This document shows, one piece after another, positions 1 through 64,000 of a stretch of 64,000 bases of DNA. Position 1 is the stretch's first letter. Each line of letters begins with the position of its first letter. Under the pieces are notes generated by a model that was not told where the DNA came from, did not search any database, and saw only the letters and a program-made list of their open reading frames with translations. The stretch covers positions 131,440,001 through 131,504,000 of the forward strand of contig OZ024745.1 in the NCBI GenBank assembly GCA_964016885.1, written 5' to 3'. The translations under genes and the position numbers were made by a program. The stretch comes from Eledone cirrhosa (lineage: Eukaryota).

Positions 1-102
1 GCATCACGTGACCGTACCAACGTAGTCTTCTCTCGAGTAAACAACATCTGATCCCTCTTATCTCTAATTTCTCCCTTAGTTCGTTTATGCTTTGCCGTTA
101 AC

Positions 103-601
<499 letters not shown>

Positions 602-852
602 CAGGTGCTGACGCGGCAAACTCCTTGACTCTACAGGCCTCCACAGTCTTTCTTGCCGCCTGAATGCCGGCCGTTTCGCGGGTCACACGGAGCTAAACCT
701 CATCCTGAAGAGAGCTTTGGCCCGGGTGAACACCCCCTCAGTCTTGGAACCATCTGGGTTGTCCAGAAATGACCACTGACGGTCTTACCCTGTGCCCCTG
801 GTCGAGAGGCAGGTGCCTTGTCTGGGACGTCACTGTTAGTCACTCTTTCCCA
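602..852 (+). pseudogene. CRE-like non-LTR retrotransposon fragment (zinc knuckle plus restriction-like endonuclease)
   Basis: Manual translation gives C*RGKLLDSTGLHSLSCRLNAGRFAGHTELNLILKRALARVNTPSVLEPSGLSRND, then after a frameshift DGLTLCPWSRGRCLVWDVTVS. This matches the CxCG..D..GxHxLSC / RH..LN / LEPxGLxRxDxxRPDGxTxxPW..G..LVWDxT pattern of CRE-clade elements. Confidence 0.8.
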
Positions 853-854
853 CG

Positions 855-1070
855 TGGGTCATATATGAAATGATGCACCTTGTTAATAGCATGCACATAT
901 ATGTGCATGCTAACAAGGTGCATCATTTCATGTATGACCCATTGTGTATCTTTATATGACTGTGTATATATCCTATTTGTGTGTATATATATATATATGT
1001 ATATATCTTTGTAGGCGTGCATGGGCCTGTAGGTGAATATGCGCATATTTGTAAGAGTGTATATGAGCCA

Positions 1071-1103
<33 letters not shown>

Positions 1104-1104
1104 T

Positions 1105-1147
<43 letters not shown>

Positions 1148-1154
1148 TGTGTGT

Positions 1155-1201
<47 letters not shown>

Positions 1202-1208
1202 TGTGTGT

Positions 1209-1273
<65 letters not shown>

Positions 1274-1864
1274 TGTGTGTGTTTGTGAGCGAGTCTGTAT
1301 CTGTGCCTGTATATGGGCATGTAGGCAGGCGTCTGTGTATGCGTATGTCTATGGGTTTTTTTATTTGTTCTTAAGTGTGTGTGTATAGCAGGAGTCTCTG
1401 CGTACGGATGTTGTTATCTATGTGATTGTGTGTGTGTGTGTGTCAGAGTGCGTGCGTGGACATGTGAACTACCAAACCCAGTAGTAATTCATCGAAGTGT
1501 GGCAGAAAGGGACAGCTGATGGTCAGTAGAATCCACACCTGTTGGTCAGATTTACGATGACGTAGAAAAGCAGCAGCCAATAAGAGGATGCGCGAAGAGG
1601 ATGTTTTTGAGGCTAACCCCCCAGTGAAGGAATTTGCTCCGAAATCATTAGACGTGTCCATCAAACCTGCAGGTCGAGAATCAGACAGATCCACACAATG
1701 ATCGCGTCTTGAGCTGTCCGCTGGCGAAACAATTGTAACACACAATAAATTGAGTTCAGATGCATCACTGATTTTTCGTTTTATACTATATCATACTCTG
1801 CTCTGTAAAAGCATAGAGTGCTCAACCGGCATACCGCCTATGGAAGCACCTTAGCTACCATCAG
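855..1864 (+). mobile_element. Probable degenerate Penelope-like 3' remnant with a 5' fold-back palindrome
   Basis: Near-perfect palindrome at 855-941, a (GT)n-rich body, an HHR 3' half GAAA-caattg-TA near 1726 followed by AATAAA, and an actc...gagtgct tail (about 1795-1822). It ends in (CA)n(TA)n. The CUGAUGA half is not intact. Confidence 0.45.
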
Positions 1865-1927
<63 letters not shown>

Positions 1928-1978
1928 CATCATCATCATCATTGTTTAATGTCTATTTTTCACACTAGCATGGATTAT

Positions 1979-2093
1979 GTTAATGGCCATATGCTAAAGA
2001 CATCAGTTCTCATCCGATCAACCACATTAAGCATCATTGAGCCTAATTACTATTTAGATGGGTGACCACTTGGGAAACCTAGGTGCTGTAAGT
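1979..2093 (+). pseudogene. 5S rRNA-derived degenerate copy (pseudogene or SINE3 head)
   Basis: ggccata...ctcatccgatc...ttaagca...ttagatgggtgaccacttgggaaacctaggtgctgta is colinear with the 5S consensus (including the box C region and 3' end), with many substitutions. Confidence 0.75.
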
Positions 2094-2176
2094 ACCGTTT
2101 TATCTGTTGGTGCTGTGATACATTTGTAGCACAGCTTGCTTTCTGCTAAGTGCAATTCCGACTAAAGAATTTATAT

Positions 2177-2405
2177 GCAGGCATGTGGCTTAGTGATTAG
2201 CAGTTGTGAGTTCGATTCCCAGACTGGCTGCTGAATTGTGTCCTTAAGCAAGACAGTATATTTCACATTGCCCCAGTTTACTCAGCTGTAAAAATGAGAT
2301 GTGATGTCACTGGTACCAAGCTGTATTGACCTTTGCCTATCCCTTGGACAACATTAGTGGCCTGGAGAGAGGTGACGAGTATCCATGGGTGACTGCTGCT
2401 CATCC
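2177..2405 (+). mobile_element. tRNA-derived SINE (family with tgtccttgagcaagac core)
   Basis: A-box-like tggcttagtg, B-box gagttcgattcc and a shared core. Related copies lie near 3630-3740, 5540-5640(-) and 35970-36265(-). Confidence 0.7.
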
Positions 2406-4689
2406 ACATCACTGTTTTAGAGCAATCAATGTTTTGGAACTATACAGTATAGCCACTGAATTATAAAGTAAATGACTGGGTATTTTAGCCTTCACTTAAT
2501 ATTCAGTCAAAACCAGCATCAGATGATGTGTGACAAAGTTGATTCTTCTTTTGAAATAAGTTGCCATCTATGTGATTCAGTTACACACATATTCAGTCTC
2601 TTCAATTTCACTCATAACACTCAATCCAAGGTTATTCCCCTGCAAAGTATCTTAATTATTCAGCTATGCTATCCCCTTCACACATACAAACACTATCATT
2701 TCCTAATTAGTGTTAAGCAATATTATTCTTTCATCTTAGTATCTTCCATCAAATAAACACAGTGTATTACATAATGGGATTACATACTTCTTAGTGATGA
2801 ATAAAGTAGGACTAAACGCTAAATATGTCTAAAAGAGACTAAAGATTTTTTTCCCTTTTGCTGTTTTTTATTTTTAGAAAACAAAATCAACATGAAAGAA
2901 GCTCTCTAACCCCCCATAGTGAAATCTTAGTGGGGATATTTTTGTAAAAATAGTGTCTTTTTCTCTTTATTGGTTTTCACGTTAACTTTGAATAGCTGTA
3001 GAAAAGCAGTGCTTAAGAAAATGTAAACACAAACTTAGGCTTACACATACTAGATTTTAATACTCATCTAGAATTTAGAGGATGAAGGGTGGGGGTTATT
3101 TAGCTCAAGGTTAGCTCCAGCAGAACTATGATGAAAGGCATTCCAATCATAATCCTATCGGTTTTTATTTTTCAGATATAATGTCCCAAGGAATACATTA
3201 TCCAATACGTTCTACCTTCTTTTAAGATAAATAATCTAAAGATTATTTAATTGATATTTCTAGCGGGTTTGGCAATCTGATAGAACAAAGGAACTTCTAC
3301 ATGGACACACACCCTGCTAGAAATTCCCCAATCGTATAAAAAAGAGAGGAGATATTGAATAATTTAGACCTAGATACCCACGAAGGCAGATGGTATGTTA
3401 GCAACTGGAATGCCTTCCACCACATGATGTTTGATCAGAGTTGACTAGGGGCTCAACAAAAACAACATCATGCAGAAACTTGAGGTCTCAGTGTGTGAAT
3501 AAAAGCACTATATGATGTTATTAATATTTATCTCTGGTTTAACATCCTGCAATGATTTAACAGAAAACATCTAAAAAAAAAAAAAGACAGGTTCATTAAT
3601 TCAAATATTTATAGTAACTTTGTGAAAGTATGGGGCTTAATTAGAGAATTGGATTTTCAATCATGAGGTTACAAGTTCAATTCCAGGACTAGGTGATGTA
3701 TTATGTCCTTGAGCAAGACAGTTTATTTCACATTGCTCTTTCTGCCAGGAGTTGTGACTGGTAGATAGTATCAGCAACGGAGAGACCTGGTCTGATTTCA
3801 TGAGTTCCACCTCATTCAGTATGTGAGTGAGGGATCTTGTCAATCAATTAGAAGGTATCTTTGCTAGAAGACAGATCATTGTGACAATTTACAGTATTTG
3901 AATAAAGTCTTTAATATTTAATATGATACAGTTATAGTGCTGTTTTGTACTTTTCAAGTATGTCTTGCTAACATAATTGTTCTGAACCACATGAAGCTAA
4001 GACATTTTGGTTTAGAAAGATTAAGATGTTCCTTCCTATATGTTGATGTAGGCAGCCAAGTGAAGGGCATTCTGATAATTTACATAAAAATATTGCAGTA
4101 TCAAGTAACAAAGTATAACTCATTGAATGTGGAAGGTAGTTTCCATTGTTGTATAAGACAAATCACTTCTTATATAAACATATAAACATACATATACACA
4201 TATATAAACACACACACACACACATACACACACTGATAGGGGAGAGACAAGAGAAAAAGAAATGAAGAAAGTGAAAATATCCTAAACTATGATAAAAAAA
4301 CAAATGATTTAACATTCACCTGGACAAAGACAAACACAAAGAAAAGAGGCTGAGAGACAGGTAAGCAGACAAAGAGACAGGCAGGTGGACATAAAGGCAG
4401 GTAAGCAGACATGTAGGTAAGCAGACAGGTAGGCAGACAAACAGACAGACTGAACAACTTATACTAACAGGAACCATACTGAAGTATTTGTAAATCTGTA
4501 ATGGAATGTTAAAGAAGGTATTTTACAGTTGGATGATCTTCTGAACAGCAACCACCCAGGTGGGAATGGAAAGGGAAAGTTATTTTCAACTCTGGAGAGA
4601 GGAGAGGAAAGTGTGTGTGTGTGGGGGGGGGGGGAGAGAAGAGAGTAATGTTCCACTGTACATTGGAGGGAGGGGGGTCATTGGGACAC

Positions 4690-5063
4690 CACTAACAACA
4701 CTACTACTACTACTACTACTACCAACACTACTACTACTACTACCAACACTACTATTACTACTACCAACACTACTATTACTACTACCAACACTACTATTAC
4801 TACTACCAACACTACTACTACTACCAACACTACTATTACTACTACCAACACTACTACTATCACTAGTAATACTACTACTAGTACCAACACTACTATTACT
4901 ACTACCAACACTACTACTATCACTAGTAATACTACTACTACCAACACTACTACTACCAACACTACTACTACCACCAACACTACTACTACCAACACTACTG
5001 CAGCAGCAGCAGCAACTACTACCTCAACTACTACTACTGCTGCTATTACAACTACAACTACTA
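4690..5063. repeat. (CTA)n-derived simple repeat (ctactactaccaaca)
   Basis: Directly visible; source of the poly-L and poly-V ORFs. Confidence 0.95.
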
Positions 5064-6132
5064 TGGGAAACAGTTTTTTACGTAGGGATTCAAAGAACAA
5101 CAACATTGGCATAGTTTCATTCTAATGTTCCCCAAGTCTATTGGAGGATTTGAATAAAGTACTGCAAGCTAAGGAGGCAATTATTGAGGGCAGTTATTCA
5201 CTAGAAATGGTAAAGTGCCAAACTAATTACCTTAAAGTAATTTTAAGTTATTAACCACACTACATGTCTGGTTTCAAATCTCACCAGAGCAAGATATAAT
5301 CTTTTCAGTTATAAATCCAATCAGAGTAGTTTATAGGAGGAACTTGAACCTGGGAGGATGTGAGGCAATGTTGGCCCTAGCAAGCTTTGAACTCAAAGTA
5401 TAGAAAACGATCGACATGACCCCACATCTCATTAGCTTACTGAGTGGTGTGGGACTCGTCAAATCAGACCAAAGAAGCAATGTTTCCATTGGTATTTCCA
5501 TTGCTGATACTATCTATCAGTCAAAACTCTTGGCAGAAAGAGCAACATGAAATAAAGTGTCTTGCTCAAGGACACAACATATCGCTTGATCCTGGAATTG
5601 AACTCACAACCACATGATTGTGAATTTAATTCTCTAACCACAAAATGTAGGTATGAACCCATAACTCCTGATGGAGTGCTATCGTGGCATATGGCATGCT
5701 TTAGATATTTTTTAAAACTGGTTAAAGTCCATCTCTCTCCTGAACACAACAGATTTCTTCCAAAGAAGGAAAGAGAGAGAGAGAGAAAAATGTAAGAGAG
5801 ATATAGAGGAATAATTGACCCTAGTACAGAACTGGTACCTTGAAAGGATAAAAAGCAAAGTTGACCTCAGAGTGCAGAAAACCAGAACAAACACAATACA
5901 TTGTATTTAATGGTCTGATGACTACCAATTAGTTGCCCCCATAATAAAATACACGAAATTTCTCTGAGAGTCTAACTGTCAGTCTACAGCAATGATGATT
6001 AATTGTTTATTCCATCGATTCAAGTAATTACCAGTTATGTATTAGGGTTAATTCAATCACTGAACAAAATACATAACTTTGTACCTTAGTTTCTATCTCT
6101 GATGAAATAGATTCAACTCTTAAAGTTCAATG

Positions 6133-6822
6133 ACTGGCTGTTCTAGTTGACTGACTATTACTGGCTGTTCTAGTTGACTGACTATTACTGGGTGTTCTAG
6201 TTGACTGACTCTATTACTGGCTGTTCTAGTTGACTGACTATTACTGGGTGTTCTAGTTGACTGACTATTACTGGGTGTTCTAGTTGACTGACTATTACTG
6301 GGTGTTCTAGTTGACTGACTATTACTGGGTGTTCTAGTTGACTGACTATTACTGGCTGTTCCAGTTGACTGACTATTACTGGCTGTTCTAGTTGACTGAC
6401 TATTACTGGCTGTTCTAGTTGACTGACTATTACTGGCTGTTCTAGTTGACTGACTATTACTGGCTGTTCTAGTTGACTGACTATTACTGGGTGTTCTAGT
6501 TGACTGACTATTACTGGGTGTTCTAGTTGACTGACTATTACTGGGTGTTCTAGTTGACTGACTATTACTGGGTGTTCTAGTTGACTGACTATTACTGGCT
6601 GTTCTAGTTGACTGACTATTACTGGCTGTTCTAGTTGACTGACTATTACTGGCTGTTCTAGTTGACTGACTATTACTGGCTGTTCTAGTTGACTGACTAT
6701 TACTGGCTGTTCTAGTTGACTGACTATTACTGGCTGTCCTAGTTGACCGACTATTACTGGCTGTCCTAGTTGACCGACTATTACTGGGTGTTCTAGTTGA
6801 CTGACTCTATTACTGGGTGTTC
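6133..6822. repeat. 27-bp minisatellite, about 25 copies
   Basis: Unit actgg(c/g)tgttctagttgactgactatt. Confidence 0.95.
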
Positions 6823-7394
6823 AAGCATATACATGTAGTTTTGTAAATGCACAGATACCCCGGCCCTTGGATGCCTTCAGCACAGTCTATTTCAAACATA
6901 CAGGCTAAAATTTCTGACTAAAGACACCATTCTCTCTTTCTCCCTTCTCTACACTAATCTCAGACCATTCTTTTATTCTGGGTTCAGCCATTTCACTGGA
7001 ACTGTGCTGGAGCACCATATTCTTCATATCAAACCTAGTACATTGTCAGCTACACATTTTATCAAGCATATAAAGGGCTGAAAGGCAAAATTCCTTGATG
7101 TAAATATAAGAATGTAATACAGCATACTAAGATTTCTTGAAGTTTTACCATAGCATAATTTATAGTGTGTAATCTTTGTTTCAAATATCCTCACAAACTC
7201 TTGGAGATAGATAGCAGAAGCAGATGTGAATCGGATTCTCACAAGTGGCTCTTTCCATGTTTCTCTGGGTCCAGTGATGTATATGCTCAATGTGTTTCAC
7301 TATTTTATAGTTAAACCTTGTTGTAGCAGCTTGCAATAAACTAACATACTTTCAAAATTAAAATTTGCTAACAATTCATAGAACATTTTTTTTC

Positions 7395-7620
7395 TTATAT
7401 GACCAATGGGTGAAGAAATGCCAGGAAATCCCAGTGGAAGGAAGCCACAGCAGAGGACAACCAACAAAGACCTGGGGTGAGGTTGTGAGAGCAAACCTCA
7501 AATCACTGAGACTGGCAGAGGAGATAACGAAGGAACATGAAAAGTGGAGAAATGCCATGCTGAGAAGGACCCGTCCAACCCATGCAAGCATGGAAAAGTG
7601 AACGTAAAAATGATGATAAT
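7395..7620 (+). mobile_element. RTE-clade LINE 3' fragment (same family as 17696-18545)
   Basis: DQWVKKCQEIPVEGSHSRGQPTKTW followed by an (ATG)n tail. Confidence 0.8.
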
Positions 7621-8034
7621 GTCTGTGTGTGTGTGTGTGTGTGTGTGCCTGTGTGTGTGTGCCTGTGTGTGTGTGCCTCTGTGTGTGTGTGTATGAGTAC
7701 TTAGGAATAAAGAGCCAAGAGCTTATAGTGTTTGTATGAAGTTATGTTTTCTTTTCTTTATTTTTCCAAACTGGATTATACATATATGACTATATATTCT
7801 ATTTGTTTCCTTTTTCTCAAACTGCTGCATTCTTTAACACTACATTTGTTGTATTTGAGCAAATTAATGCTGTGGATTATTTTAGCCAAATGCAGCTCTA
7901 GTAAATTTAGTTATTCATTTTGTTTTCATATATTTTTGCATTTTTATTTATACACCCGTTCTTACCCACAATGACAAAAGTATGTTCTATAAATTACCAA
8001 GTATATGACAAGTGACATTTGTTTATATATATAA

Positions 8035-8331
8035 CTTCTTTTCTTTGCCCACCTATTCCTGAGAGGGTCGTGGGGGCAGAGACCTCAAATACTCCTTCCA
8101 GCAGGTCCTGTCAGAAGTAACTGTCGCCAACTGATCCAGCTGGATCCCCAAGCGTAACCAGTCAAGTTCATCGATGTTATCCAACCATCTTGCTCGGGGT
8201 CTACCCCTGGGTCTCCTGCCAGTTGGTTTCGCCCATAAAATCTGTCCAGTGAGTCTTTCCTGAGACATTTCAACCCCATGCTCATAATATCGGAGCTGTG
8301 ATCTCTCAATTCGGAGAAGTAGCGGCTCTAC
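8035..8331 (-). mobile_element. RTE-clade LINE 3' fragment (second family), truncated by the adjacent fold-back
   Basis: MSQERLTGQILWAKPTGRRPRGRPRARW; homologous to the copies at 30715, 32580 and 55183. Confidence 0.8.
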
Positions 8332-8514
8332 TTAATATAGAAATGGCTTCTACAGGACTAGAACTATTTCATTCAAAAGCCCTTCCCTATGATTTCTTTT
8401 GAATGAAACTGTTCTAGTCCTGTAGAAGCCATTTCTATATTAAATTTGATGTTTACATTCTAATGTATTGAGTACCTTACTTACTGTGGTTACCCCCTGA
8501 CTGAGCTTGGAACT

Positions 8515-8518
<4 letters not shown>
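8332..8518 (+). mobile_element. Fold-back Penelope-like mini-insertion
   Basis: Inverted arms of about 48 bp (8332-8379 and 8396-8443). The right arm has an HHR-like 3' half GAAA-ctgttctag-TC, then a tail with ttgagtac and (TA)n. Confidence 0.6.
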
Positions 8519-8564
<46 letters not shown>

Positions 8565-8976
8565 AGATAGTCCTATACGAGCGAGACATGGTCACCTGAC
8601 CAATCTTGCCTCAAGTGGGACAATTCCTGTCTAAACCCATGCTAGCATGGAAGATAGACGTTAAACGATGATCATGATGATGATATATATATCTTTTGCT
8701 CTTTTACCTGTTCCAGCCATCCGACTGAGGCCATGCTGGGGCATATATATACTTACAGTAAATATTGATGCAATTCAATTCAAACACTCTACCTACATTT
8801 TCCACACTTAGAATAAGAAAAGGAAAGTAGTTTCAGATGTTAAAGTCCTTTATTGGTAAAGCCACCATCTCAGCCTATCTTCCAATCAAACCCAAGAAAC
8901 ATTCCAATACACGATGTTTTGAGATGCCATCACTATCTTTCTCATACAATCTTCAATCCAGTGTCTTGAAGTATAA

Positions 8977-9612
8977 CAATGAAGTTGGTGTCACAGATGG
9001 TTTATATGACTTTATGATGGCTTCACAGATGGTTTATATGACTTTATGATGGCTTATATCAATGAAGTTGGTGTCACAGATGGTTTATATGACTTTATGA
9101 TGGCTTATATCAATGAAGTTGGTGTCACAGATGGTTTATATGACTTTATGATGGCTTATATCAATGGAGTTGGTGTCACAGATGGTTTATATGACTTTAT
9201 AATGGCTTATATCAATGAAGTTGGTGTCACAGATGGTTTATATGACTTTATGATGGCTTATATCAATGAAGTTGGTGTCACAGATGGTTTATATAACTTT
9301 ATGATGGCTTATATCAATGAAGTTGGTGTCACATATGGTTTATATGACTTTATGATGGCTTATATCAATGAAGTTGGTGTCACAGATGGTTTATATGACT
9401 ATATGATGGCTTATATCAATGAAGTTGATGTCACAGGTGGTTTATATGACTATATGGTGGCTTATATCAATGAAGTTGATGTCACAGATGGTTTATATGA
9501 CTTTATGATGGCTTATATCAATGAAGTTGGTGTCACAGATGGTTTATATGACTATATGATGGCTTATATCAATGAAGTTGGTATCACACATGGTATGACT
9601 TTATGATGGCTA
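8977..9612. repeat. 51-bp minisatellite, about 12 copies
   Basis: Unit aatgaagttggtgtcacagatggtttatatgactttatgatggcttatatc; one frame stays open (MMAYINEVGVTDGLYDF repeats). Confidence 0.95.
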
Positions 9613-10654
9613 TCATAAACACTAGATTTGAGACTCTTCAAGATATCTCAGACAGTAAGCCAACAGATTTGAACAATTTGATAGTTTTATTCTCATAACA
9701 TCGTCAGTGTAGTGCAACAGAAACTAGGCAGCAGGTCAGCAGCAGGTGATTAGCAAACTAATGGATGTTAAATCATATAATAATTTTATTCTAGTTAGTT
9801 CAAAGGCAACCTAACACCAGGGTTGTTATTTACTATACACTAACAGAAGGTTGTGAAGACAAGGAGAGTATGCAGCTAAAATAGACCACCTACCTAAACA
9901 TAACCAGCTATTGATAATAGTAAAACCATAATAGTCATTTAAAACACAAATATTCTGTTATATTTACTTTTTGTTTTATTTTATGATATACATTATTATG
10001 GATAAAATTTGTGTTATTCTATATCCATAACCTGGTCATTAATACTTTATTTTACTTTGTCAAACAAGTTCAACACCAAAACAATTTTGATTAAGACAAA
10101 AATAAAATAATGAAGGAGTTTACTTACCAAAATTAAGTAATTATTGTTTTTATCCACAAAAACAAAGAGTTGAAATTGTATATATTGTTTCCAATTGTTA
10201 ATAAATATGAACAATTTAACTGTAAAGTGGGCAAAATATTTGCAAACTAACTGTGTAATTCCTTGCTGCTTCAAGAATTTGTTCACATGTTAATTGGTAA
10301 TGAACTGTGGCATTGTATGTTTCCATTCTATAGTAGAATTACTTTCCAATGAGCTAAAATAGAAATAAAGTGAAATTGAAGATTGGAATAATTAATATTT
10401 TAATTATTCTATAAATGAAATATTATATTTTTGTTTAGATGCCAAGTGAACTCAAATTATGTAATCTTATGATGAAAGAGATACCAGCCAAATAGAAAAT
10501 AAAGTAGTATTAGATACACTATGGAAGTGGCTCAACTAAAATTTGAAACAGTATCACAAATTAATATATTAAGCAGTAACCACTACAGTGTTCACTTTGT
10601 AAAGAACTTAGAGTAGAACAACTGGGAAATTACTTTTTATATGAAATAGAAAGT

Positions 10655-11487
10655 TTTGTGTACTGAAATAGTGACAGTATGGTCCAGAATTCAGGTATAT
10701 ATTGTGTGCTGAAATAGTGACAGTATGGTCCAGTATTCAGGTATACATTGTGTGCTGAAATAGTGACAGTATGGTCCAGTATTCAGGTATATATTGTGTA
10801 CTGAAATAGTGACAGTATGGTCCAGTATTCAGGTATACATTGTGTACTGAAATAGTGACAGTATGGTCCAGAATTCAGGTATACATTGTCTGCTGAAATA
10901 GTGACAGTATGGTCCAGTATTCAGGTATATATTGTGTACTGAAATAGTGACAGTATGGTCCAGTATTCAGGTATACATTGTGTACTGAAATAGTGACAGT
11001 ATGGTCCAGAATTCAGGTATACATTGTCTGCTGAAATAGTGACAGTATGGTCCAGAATTCAGGTATACATTGTCTGCTGAAATAGTGACAGTATGGTCCA
11101 GAATTCAGGTATACATTGTCTGCTGAAATAGTGACAGTATGGTCCAGTATTCAGGTATACATTGTGTGCTGAAATAGTGACAGTATGGTCCAGTATTCAG
11201 GTATATATTGTGTACTGAAATAGTGACAGTATGGTCCAGAATTCAGGTATACATTGTCTGCTGAAATAGTGACAGTATGGTCCAGAATTCAGGTATACAT
11301 TGTCTGCTGAAATAGTGACAGTATGGTCCAGAATTCAGGTATACATTGTCTGCTGAAATAGTGACAGTATGGTCCAGAATTCAGGTATACATTGTCTGCT
11401 GAAATAGTGACAGTATGGTCCAGTATTCAGGTATACATTGTCTGCTGAAATAGTGACAGTATGGTCCAGAATTCAGGCATACATTCT
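10655..11487. repeat. 46-bp minisatellite, about 18 copies
   Basis: Unit attgtgtactgaaatagtgacagtatggtccagaattcaggtatac. Confidence 0.95.
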
Positions 11488-11851
11488 ATGAATTGTATGC
11501 CTGACCAGAACGTATACCTATTTACTTCAGTCTATCAATGATAAAATAGATTTTACTCTAACATTGTGGTTGAGTATGTCATTATTACTGGGTGTTTAAT
11601 GTATTCCAAAGAAATAACCTTATTTCAAACTAAACATTTATTTATCCCTGCATTCAAAAAATAAATTCCTTCTAATCTCTATATCTTGTCCATAAATCTA
11701 AATTATCTTCTGACTACATTCTTCCTGCTCGGATTAAACAGGAATTTCTTGCATATTACAAACTCCATGGCAAACCAATTTCAGTTATAAGAATACTAAT
11801 CTTTTATCACATACATTAACCTTTATTGGCTGTCACTCATCATCACTCCAG

Positions 11852-11891
<40 letters not shown>

Positions 11892-12038
11892 TTTTTTCCG
11901 TTGTGTTGTAATATAAATATTACACACAGTAGATTATCAGCTCACGTAGAGTTTGCTCGACGGTTCCAGTTGTAGTTCCAAAAGTAATCCGGAGAAAAAT
12001 AGAAAGATTTGAATGGATACAGTTTAGTTGAAAGGAAT

Positions 12039-12155
12039 TTATTGACACGTGTTTCTATAACAGTTACATAACCTAAAACAGCTATCTACAAACTTTTAGT
12101 TATGCAGACATTCAATATTTCAATGTTATTGTTTACTGTCATTTCATCAGAATAA
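12039..12155 (-). ncRNA. Mirror copy of the Naiad hammerhead in the inverted duplication
   Basis: Reverse complement of 15510-15626. Confidence 0.75.
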
Positions 12156-12582
12156 TATTACTGAGGACCTATTTAGTTTTTATAGAGAATATTAGGAGGA
12201 AGGGGTGAAGTTGTTAGAAGAATAGTTGAAGGAGTGGTTTTTCGATAGCAGTGAGAATTCTTGGTGGCAGTGATTAATTAGATTCCCATCTGTTGTTTTG
12301 ACATTTTTTATAGAATATATTATTGGTTATTTTTCTAAATCTATAGAAGGATTAGAGATAGTAAAGATATGCGTGGTTGGTTTTGTGTTTGCACTTAACA
12401 TTCAGACTTAAATTTTTCTTTCAAGTGTACGTATTCTTTCACCCACGCATTCACACACAAATATATTTGCACACCTCTACAAAATACATATACTCACAAT
12501 TCACATATTCATACTTACATATATATACACATGCATACACATATATATACACACATGTATTCATGTACATACATACGCGCTC

Positions 12583-14559
12583 ATTGTAGTAAAAGCGGAC
12601 AAAACATCAAACCTGTACACTATGGATTGCACTACATACAACAACTTCATTCGAAAAGAATTACATAAAAAATATAGAAAAACGAGTGAAGTAACCCTTA
12701 AGCACATCAATGATGAGGCATGCGAAATAGTGAAAAATCTCGGAATCGAAGATAGGACAGGACCACTCTTACCGGCGGTACCCACTTTCAATCTTAAGGA
12801 CCACAAGGTAAACTTTGATAATGACCCTAAAATTAGATTAATCTGCCCCTCTAAATCAGATATAGGTAAAATAAGCAAATATATCTTAGATAGAATCATC
12901 CCCCAAATTAAGGCTAAGATTAACATTAAACTCTGGGGGAAGACCCAAGAAGCAATAAGATGGTTTAATAGCATTAGCAATAAGAATAAATCTAAGTTTA
13001 TCCAGTTTGATATCGATGAATATTACTCATCGATATCACCTGAAACTTTGAATAGAGCCATTAAGTTTGCTAAGGATAACTCCGACCTTACAAACGATGA
13101 AATTAAGATTATATTAGAAGCTAGGAAAACTATAGTCAAATTTGAGAACAGTTATTGGGTACGTAAAGATAGACCCTCTAACTTTGACATAACAATGGGC
13201 TCTAACGATTCGGCGGAAATAACTGATATTGTGGGGTTATTTATCGCCTTTAGACTCCAGGAAAAATTCAGCAATCTCCACGGCGGAATATACCGCGACG
13301 ATGTTCTCCTCCTAGCTAAAAACCTTAATAACCAAAAACTAGAAAAACTACGCAAAGATATAAGAAAACTACTACTCGAAATAGGACTAACTATAACATA
13401 TGAATACAACCTTAAAGTAGTTAACTTCCTGGATGTCACACTCAATTTAAACTCTGGTTTGATTAAACCGTTTCATAAATTGAATGAAAATCTCAAATAC
13501 GTAAATGTTGGGTCTAACCACCCCATCTCTATAATTAAATCTATCCCTAAAAATATTTCCCTTAGAATCTCGGGTCTATCTTCTAACATACAAGTATTTA
13601 AGGAACACGCCGAGTACTACGATAACGCCCTTAGTAAAGCAGGCTACCTCAACAAAATAGAGTACATAGATGGGAACAATCAAAACACCCAAAATAAATC
13701 CCACATAGGTAGATATAATAACACAACACCAAACCACACTTACTACCATAGTATGCACACCAGTAAACCAACAAACAAAACTAATAGAAAGCGATGCAAA
13801 GAGTACTTATGGTATAACCCCGAATACAATAGCTCCATTAGTACAAATTTACCAGTACTCTTCTTTAAAATAATTAAAAGACATTTTCCCACATCACACA
13901 AATACCACAAAATCCTAAACCCTACCACTATAAGACTGTCATACTCTACAGCGTTAAACCTTGAACAACACATAAAAAAGATCAATACTAGAAGGTTAAA
14001 CGAAAACACTAAGAACTTAAGTACAAAGAACCCCAAAAAAACAGTAGACAATACACTACAGAACATAAATAAACCACACCTAAGTTCGTCCGCAATACTA
14101 CTCCAGAGAAAACCCAACGTACACAACTGTAACTGCACCTATCCTGACAACTGCCCCCTCGGCAATAACTGCCTGGAAAAAAATATTATTTATAAGTGTA
14201 CCATTAAATCCGGAGGCAACGAGTGGTATTACGTGGGATCAACGGCAACATCGTTTAAATCTCGATTGTATAGGCATTCTTACTCAATAAAACACCAGAG
14301 CCAAAGAAATGTAACAACTTTAGCAGAGAAAGCTTGGACGCTCAGGGATAGCAATCAAAAGTTTACCCTAAAATGGGAAAAATTAGCTAAAACCCAAAGC
14401 TTTTCCAGGAGCCAAAATTTCTGCAAATTGTGTAATCTTGAGATTTATTACATAATCACACACAAGAAGAAACTGCTGAATAACAGAATTGAACGAACAT
14501 TATTCTGCCGTCACAGAACTAAAACCCTTTTTTCCCACTACAAGCCGAATATTACATAA
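12583..14559 (+). CDS. 5'-truncated Penelope-like (Naiad) reverse transcriptase / GIY-YIG endonuclease polyprotein
   Basis: The frame is open from 12583 (IVVKADKTSNLY, the PLE DKx motif; first ATG at 12622). RT motifs: FIQFDIDEYYSSI, FDITMGSNDSAE, GIYRDD, FLDVTL. Linker WYNP. Endonuclease: CNCx5CPL..CL..NIIYK...YYVGST..FKSR, CxxCxxE, LN, CRH. No internal stops. Confidence 0.93.
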   Translation: MVVKADKTSNLYTMDCTTYNNFIRKELHKKYRKTSEVTLKHINDEACEIVKNLGIEDRTGPLLPAVPTFNLKDHKVNFDNDPKIRLICPSKSDIGKISKYILDRIIPQIKAKINIKLWGKTQEAIRWFNSISNKNKSKFIQFDIDEYYSSISPETLNRAIKFAKDNSDLTNDEIKIILEARKTIVKFENSYWVRKDRPSNFDITMGSNDSAEITDIVGLFIAFRLQEKFSNLHGGIYRDDVLLLAKNLNNQKLEKLRKDIRKLLLEIGLTITYEYNLKVVNFLDVTLNLNSGLIKPFHKLNENLKYVNVGSNHPISIIKSIPKNISLRISGLSSNIQVFKEHAEYYDNALSKAGYLNKIEYIDGNNQNTQNKSHIGRYNNTTPNHTYYHSMHTSKPTNKTNRKRCKEYLWYNPEYNSSISTNLPVLFFKIIKRHFPTSHKYHKILNPTTIRLSYSTALNLEQHIKKINTRRLNENTKNLSTKNPKKTVDNTLQNINKPHLSSSAILLQRKPNVHNCNCTYPDNCPLGNNCLEKNIIYKCTIKSGGNEWYYVGSTATSFKSRLYRHSYSIKHQSQRNVTTLAEKAWTLRDSNQKFTLKWEKLAKTQSFSRSQNFCKLCNLEIYYIITHKKKLLNNRIERTLFCRHRTKTLFSHYKPNIT

Positions 14560-14828
14560 AAGAGGGACATCCCCCAACTATATAAACCTTAATCTAGTTA
14601 GAAAAATATAAAAACAATCTCTTTTCAACATATATTAATAACCTTAAATTACCATACTAATAATGAAAAGATATGCTGATGAGAATAGGTACAAATATGC
14701 GATAATGAATGTGTCTAAAAACGTCCATAAGTATGTATATATATGTGAAAATGTATATAAATAAGTAAATATATATATATGTTTGATGTGTATAGTTAGA
14801 TGTAAGTGTATTCATGTATTAAAGTGCT

Positions 14829-14877
<49 letters not shown>

Positions 14878-15509
14878 GTATGTGTATATATATATATATA
14901 TATATGTATGTATATATATGTATATGTATATATGTATGTATATATGTGTATGTATGTATGTGTATATGGATGTGTATGTATGTGTATGTGTGTACACATG
15001 GACTAGAGTATGTATGTATATATGTGTGTGTCTATACGTGTGTATATATAAAGATAAGTTGAGTATGAAAATGTATACACATGAGCGCGTATGTATGTAC
15101 ATGAATACATGTGTGTATATATATGTGTATGCATGTGTATATATATGTAAGTATGAATATGTGAATTGTGAGTATATGTATTTTGTAGAGGTGTGCAAAT
15201 ATATTTGTGTGTGAATGCGTGGGTGAAAGAATACGTACACTTGAAAGAAAAATTTAAGTCTGAATGTTAAGTGCAAACACAAAACCAACCACGCATATCT
15301 TTACTATCTCTAATCCTTCTATAGATTTAGAAAAATAACCAATAATATATTCTATAAAAAATGTCAAAACAACAGATGGGAATCTAATTAATCACTGCCA
15401 CCAAGAATTCTCACTGCTATCGAAAAACCACTCCTTCAACTATTCTTCTAACAACTTCACCCCTTCCTCCTAATATTCTCTATAAAAACTAAATAGGTCC
15501 TCAGTAATA

Positions 15510-15626
15510 TTATTCTGATGAAATGACAGTAAACAATAACATTGAAATATTGAATGTCTGCATAACTAAAAGTTTGTAGATAGCTGTTTTAGGTTATGTA
15601 ACTGTTATAGAAACACGTGTCAATAA
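15510..15626 (+). ncRNA. Type I hammerhead ribozyme with an 88-nt branched stem II
   Basis: Stem I ttatt/aataa; CTGATGA at 15515-15521; stem II base atgacagt/actgttat; GAAA at 15610-15613; palindromic stem III cacgtg; GUC cleavage triplet ending at 15621. Confidence 0.75.
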
Positions 15627-17514
15627 ATTCCTTTCAACTAAACTGTATCCATTCAAATCTTTCTATATATATATATATATATATATTAGTAAAAGAATGA
15701 AGAATAACATGGTTGGCTGTACAATAGAGTTTATTTAGAGTACTCATAATCTCTAGCTGGATTACCTTAAATGATACCTTGTTATCCTATATATATTTCT
15801 CTCTCTCCCTCTCTCTGTATATATAGACCTAGCCAGTGTCTGGCAGATATGGGGTTCAATTCCTCATAACAGCTGGTGGCAACGTCTTTTTCTGTCTAAC
15901 AGTCTTCCCCCTATTTTATAAGCTATTTTATATCAAAGTTTCTACTTTTTACTTTCATACAATTTATTCCTTTAATTCCTTATATAATATTCCAATAACT
16001 CGCTACTCCACTAAAGACAACCCCCAGGTTCATTATCACTCTAACAGACATAAGATATTTCTCTGACTATATTTTTAAATCTCAAAATTACCTGATTTAT
16101 AAACCTATATTCTTGTAAGTGAATTATGTTTCAAACTGGACATTCTCTAGCCACTTCTTAGTCCTTTTCTGCCATTTCTTCAGGTTTATAATTCCCCTAT
16201 ATAAACCTACTTCAATATACTAACTAATGTTTTAAGTTTCTATGGAACAAACAAGTTCATACATCTGACAACAAAGAGCTCAATAAATGTAATTTACTCT
16301 ATCAGTGACTAGTACTGGCTTCTTATCTATCTATTTAATCAGTTTAAACGTCTGTATAAAGCTAGTAAGCTATGATAGACAAGAGAAAGTATTTAGTACT
16401 TCTTACAGTTAAGAAACAACGAAAACAAGATAGAGATAAGTGAATATAAACTAAAACTAAAAACAAATTTTAAATATGGAAGTCCAATGGGAGTCAGAAT
16501 AAACAATAAAAAATAAAGAATAAATGGAAAAGAAGGGAAGTTATTTTGTGGACTATTAAACTAATGAGAAATTACATCTGAACATAGGGATACATGAAGG
16601 CATTTTGAAAGAGATATACCAATTATAATTGTGTAATTGTGTGGAATTGAATTAATAAAGACATTTGATATCTTTACTCTGCTGGTGACTTATTGATGAT
16701 ACACTGATACACACCATGTATTGTGTACTATGTGAATACTAGTCCACTTGTTCTTTTACTCAAGATTACCAAATGTGTATTTTATATGTGAGTGTGTACA
16801 TATTTAAAGAAAGTAGTTAATTGTCTGACTGAACCAAGGAAACTATGTTTCCATTGATCATTCCATTACTGATATCAGTCACAACCCTTCACAGACTCAC
16901 AGAAGCAACACCACAAAAAGCACCCAGTCCAATCTTTAAAGTGGTTGTGTTGGTGACATGACAAAAAGCACCCAGCCCACCCAGTAAAGTGGTTGTTCTG
17001 GTAATATGATGAAAAAGTACCTAGTTCAATCCGTCAGTTGGTAATTGTAGTGCCACATTGGCATTAGGAAAGACACAGCCATGGAAACCAAACCAGAAAC
17101 AGTTCTATATGAGCAACATACAATTATCTGTTCTGACTTGTCTCACAATAGGACAACTCGTCTAACCCATGCTAGCATGGAAAATAGATGTTAAATAATG
17201 ATGATGATGATGGGATTTGAACTCAGAATTCATGGTACTAAAACAAATACTTCAAAGCATCCCTTCTAACTGACAATTCTACCAATCCTCCACTAAAGAA
17301 CTCGTACTTTATTTATCAACCTCAAGATGATGAAAAACAAAGTTGACATCAGCAAGATTAGAACTCCGAGCACAGAGACATTTAATATGCATGTAAATAA
17401 GTCACCATTTTTACATATGTTTTTTCCATGCTTGCAGGGGCTGGATGATACTTTTTGAGGCAGGTTTTCTATGGCCAGGTGCCTTTCCAGATGCTAACTA
17501 TAATATATATATAT

Positions 17515-17676
17515 GTCCCAAGGCTCTGATACCATCAACACCATAAACACAGCTGACATATCTAAGAACTGACTAACTGCCTGATGAGGTCATAGCCATT
17601 CAATGGCTATCATCGAAATATATATAGCACTAAATAAAAGATTATGAGTTCATGCAATTGACTTATGTTTCGTCAC
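17515..17676 (+). mobile_element. Short PLE-like 3' insert with a minimal hammerhead, between (TA)n tracts
   Basis: tgc-CTGATGA (17581)-ggtcatagccattcaatggctatcatc-GAAA (17615)-tatata-TA-gca, then AATAAA. Stem I is short (3 bp plus a mismatch). Confidence 0.7.
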
Positions 17677-17695
17677 TATATATATATATATATAT

Positions 17696-18545
17696 GATTC
17701 CGTCAGGGAAATGGCCATGTTCGATATGCAGAAAAGGAACTGGCATAAATTCTATAAAATGCACACAATGCAGATCCTGGGTACACAAGAGATGTAGCGG
17801 GATAGCAGGCAAACTAACAGGTAGGGAGAAATATGTTTGCAGTAGATGTACAGGGAAATTAGACAGTAGAAGTCGCACTGATAGACACATTTTTCAAATG
17901 CAAGAGGGCGCTATAGAAGTGGTGGATAGCTTCCGGTACCACGAGATCAGATTAGCATGGGAGGAGGGTGTTCCGAGGCCATAGTATCTAGAATAAGGAC
18001 GGGTTGGAAGAAGTTTAGGGAGCTGCTTCCTCTGTTGACGAAGAAGGGTTTCTCCCTGCGTACGAAAGGCCGGTTGTATGATGCCTGTGTGAGGAGCGCG
18101 ATGCTGCATGGTAGTGAGACATGGGCAGCAACTGCAGAGGATATGTGACGGCTGGAGAGAAATGAGGCAAGCATGCTCCGTTGGATGTGCAGTGTAAATG
18201 TGCGTGAACGACCCAGCATAAATGTGTTGAGAGAGAAACTGTGTCTGAGAGGGATAGAATGTAGTGTACGGGAGAGGAGACTGAGGTGGTATGGACATGT
18301 GATGTGCATGGAGGATGACCGATGGGTGAAGAAGTGCCAGGAATTGCCAGTTGAAGGAAGATGTGGTAGAGGTAGACCACGAAAAACATGGGCGGAGGTA
18401 GTGAGAACAGACCTCAGATCATTGAAGCTCACGGTGGAGATGACGAGGGACCGTGACGAGTGGAGAGATGCTGTGCTGAATAAGACCCGTCCCACCCTTG
18501 CAAGCAGGGAAAATCGGACGTAAAATGATGATGATGATGATGATG
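17696..18545 (+). mobile_element. RTE-clade LINE, 5'-truncated and disrupted
   Basis: Cys-rich insert GKWPCSICRKG...C..C..WVHKRC, then RIRTGWKKFREL...LYDACVRSAMLHGSETW, RRLRWYGHV and GRGRPRKTW. It has a frameshift, a stop and a (GAT)n tail. Confidence 0.9.
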
Positions 18546-19651
18546 TATATATATATATATAATTCACACTAATACAAACACACATATACACATATATAAA
18601 GACACACACACACAAACATATGTATTTCTTCATTTATAAGTTGGAGAAAGGTCTTGTAGATATAACATACCAAACTGTCATGAGTGCTCAAGCTAGCAAA
18701 AATAAAGATACCATTAAAATTATTACTTCAAATATCAGTCACTGACCTTATGAGTAATGCTTTGAAATACTAAAAGCGCAATTAATCTTGTTATTTCTAT
18801 AGCAATTATCGTCATAATTTTTATTGCTTTCTTTATTTCTGTAGGTAGGGAGTTAACAGAAATAACAATGTTGGACTAAACACCATACAGTGCTGTGCAG
18901 TTTTACTATATTTTGAATTTAAAAGTTTTAGTCTTCTTAGCAGTATCCAGTACCACATTTTCTAATATGTCCTTTCCTTTTTAAAATGACAGGTATTTGG
19001 CAGTTATTTGTAGCATAGCAATCAACCCCCTAATATTTATTACTATCATTTCTGAAGGTATTAAAAATAAGCTGTAGAAATCAAGCCAGAATCAGTTCCC
19101 GTCCCACCCTTGCAAGCAGGGAAAAGAGGATGTAAAATGATGATGATGATGATGATGAAATATGAATACAAGATATACACAAAGGTACATGGATGAGTAC
19201 ATACCTGTGCACACACACACCTGTGCATACACACACACATACATACCTGTGCATATACGCACACATACATACCTGTGCATGAACTACTGACATCCGCAGT
19301 GTATAGACAACTGACTCATTAGTCTGCAATACCAAGTTGAAATCTTTCCACCTGTGTAGGTAAGTCTTTACACCATATTTTTACTAGAATCTCTCCAAGA
19401 GAGAAGCTTCAAGCAATGCCCAAAAATAAACAGTAAGTCACAGGAAATTATAAATACTTTCGTCAAGATTATTAGACACCCTAGAAAATCCCGATTCCAA
19501 AGAATTAACAAAATACATTAGAAAGAGTTAATTCTACAGATACTCACACCATGTAAAACAAGTGTAAAATTTATTATTAAAATATAGAAAAAATTATAAC
19601 AAAGCACAAATGTTAAAACAACAAAATATAATTGATCTTGAGTAAAGAAAT

Positions 19652-19830
19652 AATTGTTTCTACTTTTGGCACAAGGCCAGCAATTATCCAGTGCATTACT
19701 GGTACTTTATTTTATCGACCCCGTAAGGATGAAAGGCAAAGTTAACCTTGGCGGGATTTGAACTCAGACTGTAAAGGGATGTAACTATGCTGGAAAGCAT
19801 GGTGTCCGACCCTCTACCGATACTGCCAAG
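19652..19830 (-). mobile_element. tRNA-derived SINE with a Meta/MESC-like core (gcctttcatccttacggggtcgataaa)
   Basis: Same sequence as the copies at 42528, 55665, 39661, 29315, 26385 and 43498. Confidence 0.8.
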
Positions 19831-20178
19831 TTACTTTTCTTTTCATATATGTAGACAGAGTCACTTAATTAAAATGAATCATTTGATGTGTCTTAGTATT
19901 TGGGACATTGGGAATAAACTGAAATAAACTAAAATTAAATAAATTTCTAATGCAATATTTGAAGAAACAAATTTTTTCATTTCAAAATTATTGCAGACAA
20001 AAACATGGAAGGAAAAACAGAATTCAACAAAATAATAATAATTTCAAAATATTCTTGATTTTTATGGAAAAGAAAAAATACAAATATAACCAACAGAAGG
20101 AAGATGTTTTTGTCCTGTTCACACAACCATTCAGTAAAAATTAAAAACTTCACAATAATTCATAAATATCCAAGTTAT

Positions 20179-20310
20179 CCAGGATGGCTCAAAAGTTGCA
20201 ATACATAAAATAAATTATTATGTTTTAATTTATTTATTTATTTTGAATAAATTGTTTCTTATAAAACATAATTATGTTTTTTATATATCACGACTTTTGG
20301 GCCAACCTGG
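20179..20310. mobile_element. Tc1/mariner-type MITE, about 132 bp
   Basis: Imperfect TIRs of about 25 bp (ccaggatggctcaaaagttgcaata / tatcacgacttttgggccaacctgg) around an AT-rich core. Confidence 0.55.
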
Positions 20311-21740
20311 GTATTTATGATAACCCTGGATATTTATGATAACCCTGTAGTTGCTTGACCTTCACAATGTAGCCACCAAATCTCCCTAAAAAAGAACTCC
20401 CAATGGATTTCAACTGACAATCACAGATTCCAAGTGTCAAATCTTATGACAGCATGTCTACATATTTTACACAAGATGATCATGGTAAAAAACTAATTGG
20501 ATGAGGAATTTCAAAACAAACTGACAGACAGGACGTCTTATTTCTGCATATCAAAAGGTTTTGAATTTGATGGTTGCATTTGATCAGTAATCTTATTGCT
20601 ATAGTTCTTGAGCAGATTTAATGAGGGCAGCTCTTCTCATTAATGATTCTTCACAAGGCAACAAACGTCAAGGAGGCATAAGCTATTGTAGCTAACCAGT
20701 ATATGAAAGGTGAAGATTTTATTGACCAATGTGTAGAGAAAAAGCAAATTCCAACTCAGTGGGATTGTAACTTGGAACAGAAGATAGAATAACCAAACAT
20801 TACATCTGTTTAGCTCAAGTAAACTCTGATCAAACAGATCCATTATCAAAACCATTCAAGTCATGACCATCCTTTTTGTTTTGTTTTTTTCAAGCAGACT
20901 GCATCTTGAACAATACAATTTGATTTAAAGGGGATTTGACTACCATTTCTATTCACTAATATTTGCCAGGTACTCTACCAATTCTGACAATTCCTTACTC
21001 ACTCCTACTCCAAAAATAATAGCTATTCTATTGACTACCAATAAGTGTCTAGCAGTTATTATGTAGTAACCATAGACAGAGTTTGTGTTGTAAATCTCAT
21101 AAGGCTTCAAGCAATAGATTATTTTTAAATTTACAGAAAAATATATAATATATATAAACATAGAGAAAAGACAGAGAGAGAGAGAGAGAGAGAGTTATTA
21201 TTAGAAATATGATGATTAGAAAAATCATTGATGTACTTAATGGTTCAAGTTTCTTCAAAGCAGTATATCTATTTCTGGATGTAAATTACATGATATATCC
21301 CTACTGACCTAGAGAAGATATACTGGTTTAGTTTTCCCAATTGCCTCTTCCAGGTACGCTACATTCCTAAGATTGTTTAGGCTATGTAGCAAAATGTTTG
21401 TCAAATCTGTTTTAGCATCTATGTTAGTCTCAATTGCATTAGCAATTTAAAAAAAGAAACAAAACTAAAGGATAGCCTAGTCTGCTACACAATAGTTTTT
21501 TTTTCAAAATATATAAGTTAAAAATTTCTATGATTTATCAATTAATTGTTTACTATGAAAAGACAAGATATCTTACCATTATTATCATCATCACCGTTTT
21601 ATGTCCGTTCTTCCACGCGAGCATGGGTTAGACGGGTTTTCCTGATGTGGGCAATGCCAGGTCAGGTGACCATGTCTTATCATTAGATGTTTTTAAAATA
21701 TCAAAATATATATTAACTACAAAATGACACACACTTATTA

Positions 21741-21929
21741 GAGGCTATCTTTGACAGAGAGGCACCCTACTATAACACGGTGTTAGCTAACAGCGGCTCC
21801 TCGCAACCTATCACTTACTCTCCCACTAACAACAGCAATAAGAAAAGAAAGCGTAACAATAGACAAACTATCTGGTTCTCTCCTCCCTTCTCACTCAACG
21901 TTAAAACTAATGTAGGAAAAAAATATTGA
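21741..21929 (+). pseudogene. Fragment of a second Naiad-type PLE ORF (RT thumb/linker)
   Basis: EAIFDREAPYYNTVLANSGS...KKRKRNNRQTIWFSPPFSLNVKTNVGKKY* aligns with FKEHAEYYDNALSKAGY...RKRCKEYLWYNPEYNSSISTN of the 12.6-kb ORF. Confidence 0.8.
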
Positions 21930-22248
21930 GCCCCTCGCAATAGCGATTGCCTAAACTCAAGAAATGATTTCTTCACACGTTGTCCACATGCCTGGAAACA
22001 CCTCTTACATAACCACAAAGCTCCGGATTGAATAACAACAACATCTTAATTTTCTTAACTAGAACCTTCCGGACTTTTGCAGTTATCTCCCTTACACCTC
22101 TCGCACACAGTTTTTCATTGCCTGGGTGAAGTGACCGTTTCTGTGCATGCGCGTTCATACGGTTGTCCTTCCTGTTCCATATAACCATGTCCATTACGAA
22201 CTGAGGTGTAACAATTGTTCTCGGTATGGTGGACTAACTGTTACCACT

Positions 22249-22319
<71 letters not shown>

Positions 22320-22320
<1 letters not shown>

Positions 22321-22635
22321 AGAGACATCTGTTCAGTTGTCAACCAAAATAAGATTGTCGTCTGCTTTGTTTGAAATTTCTTTCTAATAAGTTGTGGGAG
22401 GGAGGGTTTAACATACAGTAGTAGTATCTCTTCTTCCCCCTCTCTCTCATTGAAACGTCTCTTTCATCCTCCATTGTAAAGATGTCCCCAGGGGTTCCAT
22501 TATCGATTTTTATTGAAATCCTATTTCTGAATATTAGCTTAACCTGTGTGTAAAGTTTCATCAGGATTGGATCACTGGTGTAGATGCCAACTGGTTATAC
22601 ACAGATACACAGAAATTGCCATTTATATAGTAGTT
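22320..22635 (+). mobile_element. Possible non-autonomous Helitron/Helentron-like (DINE/HINE) element
   Basis: The 3' part gtaaagtttcatcaggattgg...acacagatacacaga...tttatatagtag resembles DINE-1-type ends. Confidence 0.4.
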
Positions 22636-25007
22636 AATGTTTTTACTTTTGGCACAAGGCCAGCAATTACCCCAGTGTATTACTGGTACTTAATTTTATT
22701 GTAGGATGATGGTGAGAAAGATGGTGATGAGGATGGTGTTGATGATGGTGATGGTGATGGTGAGGAGGAGGATAATGATGAGGAGGAAGAGGATGGTGAT
22801 GAGGATGATTATGACAGTGATGATGATATATGAACAAATAAGAATTAACTTGTGTATGGTGTGTTAAACAGATTGGATGTTTGGAGATGTTTAAAATAGC
22901 AGTTTTGGTGTTTTATAGTTTTGAGTATTAATTCAGTGTAGAACTGAAATTGAATAACAAATTTACAATGTTTGAGTATCCTAGTCTAATCTTTAACACT
23001 TTAATATTTACATTACTCTATATATACTATTGTATTTTCACAGTAAAGGCTTTACCTCACATAATATCTCACATAACATTTACATTATTCTATATATACT
23101 ATTGTATTTTCACAGTAAAGGCTTTACCTCACATAATATCTCACATAACATTTACATAACTATATATATTATTGTATTTTTGTGGTAAAGGCTTTACTTC
23201 ACATAACATTGAATCTATGAGGTTTTGATATTTATTTTGAGAACAATACCTTAACATCAGTACGAGTGGCCAGTCTTGGTCAGTTTGAACAGAAAGATGT
23301 GAGAGAATTCTGGCCAGTTGAAATGCTTAAGGGTTAAGTATTATGGAAAATAAATAAGTTCGGAAGTAAAGAAAACAAAAATATGGTAGATATGTTCTCA
23401 GGTTTCAATTAATGCCCCCCCACCACACCCATCAGCCCTTATTCATTTTTCACACCCCCACCACCATGCTTATTAAATTTTGTTAATCAATCTCTGATGA
23501 AATTTTATTTTAAGTGGTAGCATTCCTGGAACAATTAATTTTTTTAAGACAATAAAAAACATTATGCATGACAAAATAAATACATTACTAGAAATCCCAT
23601 ATGTTATAAGATATATCGGATGGGTTGAGATCTTAATACGTAAACTTAACTAATTCTGGTTTTTAAAAACATCAAGGTAGGTAACCTAGAAACAATTACT
23701 GCTTCATTCCCACACCCGTATTATTTGGGACCCAACAGTACTTGTTATTTAGCCCCAGGTAACCAAGCAGACCTATGATCAAAATCATTTCAACTTTGAC
23801 CATCTGTCTCTTTTCTGGAATATCCAGTTTATCTAGGACTACATTATCCAGAGTGTTCCTTCTTTAGAGTGATACGAGAGAGACTTGACTGTTATTTCTA
23901 ACAGAAAGGACTATAAAATTTGAGAATAGACTAAATGTACCGTTAACAGGAGCAGTCAGTATCTGTTCAGTACTGGTTGGTAGATCTAATTTTCAAGATG
24001 CAGTTTTAGTTAAATGGAAGTTTAAGTAAATAAACTGAGCATCTACAGAAACATTGTGATGTATTCATAAACAGAGAGTACTAACGCAACTCCATTTTAT
24101 GGTGATGAATAATATTTTCATTTTCATGTTGTTAAATATAATTATGTTGTTGCAGGCTTACAGCAAAATGTGTGACTGCTCTAGAGTTATTAAGGCTGCA
24201 AGAAGATTAGAATTATGAATATAATTGAAGAGGAGAAAAGTAACAGATGGTGTTATCAGTGTAGAAGTGTATTTGAGAAACTTGGGGAACAACTGAATTA
24301 ATAGAAGTATGGTGGGAGGGGGGGGGGGGGTAGAGAAAAAGGTTAGAAAATACTTCATCTTAGGAGAGCAAAATGGAGAGACAATAATGAAGCTAGCTTG
24401 CAACAGATGTACAAATGTCTACTTAGAAGCTTTTATAGTATTTCTGTAGATTTTACATTTTCTGCACTATTTATAAACCTATCATCATCATCATCGTTTA
24501 ATGTCTATCTTCACGCTAGCATGGGTTAGACTATCATTTCCAAATATGTATACTAAGGCATAGTTTGTGTTTACCTAAGAAACCTTTATGTTAGATTGAA
24601 TTAAAATATTTCATAGAACCCAACTAGGGATCATATCACCAGAAGATCAGGGCCTTTTAGAACCAATATTGATGGATATAGTACATATATATTCATATAG
24701 ATACATATACATACACACACACATTTACACACCTGCACACACACACATGCATGTGTGTGTGGTCTAACACACACCTGCACACATACACATACTGCGGGTG
24801 TGTATATGTGTGTGTGAGCAGATGTGTATGCATATGTATATGTGTGTGTGCAAGTGTGTATGTGTGTATATGTTTGTGAAAGCATATGTGTGTATGCATA
24901 CGTACATATGTATGTACATGTGTGTGTGTGCATGTGTGTAAATGTGTATATGTATGCATATGTATGTATGTGTGTGTGAGCAGATGTGTATATGTATGTG
25001 TATGAAG

Positions 25008-25345
25008 ACACATGGCTTAGTGGTTAGAGCATTGGCCTTGCAATCGAAAGATTGTAAGTTCAATTCTCAGACTGGGTGATATGTTGTTTCCTTGAGCAAG
25101 ACACTTTATTCCACATTGCTCCAGTTTACTCAGCTGTAGAAATGAGATGATAGGGACTGGGGTCCCTATCATTCCACTGCAAAGTGGTCGTGGAGGTGCC
25201 ACGGCAAAAAAGCACCCAGCACTCACTGTAAATGAGGTTGGTGTTAGGAAGGGCATCCAGCTGTAGAAATCAAGCCAGAATCAGTTCCCGTCCCACCCTT
25301 GCAAGCAGGGAAAAGCGGACGTAAAATGATGATGATGATGATGCA
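25008..25345 (+). mobile_element. Complete tRNA-head SINE with an RTE-derived 3' tail
   Basis: Head tggcttagtggttagagc...agttcaattc, then the core, then a tail cgtcccacccttgcaagcagggaaaa..ggacgtaaaa(tga)n shared with the LINE 3' end at about 18488-18545. Confidence 0.85.
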
Positions 25346-27365
25346 TATGTATGTGTGTGTATGTATGTATATGTGTGTGTCCAGGTGTGTGTTATACCCT
25401 TATTAAACAGAGAACTCAATACTTGGGACAGTAGGATGTGACTACATTAGAAAGAGTTGGGGCCCGACAGCTGCGCTCTTGCTGTTTCCACAGCAGCTTC
25501 AAAACTAGTGATTTCTTATTTAGACAAAGTTAAATTGTTCAATGCTTCTATGTATTAATTGGTATTATATAACAGCGAAGATAAAAAATAACTCCTGTAA
25601 TAGCACATGTAATAGCACATGTAATAGCACATGTAATAGCACATGTAATAGCACATGTGTTGTACTAACTTGGTCCTTTTTACTGCTCGTATGAGGGGAA
25701 ATAGTAACTTTCACTGAAAAACAATATTGTAAAGGGATAAGGATAGGATAAAGATCTCATAATTCCTTGTGGAGTCATAGAGGCACTGTCATATGGTGTG
25801 TCTCGGGTACTTTTAAACCTGGCAGAACCCAACCCTCTCTGGGTCTGAACACAGCCGATTTTTTTCTACAGAGGAAGAATCAACCCCAGTACTGAACTGG
25901 TTCTTTTTTTATTTTTTTATTGACCTTGAAAAGATGAAAGGCAAAGATAATCCCAGAGGGATTTGAACTCAGAGCATGCAATGAGGTGGGGAGAATACTG
26001 TAAAGCATTCTATCCGACATCTTAACGACTCCGTCAATTCGCCACCTTAATATTTTAAAAGACAGCTTAAAAAAAAAACACCCAGCAAAGACGCCAGAAT
26101 TTACAACTTTATTTTTTTCAAATTATTGGAAAAATATTTTAAATACAATTTATCAATCTAATAAGATTTATCAATCTAATAAATATGTTTTTCCTTTTCC
26201 TCACTTTTATTTACTCGCTTTCCTTGTATAGTAGATCATCATGCAGTACATACTGTCAGAAAGTCTTCACAGGTAAACTCCAGTATTGATTATTGTATAA
26301 AATAAGAGATATTGAAGAGGAAACTACAGCAGCAACAGTAACTACAATAACAACAATGTACCATCTGTTGGTGGGACAATAATGATTTCTGATTAAGGCA
26401 CAAGGCCAACAATTTAGGGGAGGGGGGGAATCGATTAAATCAACCTCAATGCATTACTGGTACTTTATTTTAATGACCCCCATAAGGATAAAAGGCAAAG
26501 TTAATCTTGGCAGGATTTGAACTCTGAACGTAAAGGGCCATAACTATGCTAGCAAAACATGTTTCCGATGCCCTACTGATACTGCGAATCAATTACCAAT
26601 TTGTGTTTGCACATTTATATTTATATACTCATACATATAAATGTATGCATATGTACACATACAAACACACACATATGCATCAGTGTGATGTTAAATATTT
26701 CTGCAATATGCAGTGTACATTCCAAAGATTTAAAATACATTGAATGTGTTCTTAGTTTTAAATTATTAGTCACACTGAGAAAAATGAACACAAACACATT
26801 TTCGTTATTGTCTTTGTACAGAGAGAAATGTAAGAGGTTTCTTCACAGATAGTTATTCATCAGATGACAAGTAAACATCCTTATCCTTTTGCCAATGAAG
26901 AGAGGCTATAGCATTGGCAATTTATGTCAAACACAAACTAGAACTTTACTAAAATGGCCAGTCTAATTTGGCGAGGAGAGAGAATTGTGGGGGGAGAAAG
27001 AAAAGAAAATGGAGAGAAAAAGGAAAGAGATTGAATGGATGCAATAACCAGTAAACTGGAACATTAAATTGACAACACGGTGGTCTCTCAAATAGAAGCT
27101 ATACATTGCTAAGAAATGGTAACACCTTTAATAGAATATGTTATGCTTCATTGAACCAGGAGAAGGCTAGAATACTAACGAGTCAGATGTTCTCTGAAAT
27201 TGTCGTTATATTTAGGTTAAAAATCTTATTAAAAAATAAAAGATGGAAATTATTGTTATCATAAAGGTTTTGTAATTAGTTTTCATAGCACAAAATACTA
27301 ACACTTGCCCTTTCTCCAAATATAAAGCAGTAAATAAAAGCAGACTAGCATATCTTATTCCTTAA

Positions 27366-27575
27366 CCCTTTAATGTTCAAACCGCCCAGAATTCTCTATC
27401 TCTTTCTGTTGAAACTGACTGTAACTGGTCGCTCAAACTGATGTTAAGGTATTGTTTTCAAAATAAATACTTTCAAAATCTCATAGATTCAATATTATGT
27501 GAGATAATTATGTGAGGTAAAGCCTTTACCATGAAAATATAATAGTATATATAGAGTAATGTGAATGCTAAAGGG
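27366..27575. mobile_element. piggyBac-type MITE
   Basis: TTAA flanks and CCCTTTA...TAAAGGG termini. Related copies lie at 41679-41882 and about 22990-23333. Confidence 0.75.
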
Positions 27576-28859
27576 TTAATTCATATTGCACAGCTGAAGT
27601 TCAATGGAAGAAGATACAAATGGTTGGAATAAGATGGTTTCAATTGAGCAGTGATTTTGGCAAGTAACCACATTCTAAATAGAATGCAAAATGCTTCACC
27701 AAACTCACCGTATAGTCCTTATAGCCAAGTTTTGCCCATAAGTTTCAAATTTTAAATACAGAAGTGGTTTACAATATCTTTATTTGTCTTATAACCCTTT
27801 ATTTATCTATTTGTTTATTTTTAGTGTGTGCATGAGTTAAAGAGGGGCACAGAGAATTAGTTATATTTGTAACCAAACCAGAGTTGGCAGCTCATGGCAA
27901 TGTCAAATATGTAATAGAAGGAATACAATGTAATGCCTTTAATGATTGAAATTATGGCTCCAATGAACAAGAAACCAACATTTCTCCCTGGTAATTCATA
28001 CTTATAGGCAACGAATTGGCAGTCATTAGAATGTCAGATAGAATGTTTTGCAGTATTTGTTCCAGCTTTCTGCTCTCTGAGTTCAAATCTCACTGTGGTC
28101 AATTTTGCCTTTCATCTCAAGGCCAATAAAAAAAGTACCAGTCAAGTACTGGGGTCAATCCTTCCTCTATATCTCTTTTCCACCCTCCTCCCGCTTCTCT
28201 CTCATTTTCTATTCTTTTCTGAAAGACATCTGCTGTATTCAGACCTGGAGAGAGATGGGCTCCATCAAGAGTAAAATGCCCAAGAAACACTGTACTGGTA
28301 TACAGTGCTCCTACAACTCTATATAGATTTACAGGACCCTACCCTACCATACCATGCCCTATCCGACTCTACCATATACTATCCTATCCTACCATGCCCT
28401 ACCCTATTCTACCCTACCATGCCCTACCCTACCATACTAATTCAAACTTATTTGACTATTCCAAGCAGCAAACACACATGTATGCTCCAGCAACCAAACA
28501 CATTCACTATTGTAAATCACAAATACAAATGAAAGACTGCCTACATGGTTCAACACTAACCACAATGATTTGCTGAGCGAGGCACAATTCTATTTCTGTC
28601 AACTCTTCAGTCTTTTCAGGTCTTCCTCGTTGTTAAGTGATTAATAGCAGGAAGAACGTTTGATGTAAAATTAATTGCTTCATCAAAACCCATCCCATAC
28701 TTTTTTTAACCCTTAAAAATAGATTTTATTCTCTGAATACCTTTCCATAGTTAAATGTTGGCAGGGACATTTCAAATATATTTGTTAATTATTATAAGAT
28801 AACACTGTAAAGTTAGACAAAAAAATGTTTAAATGAAATGAAAAAAAAAAGGAAAGGGA

Positions 28860-29265
28860 AAAAGGAAAAGGATAAAAGAAAATGAAGCAATGAGGGAAAT
28901 GGAGGGAGAGAGGGAGGGAGGGAAGGAGGGAAGGAGGGAGGGAGGGAAGGAGGGAAGGAGGGAGGGAGGGGGGGTGAGGGGGGAATGAGGGGGGAGGAGG
29001 GAGAGAGGAAGGGAAGGGAAGGAGGGAGAGAGGAAGGGAAGGGGGGGAGAGAGGAAGGGGAGGAGGGAGAGAGGGAGGGGAGGAGGGAGAGAGGGAGGGG
29101 GGAGGAGAGAGGGAGGGGAGGAGGGAGAGAGGGAGGGAAGGAGAGAGGGAGGGGAGGATGGAGAGAGGGAGGGAAGGAGGGAGGGAAGGAGGGAGAGAGG
29201 AAGGGAAGGAGAGAGAGGGGGAGGGGAGGAGGGAGAGATGTAGGGGAGGGGAGGAGGGAGAGACA
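28860..29265. repeat. Polypurine (GGA/GGGA)n tract
   Basis: Directly visible. Confidence 0.95.
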
Positions 29266-29314
29266 GACTACACTCCTGTCTGAGTGATGATTCAGCTGTG
29301 CCTTATAGCCATAA

Positions 29315-29525
29315 TGGTTTCTTATGTAGGCACAAGGCCAGCAATTTTGGGGGTAGGGAAAAGTCGATGAAATCGACCGAGTGCGTGACTGGTACTTTAT
29401 TTTATCGACCCCGTAAGGATGAAAGGCAAAGTTAACCTCGGCGGGATTTGAGCTCAGATCATAAAGGGCCGTAACTATGTGGCAAAGCATGGCGTCCAAC
29501 CCTCTACCGATACTGCCAATCCACT
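29315..29525 (-). mobile_element. Meta-core tRNA SINE copy
   Basis: Family sequence as at 42528. Confidence 0.8.
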
Positions 29526-30714
29526 GAACTCAGTGGGATTTGAACTGAGAGAGCAGAGAGCTGAAATGAATACTGCAAAGTATTCTATCCAACATTCTAA
29601 CAACTTTGCCAATTCGCTGCCTGATATAGACAAATAAATTATTTCAATTTTTATGTAGGAAATCAAATAATTAATTCTACATAGCAATATACAATTACTC
29701 TTGTTCTAAAACAGAGCATGTTGTCTTGACAACTGAATGATTGCAATTTTGAAATCAATTAAGTCTTGATCTTTGGTGCTATCTGGACAAATACTCCAAT
29801 AGATTGCAATGGAAATATATGAGAAAACAACTTAATGCACCTTAGGAAATACAAAGTATATATCTTCTATTGAAGAATGTATTTATTTAGTCTTGTTTAA
29901 ATTCTACATTCAGTATCGTGTAAGACTAGTTATATATTCATCATTATCACCACCATTGTTTAACATCAGTTTTTCCCAGTTAGCATGGGTTGGATATGTT
30001 ACAGACAGGTCACTACTGATATAGAGTCTTTAACCTCCACATGGATTAGAGACCTGATGTATGATCCTGCACTCTGTCATGGTCTAACACTAAAGAAGTT
30101 GTCATGTCTTTGGCATAGCTGAAGAGTTTTCCTGGCCTTTTGTTTGCCAGGTTTTCTATGGTTCGATGCTCTTCCTATCACCAACTACTTGACAGAGTGT
30201 ACTAGGTGATTGCTTATCATGTAGATCACAAACACTAGGAAGGTTGTCATGTCTATGGCACAGCTGTAGAGCCCACCCAATCCTTTGTTTGGTAATTTTC
30301 CTATGACTGGATGCCCTTCCTATCACCAACCACTTTACAGAGTGTACTGGGTGTATTTATCATGTAGATCACCAACATCAATACAAAATTGATTCATTCA
30401 TATGCTTTACAATGTTTTGCACAATTTCTCAAATACTTGAAGTAAAATTGAATAAATATTAAGTTATATGTAAACAAATTAATAGTGAGATTAAGAAATC
30501 AATATTTTGAGTTGTAATTATGTATCAGGAATAGAAGTTGGATGAAAAATATTTAGTTTCAATTCTGCATCCATATAGAATTCTTATTCAAATCCATATT
30601 CCTTAGTTTTCTTAGAATCAGATTATTAAAAAATTCCCCATAAGCCACATAAGGAAACCTGCTTTACATAATATTGTTTAGGGTTTTATTCTCAAATTCT
30701 AAAATAAACAAATA

Positions 30715-31155
30715 CTCTTACCTATGATCATAAATCTTGGCTAATGACCAAAAGAATATGAATACAAGCAGCTGAAATGGGGCTCATCCAAAGGATCTTT
30801 CGAATAACATTATTTAATAGAGTGCATGGCTCAGAGATCAGAGAGTCACTCCAGGTAGAGCTGCTACTTCTCTGAATGAGAGATCACAGCTCTAATACTA
30901 TGGGCATAGGGTTAGAATGTTTCAGGAAAGAATCACTGGACAGATTTTATAGGCAAAGCCAACTGGCAGCAGACCCAGGGGTAGACCCCGAGCAAGATAG
31001 TTGGATAACATCCACGGGTTTGGCTGGTCTTACTTGGGGATCCAGTCGGAACAATTGGAGATGATTGCTTTTGACAGGACTCACTGGAAGGAGTGTTTGA
31101 GGACTCTGCCCCACGACCCTCTCAGGAATAAGTGGGAGAAGAAGAACAACAACAA
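30715..31155 (+). mobile_element. RTE-clade LINE 3' fragment
   Basis: Homologous to 8035-8331 and 55183-55622; (GAA/CAA)n tail. Confidence 0.75.
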
Positions 31156-31999
31156 CAAATACCATGATACGTAATGAATGAATTGAGAACAAAAACAAAT
31201 AAAAAGCCTTTGTACTTAGTCAAAAGAAGCCATTCACAAAGTAAAACGTCTCTAATTACAGGTATTACAGAAGCTGTTAACCTTCATGTCTCAGTGAATA
31301 ATTAAACAGACCAACAGTTAAATCTAGTTGTCTAAGAATACTTACCCATTTAAGAAGTCATTAATGTTATAGGATCTCTTTACAATTCACTTCTAATTAC
31401 TGGTGGAAACTGACAAAAATAATTTAGTTTTACCTCTCCAATAGAAGTCAGGAAGAAAACATTAACGTCTTAAATTAGATATATAAAAACTTTGTTTTAC
31501 TCTATGATAAAAACACAATCTTATCATTACTGTCTATTGTATGTCCATATTACAACTGTTCCTATATTGGGTAAATCTGTACAAACTACACTATCATCAT
31601 CTTTTAATGTCTGTTTTCTATAGTTGCTTGGGTTACACAGATTATCACATACCAGTTTAGACTAGTCAGGTGAAAATGTCTTGCTCATATGATTTATTTT
31701 TGGTTTTGTTTCTGCAGTTGGATGCCTCTCCTAATGCCAACCACTTTACAGAGTGAACTGGGAGCATTTTATTGTGACTCCAGCACCTACCACCTTACAC
31801 AGTGGACACTATATAATTAGATATGAACTCCATAACCATTTTCAATTCCTGGTTACAGTCACTCTGATTTCTAATGCCCTTAGCCACATAACCTTATTTC
31901 TAACACTTTTCTCATAAGATGGTAATGAAGGCCTCAATAGAAGCAAGTCTATTGAGTTCCATGATATAGCTGAGGATTCTCAGCTACTGAGCCAACACC

Positions 32000-32400
32000 A
32001 TGTCACATTGTCCTTTCTCTCATCACTCAGCAAAGCTGTGAAATGCAAATTTCAACATATTTCAGGCATGGAGAGCTAACTGGCAATTGACATCTTGACC
32101 AGCCCAACTGAATGTCAACCTCTATACAGCCTTCCTCCAGGCACTGACCTCTCTCGGGATGAGTGGATGTACCTGAATTACCTATACATAGGTGTCAGTT
32201 GACTCAATGCAGCCATGCACCACTGGGGGCTGCAGCCATGCACCACTGGGGGCTGCAGCCATCAGCAGCTTGCCAGTGGGACTTGCCATAGCAGACTGCA
32301 GAACACATACTGAGTGGGTACCTGAACCTTTGCCCACCTGAGAATGTGGACCATATTCCTCCTAATCCCACTATCATGAGCTAGTTGCAGCACCTGGGGG
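32000..32400 (+). pseudogene. Degenerate Ingi/Vingi-like LINE C-terminal fragment
   Basis: PGTDLSRDEWMYLNYLYIGV..LNAAMHHWGL resembles the PGxxLPRxxWxxLNRLRTGxG...WG motif. Confidence 0.45.
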
Positions 32401-32579
32401 ATGTCACATGATTGCTGTTCCATATGCAAGAAGATCATTGTTTTATGTCTATTTTCCATGCTTTTCTGAGTAAAGATTATACAAAATTTAAGTCAATCAG
32501 TGGCTCACACTGGAAAGACAGACCAAAGAAAATAACTGACGATGAGTTATTTACAAAATTAAACTGAAGAACGTAGGTA

Positions 32580-33006
32580 TCCATACTAACCCTTGCCTAA
32601 GGTCATGAATCTTGGGTAATGACTGAAAGAATATGATTGCAAGCAGCTGAAATGAGGTTCCTCCGAAGGGTTTTGGAGCAACGCTACTCAACAGAGTGCA
32701 TAGCTTAGAGGTCAGAGAGTCACTCCAGGTAGAGCTGCTGTTTTTCTGAATTGAAAGATCACAGTCTCGATACTATCGGCATGTAGTTAGAATGTCTCAG
32801 GAAAGAATCACTGGACAGATTTTATGGGCAAAACCAACCCAGGAGTATATCCCGAGTATATCCCAATGGTTGGATGGTCTTGCTTGGAGATCAAGTCAGA
32901 TTATTTGGAAATGGTTGCTTCTGACAGGACCTGCTGGAAGGAGTGTTTAAGGACTCTTTCCCTACGACTCTCTCAGGAATAAGTGGGTGACGAAGAAAAG
33001 AAGAAC
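32580..33006 (+). mobile_element. RTE-clade LINE 3' fragment
   Basis: Same family as 30715-31155. Confidence 0.75.
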
Positions 33007-33689
33007 AGGTATTTCATTAGAAATATGGTAATGAAAGTGTTAAGTCAAAACTGGGAACATTAGGCCATTGCAGATGAGATGAAATTAGTAAAACACATAA
33101 GATGATGCTGTGTTTAAAATTTGTCCATGGAAAAAGTACATTAAATGATGATCATCATTATCTTACTATCATAATTAAGATGGAACCATATGTCTAAAAT
33201 CCTAAATCTTACAAATGTATGCCCAATGCTCAGTAGTAAGGATGTGAGGCCTATGGTTAAAACGTTAACCACAAAATTCTTCAATCAACTACTTTCATGG
33301 CATAGTTTAAATCAATCACAGCTGACTAAACATATAAAGAAGATTACTCAACAATAACAACAGCAGCAGTAATAACAGCTCATTGTTGGCCTACTTCTGT
33401 CCAGGTTGGCATCTGCTACCAGCTTGCAATTCAAAGTAAACTGATATACCCATGCAGAATTTTTCCTTGGTGTACTCAATGATATACCAAGTAGGTGTTG
33501 ATATTCTAGATGATAGCTGCAAAAATTCTCCATCATTTTAGCTTATGTCATTTAGTTCATTTATACTTGATTAACCTTAATCCATGCCATTGGCTTCTTT
33601 CAGATATTTCTCGGAGACCAATTTTGTATAATATTACCTCAATGATAAATATGCTAATTGCTTCCTCAATTCATTGGCAATACTAACAA

Positions 33690-33720
<31 letters not shown>

Positions 33721-33729
33721 TATATATAT

Positions 33730-34168
33730 AAAATCAAAAGATGGTTAAAAGAGTTCCATGTATTTTATTATGTGCATTTCAAAAACAAATATCATGGGAT
33801 GATATTTGTGTTCTCATCAGATAAAATAGGGAGACATGATATGAAGCTTAAAAAACACTTGCGAGCAATGAAGTGTTAAATCAACATATGTATGCCCAAT
33901 GCTCAGTAAAACACATGTTGATTTAACGCTTCATTGCTCGCAAGTGTTTTTTAAGCTTCATATCATGTCTCTATTTTATCTGATGAGAACGCAAATATCA
34001 TCCCATGATGATATTTGTTTTTGAAATGTACATAATAAAATACATGGAACTCTTTTAACCATCTTTTGATTTTTTATATTATTTTTGCTCCAGTCCTATA
34101 AACTGTTGAGTGCTACTTATCCGATATTTGCATTGCTTTATTGTGCTACAATAAAACTCACCTCCTAC

Positions 34169-34170
<2 letters not shown>
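33730..34170 (+). mobile_element. Fold-back PLE-like mini-element in (TA)n
   Basis: Inverted arms of about 160 bp (33730-33891 and 33911-34073) with a few mismatches, an HHR in each arm, and a unique tail containing ttgagtgct. Confidence 0.85.
33972..34042 (+). ncRNA. Minimal type I hammerhead (mirror copy at 33761-33828 on -)
   Basis: 8-bp stem I tattttat/ataaaata; CTGATGA at 33980; stem II caaatatcat/atgatatttg; GAAA at 34023; palindromic tgtaca; UA cleavage site. Confidence 0.85.
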
Positions 34171-34235
<65 letters not shown>

Positions 34236-34964
34236 CACATTAATATACAAAATCTTTACATAACAAAATAAGGTGGGAAGGCAGATAATGAAAACATGAT
34301 CTATTTCTTCCCATCTACTCAATGGACTACAAAAATTATATTATTTTTGTATATGTCAGATAAATAAACCAAATCAACACGCGGAATACAATTAACAGAA
34401 GTTTGCCATAACATCTGCCAATTTCCTTTTGTTTTTGTTTCTTTTGTAATTTGGTACTATTTGAGGAGAACCAACCAAAATGTTAGTTGAGCAGGAACTT
34501 AGATGCTGGCAGAGTTTTCAAGCACAAGATGAAAATAGTTTGGAGTACGAATCTATTGATGTTAATCACTGCAGTAGCTTAGGTAGGTTCCCCCACATGT
34601 CTCATCACATCTCTAGGGATGTGAAATGCCAAACAAAACAAGACTATCTCAAACTGTATATGTGTGTGTGTGTATAATATATATATATACACACATCCAT
34701 GCTGAAAACACTCACACCTCATCTTTTCTATCATTTGTCTAAACATATAAAACTACTTGCTACATCAATTGTGTGAAGCAGTGACCTATATAACATATGG
34801 AAGGACATAAGTGCTACAATATTGATATGTTACTTCTCTGTCATCAGATAGAAACATGTCTCCTCATGTAGCGATACACACCTGTTAAGGGGGAATGGTC
34901 TTTATTGAAATACCACATGATAAACTTGTTTAATTATATGAACCTGCATGTATATGTCGAAATA

Positions 34965-35478
34965 AACAACCACCACCACACTCACCACCACCACCACCAC
35001 CACCATCATCATCATCTCCACCACCATCACCATACCCACCACCACCATCATCACCACCAGCACCATCAGTATCACCATCGCCGTCACCACCATCACCAGC
35101 ATCACCATACCCACCACCATCACCGTCATCATCATCATCACCACCATCAACATCAGCATCACCACCACCGTCACCACCACCATCACCAGCATCACCATAC
35201 CCACCAGCACCATCGTCAACATCATTACCGCCATCACCGCCACCATCATCATTAGCATCACCATCTCCACCACCGTCACCACCACCATCACCAGCATCAC
35301 CATACCCACCAGCACCATCGTCAACATCATTACCGCCATCACCGCCACCATCATCATTAGCATCACCATCTCCACCACCGTCACCACAACCATCACCATA
35401 CCCACCACCACCATCGTCACCATCACCACCATCACTACAATCACCATCACCATCACTACAATCACCATCATCATCACT
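34965..35478. repeat. (CAC/CAT)n compound trinucleotide repeat
   Basis: Directly visible; source of the poly-H and GD ORFs. Confidence 0.93.
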
Positions 35479-36934
35479 GTTAGCAACTATTTTCAAGGTT
35501 TACATGGGTTAGCCAGGTTGTCGTGACCTGAGGCCAAGACAGTCAAGTAACCAAATCCTGCTTGTATGCTCCGTTTTAGCTTCGTTTCAACAGTTCTGTG
35601 CCCCTTCTTAACATCAACCACTTTACAGCATGTATTGTGAGCATTGTTTCGTTGTCTTTCCAAATGCCAACCATTTTATAGTATTTCTGGGAGTCTTTTA
35701 CCATGGTTCCAGTACTACAGGGTGGACTGGGTACTGGTCATCGTGACACCAGCACTGTTCCTTTATAGAGTGGGCTTGATGTATTTTATTGTGGCATCAG
35801 CAATATCTCATTAAAACACTATAGTGCTCAGTGTCCGGTCCAAATCAAATCCTAACAGTAACACATTGAAAATCGTTCAACAGTCTTTGAGATAAAGAGA
35901 GCAGAGTTAAAATCTTTATTAAACCCCAACAAATTATTAACATTGAAAAAAAATTGTACTGGAGGCAATCCATTGGTTATGATCCAATCAACAGAACAGC
36001 CTGCTCAGGAAATTAACATGCAAGTGGCTGAGCATTCCACAGACAAACGTACCTTTTATGTAATTGACAGGGAGATTCAGTGTGACAGAGTGTGTGACAA
36101 GGCTGATCCTTTGCACTAGAGGTACAACTCATTTTTGCCAGGTGAGTGGACTGGAGCAATGTGAAATAAAGTGTAAAGTGTCTTGCTCAAGGAGACAACA
36201 TGCTGCCAGGAATTGAACTCACAACCTTACGATTGTGAGTCGAATACACTAACCACAGAGCCACATTCCTTCAATAGTAAAGATTTAAATTACATTTTAT
36301 TTTTTAGTTACCTGTTCAGGTACAGTGACTTCATCAATATTCAATCAAAGGTGCTTTTATTGATCTTTTATTTTACTATTTAGTGAAAAGGGCAAGAGTT
36401 ATTGCCAATAACCTATCACACTGCTGTTAACCTTTATAGGTAGTCCTTTAGTTTGGTCTGCAAGGAGCAATGATGTTTCTATGTTTCCTCCTGTTGTATT
36501 CCTGTAATGTTTTCATATTAAGAAAACATTACAGGAATACAATGATGCCACAGTTGATTACCAACTAAATTAATTAGAGAAATATAAAAATATACTGAAG
36601 TGAAAACCAAACCAAACAGTGTGTGTTTTACTATATTTATCTGGCAATATTATAACAACATGACCCTCCCCAAATATAACAATATCTGTTTCAACACACG
36701 ATTTCATATGAAAAACTTTGCAAAACAAATACATCATTAAGTATATGTGATGCGAGACAAACTACAAACCTTCCATCTCAATTTTACTTTTGAGAAGCAT
36801 AAGAACTGTGAAACCGGTAAAGGAAATAAATAAATATTCTTAAAAAGACTCCATTTGCATTTTTAATTTCTTTTCCTTATATTTTCACCTGTGTAGGACA
36901 TCTGGTTTTTTTATTTAAAAAAACTCATTTTCTT

Positions 36935-37247
36935 ATCATCATCATCATTTCATTTTACGTCCACTTTTCCCTGCTTGCAAGGGTGGGACGGGAACTGATT
37001 TTGGCTTGATTTCTACAGCTGGATGCCCTTCCTAACACCAACCTCATTTACAGTGAGTGCTGGGTGCTTTTTTGCCATGGCACCTCCACGACCACTTTGC
37101 AGTGGAATAAAAGAAACCAATTCCTTATCATCTCATTTCTACAGCTGAGTAAACTGGAGCAATGTGAAATAACACATCACCCGGTCTGAGAATTGAACTC
37201 ACAACCTTTCGATTGCCAGGCCAATGCTCTAACCACTAAGCCATGTG
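36935..37247 (-). mobile_element. tRNA-head/RTE-tail SINE copy
   Basis: Close to the reverse complement of 25008-25345. Confidence 0.85.
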
Positions 37248-37256
37248 CCTATGTAT

Positions 37257-37287
<31 letters not shown>

Positions 37288-37472
37288 CACATATACATAC
37301 ATATATACATATACATTCACACACACATACATACACATTCACACACACACATTCACACACATACATTCACACACACTCACATTCACACACACACACATTC
37401 ACACACACACACACATACATATATAAGGGTGAAAGCAGAGATTCTTTGCTTAAACTTTAATCTGTTATTTTA

Positions 37473-37520
<48 letters not shown>

Positions 37521-37889
37521 CAGTTTTGTTTAAAAATTAGGCTGTGTGGTTTCAATGATAAAATCATCAAAAAAGCCGTGTGAAGAGAGAGAAGACATAT
37601 GTAGAGCAATAAGCAGCTGGAGTCTATGTTACATTTATATCTGTACATAGTACAGAGTTTATTTGAGACTTTGGTTATTTAGTGCACAATTTAGTATTTA
37701 TTGAAATTAACTATAAACACATCTAGTAAAGATATGTAAATTACTAAGTTCTTTCATGATGATTACATCATTTACAGAGTTTTATAAGGTCATAACTTAT
37801 GTATTTCCTTGTGATTATCAGATGTACATATTCTCTGATATGTGTGTATATATATATATATATTAGTTTTCCATACATTTGTGTGTGTT

Positions 37890-37935
<46 letters not shown>

Positions 37936-37941
<6 letters not shown>

Positions 37942-39237
37942 GTGGACGGTATTTGTTCGCAATTTTCAACTGCTAATTTTATGCAAATATCTTTTACTTC
38001 TGTTGTCACTCTTGTCTTCATAAAAACTGACTATATTTCCATTATTTATTTTCAGAATAATTGATTATGAATAATTTTGAACCTCCAAATTTGTGGAAGA
38101 GACACAGAGTTCTTGGAATCCGCGCCGGGAGGACAAATAAGGAAATTTCAGACTTTCTCAGTGTGAACAGGAGAATGGTGGAAAAGGTAAGAAAGGAATT
38201 GGAAGAATCAGGATTCGACTACGAAGGAACATCAGAGAGGAAAACACATGATCGACGATCTGACGCCTTCAGAATGCCCGAGTTCGTCACTGAAGTTCAG
38301 GATATCATCAACAATGAACCTAGCAAGTCGATGCATGCCATTGCAAGGGAGAAAGGCGTGGATGAAAAGCTCATTAGACTAGTGGTACATGAAGACATTC
38401 GCTACGTCTCATACAAGATGAGGAAAGGACAATTTCTGCCAAAGGCGATGCAAGAAAAGCGACTGAAGCACGCAAAGAAGCTGATCAACAAGTTGAAACA
38501 CCCACTGGAGCCAGACATGCTGTGGTTTTTCTCCGACGAGAAAAACTTCTGCCAAGACCAGAAGATCAACTCCCAGAACAACAGGTGGCTCGCTGTCTCA
38601 TCCAAAGACGTGCCCAGAGTCATGCAGACAAAGTTTCCAGCAATAACATTGGTCTTAGGTGTCGTCAGCAGTCAAGGTGACGTCATGCCACCTCACTTCT
38701 TCCCTGAGGTCCTCAAGCTGAACACTGATGGCTACATCCACGTTCTGAGTGAGGTAGTAAAGACCTGGATCGACCAGGTAGCTGCAGGTAGGCCTTACGT
38801 GTGGCAGCAAGACTCAGCGCGCTGCCATACCAGCCAAAAGACCCAACCCTGGCTGTCAGAGAACTTCGTCGACCACACTTCATCTGACATCTGGCCTCTC
38901 AGCTCGCCTGACTGCAACCGCCTCAACTTCTTTGTGTTGGGTGCAGTGGAACGAGATATCAACAGATTTAGTTGCAATATGAAAGACGATCTGAAGGCCA
39001 GGATCACAAGTGCCTTTAGGGGCCTAAGTCGGGGGACAGTGACGAAGGCCTGTAGCCGGTTCTGAGGCCACTTTGAGGCCGTCATCAAAGCCAATGGCTG
39101 GCTTATCGAGTGAGATCGAAAGAACAAGTCATGAAGACAAACTGACCCAAGTTTGATAAATATATCTTAAAAAATAAAACTACCATGTTATTTTTTCCTA
39201 GACAGTAATCTTGCGAACAAATATCGTCCGCACCCTG
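37936..39237 (+). mobile_element. Tc1/mariner superfamily transposon, maT (DD37D) type, 1.3 kb
   Basis: 27-bp TIRs (tagggtgtggacggtatttgttcgcaa / ttgcgaacaaatatcgtccgcaccctg) flanked by TA. Confidence 0.92.
38061..39113 (+). pseudogene. DD37D transposase, inactivated
   Basis: WFFSDEK, WQQD and SPDCNRLN, with 37 residues between D2 and the third catalytic position, which is N. A premature TGA at 39063 precedes ...FEAVIKANGWLIE*. Both changes are consistent with CpG deamination. Confidence 0.88.
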
Positions 39238-39660
39238 TATTAGTTTTCCATACATTTGTGTGTGTTTACATATATATATATATGTATATATATATATACA
39301 CAATGGGACAACTCGTCTAACCCATGCTAGTGTGGAAAAATGGACTTTAAATGATGATGCTGATCTCTAGGTAGTCACAAAACAAAGGATTTTTACATGA
39401 GAATAGGATAAATTGATGTTATGATGTTCATACCTTTCCCCCAATAAAGTTCTGATTCACAAAGAAAATGACAAAGACAAGTGTTTCTATAACTTCTCTA
39501 TTTAGATAAGATGGTTGACAACGGAAGACTGTGTGGAGGAAAGATGGCCAGAAAAAGACATGTCTAACTCATAAGCATGGAATAACATATGTAATGATGA
39601 TGGTGATGGTGATGGTGATGGTGATGATTATGATGATGATGGCGATGATGGTGATAGTGA

Positions 39661-39848
39661 TAATTGTTTCTACTTTTTGGCACAAGGCTAGCAATTACCC
39701 AGTACATTACTGGTACTTTATTTTATCGACCCCGTAAGGATGAAAGGCAAAGTTAACCTCGGCCGAATTTGAACTCAGAATGGCAAGGGCCGTAACTCTA
39801 TGCATCAAATCATGACGTCCGCCCCTCTCCCGATACTGCCAATCCACC
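39661..39848 (-). mobile_element. Meta-core tRNA SINE copy
   Basis: Family sequence; lies within (GAT/GGT)n. Confidence 0.8.
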
Positions 39849-41678
39849 GATGATGATAGTGATAATGGTGATGGTGATGATGGTGATGGTGGCGGTGACG
39901 ATGGTGATGATGTCAATAGTGATAATGGTGATGGTGATGATGTCAATAGTGATAATGGTGATGGTGATGTCAATAGTGATAATGGTGATGGTGATGATGT
40001 CAATAGTGATGATGGTGATGGTGATGGTGACAATGGTGATGATGTCAATAGTGATAATGGTGATGGTGACAGTGACGACGACTATGACAATGATCCAGCA
40101 GAGCTATTATTTAAACAAGCCAGTACTAGGTAGATAATTGATGTATTGCTCAGGTAAACAAGAGACTACCTGAAATATGAACTCCCAGCAAAATTTGGTA
40201 GTTTAATGTAAGTTTTATTCTAGCTTATCCTTTTGGCCCTTTCATGTCTACTAAGATGAAAGGTACTCGACTGAGGATTCACGAACATTTGACAGTATTG
40301 AAAATAAACATAAAAATTACCATCACAACCTACAATAAAAGATGCCCAACTGTTTAGTAAAAACAAATTGCTTTTACTTGTCATAATGTTTAGATCATAT
40401 CCCATCCCTGCAGAAACCTAGAACAGATTGCAATATAATTCTGCCACTCCCAGTGTTTCATTAGATTCTATTCTAAACAAAATCTTTTATTTGTTTTTCT
40501 TTCACACAAATTTCCTACCTACATATCACCCTACCTATCTACGTAAACAATTTCATTGTTTATGTATGATGAATAAGATTATAATGCTTATCATCTGTGA
40601 AAAGTTATACTACTGAGATTTAGATTTTTTCCCAGCAGAATAACTATGAACTATAAATATAAACCTATCACATTTCTATGCAAAGAACTGTGACCAAGAT
40701 ATTTTTTTTCTAGAATTACGAGGAAATTAAAACCCTTTGAAATAAAGATTTCTAACATAGGTATAATGTTGCACATTTATTTTATAGTTGATTTAATTAA
40801 GCCTAATTCTTTACTTTATCTACAGAAGAATGATAAAGGCAATGTCAGCCTCAGTAAAATTTAAACTCAAAACAAAGTGTTTTAACTAAATATCACAAAG
40901 CATCCCCCCCCCCCCCACACATTGTCATGGTCTTAAACACAGTATTTCAAAACCAATATAATCTCGTTTGTTGTCAAACTTTTCTGGTCTTACTTTGAAT
41001 AATTCTTATTCACCTCCGAGGTACGACCAACTCCTGCTATGGAATATTGTAAGTCATGTTAACTAAAATGTAGTGATTTTCAACTATTTATATAGAACAA
41101 AATCGTAGCACAATTGATAAATCTGAAGATATTAACCTCCCCCCTATCATCACCACAAAATCTCATTAGTACAAATTTAAATAGAATATAAAATAATATC
41201 CTAAAATTGTCACAAAACAGAAAAACTTATTTTCAGTTTGACCAAGAAAACAACTTTATTATGACCCTGAATATGTTGAGGTGGAGAAAGGGCTAGGCTG
41301 GAGTGAGAACATTATAACATCTGTTTTGGTATATGATATTTAAGATACAATAAAAAAGAAGACATTAACTTATAAGACATGAGAAGATTGGTACACACGA
41401 GTGATAATGGTGATGGGGGGGGGGGGGGTTATAAATGTATTTATTCCTTAGTAGATTTCCATTAAAATCACAAAAAGTGTTCACTCACATTTTGGTAACT
41501 AAACATGATATCAGGTTATTGACATACACTTTATTTCAATAATTTAGTAACTATTACTATTTACACTGGTTTCTATAAAAATAAAACTGTTGTATGTCTA
41601 CAGTTAAAGATGTTATTAATACTACTATATGGACATGAAACTAATAAACTAAAGACAGGTCTTAACTAATTCTATTAG

Positions 41679-41882
41679 CCCTTTAGCATTTAAACTGGCC
41701 ATATCTGGCCAAAACTCTCACCACTTTCTGTTCAAACCGGCTGTAAGTGGTCATGCATACCTACGTTAAGGTATTGTTCTTAAAATATCATAGATTCGAT
41801 ATTACGTGAGATAATTATGTAAGATAAAGCCTTTACAGTGAAAATACAATTGTAAATATAAAGTGATGCAAATGCTAAAGGG
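41679..41882. mobile_element. piggyBac-type MITE
   Basis: CCCTTTAGCATT...AATGCTAAAGGG with TTAG/TTAA flanks; homologous to 27366-27575. Confidence 0.75.
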
Positions 41883-42527
41883 TTAAAATACAGAACACAT
41901 TTTTCTTTCTTCCATTGGTCTGTTGTCCCTAGGTTAACCTTGACTTACCTATGGTCAAATGTATTCCAGCCAAGACTATTTGTTTATTTATCAATTCAAT
42001 TTAAACGTCCGTATAGAGCTAGTAAGCCATGATAGACAAGGGGAAGTGTTGAGTACTCCTTTCAGTTGGTAATCAAAAAGAGCTAGCGAGACAAATAAAA
42101 ATAAAATAGATTTTAAAAGGGAGGGGGGTCGTATTCTCTCCCCCTCCAGATATATATTTCTTTAACTTGTTGAGAATTATTGAAGAGATACAAACAACCA
42201 GGAATATAATCTTGTCCTTGGGGCTAAAAGAATATATTCACCCTGCAGATTTGTGAAAATATATCATCAGGCTTACTCAAATAACATCATAATTAGGAGA
42301 CAAAATTTTAAAATTTTCATGTAAATAAAATAGGGGATGTTAGAAAAGGGAAAAATCTAACAATTGCATAAAACCTTTCATCAGAGAAACTTTTCTTTCT
42401 CTGACGAAGGATTAAGTTGAAATGTTCACTCTCATTGGATTTACAGTCAGAATATACATTAGAACTATTAAATTAAAACTTTATTCACTCTTCCCCTACG
42501 CTTTCCTTTTCATTTCTTTAATAATTA

Positions 42528-42716
42528 TAATTGTTTCTACTTTAGGCACAAGGCCAGCAATTACCCAGTGCATTACAGGTACTTTATTTTATTGACTCCG
42601 TAAGGATGAAAGGCAAAGTTAACCTCGGCGGGATTTGAACTCAGTCCGTAAAGGGACGTAACTATGCTGCAAAGCATGGCGTCCGACCCTCTACTGATAC
42701 TGCCAATCCACCGCCC
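42528..42716 (-). mobile_element. Meta-core tRNA SINE, near full length
   Basis: On the - strand: ggcggtggattggcagtatc...gagttcaaatcccgcc (B box)...gcctttcatccttacgg...aaagtagaaacaattat. Confidence 0.85.
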
Positions 42717-42984
42717 TTTAATAATTATAATATTGCTGTAATAGTGACATTGAGGAAGAATCAACTGACAAAGACAAAAGAAAAATGGTTAGAAAAATTG
42801 TGAGTCTACAAAACGTATGTCAACATGAAAGTTAATCATTTTTAGATGCAGAACTTGAGTGCAAACAAATATTTACCCTCTTTTAAATATTTCTGAACCT
42901 TCCATACATCTACATTCTAACACCCAATCCTTTATACCTCCCACTAGATCTACCTCGCCAATCCCCATGTACCTGCCTCACTCA

Positions 42985-43495
42985 AGCACCCAGTCACACT
43001 GTAAAGTGGTTGGTTTGGTGACAACAAAAAGCACCTGGTCTACACTGTAAAATGGTTGTGTTGGTGACAACAAAAAGCACCTGGTCTACACTGTAAAATG
43101 GTTGTGTTGGTGACAACAAAAAGCACCTGGTCTACACTGTAAAATGGTTGTATTGGTGACACAACAAAAAGCACCGAGTCCACACTGTAAAGTGGTTGTG
43201 CTGGTGACAACAAAAAGCACCCAGTCCACTCTCTAAAGTGGTTGTGCTGGTGACACAACAAAAAGCACCCAGTCCACTCTCTAAAGTGGTTATGTAGGCG
43301 CCATGATAAAAAGCACCCAGTACACTTTGTAAATGTGGTTGGGATTAGGAGGGACATCCAGCCATAGAAACCAAGCCCAAATCACTTCTGTTTGAGCAAG
43401 ACACAGTCAGTTGATCTGGCTTTTCTCACAATGGGACAACTTGTCTAACCCATGCTAGAGAGGAAAAATGAACGTTAAACAGTGATGATGATGAT
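42985..43495 (+). mobile_element. SINE-like element with an internal tandem expansion of about 44 bp and an RTE-like (ATG)n tail
   Basis: Repeated aaaagcacc..gtc.acactgtaaa.tggttgtgttggtgac. Relatives lie near 16900-17210, 30120-30380, 31600-31810, 62340-62520 and 63680-63990. Confidence 0.7.
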
Positions 43496-44639
43496 TATCA
43501 GTAGAGCGTCGGATGCTACGCTTTGAAGCATAGAGTCGCTGCCCTTTACGGTATCAGTTCAAATCCAGCTAAGGTTAACTTTGCCTTTCATCCCTATGGG
43601 ATTAATGAAATAAAGTACCAGTAATGCAGGGTTAATTGCTGGCTTGGTGCCAAAAGTAGAAACAACTATTATGATTGCCAATACAGATTTCCACTAGTTG
43701 ATTATCACTCCATATGTCACCATCACTGACAATGGAAATGATTAAATCTAGTAAAAACATGTTTTAGTTACACCTTCAGGATATTGATGTTATACTTTCA
43801 CAGCACACCATAATGTTTGGTAGCTTACACTAGTAAAATAAAACTGTCCGTGTGTCTTGTTTGTTTGTTTTGTTCACTCTGTTGAAGAAAGTTGCCAAAA
43901 TGTGACGTCAGAGGAACAACTTCCACTATTTAGGATCAACCGATCCTTCAGCACATAAAGAAATCCCTTGTTGCATCACTCCACCCCTAACACACTTATT
44001 AAATACAATATAATCTTTATTTTTCCCAGTCTGTTTCCAAATAAACCAGATCTAAATTGCAACTAAGTTAGAAGAAACTTTCAAGTAATATATTAATTCC
44101 TGTTTCCTCGCCAGATACCTTCAGCTGTTGAAAGAGGGATTTAATTTCAACTAGAGAGAGAGAAAGACAAACAAACAGAGCAAACAACAAACAAGAAGCT
44201 TGTCTGACTACACCAACAAAAAAGCCAACTAAAAAGCAACATATTGGTATGTAAAGATATTGCTAGATTAACATCAAAAGAAACAGAGGCGAAGGAAACA
44301 AAGTCTGGTAAAAAAGAAGAGAAGTGTTACATTCAGTTTATATATTGGTTTAAAAACATTTCTAATGAGAGTGTTTGTCTATATACATTAGTAGCTTTGT
44401 ATGGTTAGTAGAAATAAAAATAGTACTTAATACTAATATAATAGAATAAATATACTGTGCATACTCATGTAAAGTCACTTTTTTCTTACAAAAATACAAT
44501 GTGAAAAATGAAGATATGACTATCTACTGGACGTACAAAACATTAATTCAAAATATATGGTAGACTGTAAATATATTTAAAATACATGGTAGACTGTAAA
44601 TATATTTAAAATTGAGGCAGCACTTTATACAAGTATATA

Positions 44640-45415
44640 CAGGGATCTGTTCTTGGCTCCCTTTTGTTTATGGCATATATTAATGACATAGATGCCAACT
44701 TAAAGAATGCCACAGTACCGAAATGTGCAGATGACATCAAGCTGTACCTTGAGATAAAAAGGACAGATCCTAAACACTATAGATCTTGCTTGCACTCTGA
44801 CCTGGACAAAATGCAGCAATGGGTCACAAATTGACAACTCAAGCTAGCTGTGGACAAGTGTACCACCATGTATTTTGGGAGTAAAAACCCAGCGTCCACA
44901 TACTCACTCCACAACACTAATATCAAGAAGTCTTCTTGTGAACGTGACCTGGGCATTACGGTCAGCAGCGATTTCCGTTGGACGAAGCATGTCTCTAAAA
45001 TTGTCTAGAAGGCCGAGGGTGTCTTAGCATCACTCAGCAAGACCTGTGTCAGCTGCTCTCCAGCTATCTATTTAAAGCTGTATATAGCTATGGTGCGGCC
45101 ACACTTAGAATTTGCATCACCAGTCTGGAACCCCTATCTTGCTCAGAACATTGATCGCCTGGAAACTGTTTGAGACGTGCAACCAAGCGAATACCCTCCA
45201 TCAGGCATCTACCATACTCTGAACGCCTTGCTTCCCTGGGCATGGATACATTGAAGCTCCGGTGTCTGGCAACTGACTTGGTAAACACCCACAAAATTAT
45301 TAACCATCTTGCCAACAACAACCCTGAGTACCTTTTTGATTTTCATGTGTTTAACACACAAAGAGAAAACAGCACAGCTCCCATGACTTTCGGAAACATT
45401 TTTTCACGTTCAAAG
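44640..45415 (+). pseudogene. CR1-clade LINE ORF2 RT fragment
   Basis: QGSVLGSLLF..YIND, ADDIKLY, ERDLGI, VRPHLEFASPVWNPY, RRATKRIP..LPYSERL; several stops. Confidence 0.88.
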
Positions 45416-46738
45416 TTGCATTTTTCTTTCTTCCATTGGTCTGTTGTCCCTAGGTTAACCTTGACATACCTACGGTCAAATGTATTCCAGGCAAGACTAT
45501 CATGTCACCCCACTCCACATATATTTCTTTAACTTGCTGTGGCTCCAAAATTACTGATTTTATGTTCTTATTAAAAACAATTATTTATAGATTACGCCCT
45601 GTCTGCTTTTTTATTGCTCTACAGTGTAAATTAGAGATGGGTCTACCGGTGGGGCTGTACCTGTGACCTCTGTCTACAAGTAGGGTTGTGCCTGTGACCT
45701 CTGTTTACAGGTGGGGCTGTGCCTGTGACCTCTGCAAGCTCCCTGGGATTGTATGTTCATCATGACCTTAACTAAGTCAATAGCTGTGGGGAAAATATTG
45801 GTAAGGGTGAAATTCCAGAGGGTAACTGTTATAATGGTAAAAGATTGGGTAAAACGATTAGTTTATAGGTGGCAATGTTTGTTATTGTTCATCAGATATT
45901 AATGGCAGCTTCACTTTGAACCTTTAACTTCCAATGACTGACTATGGCAACAAGTACAGCCACACATCTTGACAGACACAAACACTCAATTAATTTGCCA
46001 TAAGTCACAAACTTCCCACAGCGTTTATTTGGGAGAGAGCAATTCATGGAATCACCCATCAACAAGCCACCAACATCTGTCATACCAAACTGAAACAACC
46101 ATCTCATGCACTACATCTAATATACAAACATCTTAGTGATTGTATCTCTATTGTGTGTTTGGTGGAGATACTGACCTACATTTCTGACCAAATCAGGTTT
46201 TCAAGGGCTGACTCAGGCCACTGGTAATATGATATGGCCTCTTATCTTAAACTTTACCTTACCATTACCTTCTTACCATTTCTTCACTCTCAAGTATCTA
46301 TTTTACTGATTTATTTCTTTATATTCTAAAGTATTCTCTTATTATCTGTCTTTCTTCACTTTAATTGTTTAAAATATATTATTCACAGTTGCATAAACAT
46401 TACAAATTGTTCCACAATTCTTTCAGAATGAAAATATAAACACAAATATAAACATATATAATACAACTATCTCCAGGAACTTTACAATTACAACTCACCA
46501 AAATATACGATCAAATCACCATCAATTCGCCACCAACAATTGGTCACACATTAAAAACATTCCATGTGACATTCATTTGATTAAAAAACTCAAACCCTTT
46601 AGTTTCTGTAGGAGACCAATAGAGATGGCTGATGGAATGGAGTTAATTACCATTGATTAGCCAGCATATTGATATTTACACTGAAACAATCCTAGAATTA
46701 CTACCTTACTTTGGTTTTCCTATTCCTTCATTGTTTAA

Positions 46739-46970
46739 CCCTTTAGTTACCAACCTGGCCAAAACCAGCTCTGGTTCTTATGAAATAAAACCACCCATTA
46801 TAAAAGTTTCCAATTTAAATTAAGATCTTTCAACATAATTTTATATAAGAACCTTAAATTAAGTTACTATCTTAATAATGAAATAATTAATAATTTTTAT
46901 AAATCCCCCAAAATTCTTCAATAATTAATTAAAACAGTGTATTTCATTAGAAATGTGGCCATGAAAGGGG
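46739..46970. mobile_element. piggyBac-type MITE (second family; a related copy is at 54495-54829)
   Basis: ttaa-cccttt...aaaggg termini; internal similarity to the inverted copy at 54.5-54.8 kb. Confidence 0.6.
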
Positions 46971-47725
46971 TAACATTACACAGACACACACATAATTTAA
47001 AGGGTTGGTCACTATTTAAGGAAGGGTAATGTTTAGCTTTAGAAAGTGTGCATCTAAAACAATATCTAAATATCGGAATGGAAAGAGAAATGTAAAGGAA
47101 TTAGAGAAATAAATTTAAGAGGAGAGTAAAAGTATCATTAAACTCTCCGATAGAGAGGTTAATTTGATCTTAAACAACATTCATGATTAAAGAATACTTA
47201 TACCAGATGTCATCATCACCAGTGAGTAGGGAGGGGGTATATGAGGGGAGCAAGAAGTAATGACTGATGGGGAGAGGGGGAGAGGGGCAGGAGAGGGGGA
47301 GAGGGAAAGGGGAAGGGGAGGGGGCGATGGAAAGGGGGAAGGGGAGGGGGCGATGGAAAGGGGGAAGGGGAGGGGGCGATGGAAAGGGGCAAGGGAGGGG
47401 GAGAGGGAAAGAGAGTGAATGAGAGAGACTACCTTTTAGACATGCTGAAATAAGATAGTATGTGAAAGAGTGAAGAGAGAAATTGCAAGCAAGAGAGTGA
47501 AAATGTGAAAACGTTTATAAGAAAAGCTGTGAGAGAGGGGGGGGGGGGAGATAATGTGATAGGAAGAAAGAATAAAAACGATATATATATAGAGAGAGAG
47601 GATGAAAGAGAGAAGATAAAAACGTATTAGAAAGAAGTATACAAATGACAAAGGTACACAGAGTCTCAAAGTATTTTGAGTGACAGAATTTTAACAGACT
47701 GTACACTTAGCTATCTTTTTCATTG

Positions 47726-49480
47726 GACATAGCTATGTGGTCCACCCACCAGACACTACATAGCTATGTGGTCCACCCACCAGACACTACATAGCTATGT
47801 GGTCCACCGACCAGACACTATACAGCTATCTGGTCCACCAACCAGACACTATAGAGCTATGTGGTCCACCGACCAGACACTACATAGCTATGTGGTCCAC
47901 CCACCAGACACTACATAGCTATGTGGTCCACCCACCAGACACTACATAGCTATGTGGTCCACCCACCAGACACTACATAGCTATGTGGTCCACCCACCAG
48001 ACACTACACAGCTATGTGGTCCACCGACCAGACACTATACAGCAATGTGGTCCACCCACCAGACACTACACAGCTATGTGGTCCACCGAGCAGACACTAT
48101 ACAGCAATGTGGTCCACCGACCAGACACTACACAGCTATGTGATCCGCCCACCAGACACTACACAGCAATGTGGTCCACCGACCAGTAACTACATAGCAA
48201 TGTGGTCCACCCACCAGACACTACATAGCTATGTGGTCCACCCACCAGACACTACATAGCTATGTGGTCCACCGACCAGACACTATACAGCTATGTGGTC
48301 CACCCACCAGACACTATACAGCAATGTGGTCCACCGACCAGACACTACATAGCTATGTGGTCCACCAACCAGACACTACACAGCAATGTGGTTCACCCAC
48401 CAGACACTATACAGCAATGTGGTCCACCCACCAGACACTATACAGCTATGTGGTCCACCAACCAGACACTACACAGCAATGTGGTCCACCCACCAGACAC
48501 TATACAGCTATGTGGTCCACCAACCAGACACTACACAACAATGTGGTCCACCAACCAGACACTACACAACAATGTGGTCCACCCACCACACACTATACAG
48601 CAATGTGGTCCACCGACCAGACCCTACATAGCTATGTGGTCCACCCACCAGACACTATACAGCAATGTGGTCCACCCACCAGACACTATACAGCAATGTG
48701 GTCCACCCACCAGACACTACACAGCTATGTGGTCCACCCACCAGACACTACACAGCTATGTGGTCCACCAACCAGACACTATACAGCAATGTGGTCCACC
48801 GACCAGTAACTACATAGCAATGTGGTCCACCCACCAGACACTACATAGCTATGTGGTCCACCCACCAGACACTACACAGCTATGTGGTCCACCGACCAGA
48901 CACTATACAGCAATGTGGTCCACCCACCAGACACTACACAGCTATGTGGTCCACCGAGCAGACACTATACAGCAATGTGGTCCACCGACCAGACACTACA
49001 CAGCTATGTGATCCGCCCACCAGACACTACACAGCAATGTGGTCCACCGACCAGTAACTACATAGCAATGTGGTCCACCCACCAGACACTACATAGCTAT
49101 GTGGTCCACCCACCAGACACTACATAGCTATGTGGTCCACCGACCAGACACTATACAGCTATGTGGTCCACCCACCAGACACTATACAGCAATGTGGTCC
49201 ACCGACCAGACACTACATAGCTATGTGGTCCACCAACCAGACACTACACAGCAATGTGGTTCACCCACCAGACACTATACAGCAATGTGGTCCACCCACC
49301 AGACACTACACAGCTATGTGGTCCACCCACCAGACACTACACAGCTATGTGGTCCACCAACCAGACACTATACAGCAATGTGGTCCACCGACCAGACACT
49401 ACACAGCAATGTGGTCCACCGACCAGACACTACACAGCAATGTGGTCCACCGACCAGACACTACACAGCAATGTGGTCCA
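47726..49480. repeat. 31-bp satellite with an 868-bp higher-order duplication
   Basis: Unit catagctatgtggtccacccaccagacacta; rare variants recur at an 868-bp offset. Confidence 0.95.
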
Positions 49481-49669
49481 CACATTACAAAAGGTGGCTA
49501 ACCCCTGATTTAGGGGCTTCAAGAAAATCCCTACTGTTTTATCAATATTAATATAAATCAATGTAACAAACATGTTAGTTATGTTTTTTTAAATAAAAGT
49601 AATATGACAGGCCACCACGTGGGACCCCATTTGCTCATAATAGTAAGAGATGGGGAGGGCAAGAGAGAT

Positions 49670-52454
49670 GGGGAGGGCGGTGACAGTGGGAGTTTGAGAG
49701 AGAGGGGGGAGATGACAGTGGGAGTTTGAGAGAGAGAGGGGGGAGGACAGTGGGAGTTTGAGAGAGAGAGGGGGGAGGACAGTGGGAGTTTGAGAGAGAG
49801 AGGGGGGAGGACAGTGGGAGTTTGAGAGAGAGAGGGGGGGGGAGATGACAGTGGGAGTTTGAGAGAGGGGGGGAGAGATGACAGGAGTTTGAGAGAGAGA
49901 GGGGGGAGATGACAGTGGGAGTTTGAGAGAAAGGGGGGAGATGACAGTGGGAGTTTGAGAGAGAGGGGGGAGATGACAGTGGGAGTTTGAGAGAGAGGGG
50001 GGAGATGACAGTGGGAGTTTGAGAGAGAGGGGGGAGGTGACAGTGGGAGTTTGAGAGAAAGGGGGGAGATGACAGTGGGAGTTTGAGAGAGAGGGGGGAG
50101 ATGACAGTGGGAGTTTGAGAGAGAGGGGGGAGATGACAGTGGGAGTTTGAGAGAGAGGGGGGAGATGACAGTGGGAGTTTGAGAGAGAGGGGGGAGATGA
50201 CAGTGGGAGTTTGAGAGAAAGGGGGGAGGTGACAGTGGGAGTTTGAGAGAAAGGGGGGAGGTGACAGTGAGAGTTTGAGAGAGAGGGGGGAGATGACAGT
50301 GAGAGTTTGAGAGAGAGGGGGGAGATGACAGTGGGAGTTTGAGAGAGAGGGGGGAGATGACAGTGGGAGTTTGAGAGAAAGGGGGGAGATGACAGTGGGA
50401 GTTTGAGAGAAAGGGGGGAGATGACAGTGGGAGTTTGAGAGAGAGATGGGGGAGATGACAGTGGGAGTTTGAGAGAGATGGGGGAGATGACAGTGAGAGT
50501 TTGAGAGAGAGGGGGGAGATGACAGTGGGAGTTTGAGAGAAAGGGGGAGATAACAGTGGGAGTTTGAGAGAGAGGGGGGAGATGACAGTGGGAGTTTGAG
50601 AGAAAGGGGGGAGATGACAGTGGGAGTGAGAGAAAGGGGGGAGATGACAGTGGGAGTTTGAGAGAGAGATGGGGGAGATGACAGTGGGAGTTTGAGAGAG
50701 ATGGGGAGATGACAGTGGGAGTTTGAGAGAAAGGGGGGAGATGACAGTGGGAGTTTGAGAGAGATGGGGAGATGACAGTGGGAGTTTGAGAGAAAGGGGG
50801 GAGATGACAGTGGGAGTTTGAGAGAAAGGGGGGAGATGACAGTGGGAGTTTGAGAGAGATGGGGAGATGACAGTGGGAGTTTGAGAGAGAGGGGGAGATG
50901 ACAGTGGGAGTTTGAGAGAAAGGGGGGAGATGACAGTGGGAGTTTGAGAGGGAGATGGGGGAGATGACAGTGGGAGTTTGAGAGAGATGGGGAGATGACA
51001 GTGGGAGTTTGAGAGAAAGGGGGGAGATGACAGTGGGAGTTTGAGAGAGATGGGGAGATGACAGTGGGAGTTTGAGAGAAAGGGGGGAGATGACAGTGGG
51101 AGTTTGAGAGAAAGGGGGGAGATGACAGTGGGAGTTTGAGAGAGATGGGGAGATGACAGTGGGAGTTTGAGAGAAAGGGGGGAGATGACAGTGGGAGTTT
51201 GAGAGAAAGGGGGGAGATGACAGTGGGAGTTTGAGAGAAAGGGGGGAGATGACAGTGGGAGTTTGAGAGAGATGGGGAGATGACAGTGGGAGTTTGAGAG
51301 AAAGGGGGGAGATGACAGTGGGAGTTTGAGAGAGATGGGGAGATGACAGTGGGAGTTTGAGAGAAAGGGGGGAGATGACAGTGGGAGTTTGAGAGAAAGG
51401 GGGGAGATGACAGTGGGAGTTTGAGAGAGATGGGGAGATGACAGTGGGAGTTTGAGAGAAAGGGGGGAGATGACAGTGGGAGTTTGAGAGAGAGGGGGGA
51501 GATGACAGTGGGAGTTTGAGAGAGATGACAATGGGAGTTTGAGAGAGAGGGGGGAGATGACAGTGGGAGTTTGAGAGAAAGGGGGGAGATGACAGTGGGA
51601 GTTTGAGAGAAAGGGGGGAGATGACAGTGGGAGTTTGAGAGAAAGGGGGGAGATGACAGTGGGAGTTTGAGAGAAAGGGGGGAGATGACAGTGGGAGTTT
51701 GAGAGAGATGGGGAGATGACAGTGGGAGTTTGAGAGAAAGGGGGGAGATGACAGTGGGAGTTTGAGAGAGAGGGGGGAGATGACAGTGGGAGTTTGAGAG
51801 AAAGGGGGGAGATGACAGTGGGAGTTTGAGAGAAAGGGGGGAGATGACAGTGGGAGTTTGAGAGAGATGGGGAGATGACAGTGGGAGTTTGAGAGAAAGG
51901 GGGGAGATGACAGTGGGAGTTTGAGAGAGATGGGGAGATGACAGTGGGAGTTTGAGAGAAAGGGGGGAGATGACAGTGGGAGTTTGAGAGAAAGGGGGGA
52001 GATGACAGTGGGAGTTTGAGAGAGATGGGGAGATGACAGTGGGAGTTTGAGAGAAAGGGGGGAGATGACAGTGGGAGTTTGAGAGAGAGGGGGGAGATGA
52101 CAGTGGGAGTTTGAGAGAGATGGGGAGATGACAGTGGGAGTTTGAGAGAAAGGGGGGAGATGACAGTGGGAGTTTGAGAGAAAGGGGGGAGATGACAGTG
52201 GGAGTTTGAGAGAAAGGGGGGAGATGACAGTGGGAGTTTGAGAGAAAGGGGGGAGATGACAGTGGGAGTTTGAGAGAAAGGGGGGAGATGACAGTGGGAG
52301 TTTGAGAGAGATGGGGAGATGACAGTGGGAGTTTGAGAGAAAGGGGGGAGATGACAGTGGGAGTTTGAGAGAGAGGGGGGAGATGACAGTGGGAGTTTGA
52401 GAGAGATGACAGTGGGAGTTTGAGAGAGAGGGGGGAGATGACAGTGGGAGTTTA
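49670..52454. repeat. 31-32-bp G/A-rich satellite, about 2.8 kb
   Basis: Unit gatgacagtgggagtttgagagaaagggggga; source of the spurious 650-aa ORF. Confidence 0.96.
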
Positions 52455-52827
52455 GCTCCCGTGTTCAGACCTAGTGTACATGTGTGTGTGTATTTTTACA
52501 CTACCGACTCCAATTTAATAACGTTACATAATGTTACAAAGGAAAGTTTTCAATAATTATAAACACATCCGTTCAATATATATTATTTATATTGTTTACC
52601 GAAGAGGCCGGGGGAGGGCAAGGGCAGTAAAATTCCGAACTCAGATTCACTGCTGAGTTGTTTCGTTTAACGTACTACCTTATGATTAAATTAAACAAGA
52701 TCAGTATAAATAGGTAGGCGTTTATGGAGTTAGAATTTTAATAATTTGACAACCGTTGCCCTAATATAACCTCACATCATGACATTTTAACAGGAAATTA
52801 TAACTTTCTCCAGATTATATTAAACAA

Positions 52828-53974
52828 TTTTTTTTTTATTGAACATCATTAGTTTTACCGAGCACAGCTCTGTGGTCCTTGGGTATGTGCAGTGTAGTTT
52901 TTGCTGATGTTTCTATTGTATTAATAGTACTTTTCGTAATATATGTGCAGTGCTTAGTAGTGCTATCTTTTGTATATTGTATATATTTGTAAGTCCTGTG
53001 GTACTCTATATAATATATAGTACCTAGTAGTGCTATCTTTTGTATGCTGTATATATATTTGTAAGTCCTGTGGTACTCTATATAATATATAGTACCTAGT
53101 AGTGCTATCTTTTGTATGCTGTATATATATTTGTAAGTCCTGTGGTACTCTATATAATATATAGTACCTAGTAGTGCTATCTTTTGTATGCTGTATATAT
53201 ATTTGTAAGTCCTGTGGTACTCTATATAATATATAGTACCTAGTAGTGCTATCTTTTGTATGCTGTATATATATTTGTAAGTCCTGTGGTACTCTATATA
53301 ATATATAGTACCTAGTAGTGCTATCTTTTGTATGCTGTATATATATTTGTAAGTCCTGTGGTACTCTATATAATATATAGTACCTAGTAGTGCTATCTTT
53401 TGTATGCTGTATATATATTTGTAAGTCCTGTGGTACTCTATATAATATATAGTACCTAGTAGTGCTATCTTTTGTATGCTGTATATATATTTGTAAGTCC
53501 TGTGGTACTCTATATAATATATAGTACCTAGTAGTGCTATCTTTTGTATGCTGTATATATATTTGTAAGTCCTGTGGTACTCTATATAATATATAGTACC
53601 TAGTAGTGCTATCTTTTGTATGCTGTATATATATTTGTAAGTCCTGTGGTACTCTATATAATATATAGTACCTAGTAGTGCTATCTTTTGTATGCTGTAT
53701 ATATATTTGTAAGTCCTGTGGTACTCTAATATATAGTACCTAGTAGTGCTATCTTTTGTATGCTGTATATATATATTTGTAAGTCCTGTGGTACTCTATA
53801 TAATATATAGTACCTAGTAGTGCTATCTTTTGTATGCTGTATATATATTTGTAAGTCCTGAGGTTTTGGTTATGTATTTGTCTGTGTTTTTATCATTCCT
53901 AGAGCACATATTATAGGTATTGTTTCTGTTTTCATTTTCCACATTCGAGTTATTTCTATCTCTAGATCTTTATA
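52828..53974 (-). mobile_element. R4/Dong-like (RLE) LINE 3' fragment interrupted by a tandem array
   Basis: On -: YKDLEIEITRMWKMKTETIPIICALG...GLTNIYNIQKIALLSTAHILRKVL*, followed by a short UTR and an A-rich tail. Confidence 0.8.
52955..53859. repeat. 72-bp minisatellite, about 12 copies
   Basis: Unit ctagtagtgctatcttttgtatgctgtatatatatttgtaagtcctgtggtactctatataatatatagtac. Confidence 0.95.
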
Positions 53975-55182
53975 AAGTACCAGTAATGCACTGGGGTCAA
54001 TTTAATCGACTTTTCCCTCCCTCAAAATTGTTGGCCTTTGCCTATATAAGAAACCATTATTCTCGCCGAGGTTAGTTTTGCCTTTCATCCTTACGGGAGT
54101 CGATAAAATAAAGTACCAGTAATGCACTGGGTTCGATTTAATCGGCTTTCTCCTCTTCCCAAATTGCTGGCCTTGTGCCTATACTAATCACAAGTGTTAT
54201 TATTGGTGAAGATGCCCCCCCGTGTAAATGGGCTTACACTTACCATGTGCCTATAGGCTGGCTGATTTAGAGGGGTGACCTATTAGGGTGCTCTTCGAGT
54301 GTTGTGTGGTTTAGGATTTGTGAGGCTCCTAGGTTACAAGGCTTTAACTAACCAAAGTTTTTAATCAACCAAATTTAACAAACTTTTCCTGACCTGTGTG
54401 TTAGCAATCTCAGTCACGACTGATAAGAGGGTACCAACCGCTAGCTGCCCGGTACCCTATCTATTCACAAGATTGGGCTCTACTATTAGTTTAACACTTT
54501 CTAATGAAATATACTTTATTTCAATTAATTAATAAAGAATTTTGAGAGATTTATTACAATAATAAATTATTTCATCACTAAGTAACTTAATATATGGCTC
54601 AGCTAATAACTGATGCAGAATGAAATACAATCTATTTTAATTAATTAATGAAGAATTTCAAGGAATTTACTAAATTTATTAATTATTTCATTACTAAGAT
54701 AGTAACTTAATGTAAGGTTTTTATATAAAATTATGTTGGAAAATATCAATTTAAATAGGAACCCTTTAAAATGGGTGGTTTTGTTTCATAGAACCAGAAC
54801 CAGTTTTGTTTTGTTTGGTATCAAAAGGGTTAAACATGTTGCAAGCATTTTTTTTTTTTTTTGCTTTATTTCTAAGCATGGCAACTCTACAGGTCCGAGT
54901 TCACCCAGCTACCAAGAAAAAATTATAGGTCATGTATTCTCAGATAGGCTTCTTCCAGACAATCCTATGTTTCATATATATGACAGAAACCAGCAGTTAT
55001 CTTTAAATCTATGCTAGCCTAAATGTGTTTTTTTCTTTTTCATTTTTTTAACATTTATAACGTTCGTTGAATTTATATCTGAATCTCTAGAAATGCTGTG
55101 ATATTATTGGTATGTCATTAAATGAACGCACCCATTACTAGTTGGTTATTGGCCAACACTGATTAAGGCTGTTGAAATTTGT

Positions 55183-55622
55183 TCTTTTCTTCGCCCAGAT
55201 ATTCCTGTGAGGGTTGTGGGGGCAAAGTCCTGAAACACTCCTTCCAGCGGGTCCTATCAGAAGCAACTGTTTCTAACTGATCTGCATGGGTCCGCAAGCG
55301 AGACCAGCCAAGCTCATGCATGTTATCCAACCCTCTTGTTCGGGGTCTACCCCTGGGTCTCCTGTCGGTTAGTTTTACCTGTAACATCTGTCCACCAATT
55401 CTTTCCTGGCATTCTAACCACATGTCCATAGTATCGGAACTGTGATCTCTGAATTCGGGAAAGCAGCAGGTCTACCTGGAGCAACTCTGATCTCCTAGCT
55501 ATGCACTTTCTGTAGTAACGTTACTCCAAAGACTTTTCGGGTGAACCCCTTTTTGGCCACTTGTATTCGCAATCGTATTCTTTCAGTCATTACCCAAGAT
55601 TCATGACCATAGGGAAGGGTTG
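55183..55622 (-). mobile_element. RTE-clade LINE 3' fragment
   Basis: RRPRGRPRTRGLD...RTRWKECFRTLPPQP. Confidence 0.78.
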
Positions 55623-55664
55623 GCATGAATACAGAATACACAATTTATTATCAAAATTATTATT

Positions 55665-55858
55665 AGGGAGGTGGATTGGCAGTATCGGTAGAGCGTCAGA
55701 CAACATGCTTTGCAGCATAGAGTCATGGCCCTTTACGATTCGAGTTCAAATCCCGCCGAGGTTAACTTTGCCTTTCATCCTTACAGGGTCGATAAAATAA
55801 AGTACCAATAATGTACTGGGTAATTTCTGGCCTTGTGCCTAAAGTAGAAACAATTATT
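55665..55858 (+). mobile_element. Meta-core tRNA SINE, near full length
   Basis: Family sequence. Confidence 0.85.
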
Positions 55859-58800
55859 AAAATAGTTGTTGAAATTCACAAAGAATATATTTCTTTTTGT
55901 GGTTAAGTTGGCAGAAGAAGGGCAACAGTCTTCACCTTCTATGTTTAAACCCAGCTAGGGTCAATCTTTATTTTTCCATAACCGATAAAGTAAATAACAG
56001 TGAAATGGTGGGATCGACTTTCACTATGTCACAATTTTCAGCTTTATATATCAGTGGTGGATTAATGTGAGGGGGTTGTTTGGGCTGCACCGAGAGGCCC
56101 CACAATATTTCAAGGGATCCAAATTAATTTTTTGCTACCATAAATAATACTCAATGGCCCCATGCTAGCTTGTAATTACGATACAGGTCTGTCTGTTGAA
56201 AGGTTAAGTGATCGTATCTTAATTACTGCTAGTTTGAGGCCACCTGAATATAAATAGGTAGCATTCAGAAGCAGAGTGAGCGATTGGCCAACTCTGATAC
56301 TGTATAGAGTTACGTCTATTGCGTTAGCTTGCTGTATGAGTAGTTCCCTACCCTACTAAATAGACTTATATCACCATTATTATTAACAGTAGTATTACAA
56401 AATTGGTTGAAAACAGGACAAATGTCTGTCGGAACTAAATTTACCTTCAGAGTTCAATTCTCAGTAAAGTCAACTATATATTTCAACCTTTCAAGGTTGG
56501 TAAAATAAATAACCAATCATGGACAGGAGATAATATAATCGATTACATACCCCCACCCCAACATTTGTTGTATTCTGCTGTAGTCAGAAATAGTAATTTT
56601 AAAATTTAGTCAAGTTCAGAGTTCAAATCAAGCCGATTCCAGCTTTGCCTTTAATTATTCCGGGGTCAATAAAATAAAGTACTGACTTGATCAGCTAAAA
56701 TCATCTCCTGTGTCCTCTTGTTTCAATTGGAGTAATTCTTTTGTCTTTTTGATATATTTTTTATTTCATGTCAACTATATTTTACAAACAAAAATTATAC
56801 AATGATGGAAATATAAAAAAATATATAAAAACATAAAAGAAAAAGAGGCGGGGGGGGGGGTTAAAGAAAGGTAGATCTGGCTGAATAGTAAAGGAAAGAA
56901 CTATAAATGTCATAAATGAGAAGAAAAGGAGAGAAAGTGTAAGAACTATTATACAAAGGAAGAGGGTGGGATGACAGACTCTACACCTAAATCAGGGTGT
57001 AGTGTTTTAATCCTCATCAGAGAATCCCGGAATCTTGTTGGTTGTGATGTTCTACTAAAACTAGTCTTAATTCAGCACTGTAAACCAACAAACCATTTAT
57101 CAATTCTATAGTGGAGCCAGCCACAAGTTGGAGCTGCCATGTCACACTTGGGTGAACTGGGCTTCTTGAAAATTGTCCTGATCACTAATATAACGAAGTG
57201 GTGATGATGGGATATGAAGCCTCGGTCTTTCGATCTGCTACCCATGACTGGATTAACCATTAAGTAGAATAATTACATGTTTAGGACATTGATTTCATCC
57301 TTCCAAAGTTGATTAATAAAATACTAGTCCATTACGACGGTCGATTCTTCCTGTTCTCTCTCTTTCCCTCAAAGAAATCGGTTGTTTTCAAACCTGGAGG
57401 GGATGGGTTCCGTCACGTTTAGAATGACCATATGCCAGGATGGTGTCCCTCGACTCCACCAGGAGTTAAGGTCTCTTTAACGTAGGGCATCTAGGGAAGA
57501 GGGGACATATTTTATCCAAACTAATCGTATCTGTCATCACTCCCACTACCACCATTGTTTTGCACAGTTTATATACGAGGGCACCAGAGTGTACAACTTA
57601 TACAAGAGGAGCTTTATATACGAGGGCACCAGGGTGTACAACTTATACAAGAGGAGCTTTTAATGCTCTACAAAGGCCCCCAAAACACTGTATTTCCCGG
57701 CATCGAAGACGCACCTTTTTTTTCGAAAATAAGTCTCAAAAATCTACCATGCGTCCTGAAAGCCGAAGGTTGTTTAGCTAGCACCTTGCTACCCTATCCG
57801 TTTGGTCATTCCAAGCCTTATACTATTCAATACATAAAGATATCAACATCGGAACACTTAGAATATATGGCAATAGTCTAATTAGAAAACAGACGGAATA
57901 TAATCCAAGACAGAGATAAGTCAATATTTGCTTTGATGTTGCGCCATAAAAAAAAATGTTGTTTTCTTAACGCGTTTATTTATAAAAAAACTTCTTTTAC
58001 AGATATACACAATATCAAAGGACTGGGGATAATAAAATAAGGTGGAGGAAGCCTGCAAACTCTATTATACCCCACAACAAGGGGTGTTGGAGTTTCCCTT
58101 TAATATATATCTCACCTTGTTTTTCAGATCATTTTTAATGGACTATTCCCGTCTTTTCCAGATCACAGAGTCAAGAAAATCCTGATCTGTGGACACAAAG
58201 CCCCACATTGTTGGTGGAACGGAATATCAACAGGTTCTTATTTTATTGCCCCACCTCACGAAAGATAAAAAGTGAAGCTAATCTTAGCAAGATTTAAACT
58301 AAACAAATAAAATATTCGTAACTTCAGTATTGACATAAACAGCAGTTTGTCTGACGCTCTACCGATTTCCCCATCACCGCCAGCCTGAATATAGGAAAAT
58401 AGTAGCTTTAGTATGCTTACATGATATGGTAACTCCCCAAGGAGTAGTAGCGCCGCAGTATCGACTTACGGCAATCTATGTCACTTTTTAAACCTGGTGG
58501 AGCCCTTCAGGTCTGAATACAGCATATTTCTTCTAGTGAAGGCTAAAGTGAGAAAAAGATGTAGAGGAAGAATCGACCCAGTTCTAGACTGGTACTTTTT
58601 TTTATCGACCTCGAATGGATGAAAGGCGAAGTTGACCTTTAGTAAAGAGTAGAGAAAGTACAGTAGATATTTGTAAGTCTTATAACCTCCTCCAATGTCC
58701 ACAAGTTGTTGACCGTGTATAGTTGTTTCTTGTGTGTTGAGACAAATGACTAACGTATGAAAACGAACCAAAACTAGTGAAATGTTTCAGTTTTTTAATG

Positions 58801-59754
58801 ATATAGAATTTGCAGATTTGTTAAATAATATAACTTTTGATTCCGTTTTATCTTTTAGTTCCTAATACCTGAAGAAAGATATAATGATTCAATGTTCAAG
58901 AGAAAATAATATCTCGCTCACACACGCACTTTTAATACCGAGAATGTTATATCTATTGATTTCACAACAGATTTAAACCAACATTTGCTCATCTATATAG
59001 GCTGGTTATTATAAATCATTGATGTTCTATGAGTCAATATTTTGACAACTTAACTAGAGCAGACTGTAGAAATGGGGGAAAAAAAAACAATTTAAAATAA
59101 AATAGATATATATTGTCAAAACAATTTGACGAAGAATAAAACAATTTTAAACATTTTTAAGGGAAGAGGCGATGCTTTTCTTCGTGATATTAATAGTGGA
59201 ATAATTTCCCATCGCGTGTCAAAACCTGCCAATAATCCTTAAATTTTGTTTATTTTAAACCAAAGTTTGACCTGTTTGTGTGACAAGTACAAATTGTGAA
59301 CTGAAGCTTTTTAAAAATAATATTTCTTATAAAATACTTTTTAAATACTTAGTAAATTTGAAAGAACTGTTTTTATTTAAATATATTCTTAAACGGTTTG
59401 ATTGTTGTCTTGTTTTCTCTTTAAATTTTGTACGATAAATCTAATGAAGTATTGCTATGAACCTCACATAATTCCCCCAAAATATCTGATCAGAACGAGA
59501 GAAAGAGACAAGCACCAGTTGACCAGCAGGTGCGACATTAGGCCGCAGGGATCAGAGGGAAATGTTGAGATAAGCCAACACGATAAACTTAAGGATTTTT
59601 CATGAAAACAAACTGAAATAAGATTTAGTAAGAAAATAACAAAAAAAAGACAGCAACAAGTAGAAAAATGCTAAATATTCCTCTAAGTTCGAACATATAA
59701 TTCAAAGTTAAATTACCCAAACGAGTTTATAAAGAACAGATAAGCTTTGGGTGG

Positions 59755-59970
59755 AATGTGTATGTGGTGTGGTGTGGTTCTATCATATGTGTATGTGGTG
59801 TGGTTCTATCATATGTGTATGTGGTGTGGTTCTATCATATGTGTATGTGGTGTGGTTCTATCTTATGTGTATGTGGTGTGGTGTGGTTCTATCTTATGTG
59901 TATGTGGTGTGGTTCTATCTTGTGTATGTGGTGTGGTTCTATCTTATGTGTATGTGGTGCGGTTCTATCT
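59755..59970. repeat. 26-bp minisatellite
   Basis: Unit atgtgtatgtggtgtggttctatc(a/t)t. Confidence 0.9.
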
Positions 59971-61038
59971 TTACATAAATATAAAGGAGAGAAATAGTTA
60001 TACATACCTTATTTTTGTTTTTCAAAGTTTCCCAAGAGATGGGCTTTTGTTAGAATCCTCCAATTATAACAGTTTCGTTGTCCAGTCCTGCTTGTTAGTT
60101 GCCCCCTTCAAAACTGTCAGGTACTTTCATTAATCCTAGCATTACAATGGTAAAGCATTACATCCGAGGTTCCAAAAGAAAATTTCCTTTCACTCCTAGC
60201 TGTAAGATTCGGTATAATTAACATTTTATGAATCAATTTTCAGGCATATCTTATTTATTTTTATTTGTGATTTTGAAATATTATATTTTTTATGGTTTGT
60301 TTTTTTTCTTTGGCACAGTTACTTTAAATTCCTCAAGTGAAAGGTTAAATGGTTTTTTCTTTTCTTTCCCTGAACTCGTTTGAATTTTTTTTTAAAGCCA
60401 AGTGAGCCAGATATGTGAGATAGGGAGCTGAATAACTTAGTGAAGATAAACAAACTTTACTGCTGCCAGATACGAAAGAGGGTGAATAAAAATTGAGCTA
60501 AACAAACTACTTGCTACCGCAGTTAAACGGATAAATATTAAAAAAGTATCTTAGTAAGTTGCAGTAGTAAATTATGGTCTTGTTAGTGGCTGACTACGAA
60601 AGTGTTATATGTGTAGATAGTGTAGGGGAGAATATTCTTACTGTAATGAAACTAGAAGGACCGAAAAAAATAGAGATCCAGTCGGAAAGGCAGGAGATTA
60701 AATAATAAATCAGCTGGCTGGATGTTGTTGTTACATAGTGTTTGCACACGTACCGACAAACTTAATTCAAGTATGCGGCAGATCTTTCGATATCACATAT
60801 CCTCTTGATTTAGAATTTTTCACAGAAATTCCCATTAAATATATACGAAGAAAAAAAACCCAATAATTGTTATATGTAAAATGTATTTAAGTATTCACAG
60901 TTGTATAAAAAAGAAATATAATAATACAATGCTTACAGAGCGTGATTCATATATGTGTGTCGGACAGATTTGCCTTTGAAATATGTTATTTGTATGTATA
61001 TACAATATATTGTGTATTGTCTTGGATATATGGTCCTT

Positions 61039-61075
<37 letters not shown>

Positions 61076-61121
61076 TATTTAAAATATTAATAAATGAAGA
61101 CGTTCACATAATCAAAATATA

Positions 61122-61187
61122 TATTTTATTATATATATTTTGCAGGTACTGTGCTGTTTTTTCAGTACGTCCTCATCAGATAAAATA
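61122..61187 (-). ncRNA. Degenerate minimal hammerhead (GAAA to AAAA) within a (TA)n-flanked insert of about 61065-61308
   Basis: On -: tattttat-CTGATGA-ggacgtactg...cagtacctgc-AAAA-tatata-TA-ataaaata. Confidence 0.7.
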
Positions 61188-61336
61188 CATGAATTGGTGT
61201 ATGACATACCTCAACTGTCTTGATGGTTCAATTCCAGTATTTGCAGTGATTTATTAAATCATTAAATATCCTTATACATATTTAATATGCCTGCAAACTT
61301 GCCCCAATATATATATACATATATATATATATATAG

Positions 61337-61409
<73 letters not shown>

Positions 61410-61455
61410 AGTAATAATAAATAGAGACCAAAAATTCGAAGACGGGTCGATAAGG

Positions 61456-61511
<56 letters not shown>

Positions 61512-61527
61512 TAAACCTGTAGAGCAA

Positions 61528-61661
61528 ATATTTATTATTAGTACAGATTAAAGTTTCAGCAAAGAATTTCTGCTTTCACCCTATGCGACGACTTAAGATC
61601 CCGTATAAGGTGTAAGCAGAAAGTCTTTGCTTAAACTTTAATCTGTACTAATAATAAATAT
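61528..61661. repeat. 134-bp fold-back (arms of about 59 bp); a solo arm lies at 37423-37480
   Basis: The arm sequence aagcaga...tctttgcttaaactttaatctgt...taataaata is shared with the 37.4-kb copy; both abut (TA)n. Confidence 0.75.
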
Positions 61662-61799
61662 ATATATATGACGTGTACCAGCCGACTGACTGAGGCCATG
61701 CTGGTGCACAACGGGGTCGATAAAATAAAGTACCAGTAATACACTGGGTAATTGCTGGCCTTATGCCAAAAGTAGAAACATTTATATATATATATATAT

Positions 61800-62268
61800 A
61801 TATACGATATTAATAAATGGAAACTATATTTATAAAACCATATTTATTTCATTATACATATTTCAGGGATACCACATTAAATTATGGTATGCCTTCATCA
61901 GACAAAATACAATATATAACAGTTTTACAAATAGGTTTGACGTTCCCTTTAAAATACAACCATTACTTTTGGAGGCTGTCTGGATAGTGATTTGTCACTA
62001 TCCAGACAGCCTCCAAAAGTAATGGTTGTATTTTAAAGGGAACGTCAAACCTATTTGTAAAACTGTTATATATTGTATTTTGTCTGATGAAGGCATACCA
62101 TAATTTAATGTGGTATCCCTGAAATATGTATAATGAAATAAATATGGTTTTATAAATATAGTTTCCATTTATTAATATCGTATATCTACTCCAAAAATTT
62201 GTCGAGTGCTTTATATCAGTTATAAAAATATTTACTTGTTGTATCCCAACAACTTTAAATAGAACTTT

Positions 62269-62272
<4 letters not shown>
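61800..62272 (+). mobile_element. Fold-back PLE-like mini-element in (TA)n
   Basis: Apparently perfect 191-bp arms (61800-61990 and 61995-62185) with a 4-nt loop, an HHR in each arm, and a tail containing tcgagtgct. Confidence 0.87.
62076..62140 (+). ncRNA. Minimal type I hammerhead (mirror copy at 61845-61909 on -)
   Basis: Stem I tattttgt/atgaaata (2 GU pairs); CTGATGA at 62084; stem II agg-c-atacca/tggtat-c-cct; GAAA at 62121; tatgta; UA site. Confidence 0.83.
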
Positions 62273-62316
<44 letters not shown>

Positions 62317-62730
62317 ATTATATATATATAAAATTATCATCATCATCATCATCGTTTATCTTCCACGCTAGCATGGGTTAGACGCTTTTGTCCCACTTGT
62401 CAAAACACCAACCACATTTACAGTGTGGTCTGGGAGCTTTTTTATGTCTCCTACACGACCATTTTACAGTGTGGTCTGGGTGTTTTTTGTTGTGTCACCT
62501 ACATAACTACTTTACAGTGGACAGAAATGGGAGGAAGGAGTGTGGGGTGGGTGTATATTGGGTTAAGAGGTGCCTACTGACTGTAGGGGTAAGTTTGTAA
62601 TCAAGGAAAGGTGGGTCTTCTGTATAATTGCATGGTGCCAAATATCTCGATCCAGTGACGTCTTAGAGAGGCATAAGTGAGCAAGGTCAGTTTTTATCAC
62701 CTTGTCCCATGATTTTCTTGGTCTCCCCAC

Positions 62731-63193
62731 TCTGGTGCTACCATTAAAACTAATTAAGCAACTGCTTAGTATGTAGACCTCAGAAAGGTGCATTTCTCAA
62801 CCAAGAAAACACCTCTAGTAATGGCAGTTCTGGTGCTACCATTAAAACTAATTAAGCAACTGCCTAGTATGTAGACCTCAGAAAGGTGCATTTCTCAACC
62901 AAGACAACACCTCTAGTAATGGCAGTTCTAGTGCTACCATTAAAACTAATTAAGCAACTGCCTAGTATGTAGACCTCAGAAAGGTGCATTTCTCAACCAA
63001 AACAACACCTCTAGTAATGGCAGTTCTGGTGCTACCATTAAAACTAATTAAGCAACTGCCTAGTATGTAGACCTCAGAAAGGTGCATTTCTCAACCAAGA
63101 CAACACCTCTAGTAATGGCAGTTCTGGTGCTACCATTAAAACTAATTAAGCAACTACCTAGTATGTAGACCTCAGAAAGGTGCATTTCTCAAC
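62731..63193. repeat. 98-bp tandem repeat, about 4.7 copies, abutting an RTE 3' remnant (62590-62730, -)
   Basis: Unit starts tctggtgctaccattaaaactaattaagc; GRPRKSW on - just upstream. Confidence 0.9.
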
Positions 63194-64000
63194 CTTTAAG
63201 GGTCATAATTTTATACAAGTTTGTAGAATTGAATAACATATATAATTTCCTTCAATCAATATATAAATTGCTAAACATCATCGTGCAACACTGTGGATAT
63301 ATTTGAAGCAGTGTTAAGGCTTGTCACATTATTTGGCATGGGTATATATGAACTGTGTAGTGGAAAATGCAGGCTTAGTAATTTTTTATGAGCTCAGAGC
63401 AAGAAATGTCAAAACCTAAATTGTCAGATTATCGAAATGGAAGTTGAAATTATTACATTTAGAAGATTGGAATGTATAGCTGTGAGAAAGACTGCACATT
63501 ATAGAGCTAGCCCAGAGCACTAAATACAGGTGCCAGCTGTGTGTGTAGGTGTCACAAAGAAATGTTTTCAGTACCCCTTGTAAAGTAGTTGACAAATGAA
63601 CAGAGACAACAGAGAATAGAGTAGTTTCTTTGGTCTTTCTAGTAGACAACCTCTCTAGTATTGAGGCCCTGCTAAAATGCACCCATTACACTCTGTAAAG
63701 GGGCTGGCAATTGAACAGAGGCAATATTTTTCAATATTACCTAGTACTTGACAACCTCTCTAGGCCATGTGTCATGATGAAATAACTCTCAGTATGGTCT
63801 GTAAAATTGTAGGGTTAGTGCCATGAAACATTACACTCTGTAGACTTTGTAAAGTGGTTGACATTAGGATGGACAGCTATAGAAACGATGTTAAGGTATA
63901 AAATATATGAGTAAGATGTGATGATCCTCGGAACATGGTTGCAACCATCCAATTCATCCCAGCATGGAAAATGGAAGTGAAATGATGATGTCATATATAT

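Follow-up and report, generated by a model that had tools for sequence, protein, structure and literature searches.

A Hydra-Clade Penelope-Like Element of Eledone cirrhosa Carries a Type I Hammerhead Motif with an 88-nt Stem II Arm

The window analysed here, a 64,000-nucleotide stretch of DNA from Eledone cirrhosa, contains a type I hammerhead motif whose two core halves are separated by an 88-nt arm, close to the 3′ end of a young Penelope-like element (PLE) assigned to the Hydra clade. On balance, we lean towards the interpretation that the stem II of this motif, predicted to be a single rod, is likely kept as an RNA structure, and that the ribozyme cuts weakly after C15621, probably as a dimer or with the help of the element's protein. 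Three other explanations of the arm, each judged less probable, are weighed below.

Hammerhead Motif

The motif comprises the following parts.

15510–15514, plus strand: 5′ strand of stem I, pairing over 5 bp with 15622–15626, read from the letters
15515–15521, plus strand: 5′ half of the core, CUGAUGA (C3–A9), read from the letters
15522–15609, plus strand: stem II region of 88 nt, with A·A at positions 10.1/11.1, an 8-bp basal helix and a predicted rod
15544–15558, plus strand: internal GAAA with an alternative stem III, predicted to be inactive
15610–15621, plus strand: 3′ half of the core (GAAA), palindromic stem/loop III and C15621, with the cut predicted 3′ of C15621
15622–15626, plus strand: 3′ strand of stem I

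The CUGANGA, GAAA and UH elements of a type I core are present and are surrounded by stems I, II and III. The GAAA occupies 15610–15613, 88 nt from CUGAUGA, where the sequence-only reading that drew attention to this locus had placed the two core halves, and C15621 is the last base of the UC triplet. The 8-bp helix drawn in that reading as closing the arm was also recovered, at 15523–15530/15601–15608, with pair probabilities of 0.90–1.0. Since A15522 stands opposite A15609, positions 10.1/11.1 are mismatched, and the usual pair at these positions (G-C) is absent in the window copy. The stem III region 15613–15620 is an 8-nt palindrome with a self-duplex energy of −10.3 kcal/mol, so that stem III has either 2 bp plus a palindromic tetraloop (monomer) or 8 bp (dimer). 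No obvious candidate for a loop I–loop II tertiary contact was found in the window motif. An alternative core using the internal GAAA at 15544, already suspected of being inactive, would have a 4-bp stem II, a 4-bp stem III and no continuous stem I, at a cost of 13 kcal/mol (−7.1 versus −20.3 kcal/mol); it was ruled out as a functional core because stem I is impossible there.

A second hammerhead with the same sequence is located at 12039–12155 on the minus strand, within a perfect 586-bp inverted repeat; neither this twin nor the A·A mismatch had been remarked on in the sequence-only reading. Our own descriptor detected 6 motifs in the window and none in five shuffled windows, and reversed-pattern controls gave no matches in 3.0 Gb of this genome. 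Given these empty controls and the fixed position of the motif before the ORF ATG, it is not a chance occurrence, and the window hammerhead is genuine as a sequence motif. An Rfam scan of the window at E ≤ 5 returned no hammerhead family, the shorter-armed motifs included; standard searches therefore overlook the long-armed motif, as had been foreseen for short descriptors. Because Rfam and short descriptors miss thousands of hammerheads in one genome, 'no hammerhead' calls in PLEs may be undercounts. The arms of 27–36 nt that had been proposed elsewhere in the window stood in part: those of 30, 33 and 36 nt pass the descriptor, while the 27-nt candidate at 17581 fails it.

Host Element

The copy that carries the motif is organised as follows.

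11885–11998, minus strand: one-sided 'tail' of the inverted arm, about 114 nt, ending in (TA)n
11999–12584, minus strand: inverted, perfect 586-bp copy of 15081–15666, with the twin hammerhead (12039–12155)
12585–14559, plus strand: 5′-truncated Hydra-clade ORF with a reverse transcriptase (RT), a CxCX5C linker and, at the C-terminus, a GIY-YIG endonuclease
14560–15509, plus strand: 3′ UTR/pLTR with a TA-TG microsatellite, covered from about 15280 by contigs of run X4 (type unrecorded)
15627–15666, plus strand: end of the element, at the first of the two 3′ ends that recur, with the (TA)n target after it

By its sequence features the element belongs to the known Hydra clade of PLEs, as delimited in Section 11 of Craig et al. 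2021 (PMC8557442, excerpts). The window copy has a single-ORF layout in which the RT precedes the GIY-YIG endonuclease, and its ORF, which lacks about 116 N-terminal codons relative to locus L010, contains the DKT motif, the CxCX5C linker, and CxxC and CxH around conserved E and N; the RWK motif was found in the N-terminus of the tandem copies L010 and L226. Columns C545, C547, C552 and C558 are invariant in 32 relatives. Inspection of the window ORF revealed no CCHH in the endonuclease, the N-termini of L010 and L226 contained no endonuclease, and a Pfam search with the element ORF returned no family. Naiad PLEs are described in the excerpts of PMC8557442 as having an N-terminal endonuclease, DKA for DKG, a CCHH motif and no canonical hammerheads. 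The label 'Naiad', under which the motif had initially been reported, was thus dropped, since the endonuclease is C-terminal, DKT replaces DKA alongside RWK and CxCX5C, and CCHH is missing.

On a quick RT tree that included relatives from this genome and from metagenomes only, six of the seven host sequences grouped together and the seventh was placed on a long branch; for L158, L225 and L227, the ORF–hammerhead links in this set are by proximity only. Published Hydra RTs were compared by eye. One homologue comes from Hydra vulgaris. Both ends of the window copy are flanked by (TA)n, which is also the target at loci L001–L060. Many family copies have open frames of 785 codons, and all 150 of the 150 endonuclease matches scored were 100% identical, and therefore the family is young. 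The window copy itself is 5′-truncated and likely a passenger. Two 3′ ends recur in the family, one lying 45 nt and the other about 160 nt past the predicted cut site; by analogy with PAc, the Poseidon element of Anolis, they are presumed to be RT start sites. The tail at 11885–11998 (minus strand) and a 560-bp non-coding unit at L141 have an 11-nt motif in common, 9 nt of which recur directly before the ORF ATG, and this could be an RT recognition signal.

Several unrelated features were observed in the window. A 5S rRNA-like sequence at 1979–2094, scoring above the Rfam gathering threshold, is probably a pseudogene or a SINE head, and a 334-codon frame at 38061–39065 with weak matches to HTH and Tc3-transposase is probably a Tc1/mariner remnant. 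A 5′-truncated LINE-like RT fragment ending in (TGA)n lies at 17740–18545, two minisatellites with units of about 54 and 43 bp occupy 9000–9610 and 10645–11480, and a long, G-skewed low-complexity tract extends over 49580–52500.

Predicted Fold of the Arm

The stem II arm is predicted to form one straight, unbranched hairpin. The minimum free energy (MFE) and centroid structures are both a single bulged rod of 35 pairs, including 6 G·U, at −24.8 kcal/mol, and all 2000 of 2000 sampled folds were unbranched, with one hairpin loop each. The branched domain originally suggested from the sequence did not survive this analysis: the two-hairpin fold reaches −14.9 kcal/mol as written and −17.5 kcal/mol after refinement, and both proposed sub-hairpins (acatt/aatgt and gcataac..taaaa/tttta..gttatgt) have a pair probability of 0.0. 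Branching was thus rejected on folding energy, pair probabilities and sampled structures. The arm alone gave a z-score of −4.9 against mononucleotide shuffles, and the signal was weaker for the arm with its flanks against dinucleotide shuffles (z −1.79). The hammerhead fold sits 4.6–6 kcal/mol above the MFE, which includes a hairpin at 15498–15521 that hides the core; the pairing strand of this hairpin differs in the oldest subfamilies.

Copies, Subfamilies and Evolution of the Arm

A search with the core pattern and a spacer of 73–100 nt yielded 2,354 matches with A at position 11.1 and 386 with another base; nearly all of the matches listed among these approximately 2,740 long-spacer copies belong to this family, a few being unrelated. 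Within the family, arms of 92, 91 and 88 nt occur. The basal helix of the more diverged subfamilies (about 92% amino-acid identity) has 11 bp and is closed by A-U, while in the younger, now dominant subfamilies it has 8 bp, with A·A instead of the closing A-U. Shortened arms represent one-off deletions, 9 different ones among 54 matches with arms of 40–70 nt and 2 among 19 matches with arms of 10–39 nt.

Compared with 14 old copies, the arm differs at 165 of 1232 positions (13.4%) and the upstream UTR at 276 of 3132 (8.8%); since the arm diverges more than the UTR between subfamilies, its sequence is not conserved. The rod was kept in 10 of 10 subfamily representatives (−19.9 to −26.8 kcal/mol), and in three copies the sense strand folds 13–16 kcal/mol better than the antisense strand, through 6–8 G·U pairs (−24.8 versus −8.7 kcal/mol here, −25.3 versus −12.6 and −23.4 versus −7.8 in older copies). 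When drift was simulated from two oldest-type copies, assuming that change proceeded from old to young, the stability of the young arm was reached in 4/400 and 6/400 trials; for two shorter steps the counts were 22/400 and 25/400, not significant. In 48 distinct sequences of the focal family (95% column identity), 96% of cells pair, and both-sided changes were found in 2 of 42 pairs, in one sequence each, a result matched by 57 of 500 shuffles and thus not significant. Variants above 5% in run X1 are located in the arm, with none in the core among those listed. Altogether, these folding models suggest that what is preserved in the arm is likely its RNA structure and not its sequence, although the G·U excess could also be explained by A-to-I editing of the template instead of selection.

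At L010:1306–1343 and 1616–1700, low-depth contigs of run X4 (type unrecorded) show A>G/T>C clusters that suggest A-to-I editing, for which double-stranded RNA from inverted arms could be the source. At L097, L101, L116 and L117, belonging to older subfamilies, several inverted junctions lie a short way upstream of the core, at distances between a few and about 100 nt (6 of 16 head-to-head pairs among the first 100 matches listed), as if the RT often switched once it had crossed the rod.

Arm Length and Basal Mismatch in Relatives

Metagenome relatives were found by an alignment-based scan; a query with a single protein found none. The motif was present in 53 of 77 Hydra-type metagenome loci, with 64 motifs in total and arms of 10–29 nt (median 17), and the 88-nt arm is three times as long as the longest of them. 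Published Hydra arms measure 12–26 nt (File S2 of PMC8557442, excerpts). The natural size range of retroelement hammerheads is thereby widened about threefold; a literature search found no description of arms this long, within an incomplete coverage, and supplements could hold examples. A basal mismatch at 10.1/11.1 was observed in 30 of the 64 metagenome motifs, always as U·U and never as A·A (0/64). A natural hammerhead with U·U at this position is active (PMC3088659, excerpts), and given such exceptions a mismatch at 10.1/11.1 is not in itself disqualifying, the precedents being U·U and not A·A.

In the genome of E. cirrhosa, arms of 12–18, 28–36, 47, 48–55, 60 and 88–92 nt occur, the 36-nt length being that of a sister family of Hydra type whose frame has 821 codons (L220). 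Because these arms form a length series, the 88-nt arm tops a local trend: among the host's Hydra-type elements lengths rise through 30–36, 47 and about 50 to 88–92 nt, and the arm stands at the far end of this lengthening and is not a unique branched module. In the group with arms of about 50 nt, which has 9,151 pattern matches, five stem II pairs change on both sides, with as many as 15 of 24 sequences affected.

This group (L140–L169, e.g., L141:930–2200) has a covarying stem II of 48–55 nt whose internal loop is rich in pyrimidines; positions 10.1/11.1 are C·A, and stem III is formed by a 10-nt palindrome. Its arm ends in a pyrimidine tract and CAG at core G12, a donor-like GTAAGT lies about 15 nt past stem I, and many copies are arranged in retrozyme-like tandem non-coding units of about 560 bp. 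Two more families with the same stem III palindrome as the focal family (L061, L077, L078, L083–L087 and L090; L062–L070) have 60-nt arms, old and with a covarying base, and 47-nt arms, the 47-nt-arm family adjoining remnants of Hydra-type ORFs. The window also contains head-to-head hammerhead pairs with arms of 30–36 nt at 33820 (−)/33980 (+) and 61901 (−)/62084 (+); its 33–36-nt arm type matches the young sister family L220.

Cleavage and Proposed Mechanism

In tandem copies the cut site lies 209 nt upstream of the ORF ATG. The corresponding distance is 141–187 nt in 15 of the 18 other relatives listed and 84–87 nt in three, in a survey covering 20 of 23 sequences with L225 left out, and this spacing supports positional homology with ordinary Hydra hammerheads. 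Past the cut site, 21 upstream ATGs were counted versus about 41 expected (19 sequences, L225 dropped), a depletion that is partly by construction.

No clear excess of copy ends at the cut site was seen across the approximately 2,740 copies: genomic junctions at 15622 made up 10 of 23 matches, those at a control site shifted by 3 nt made up 4 of 12, and several cut-site junctions are explained by microhomology. A contig of run X4, the type of which is unrecorded, crosses the cut site uncut. This run looks RNA-like: its cover nearly vanishes upstream of about 15280, a stretch in which run X1 is deep, and T>C accounts for 17 of its 33 listed differences. It consists of contigs, which showed no pile-up of ends and are given no weight here for expression, splicing or cleavage.

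PLE hammerheads with a palindromic stem III and a short stem I probably work as dimers, and their activity is expected to be low (PMC4209133, excerpts), and the hammerhead of PAc cuts only in the presence of protein, while its catalytic mutants insert normally in vitro (PMC11167929, excerpts). For the motif studied here, we propose that local folding of the rod while the RNA is being transcribed (−25 kcal/mol) brings the core halves together as an ordinary stem II would, the rod acting as an oversized stem II scaffold. Since the monomeric stem III, with 2 bp and a palindromic tetraloop, would be too weak, two motifs would pair through the 8-nt palindrome. Cutting would be partial, and uncut RNA would be the template of most new insertions, with copying begun 45 or about 160 nt downstream. 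A young family with intact ORFs, whose arm variants form a dated series from A-U to A·A and from 11 to 8 bp, provides a panel for testing both cleavage and its purpose.

Alternative Explanations

If the ribozyme is dead or dispensable, the arm would be a side effect of fold-back duplication and of RNA editing, persisting because the element needs no cleavage. The A·A found at the base of stem II in 2,354 of the roughly 2,740 copies, the faster divergence of the arm than of the UTR, and the lack of both significant covariation in the focal family and an excess of copy ends at the cut site agree with this explanation, as do the normal insertion of PAc catalytic mutants (PMC11167929, excerpts) and the success of Naiads without canonical hammerheads (PMC8557442, excerpts). 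We nevertheless consider it unlikely, if the least so of the three, in view of the strand asymmetry and retained stability of the fold, the location of run X1 variants above 5% in the arm with none in the core among those listed, the fact that deleted arms were never amplified, and the covariation of sister arms in the group of about 50 nt. An arm serving as a docking site for the RT/endonuclease protein, which would switch on the ribozyme or position reverse transcription, takes up the RT-binding role suggested in the sequence-only reading, here without branching. It would fit the protein-dependent cutting of PAc (PMC11167929, excerpts) and the recurrence of long structured arms in several families of this genome. 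Arms of different families, however, have no sequence in common, the focal arm drifts at 13%, relatives manage with 10–29 nt, and the RT start sites presumed by analogy with PAc, 45 nt and about 160 nt past the cut, lie outside the arm; such docking thus appears the most doubtful of the explanations considered.

It could also be that a spliceosomal intron has been retained inside a stem II of normal size, an explanation that we regard as rather improbable, ranking between the two above.

15529–15592, plus strand: candidate 64-nt GT..AG intron inside the arm, hypothetical, read from the letters

Splicing of this intron (68 nt in older subfamilies) would leave a 24-nt hairpin of 9 bp, so that the ribozyme would differ in activity between RNAs with and without the intron; the spliceosome would toggle the ribozyme and sort the RNA into message and intron-keeping template. 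The remainder fits the published Hydra arms of 12–26 nt (File S2 of PMC8557442, excerpts), but removal of the tip from any rod leaves a hairpin, and the splice sites were picked post hoc. GT is found at 15529, and a U-rich tract and AG at 15591–15592 in all subfamilies listed; roughly 23 nt from the end of the candidate intron lies a branch-like site, which is a better match in middle-aged subfamilies. In younger subfamilies the donor was improved by the very change that disrupted the rod; at the same time, the branch site and the pyrimidine tract were weakened. According to the excerpted literature, PLEs retain introns, and the 75-bp pLTR intron of Penelope in D. virilis ends at its hammerhead. 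Against this stand the complete lack of precisely spliced genomic copies, even with one mismatch allowed, and of a splice joint in contigs of four runs, X4 included (run types unrecorded); moreover, an internal AG is missing from the 36-nt and 47-nt sister arms, and an intron therefore cannot account for the general lengthening. If true, an intron within the ribozyme would give a reason why Penelope-like elements keep introns and would link intron retention to ribozyme control. Separately, younger subfamilies have gained, through U-to-A at 11.1, a YAG at core G12 (15609–15610) like that of L140–L169; this could be a second acceptor, and no ATG separates it from the ORF start.

Comparison with Known Systems

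The element resembles Hydra-1_Obim and the Hydra clade in its domain order, the DKT, RWK, CxCX5C and CxxC/CxH motifs and the lack of CCHH, in its (TA)n targets, inverted 5′-truncated arm and one-sided tail, and in a type I hammerhead near the 3′ end that tolerates a mismatch at the base of stem II (PMC8557442, excerpts). It differs from this clade, as far as the excerpts describe it, in its stem II of 88–92 nt versus 12–26 nt, in A·A at the base of stem II versus U·U or G-C, in a tail of about 114 nt versus 30–40 nt, and in an element length of about 3.6 kb versus less than 3 kb. With the Naiad clade it has in common the (TA)n preference, the pLTR and inverted arrangements; the N-terminal endonuclease, DKA, CCHH and lack of a canonical hammerhead reported there (PMC8557442, excerpts) are all inapplicable here.

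Like the minimal PLE hammerheads (PMC4209133, excerpts), the motif has a stem I of 4–5 bp, an enlarged helix II and a palindromic helix III that implies dimers and low expected activity; however, a 'large' helix II there means 7–8 bp with a short loop, compared with 35 predicted pairs here, and the conserved G10.1-C11.1 is absent. PLE-X1_sMoe of Selaginella likewise has a long stem II region of about 54 nt and was flagged as non-canonical (File S2 of PMC8557442, excerpts), but it is a Chlamys-related plant element without an endonuclease and has a shorter arm with a 35-nt loop. PAc (PMC11167929, excerpts) is similar in that two 3′ ends define the tail, copies derive from uncut RNA and ends at the cut site are missing; it belongs to another clade, and its ORF starts inside stem II instead of 209 nt past the cut. 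On present evidence, the hammerhead described here is a known system with one unusual dimension.

Follow-up and report, generated by a model that had tools for sequence, protein, structure and literature searches.

In the parts of the published descriptions considered here, Penelope-like retrotransposons (PLEs) of the Hydra clade possess a C-terminal GIY-YIG, a DKT motif, a CxCx5C linker, and CxxC and CxH motifs around the catalytic E and N, lack CCHH, contain an RWK motif, and are generally shorter than 3 kb. They are further reported to carry a hammerhead motif, to use (TA)n targets, and to display an inverted 5'-truncated copy and a tail of 30–40 nt on one end (PMC8557442). The origin of Penelope-like inverted-repeat insertions was stated to be unresolved in that work, and its description of the Hydra clade, as far as considered here, makes no mention of inserts at the junctions. 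With a purified PLE protein, each strand of the target is nicked and extended, with starts at two RNA sites bounding the tail (PMC11167929), and the capture of host DNA before the 3' pseudo-LTR was described in a rotifer (PMC3846280). In L1 twin priming, reverse transcription is primed from each of the two target strands, and microhomology joins the resulting cDNAs to give an inverted 5' part, according to the portion of the account that we use (PMC2912911). The corresponding portion of a study of L1 in tumours reports templated insertions in 22 cases among ∼3,600 insertions (roughly 0.6%), with templates shorter than 250 bp that are typically situated no more than 15 bp away from the insertion site (bioRxiv 10.1101/2024.08.27.596794). 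Polymerase theta (Pol theta) products are described, again in the sections considered, as patchworks of templated inserts with minimal priming (PMC12426944); the templates are usually very close to the break and the inserts usually shorter than 25 nt (PMC12426944, PMC5068794). Our survey of the literature, mostly at title level, with few subscription journals and no supplements, found no report of flank-templated patches at Penelope inversion junctions.

The window insertion and its family

The window is a 64,000-nt stretch of the Eledone cirrhosa assembly GCA_964016885.1 (contig OZ024745.1, positions 131,440,001 to 131,504,000). On the basis of sequence comparison, we identify a palindrome near its middle as a truncated copy of a Penelope-like retrotransposon bearing Hydra-clade motifs. 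The family is large, with 5,760 exact matches to its inverted end directly after TA repeats (the search pattern required TA), and 79 of 95 distinct insertions contained both an inverted and a forward arm, with a tail of 89 nt on one end. The full-length relative L104, with a forward unit of 3,731 nt, contains an 821-codon stop-free frame with YRDD and, at its C-terminus, a GIY-YIG-like motif (LIY...YFG). In its protein the DKT motif, the CxCx5C linker, and the CxH after N are present, the CxxC before the catalytic E is CNLC (read by eye), the CX2-5CxxC finger is absent, and RWT occupies the place of the Hydra-clade RWK motif. A Pfam search of the family ORF gave no match, and the Hydra clade assignment is by motifs only. 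In comparison with the published sections, the Eledone family has in common with the clade the GIY-YIG, DKT, and CxCx5C features, the CxxC and CxH flanking the catalytic E and N, the lack of CCHH, the hammerhead motif, the (TA)n targets, the inverted 5'-truncated copy, and the one-ended tail, but it differs in its RWT rather than RWK, its length of 3.7 kb rather than <3 kb, and its tail of 89 rather than 30–40 nt.

The window copy is a non-coding end fragment of the element, 85–86% identical to the 3' pseudo-LTR of L104. It is flanked by a (TA)n target microsatellite with a left part at 33691–33725 and a right part at 34171–34229; in the family, the inverted ends follow TA runs. The tail-less inverted arm (33726–33890, minus strand) is an antisense copy of the 3' pseudo-LTR that stops at a family hotspot, the palindrome CATATG, and is 84.5% identical to L104 positions 3640–3473 and 96–99% identical to its closest copies. 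The forward arm (33915–34170, plus strand) is a 5'-truncated sense copy of the pseudo-LTR, 86% identical to L104 positions 3476–3731, and it alone carries the tail of ∼89 nt (34080–34170, plus strand). Within this arm a minimal hammerhead-ribozyme motif is predicted by pattern match at 33973–34041 (plus strand), with a 7-bp stem I, a CTGATGA core, a long stem II that folds, GAAA, and a palindromic stem III that is mutated here. This putative core pattern was found in 80 of 97 arms examined, and an Rfam search of 33600–34300 returned no hammerhead, just hairpin-driven miRNA matches far below gathering scores.

Between the two arms lies a loop whose bases are traced to DNA left of the insertion. 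The sequence-only reading had noted that positions 33888–33908 (plus strand) are identical on the same strand to 33215–33235, and this was confirmed as a maximal match of 21 nt, offset by 673 bp, that cannot be extended. That reading had also held a chance match to be very unlikely, and the expectation for a 21-nt match within 2 kb was 2e-9 (composition-based), with 0 of 64 unrelated flanks matching over more than 11 nt. The 21-mer was located at exactly two sites in the E. cirrhosa genome (2,995,841,428 bases, allowing up to one mismatch) and is thus neither family sequence nor a common repeat. Donor 1 (33215–33235, plus strand), 488 bp left of the insertion edge, lies in single-copy DNA, again in agreement with the original description: in a genome DNA search that skips very common words, the sole match to the donor region 33047–33690 was itself. 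The region upstream of the 21-mer is also imperfectly similar to the end of the left arm, with 30 of 33 columns matching between 33877–33908 and 33203–33235 by blastn. The portion outside the exact match (33203–33214, plus strand, 9 of 12 columns) might be a priming or annealing site.

A second copied piece had been overlooked. A scan of maximal matches across the junction revealed that 33905–33916 (plus strand) is an exact 12-nt copy of donor 2 at 33087–33098 (plus strand, 626 bp left of the insertion edge), with a composition-based chance of 1e-3 within 2 kb and none of the 64 unrelated flanks matching over as great a length. The 24 non-element bases of the loop (33891–33914) are therefore all copied from DNA lying 488 and 626 bp left of the edge, and the proposal that the loop is a copy of local DNA stands for the first piece and is extended by the second. 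The two pieces overlap by AGTA, and the second overlaps the right arm by AT. For the left arm, the claimed microhomology exists, but its length depends on the comparison used: the arm ends at 33890 when compared with the family sequence, which makes the overlap with donor 1 3 nt (ATG), or 2, whereas arm-to-arm symmetry gives the 4 nt originally stated. Overlaps of 2–4 nt are thus present at each switch of the window loop. Public short-read contigs over the donor (33040–33680) contained zero differences, and the best-matching sources may be the assembled sample itself. The loop was spanned by no listed piece of these contigs and RAD-seq runs gave no useful coverage of the site, so the window junction is known from the assembly alone. 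The two arms of the window copy differ at about six sites and are consequently not a single read copied twice.

Arm structure and a survey of family junctions

An unselected set was formed from the 5,760 inverted ends by taking the first 100, which all lie on contig C1. Five loci were removed (four because they were the other end of an insertion already in the set, and L072 for want of an element match), giving 95 distinct insertions, of which 79 had a called forward arm. Inverted arms start at reference position 3642, as imposed by the search pattern, and the end of the forward arms is at 3731 in nearly all cases. At their inner ends, the two arms were often hundreds or thousands of bases apart in element position, as in L062, L068, and L222. 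Both kinds of arm stop at the CATATG hotspot, with or without a partner stopping there; a script scored hotspot stops among the 95 insertions as inverted only in 20, forward only in 8, and both in 17, with at least L113, L200, and L204 misclassified as judged by eye. Since truncation of one arm is independent of the other across copies, a joint between two target-primed cDNAs accounts better for the loop than a fold-back does; most simply, each arm would be a separate target-primed cDNA and the loop would mark where the two 3' ends joined. We infer that the hotspot is the RNA 5' end. In L222 the coding unit starts directly after a pseudo-LTR, an arrangement that would be needed if the transcript starts within the pseudo-LTR. 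A second hard stop was observed in L060/L104, L180, L222, and L225 at coding-unit position 1–2, just past the tail of the upstream pseudo-LTR.

The sequence-only reading had suggested testing family loops for local matches against controls, and the outcome was positive, with six more junctions identified. Approximately 2,050 hotspot junctions had loops of up to 30 nt, and 668 matched a longer-gap pattern; among these 668, the first 50 of the matches listed overwhelmingly resembled re-copies of arm ends or AT runs. Foreign DNA was enriched by requiring a loop to hold three consecutive G/C bases, which are absent from arm-derived inserts. This filter yielded 10 junctions when strict arms were demanded, 13 (the window junction among them) with relaxed arms, and two more with longer loops, for a total of 15; the genome-wide search covered loops up to roughly 95 nt. 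Five of the 15, besides the window, had an exact donor within 2 kb, and a sixth came from the unselected set. The six contain exact copies of 13–50 nt of DNA located 190–1,030 bp from the insertion, on either side and either strand, and unrelated flanks matching as well numbered 0 of 45–65. The donors to the left are 15 nt in reverse orientation at 192 bp (L126/L154, 0 of 45 unrelated flanks), 50 nt forward at 879 bp (L128/L156, 0 of 45), and 47 nt forward at about 700 bp (L070, 0 of 65, from the unselected set). Those to the right are 13 nt reverse at 396 bp (L129/L157, 0 of 45), 30 nt forward, copied twice, at 1,029 bp (L142/L159, 0 of 45), and 16 nt reverse at about 350 bp (L130/L158, 0 of 64). 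The masking rule affects these results, as L157 passes only with a 4-base overlap rule and L158 only under a milder mask; the null for L165 comprised only four flanks and is uninformative. The 50-mer of L128/L156 lies within a repeat family, yet it was exact in 0 of 40 other near-full copies among the fetched loci. The bases shared at the mapped switches number about 1–5 nt (read by eye), and several junctions are patchworks. Foreign inserts vary in length from about 4 to 45 nt. The donors cover all four combinations of side and strand, a spread that points to no particular exposed template strand and does not discriminate between resection and duplex invasion.

Most of the other nine filtered junctions had too few foreign bases to map. 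Long foreign loops without a convincing local donor were L124 (20 kb searched on each side) and L150 (15 kb), and the best local match for the long foreign loop of L148, 11 nt within the 5 kb searched, was equalled by 14 of 45 controls. A further 49 hotspot loops, part unfiltered and part picked by length, included five with at least four unexplained bases and produced no local match of 12 nt or more; L234 had a borderline local match of 11 nt. In the unselected set, 78 of 79 junctions had fewer than five bases unexplained by element sequence, the exception being L070, and the 16 of 95 insertions without a called forward arm, which were unscored, showed no donor other than simple repeats after the arm ends. 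Four donors among the ∼2,050 strict junctions, with a filter that catches 29–47% of 15–30-nt flank pieces, correspond to a frequency of about 0.4–0.7%, and the unselected set gives 1 of 79, or about 1%. We conclude that flank-copied inserts are rare, at about 0.5–1% of junctions, and that most junction inserts copy arm ends.

Some loops merit separate mention. The foreign loop of L150 (G000:C19:22137868-22137957) is itself a palindrome, in which ATC repeats enclose a fragment of another repeat; for the donorless loops of L150 and L124 (G000:C3:31428980-31429062), distant DNA or RNA templates are possible. Hotspot loops in which the final 8 nt of the cDNA occur two or three times in tandem, for example those at G000:C1:123807489 and C1:53125154, resemble telomerase-like repeat addition, and re-annealing of cDNA ends explains them equally well. 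L147 fits the junction pattern but is not a copy of this element, and it was removed.

Origin of the junction patches

We favour, with a probability of roughly 0.58, the interpretation that the patch arose by microhomology-primed template switching, most likely by host Pol theta, while two separately primed cDNA ends were being joined at integration. According to this proposal, the element endonuclease would nick both strands of the (TA)n target, and each strand would prime reverse transcription at one of two fixed starts 89 nt apart, giving a tail-less and a tailed arm. Both cDNAs would then run off a defined RNA 5' end in the pseudo-LTR, leaving the same ATAT end on both. Usually these ends would anneal on the small palindrome, either directly or once a few abortive rounds had copied the arm ends again; in about 0.5–1% of cases, an end would prime on exposed flank 0.2–1 kb away, copy 10–50 nt, release, and re-prime. 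The window copy would have undergone such flank copying twice before the final join. What is established for the window and the family comprises the copied pieces, the overlaps, the independent arm truncation, and the rarity of the event, with the enzyme, the direction of synthesis, and the timing being what we propose. The earlier suggestion that a polymerase jumped from the element onto nearby DNA is thereby retained with respect to local templating by microhomology-primed switching, but its single fold-back is replaced by two jumps between independently truncated arms. The patch is probably a by-product without function.

The 1–5-nt overlaps, the patchworks, and the one doubly copied donor are features described for Pol theta templated insertions. 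In keeping with the published accounts of Pol theta end joining, as far as considered here, the Eledone junctions share the short priming, the abortive rounds, the multi-segment patchworks, and the location of most templates adjoining the junction, here the arm ends; the common arm-derived inserts fit this near-junction, short-insert class. The distal class is less typical: its donors lie 0.36–1.4 kb from the junction and three of its inserts are 30–50 nt long, unlike the usually near templates and inserts of <25 nt, and its substrate of two cDNA ends is one that we infer. Also counting against the favoured interpretation are the long foreign loops of L124, L150, and L148, the failure of donor side and strand to single out a resection-exposed strand, and the lack of a listed read contig across the window junction. 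With respect to the L1 reports considered, the Eledone patches are alike in that genomic DNA is copied in during integration at a similarly low frequency, but they differ in donor position, 190–1,030 bp from the edge with both sides and both strands represented, and in that the patch is at the joint of two cDNAs. L1 twin priming shares with our reading of the Eledone PLE the priming from two strands and the joining by microhomology; the Eledone cDNAs differ from the twin-priming account in having fixed start sites separated by 89 nt and in spanning the same sequence, and the product is therefore a palindrome. The thousands of junctions in this family favour two separately primed, end-joined cDNAs over hairpin self-priming, and the rare patches show access, while the ends are being joined, to DNA as distant as about 1 kb from the target, far beyond the L1 reports.

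Other explanations share some of this evidence. It is possible, though doubtful, that the element's own RT makes the patches, running off the RNA 5' end, re-priming by 2–5 nt on RNA or nearby DNA, copying, and jumping again in a manner resembling telomerase realignment. Many hotspot loops consist of the cDNA's last 8 nt directly repeated, and at 949 of ∼4,100 hotspot arm ends a C stands in place of the element's G, as copying of an RNA cap would give; in addition, release of the cDNA and its pairing with nearby DNA during reverse transcription was proposed for L1 in the part of that study used here (bioRxiv 10.1101/2024.08.27.596794). The extra C sits after the shared ATAT end, often on both arms, and C outnumbered T by 20 to 3 in the first 100 rows (counted by eye); it may be a copied RNA cap that marks the transcription start in the pseudo-LTR, but templated re-priming can give the same letters. 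Similarly, DNA-templated re-priming between cDNA ends or on a nearby arm site, as seen in L059, can also make both the repeats and the C, and template jumping of the R2 type, as described in the accounts considered, proceeds end to end, whereas the Eledone donors are internal. We regard as tentative a PLE RT, sister to telomerase, that re-primes repeatedly off capped RNA, mostly on its own template end and sometimes on DNA up to about 1 kb away. Were this true, the thousands of junctions would be a fossil record of 5'-side closure and of the extent of flank opened at integration. Long perfect palindromes are fragile, and a perfect palindromic apex could instead have formed before a cruciform break whose double-strand-break repair added the templated patch. 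Most patched junctions were indeed found at palindrome centres, where the search had selected for them, but the 47-nt patch of L070 lies precisely where an inverted arm meets a forward arm that differs from it by about 460 nt; being away from a hairpin apex, it weakens the case for later breakage, which we consider unlikely. Patched arms, moreover, lose just 0–4 nt at the hotspot, and 21 of 41 listed apexes persist without insertion (counted by eye).

The geometry of the sequence-only reading, in which a single cDNA self-primes, folds back, and copies itself while sampling the flank en route, corresponds to a self-priming model proposed for PLE palindromes in the part of the literature considered (PMC3846280). 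The location of the stop hotspot on a 6-nt palindrome would suit it, as would the few fold-back-like insertions that are tail-less on both arms with a mirrored flank (L079/L080 and L085/L086). We find it very improbable given that the arms end at different element positions in most copies, including the unequal hotspot stops described above, and that one arm has a tail and the other none. The same reading had the element recording a sample of its neighbourhood as a spacer, and programmed acquisition of this kind could be reconciled with the exact local copies in seven junctions. It is scarcely credible for an event seen at about 0.5–1% of junctions with inserts of no fixed length (about 4 to 45 nt) and no propagation, the 21-mer being present in no other copy, and with carriers that are mostly short non-coding fragments; we therefore do not retain the spacer claim. 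A chance match or an assembly artefact is equally hard to credit: the window loop was spanned by none of the listed public contigs, but the chance expectation of 2e-9, the two donors, the same anatomy at six independent loci, and the ∼6 differences between the arms all argue against it. Template switching during the joining of two cDNA ends thus remains our preferred reading.

Other features of the window and genome

No templated patch was found at the junction of a second Penelope-like element in the window (11999–15666), which has a 591-bp inverted repeat at 99.8% identity and a coding region (12583–14532) that is 43% identical to the L104 protein. A near-perfect 392-bp palindrome at 61797–62188 is about 67% similar to the studied pseudo-LTR; its loop measures 4 nt, and it possesses a tail as well as a hammerhead pattern at 62084. 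Elsewhere in the genome, L108 (positions 1–9473; G000:C1:35311000-35320500), like L079/L080, lacks a tail at either end, and the opposite side mirrors at least 3.2 kb of the L108 flank at 99.3%, representing either a true fold-back duplication of the flank or an assembly artefact. Short palindromes in the window at 855–941, 8332–8443, 36494–36542, and 61528–61661 are probably small inverted insertions of other families, and large tandem repeat arrays occupy 47727–49484, 49662–52453, and 52937–53864.
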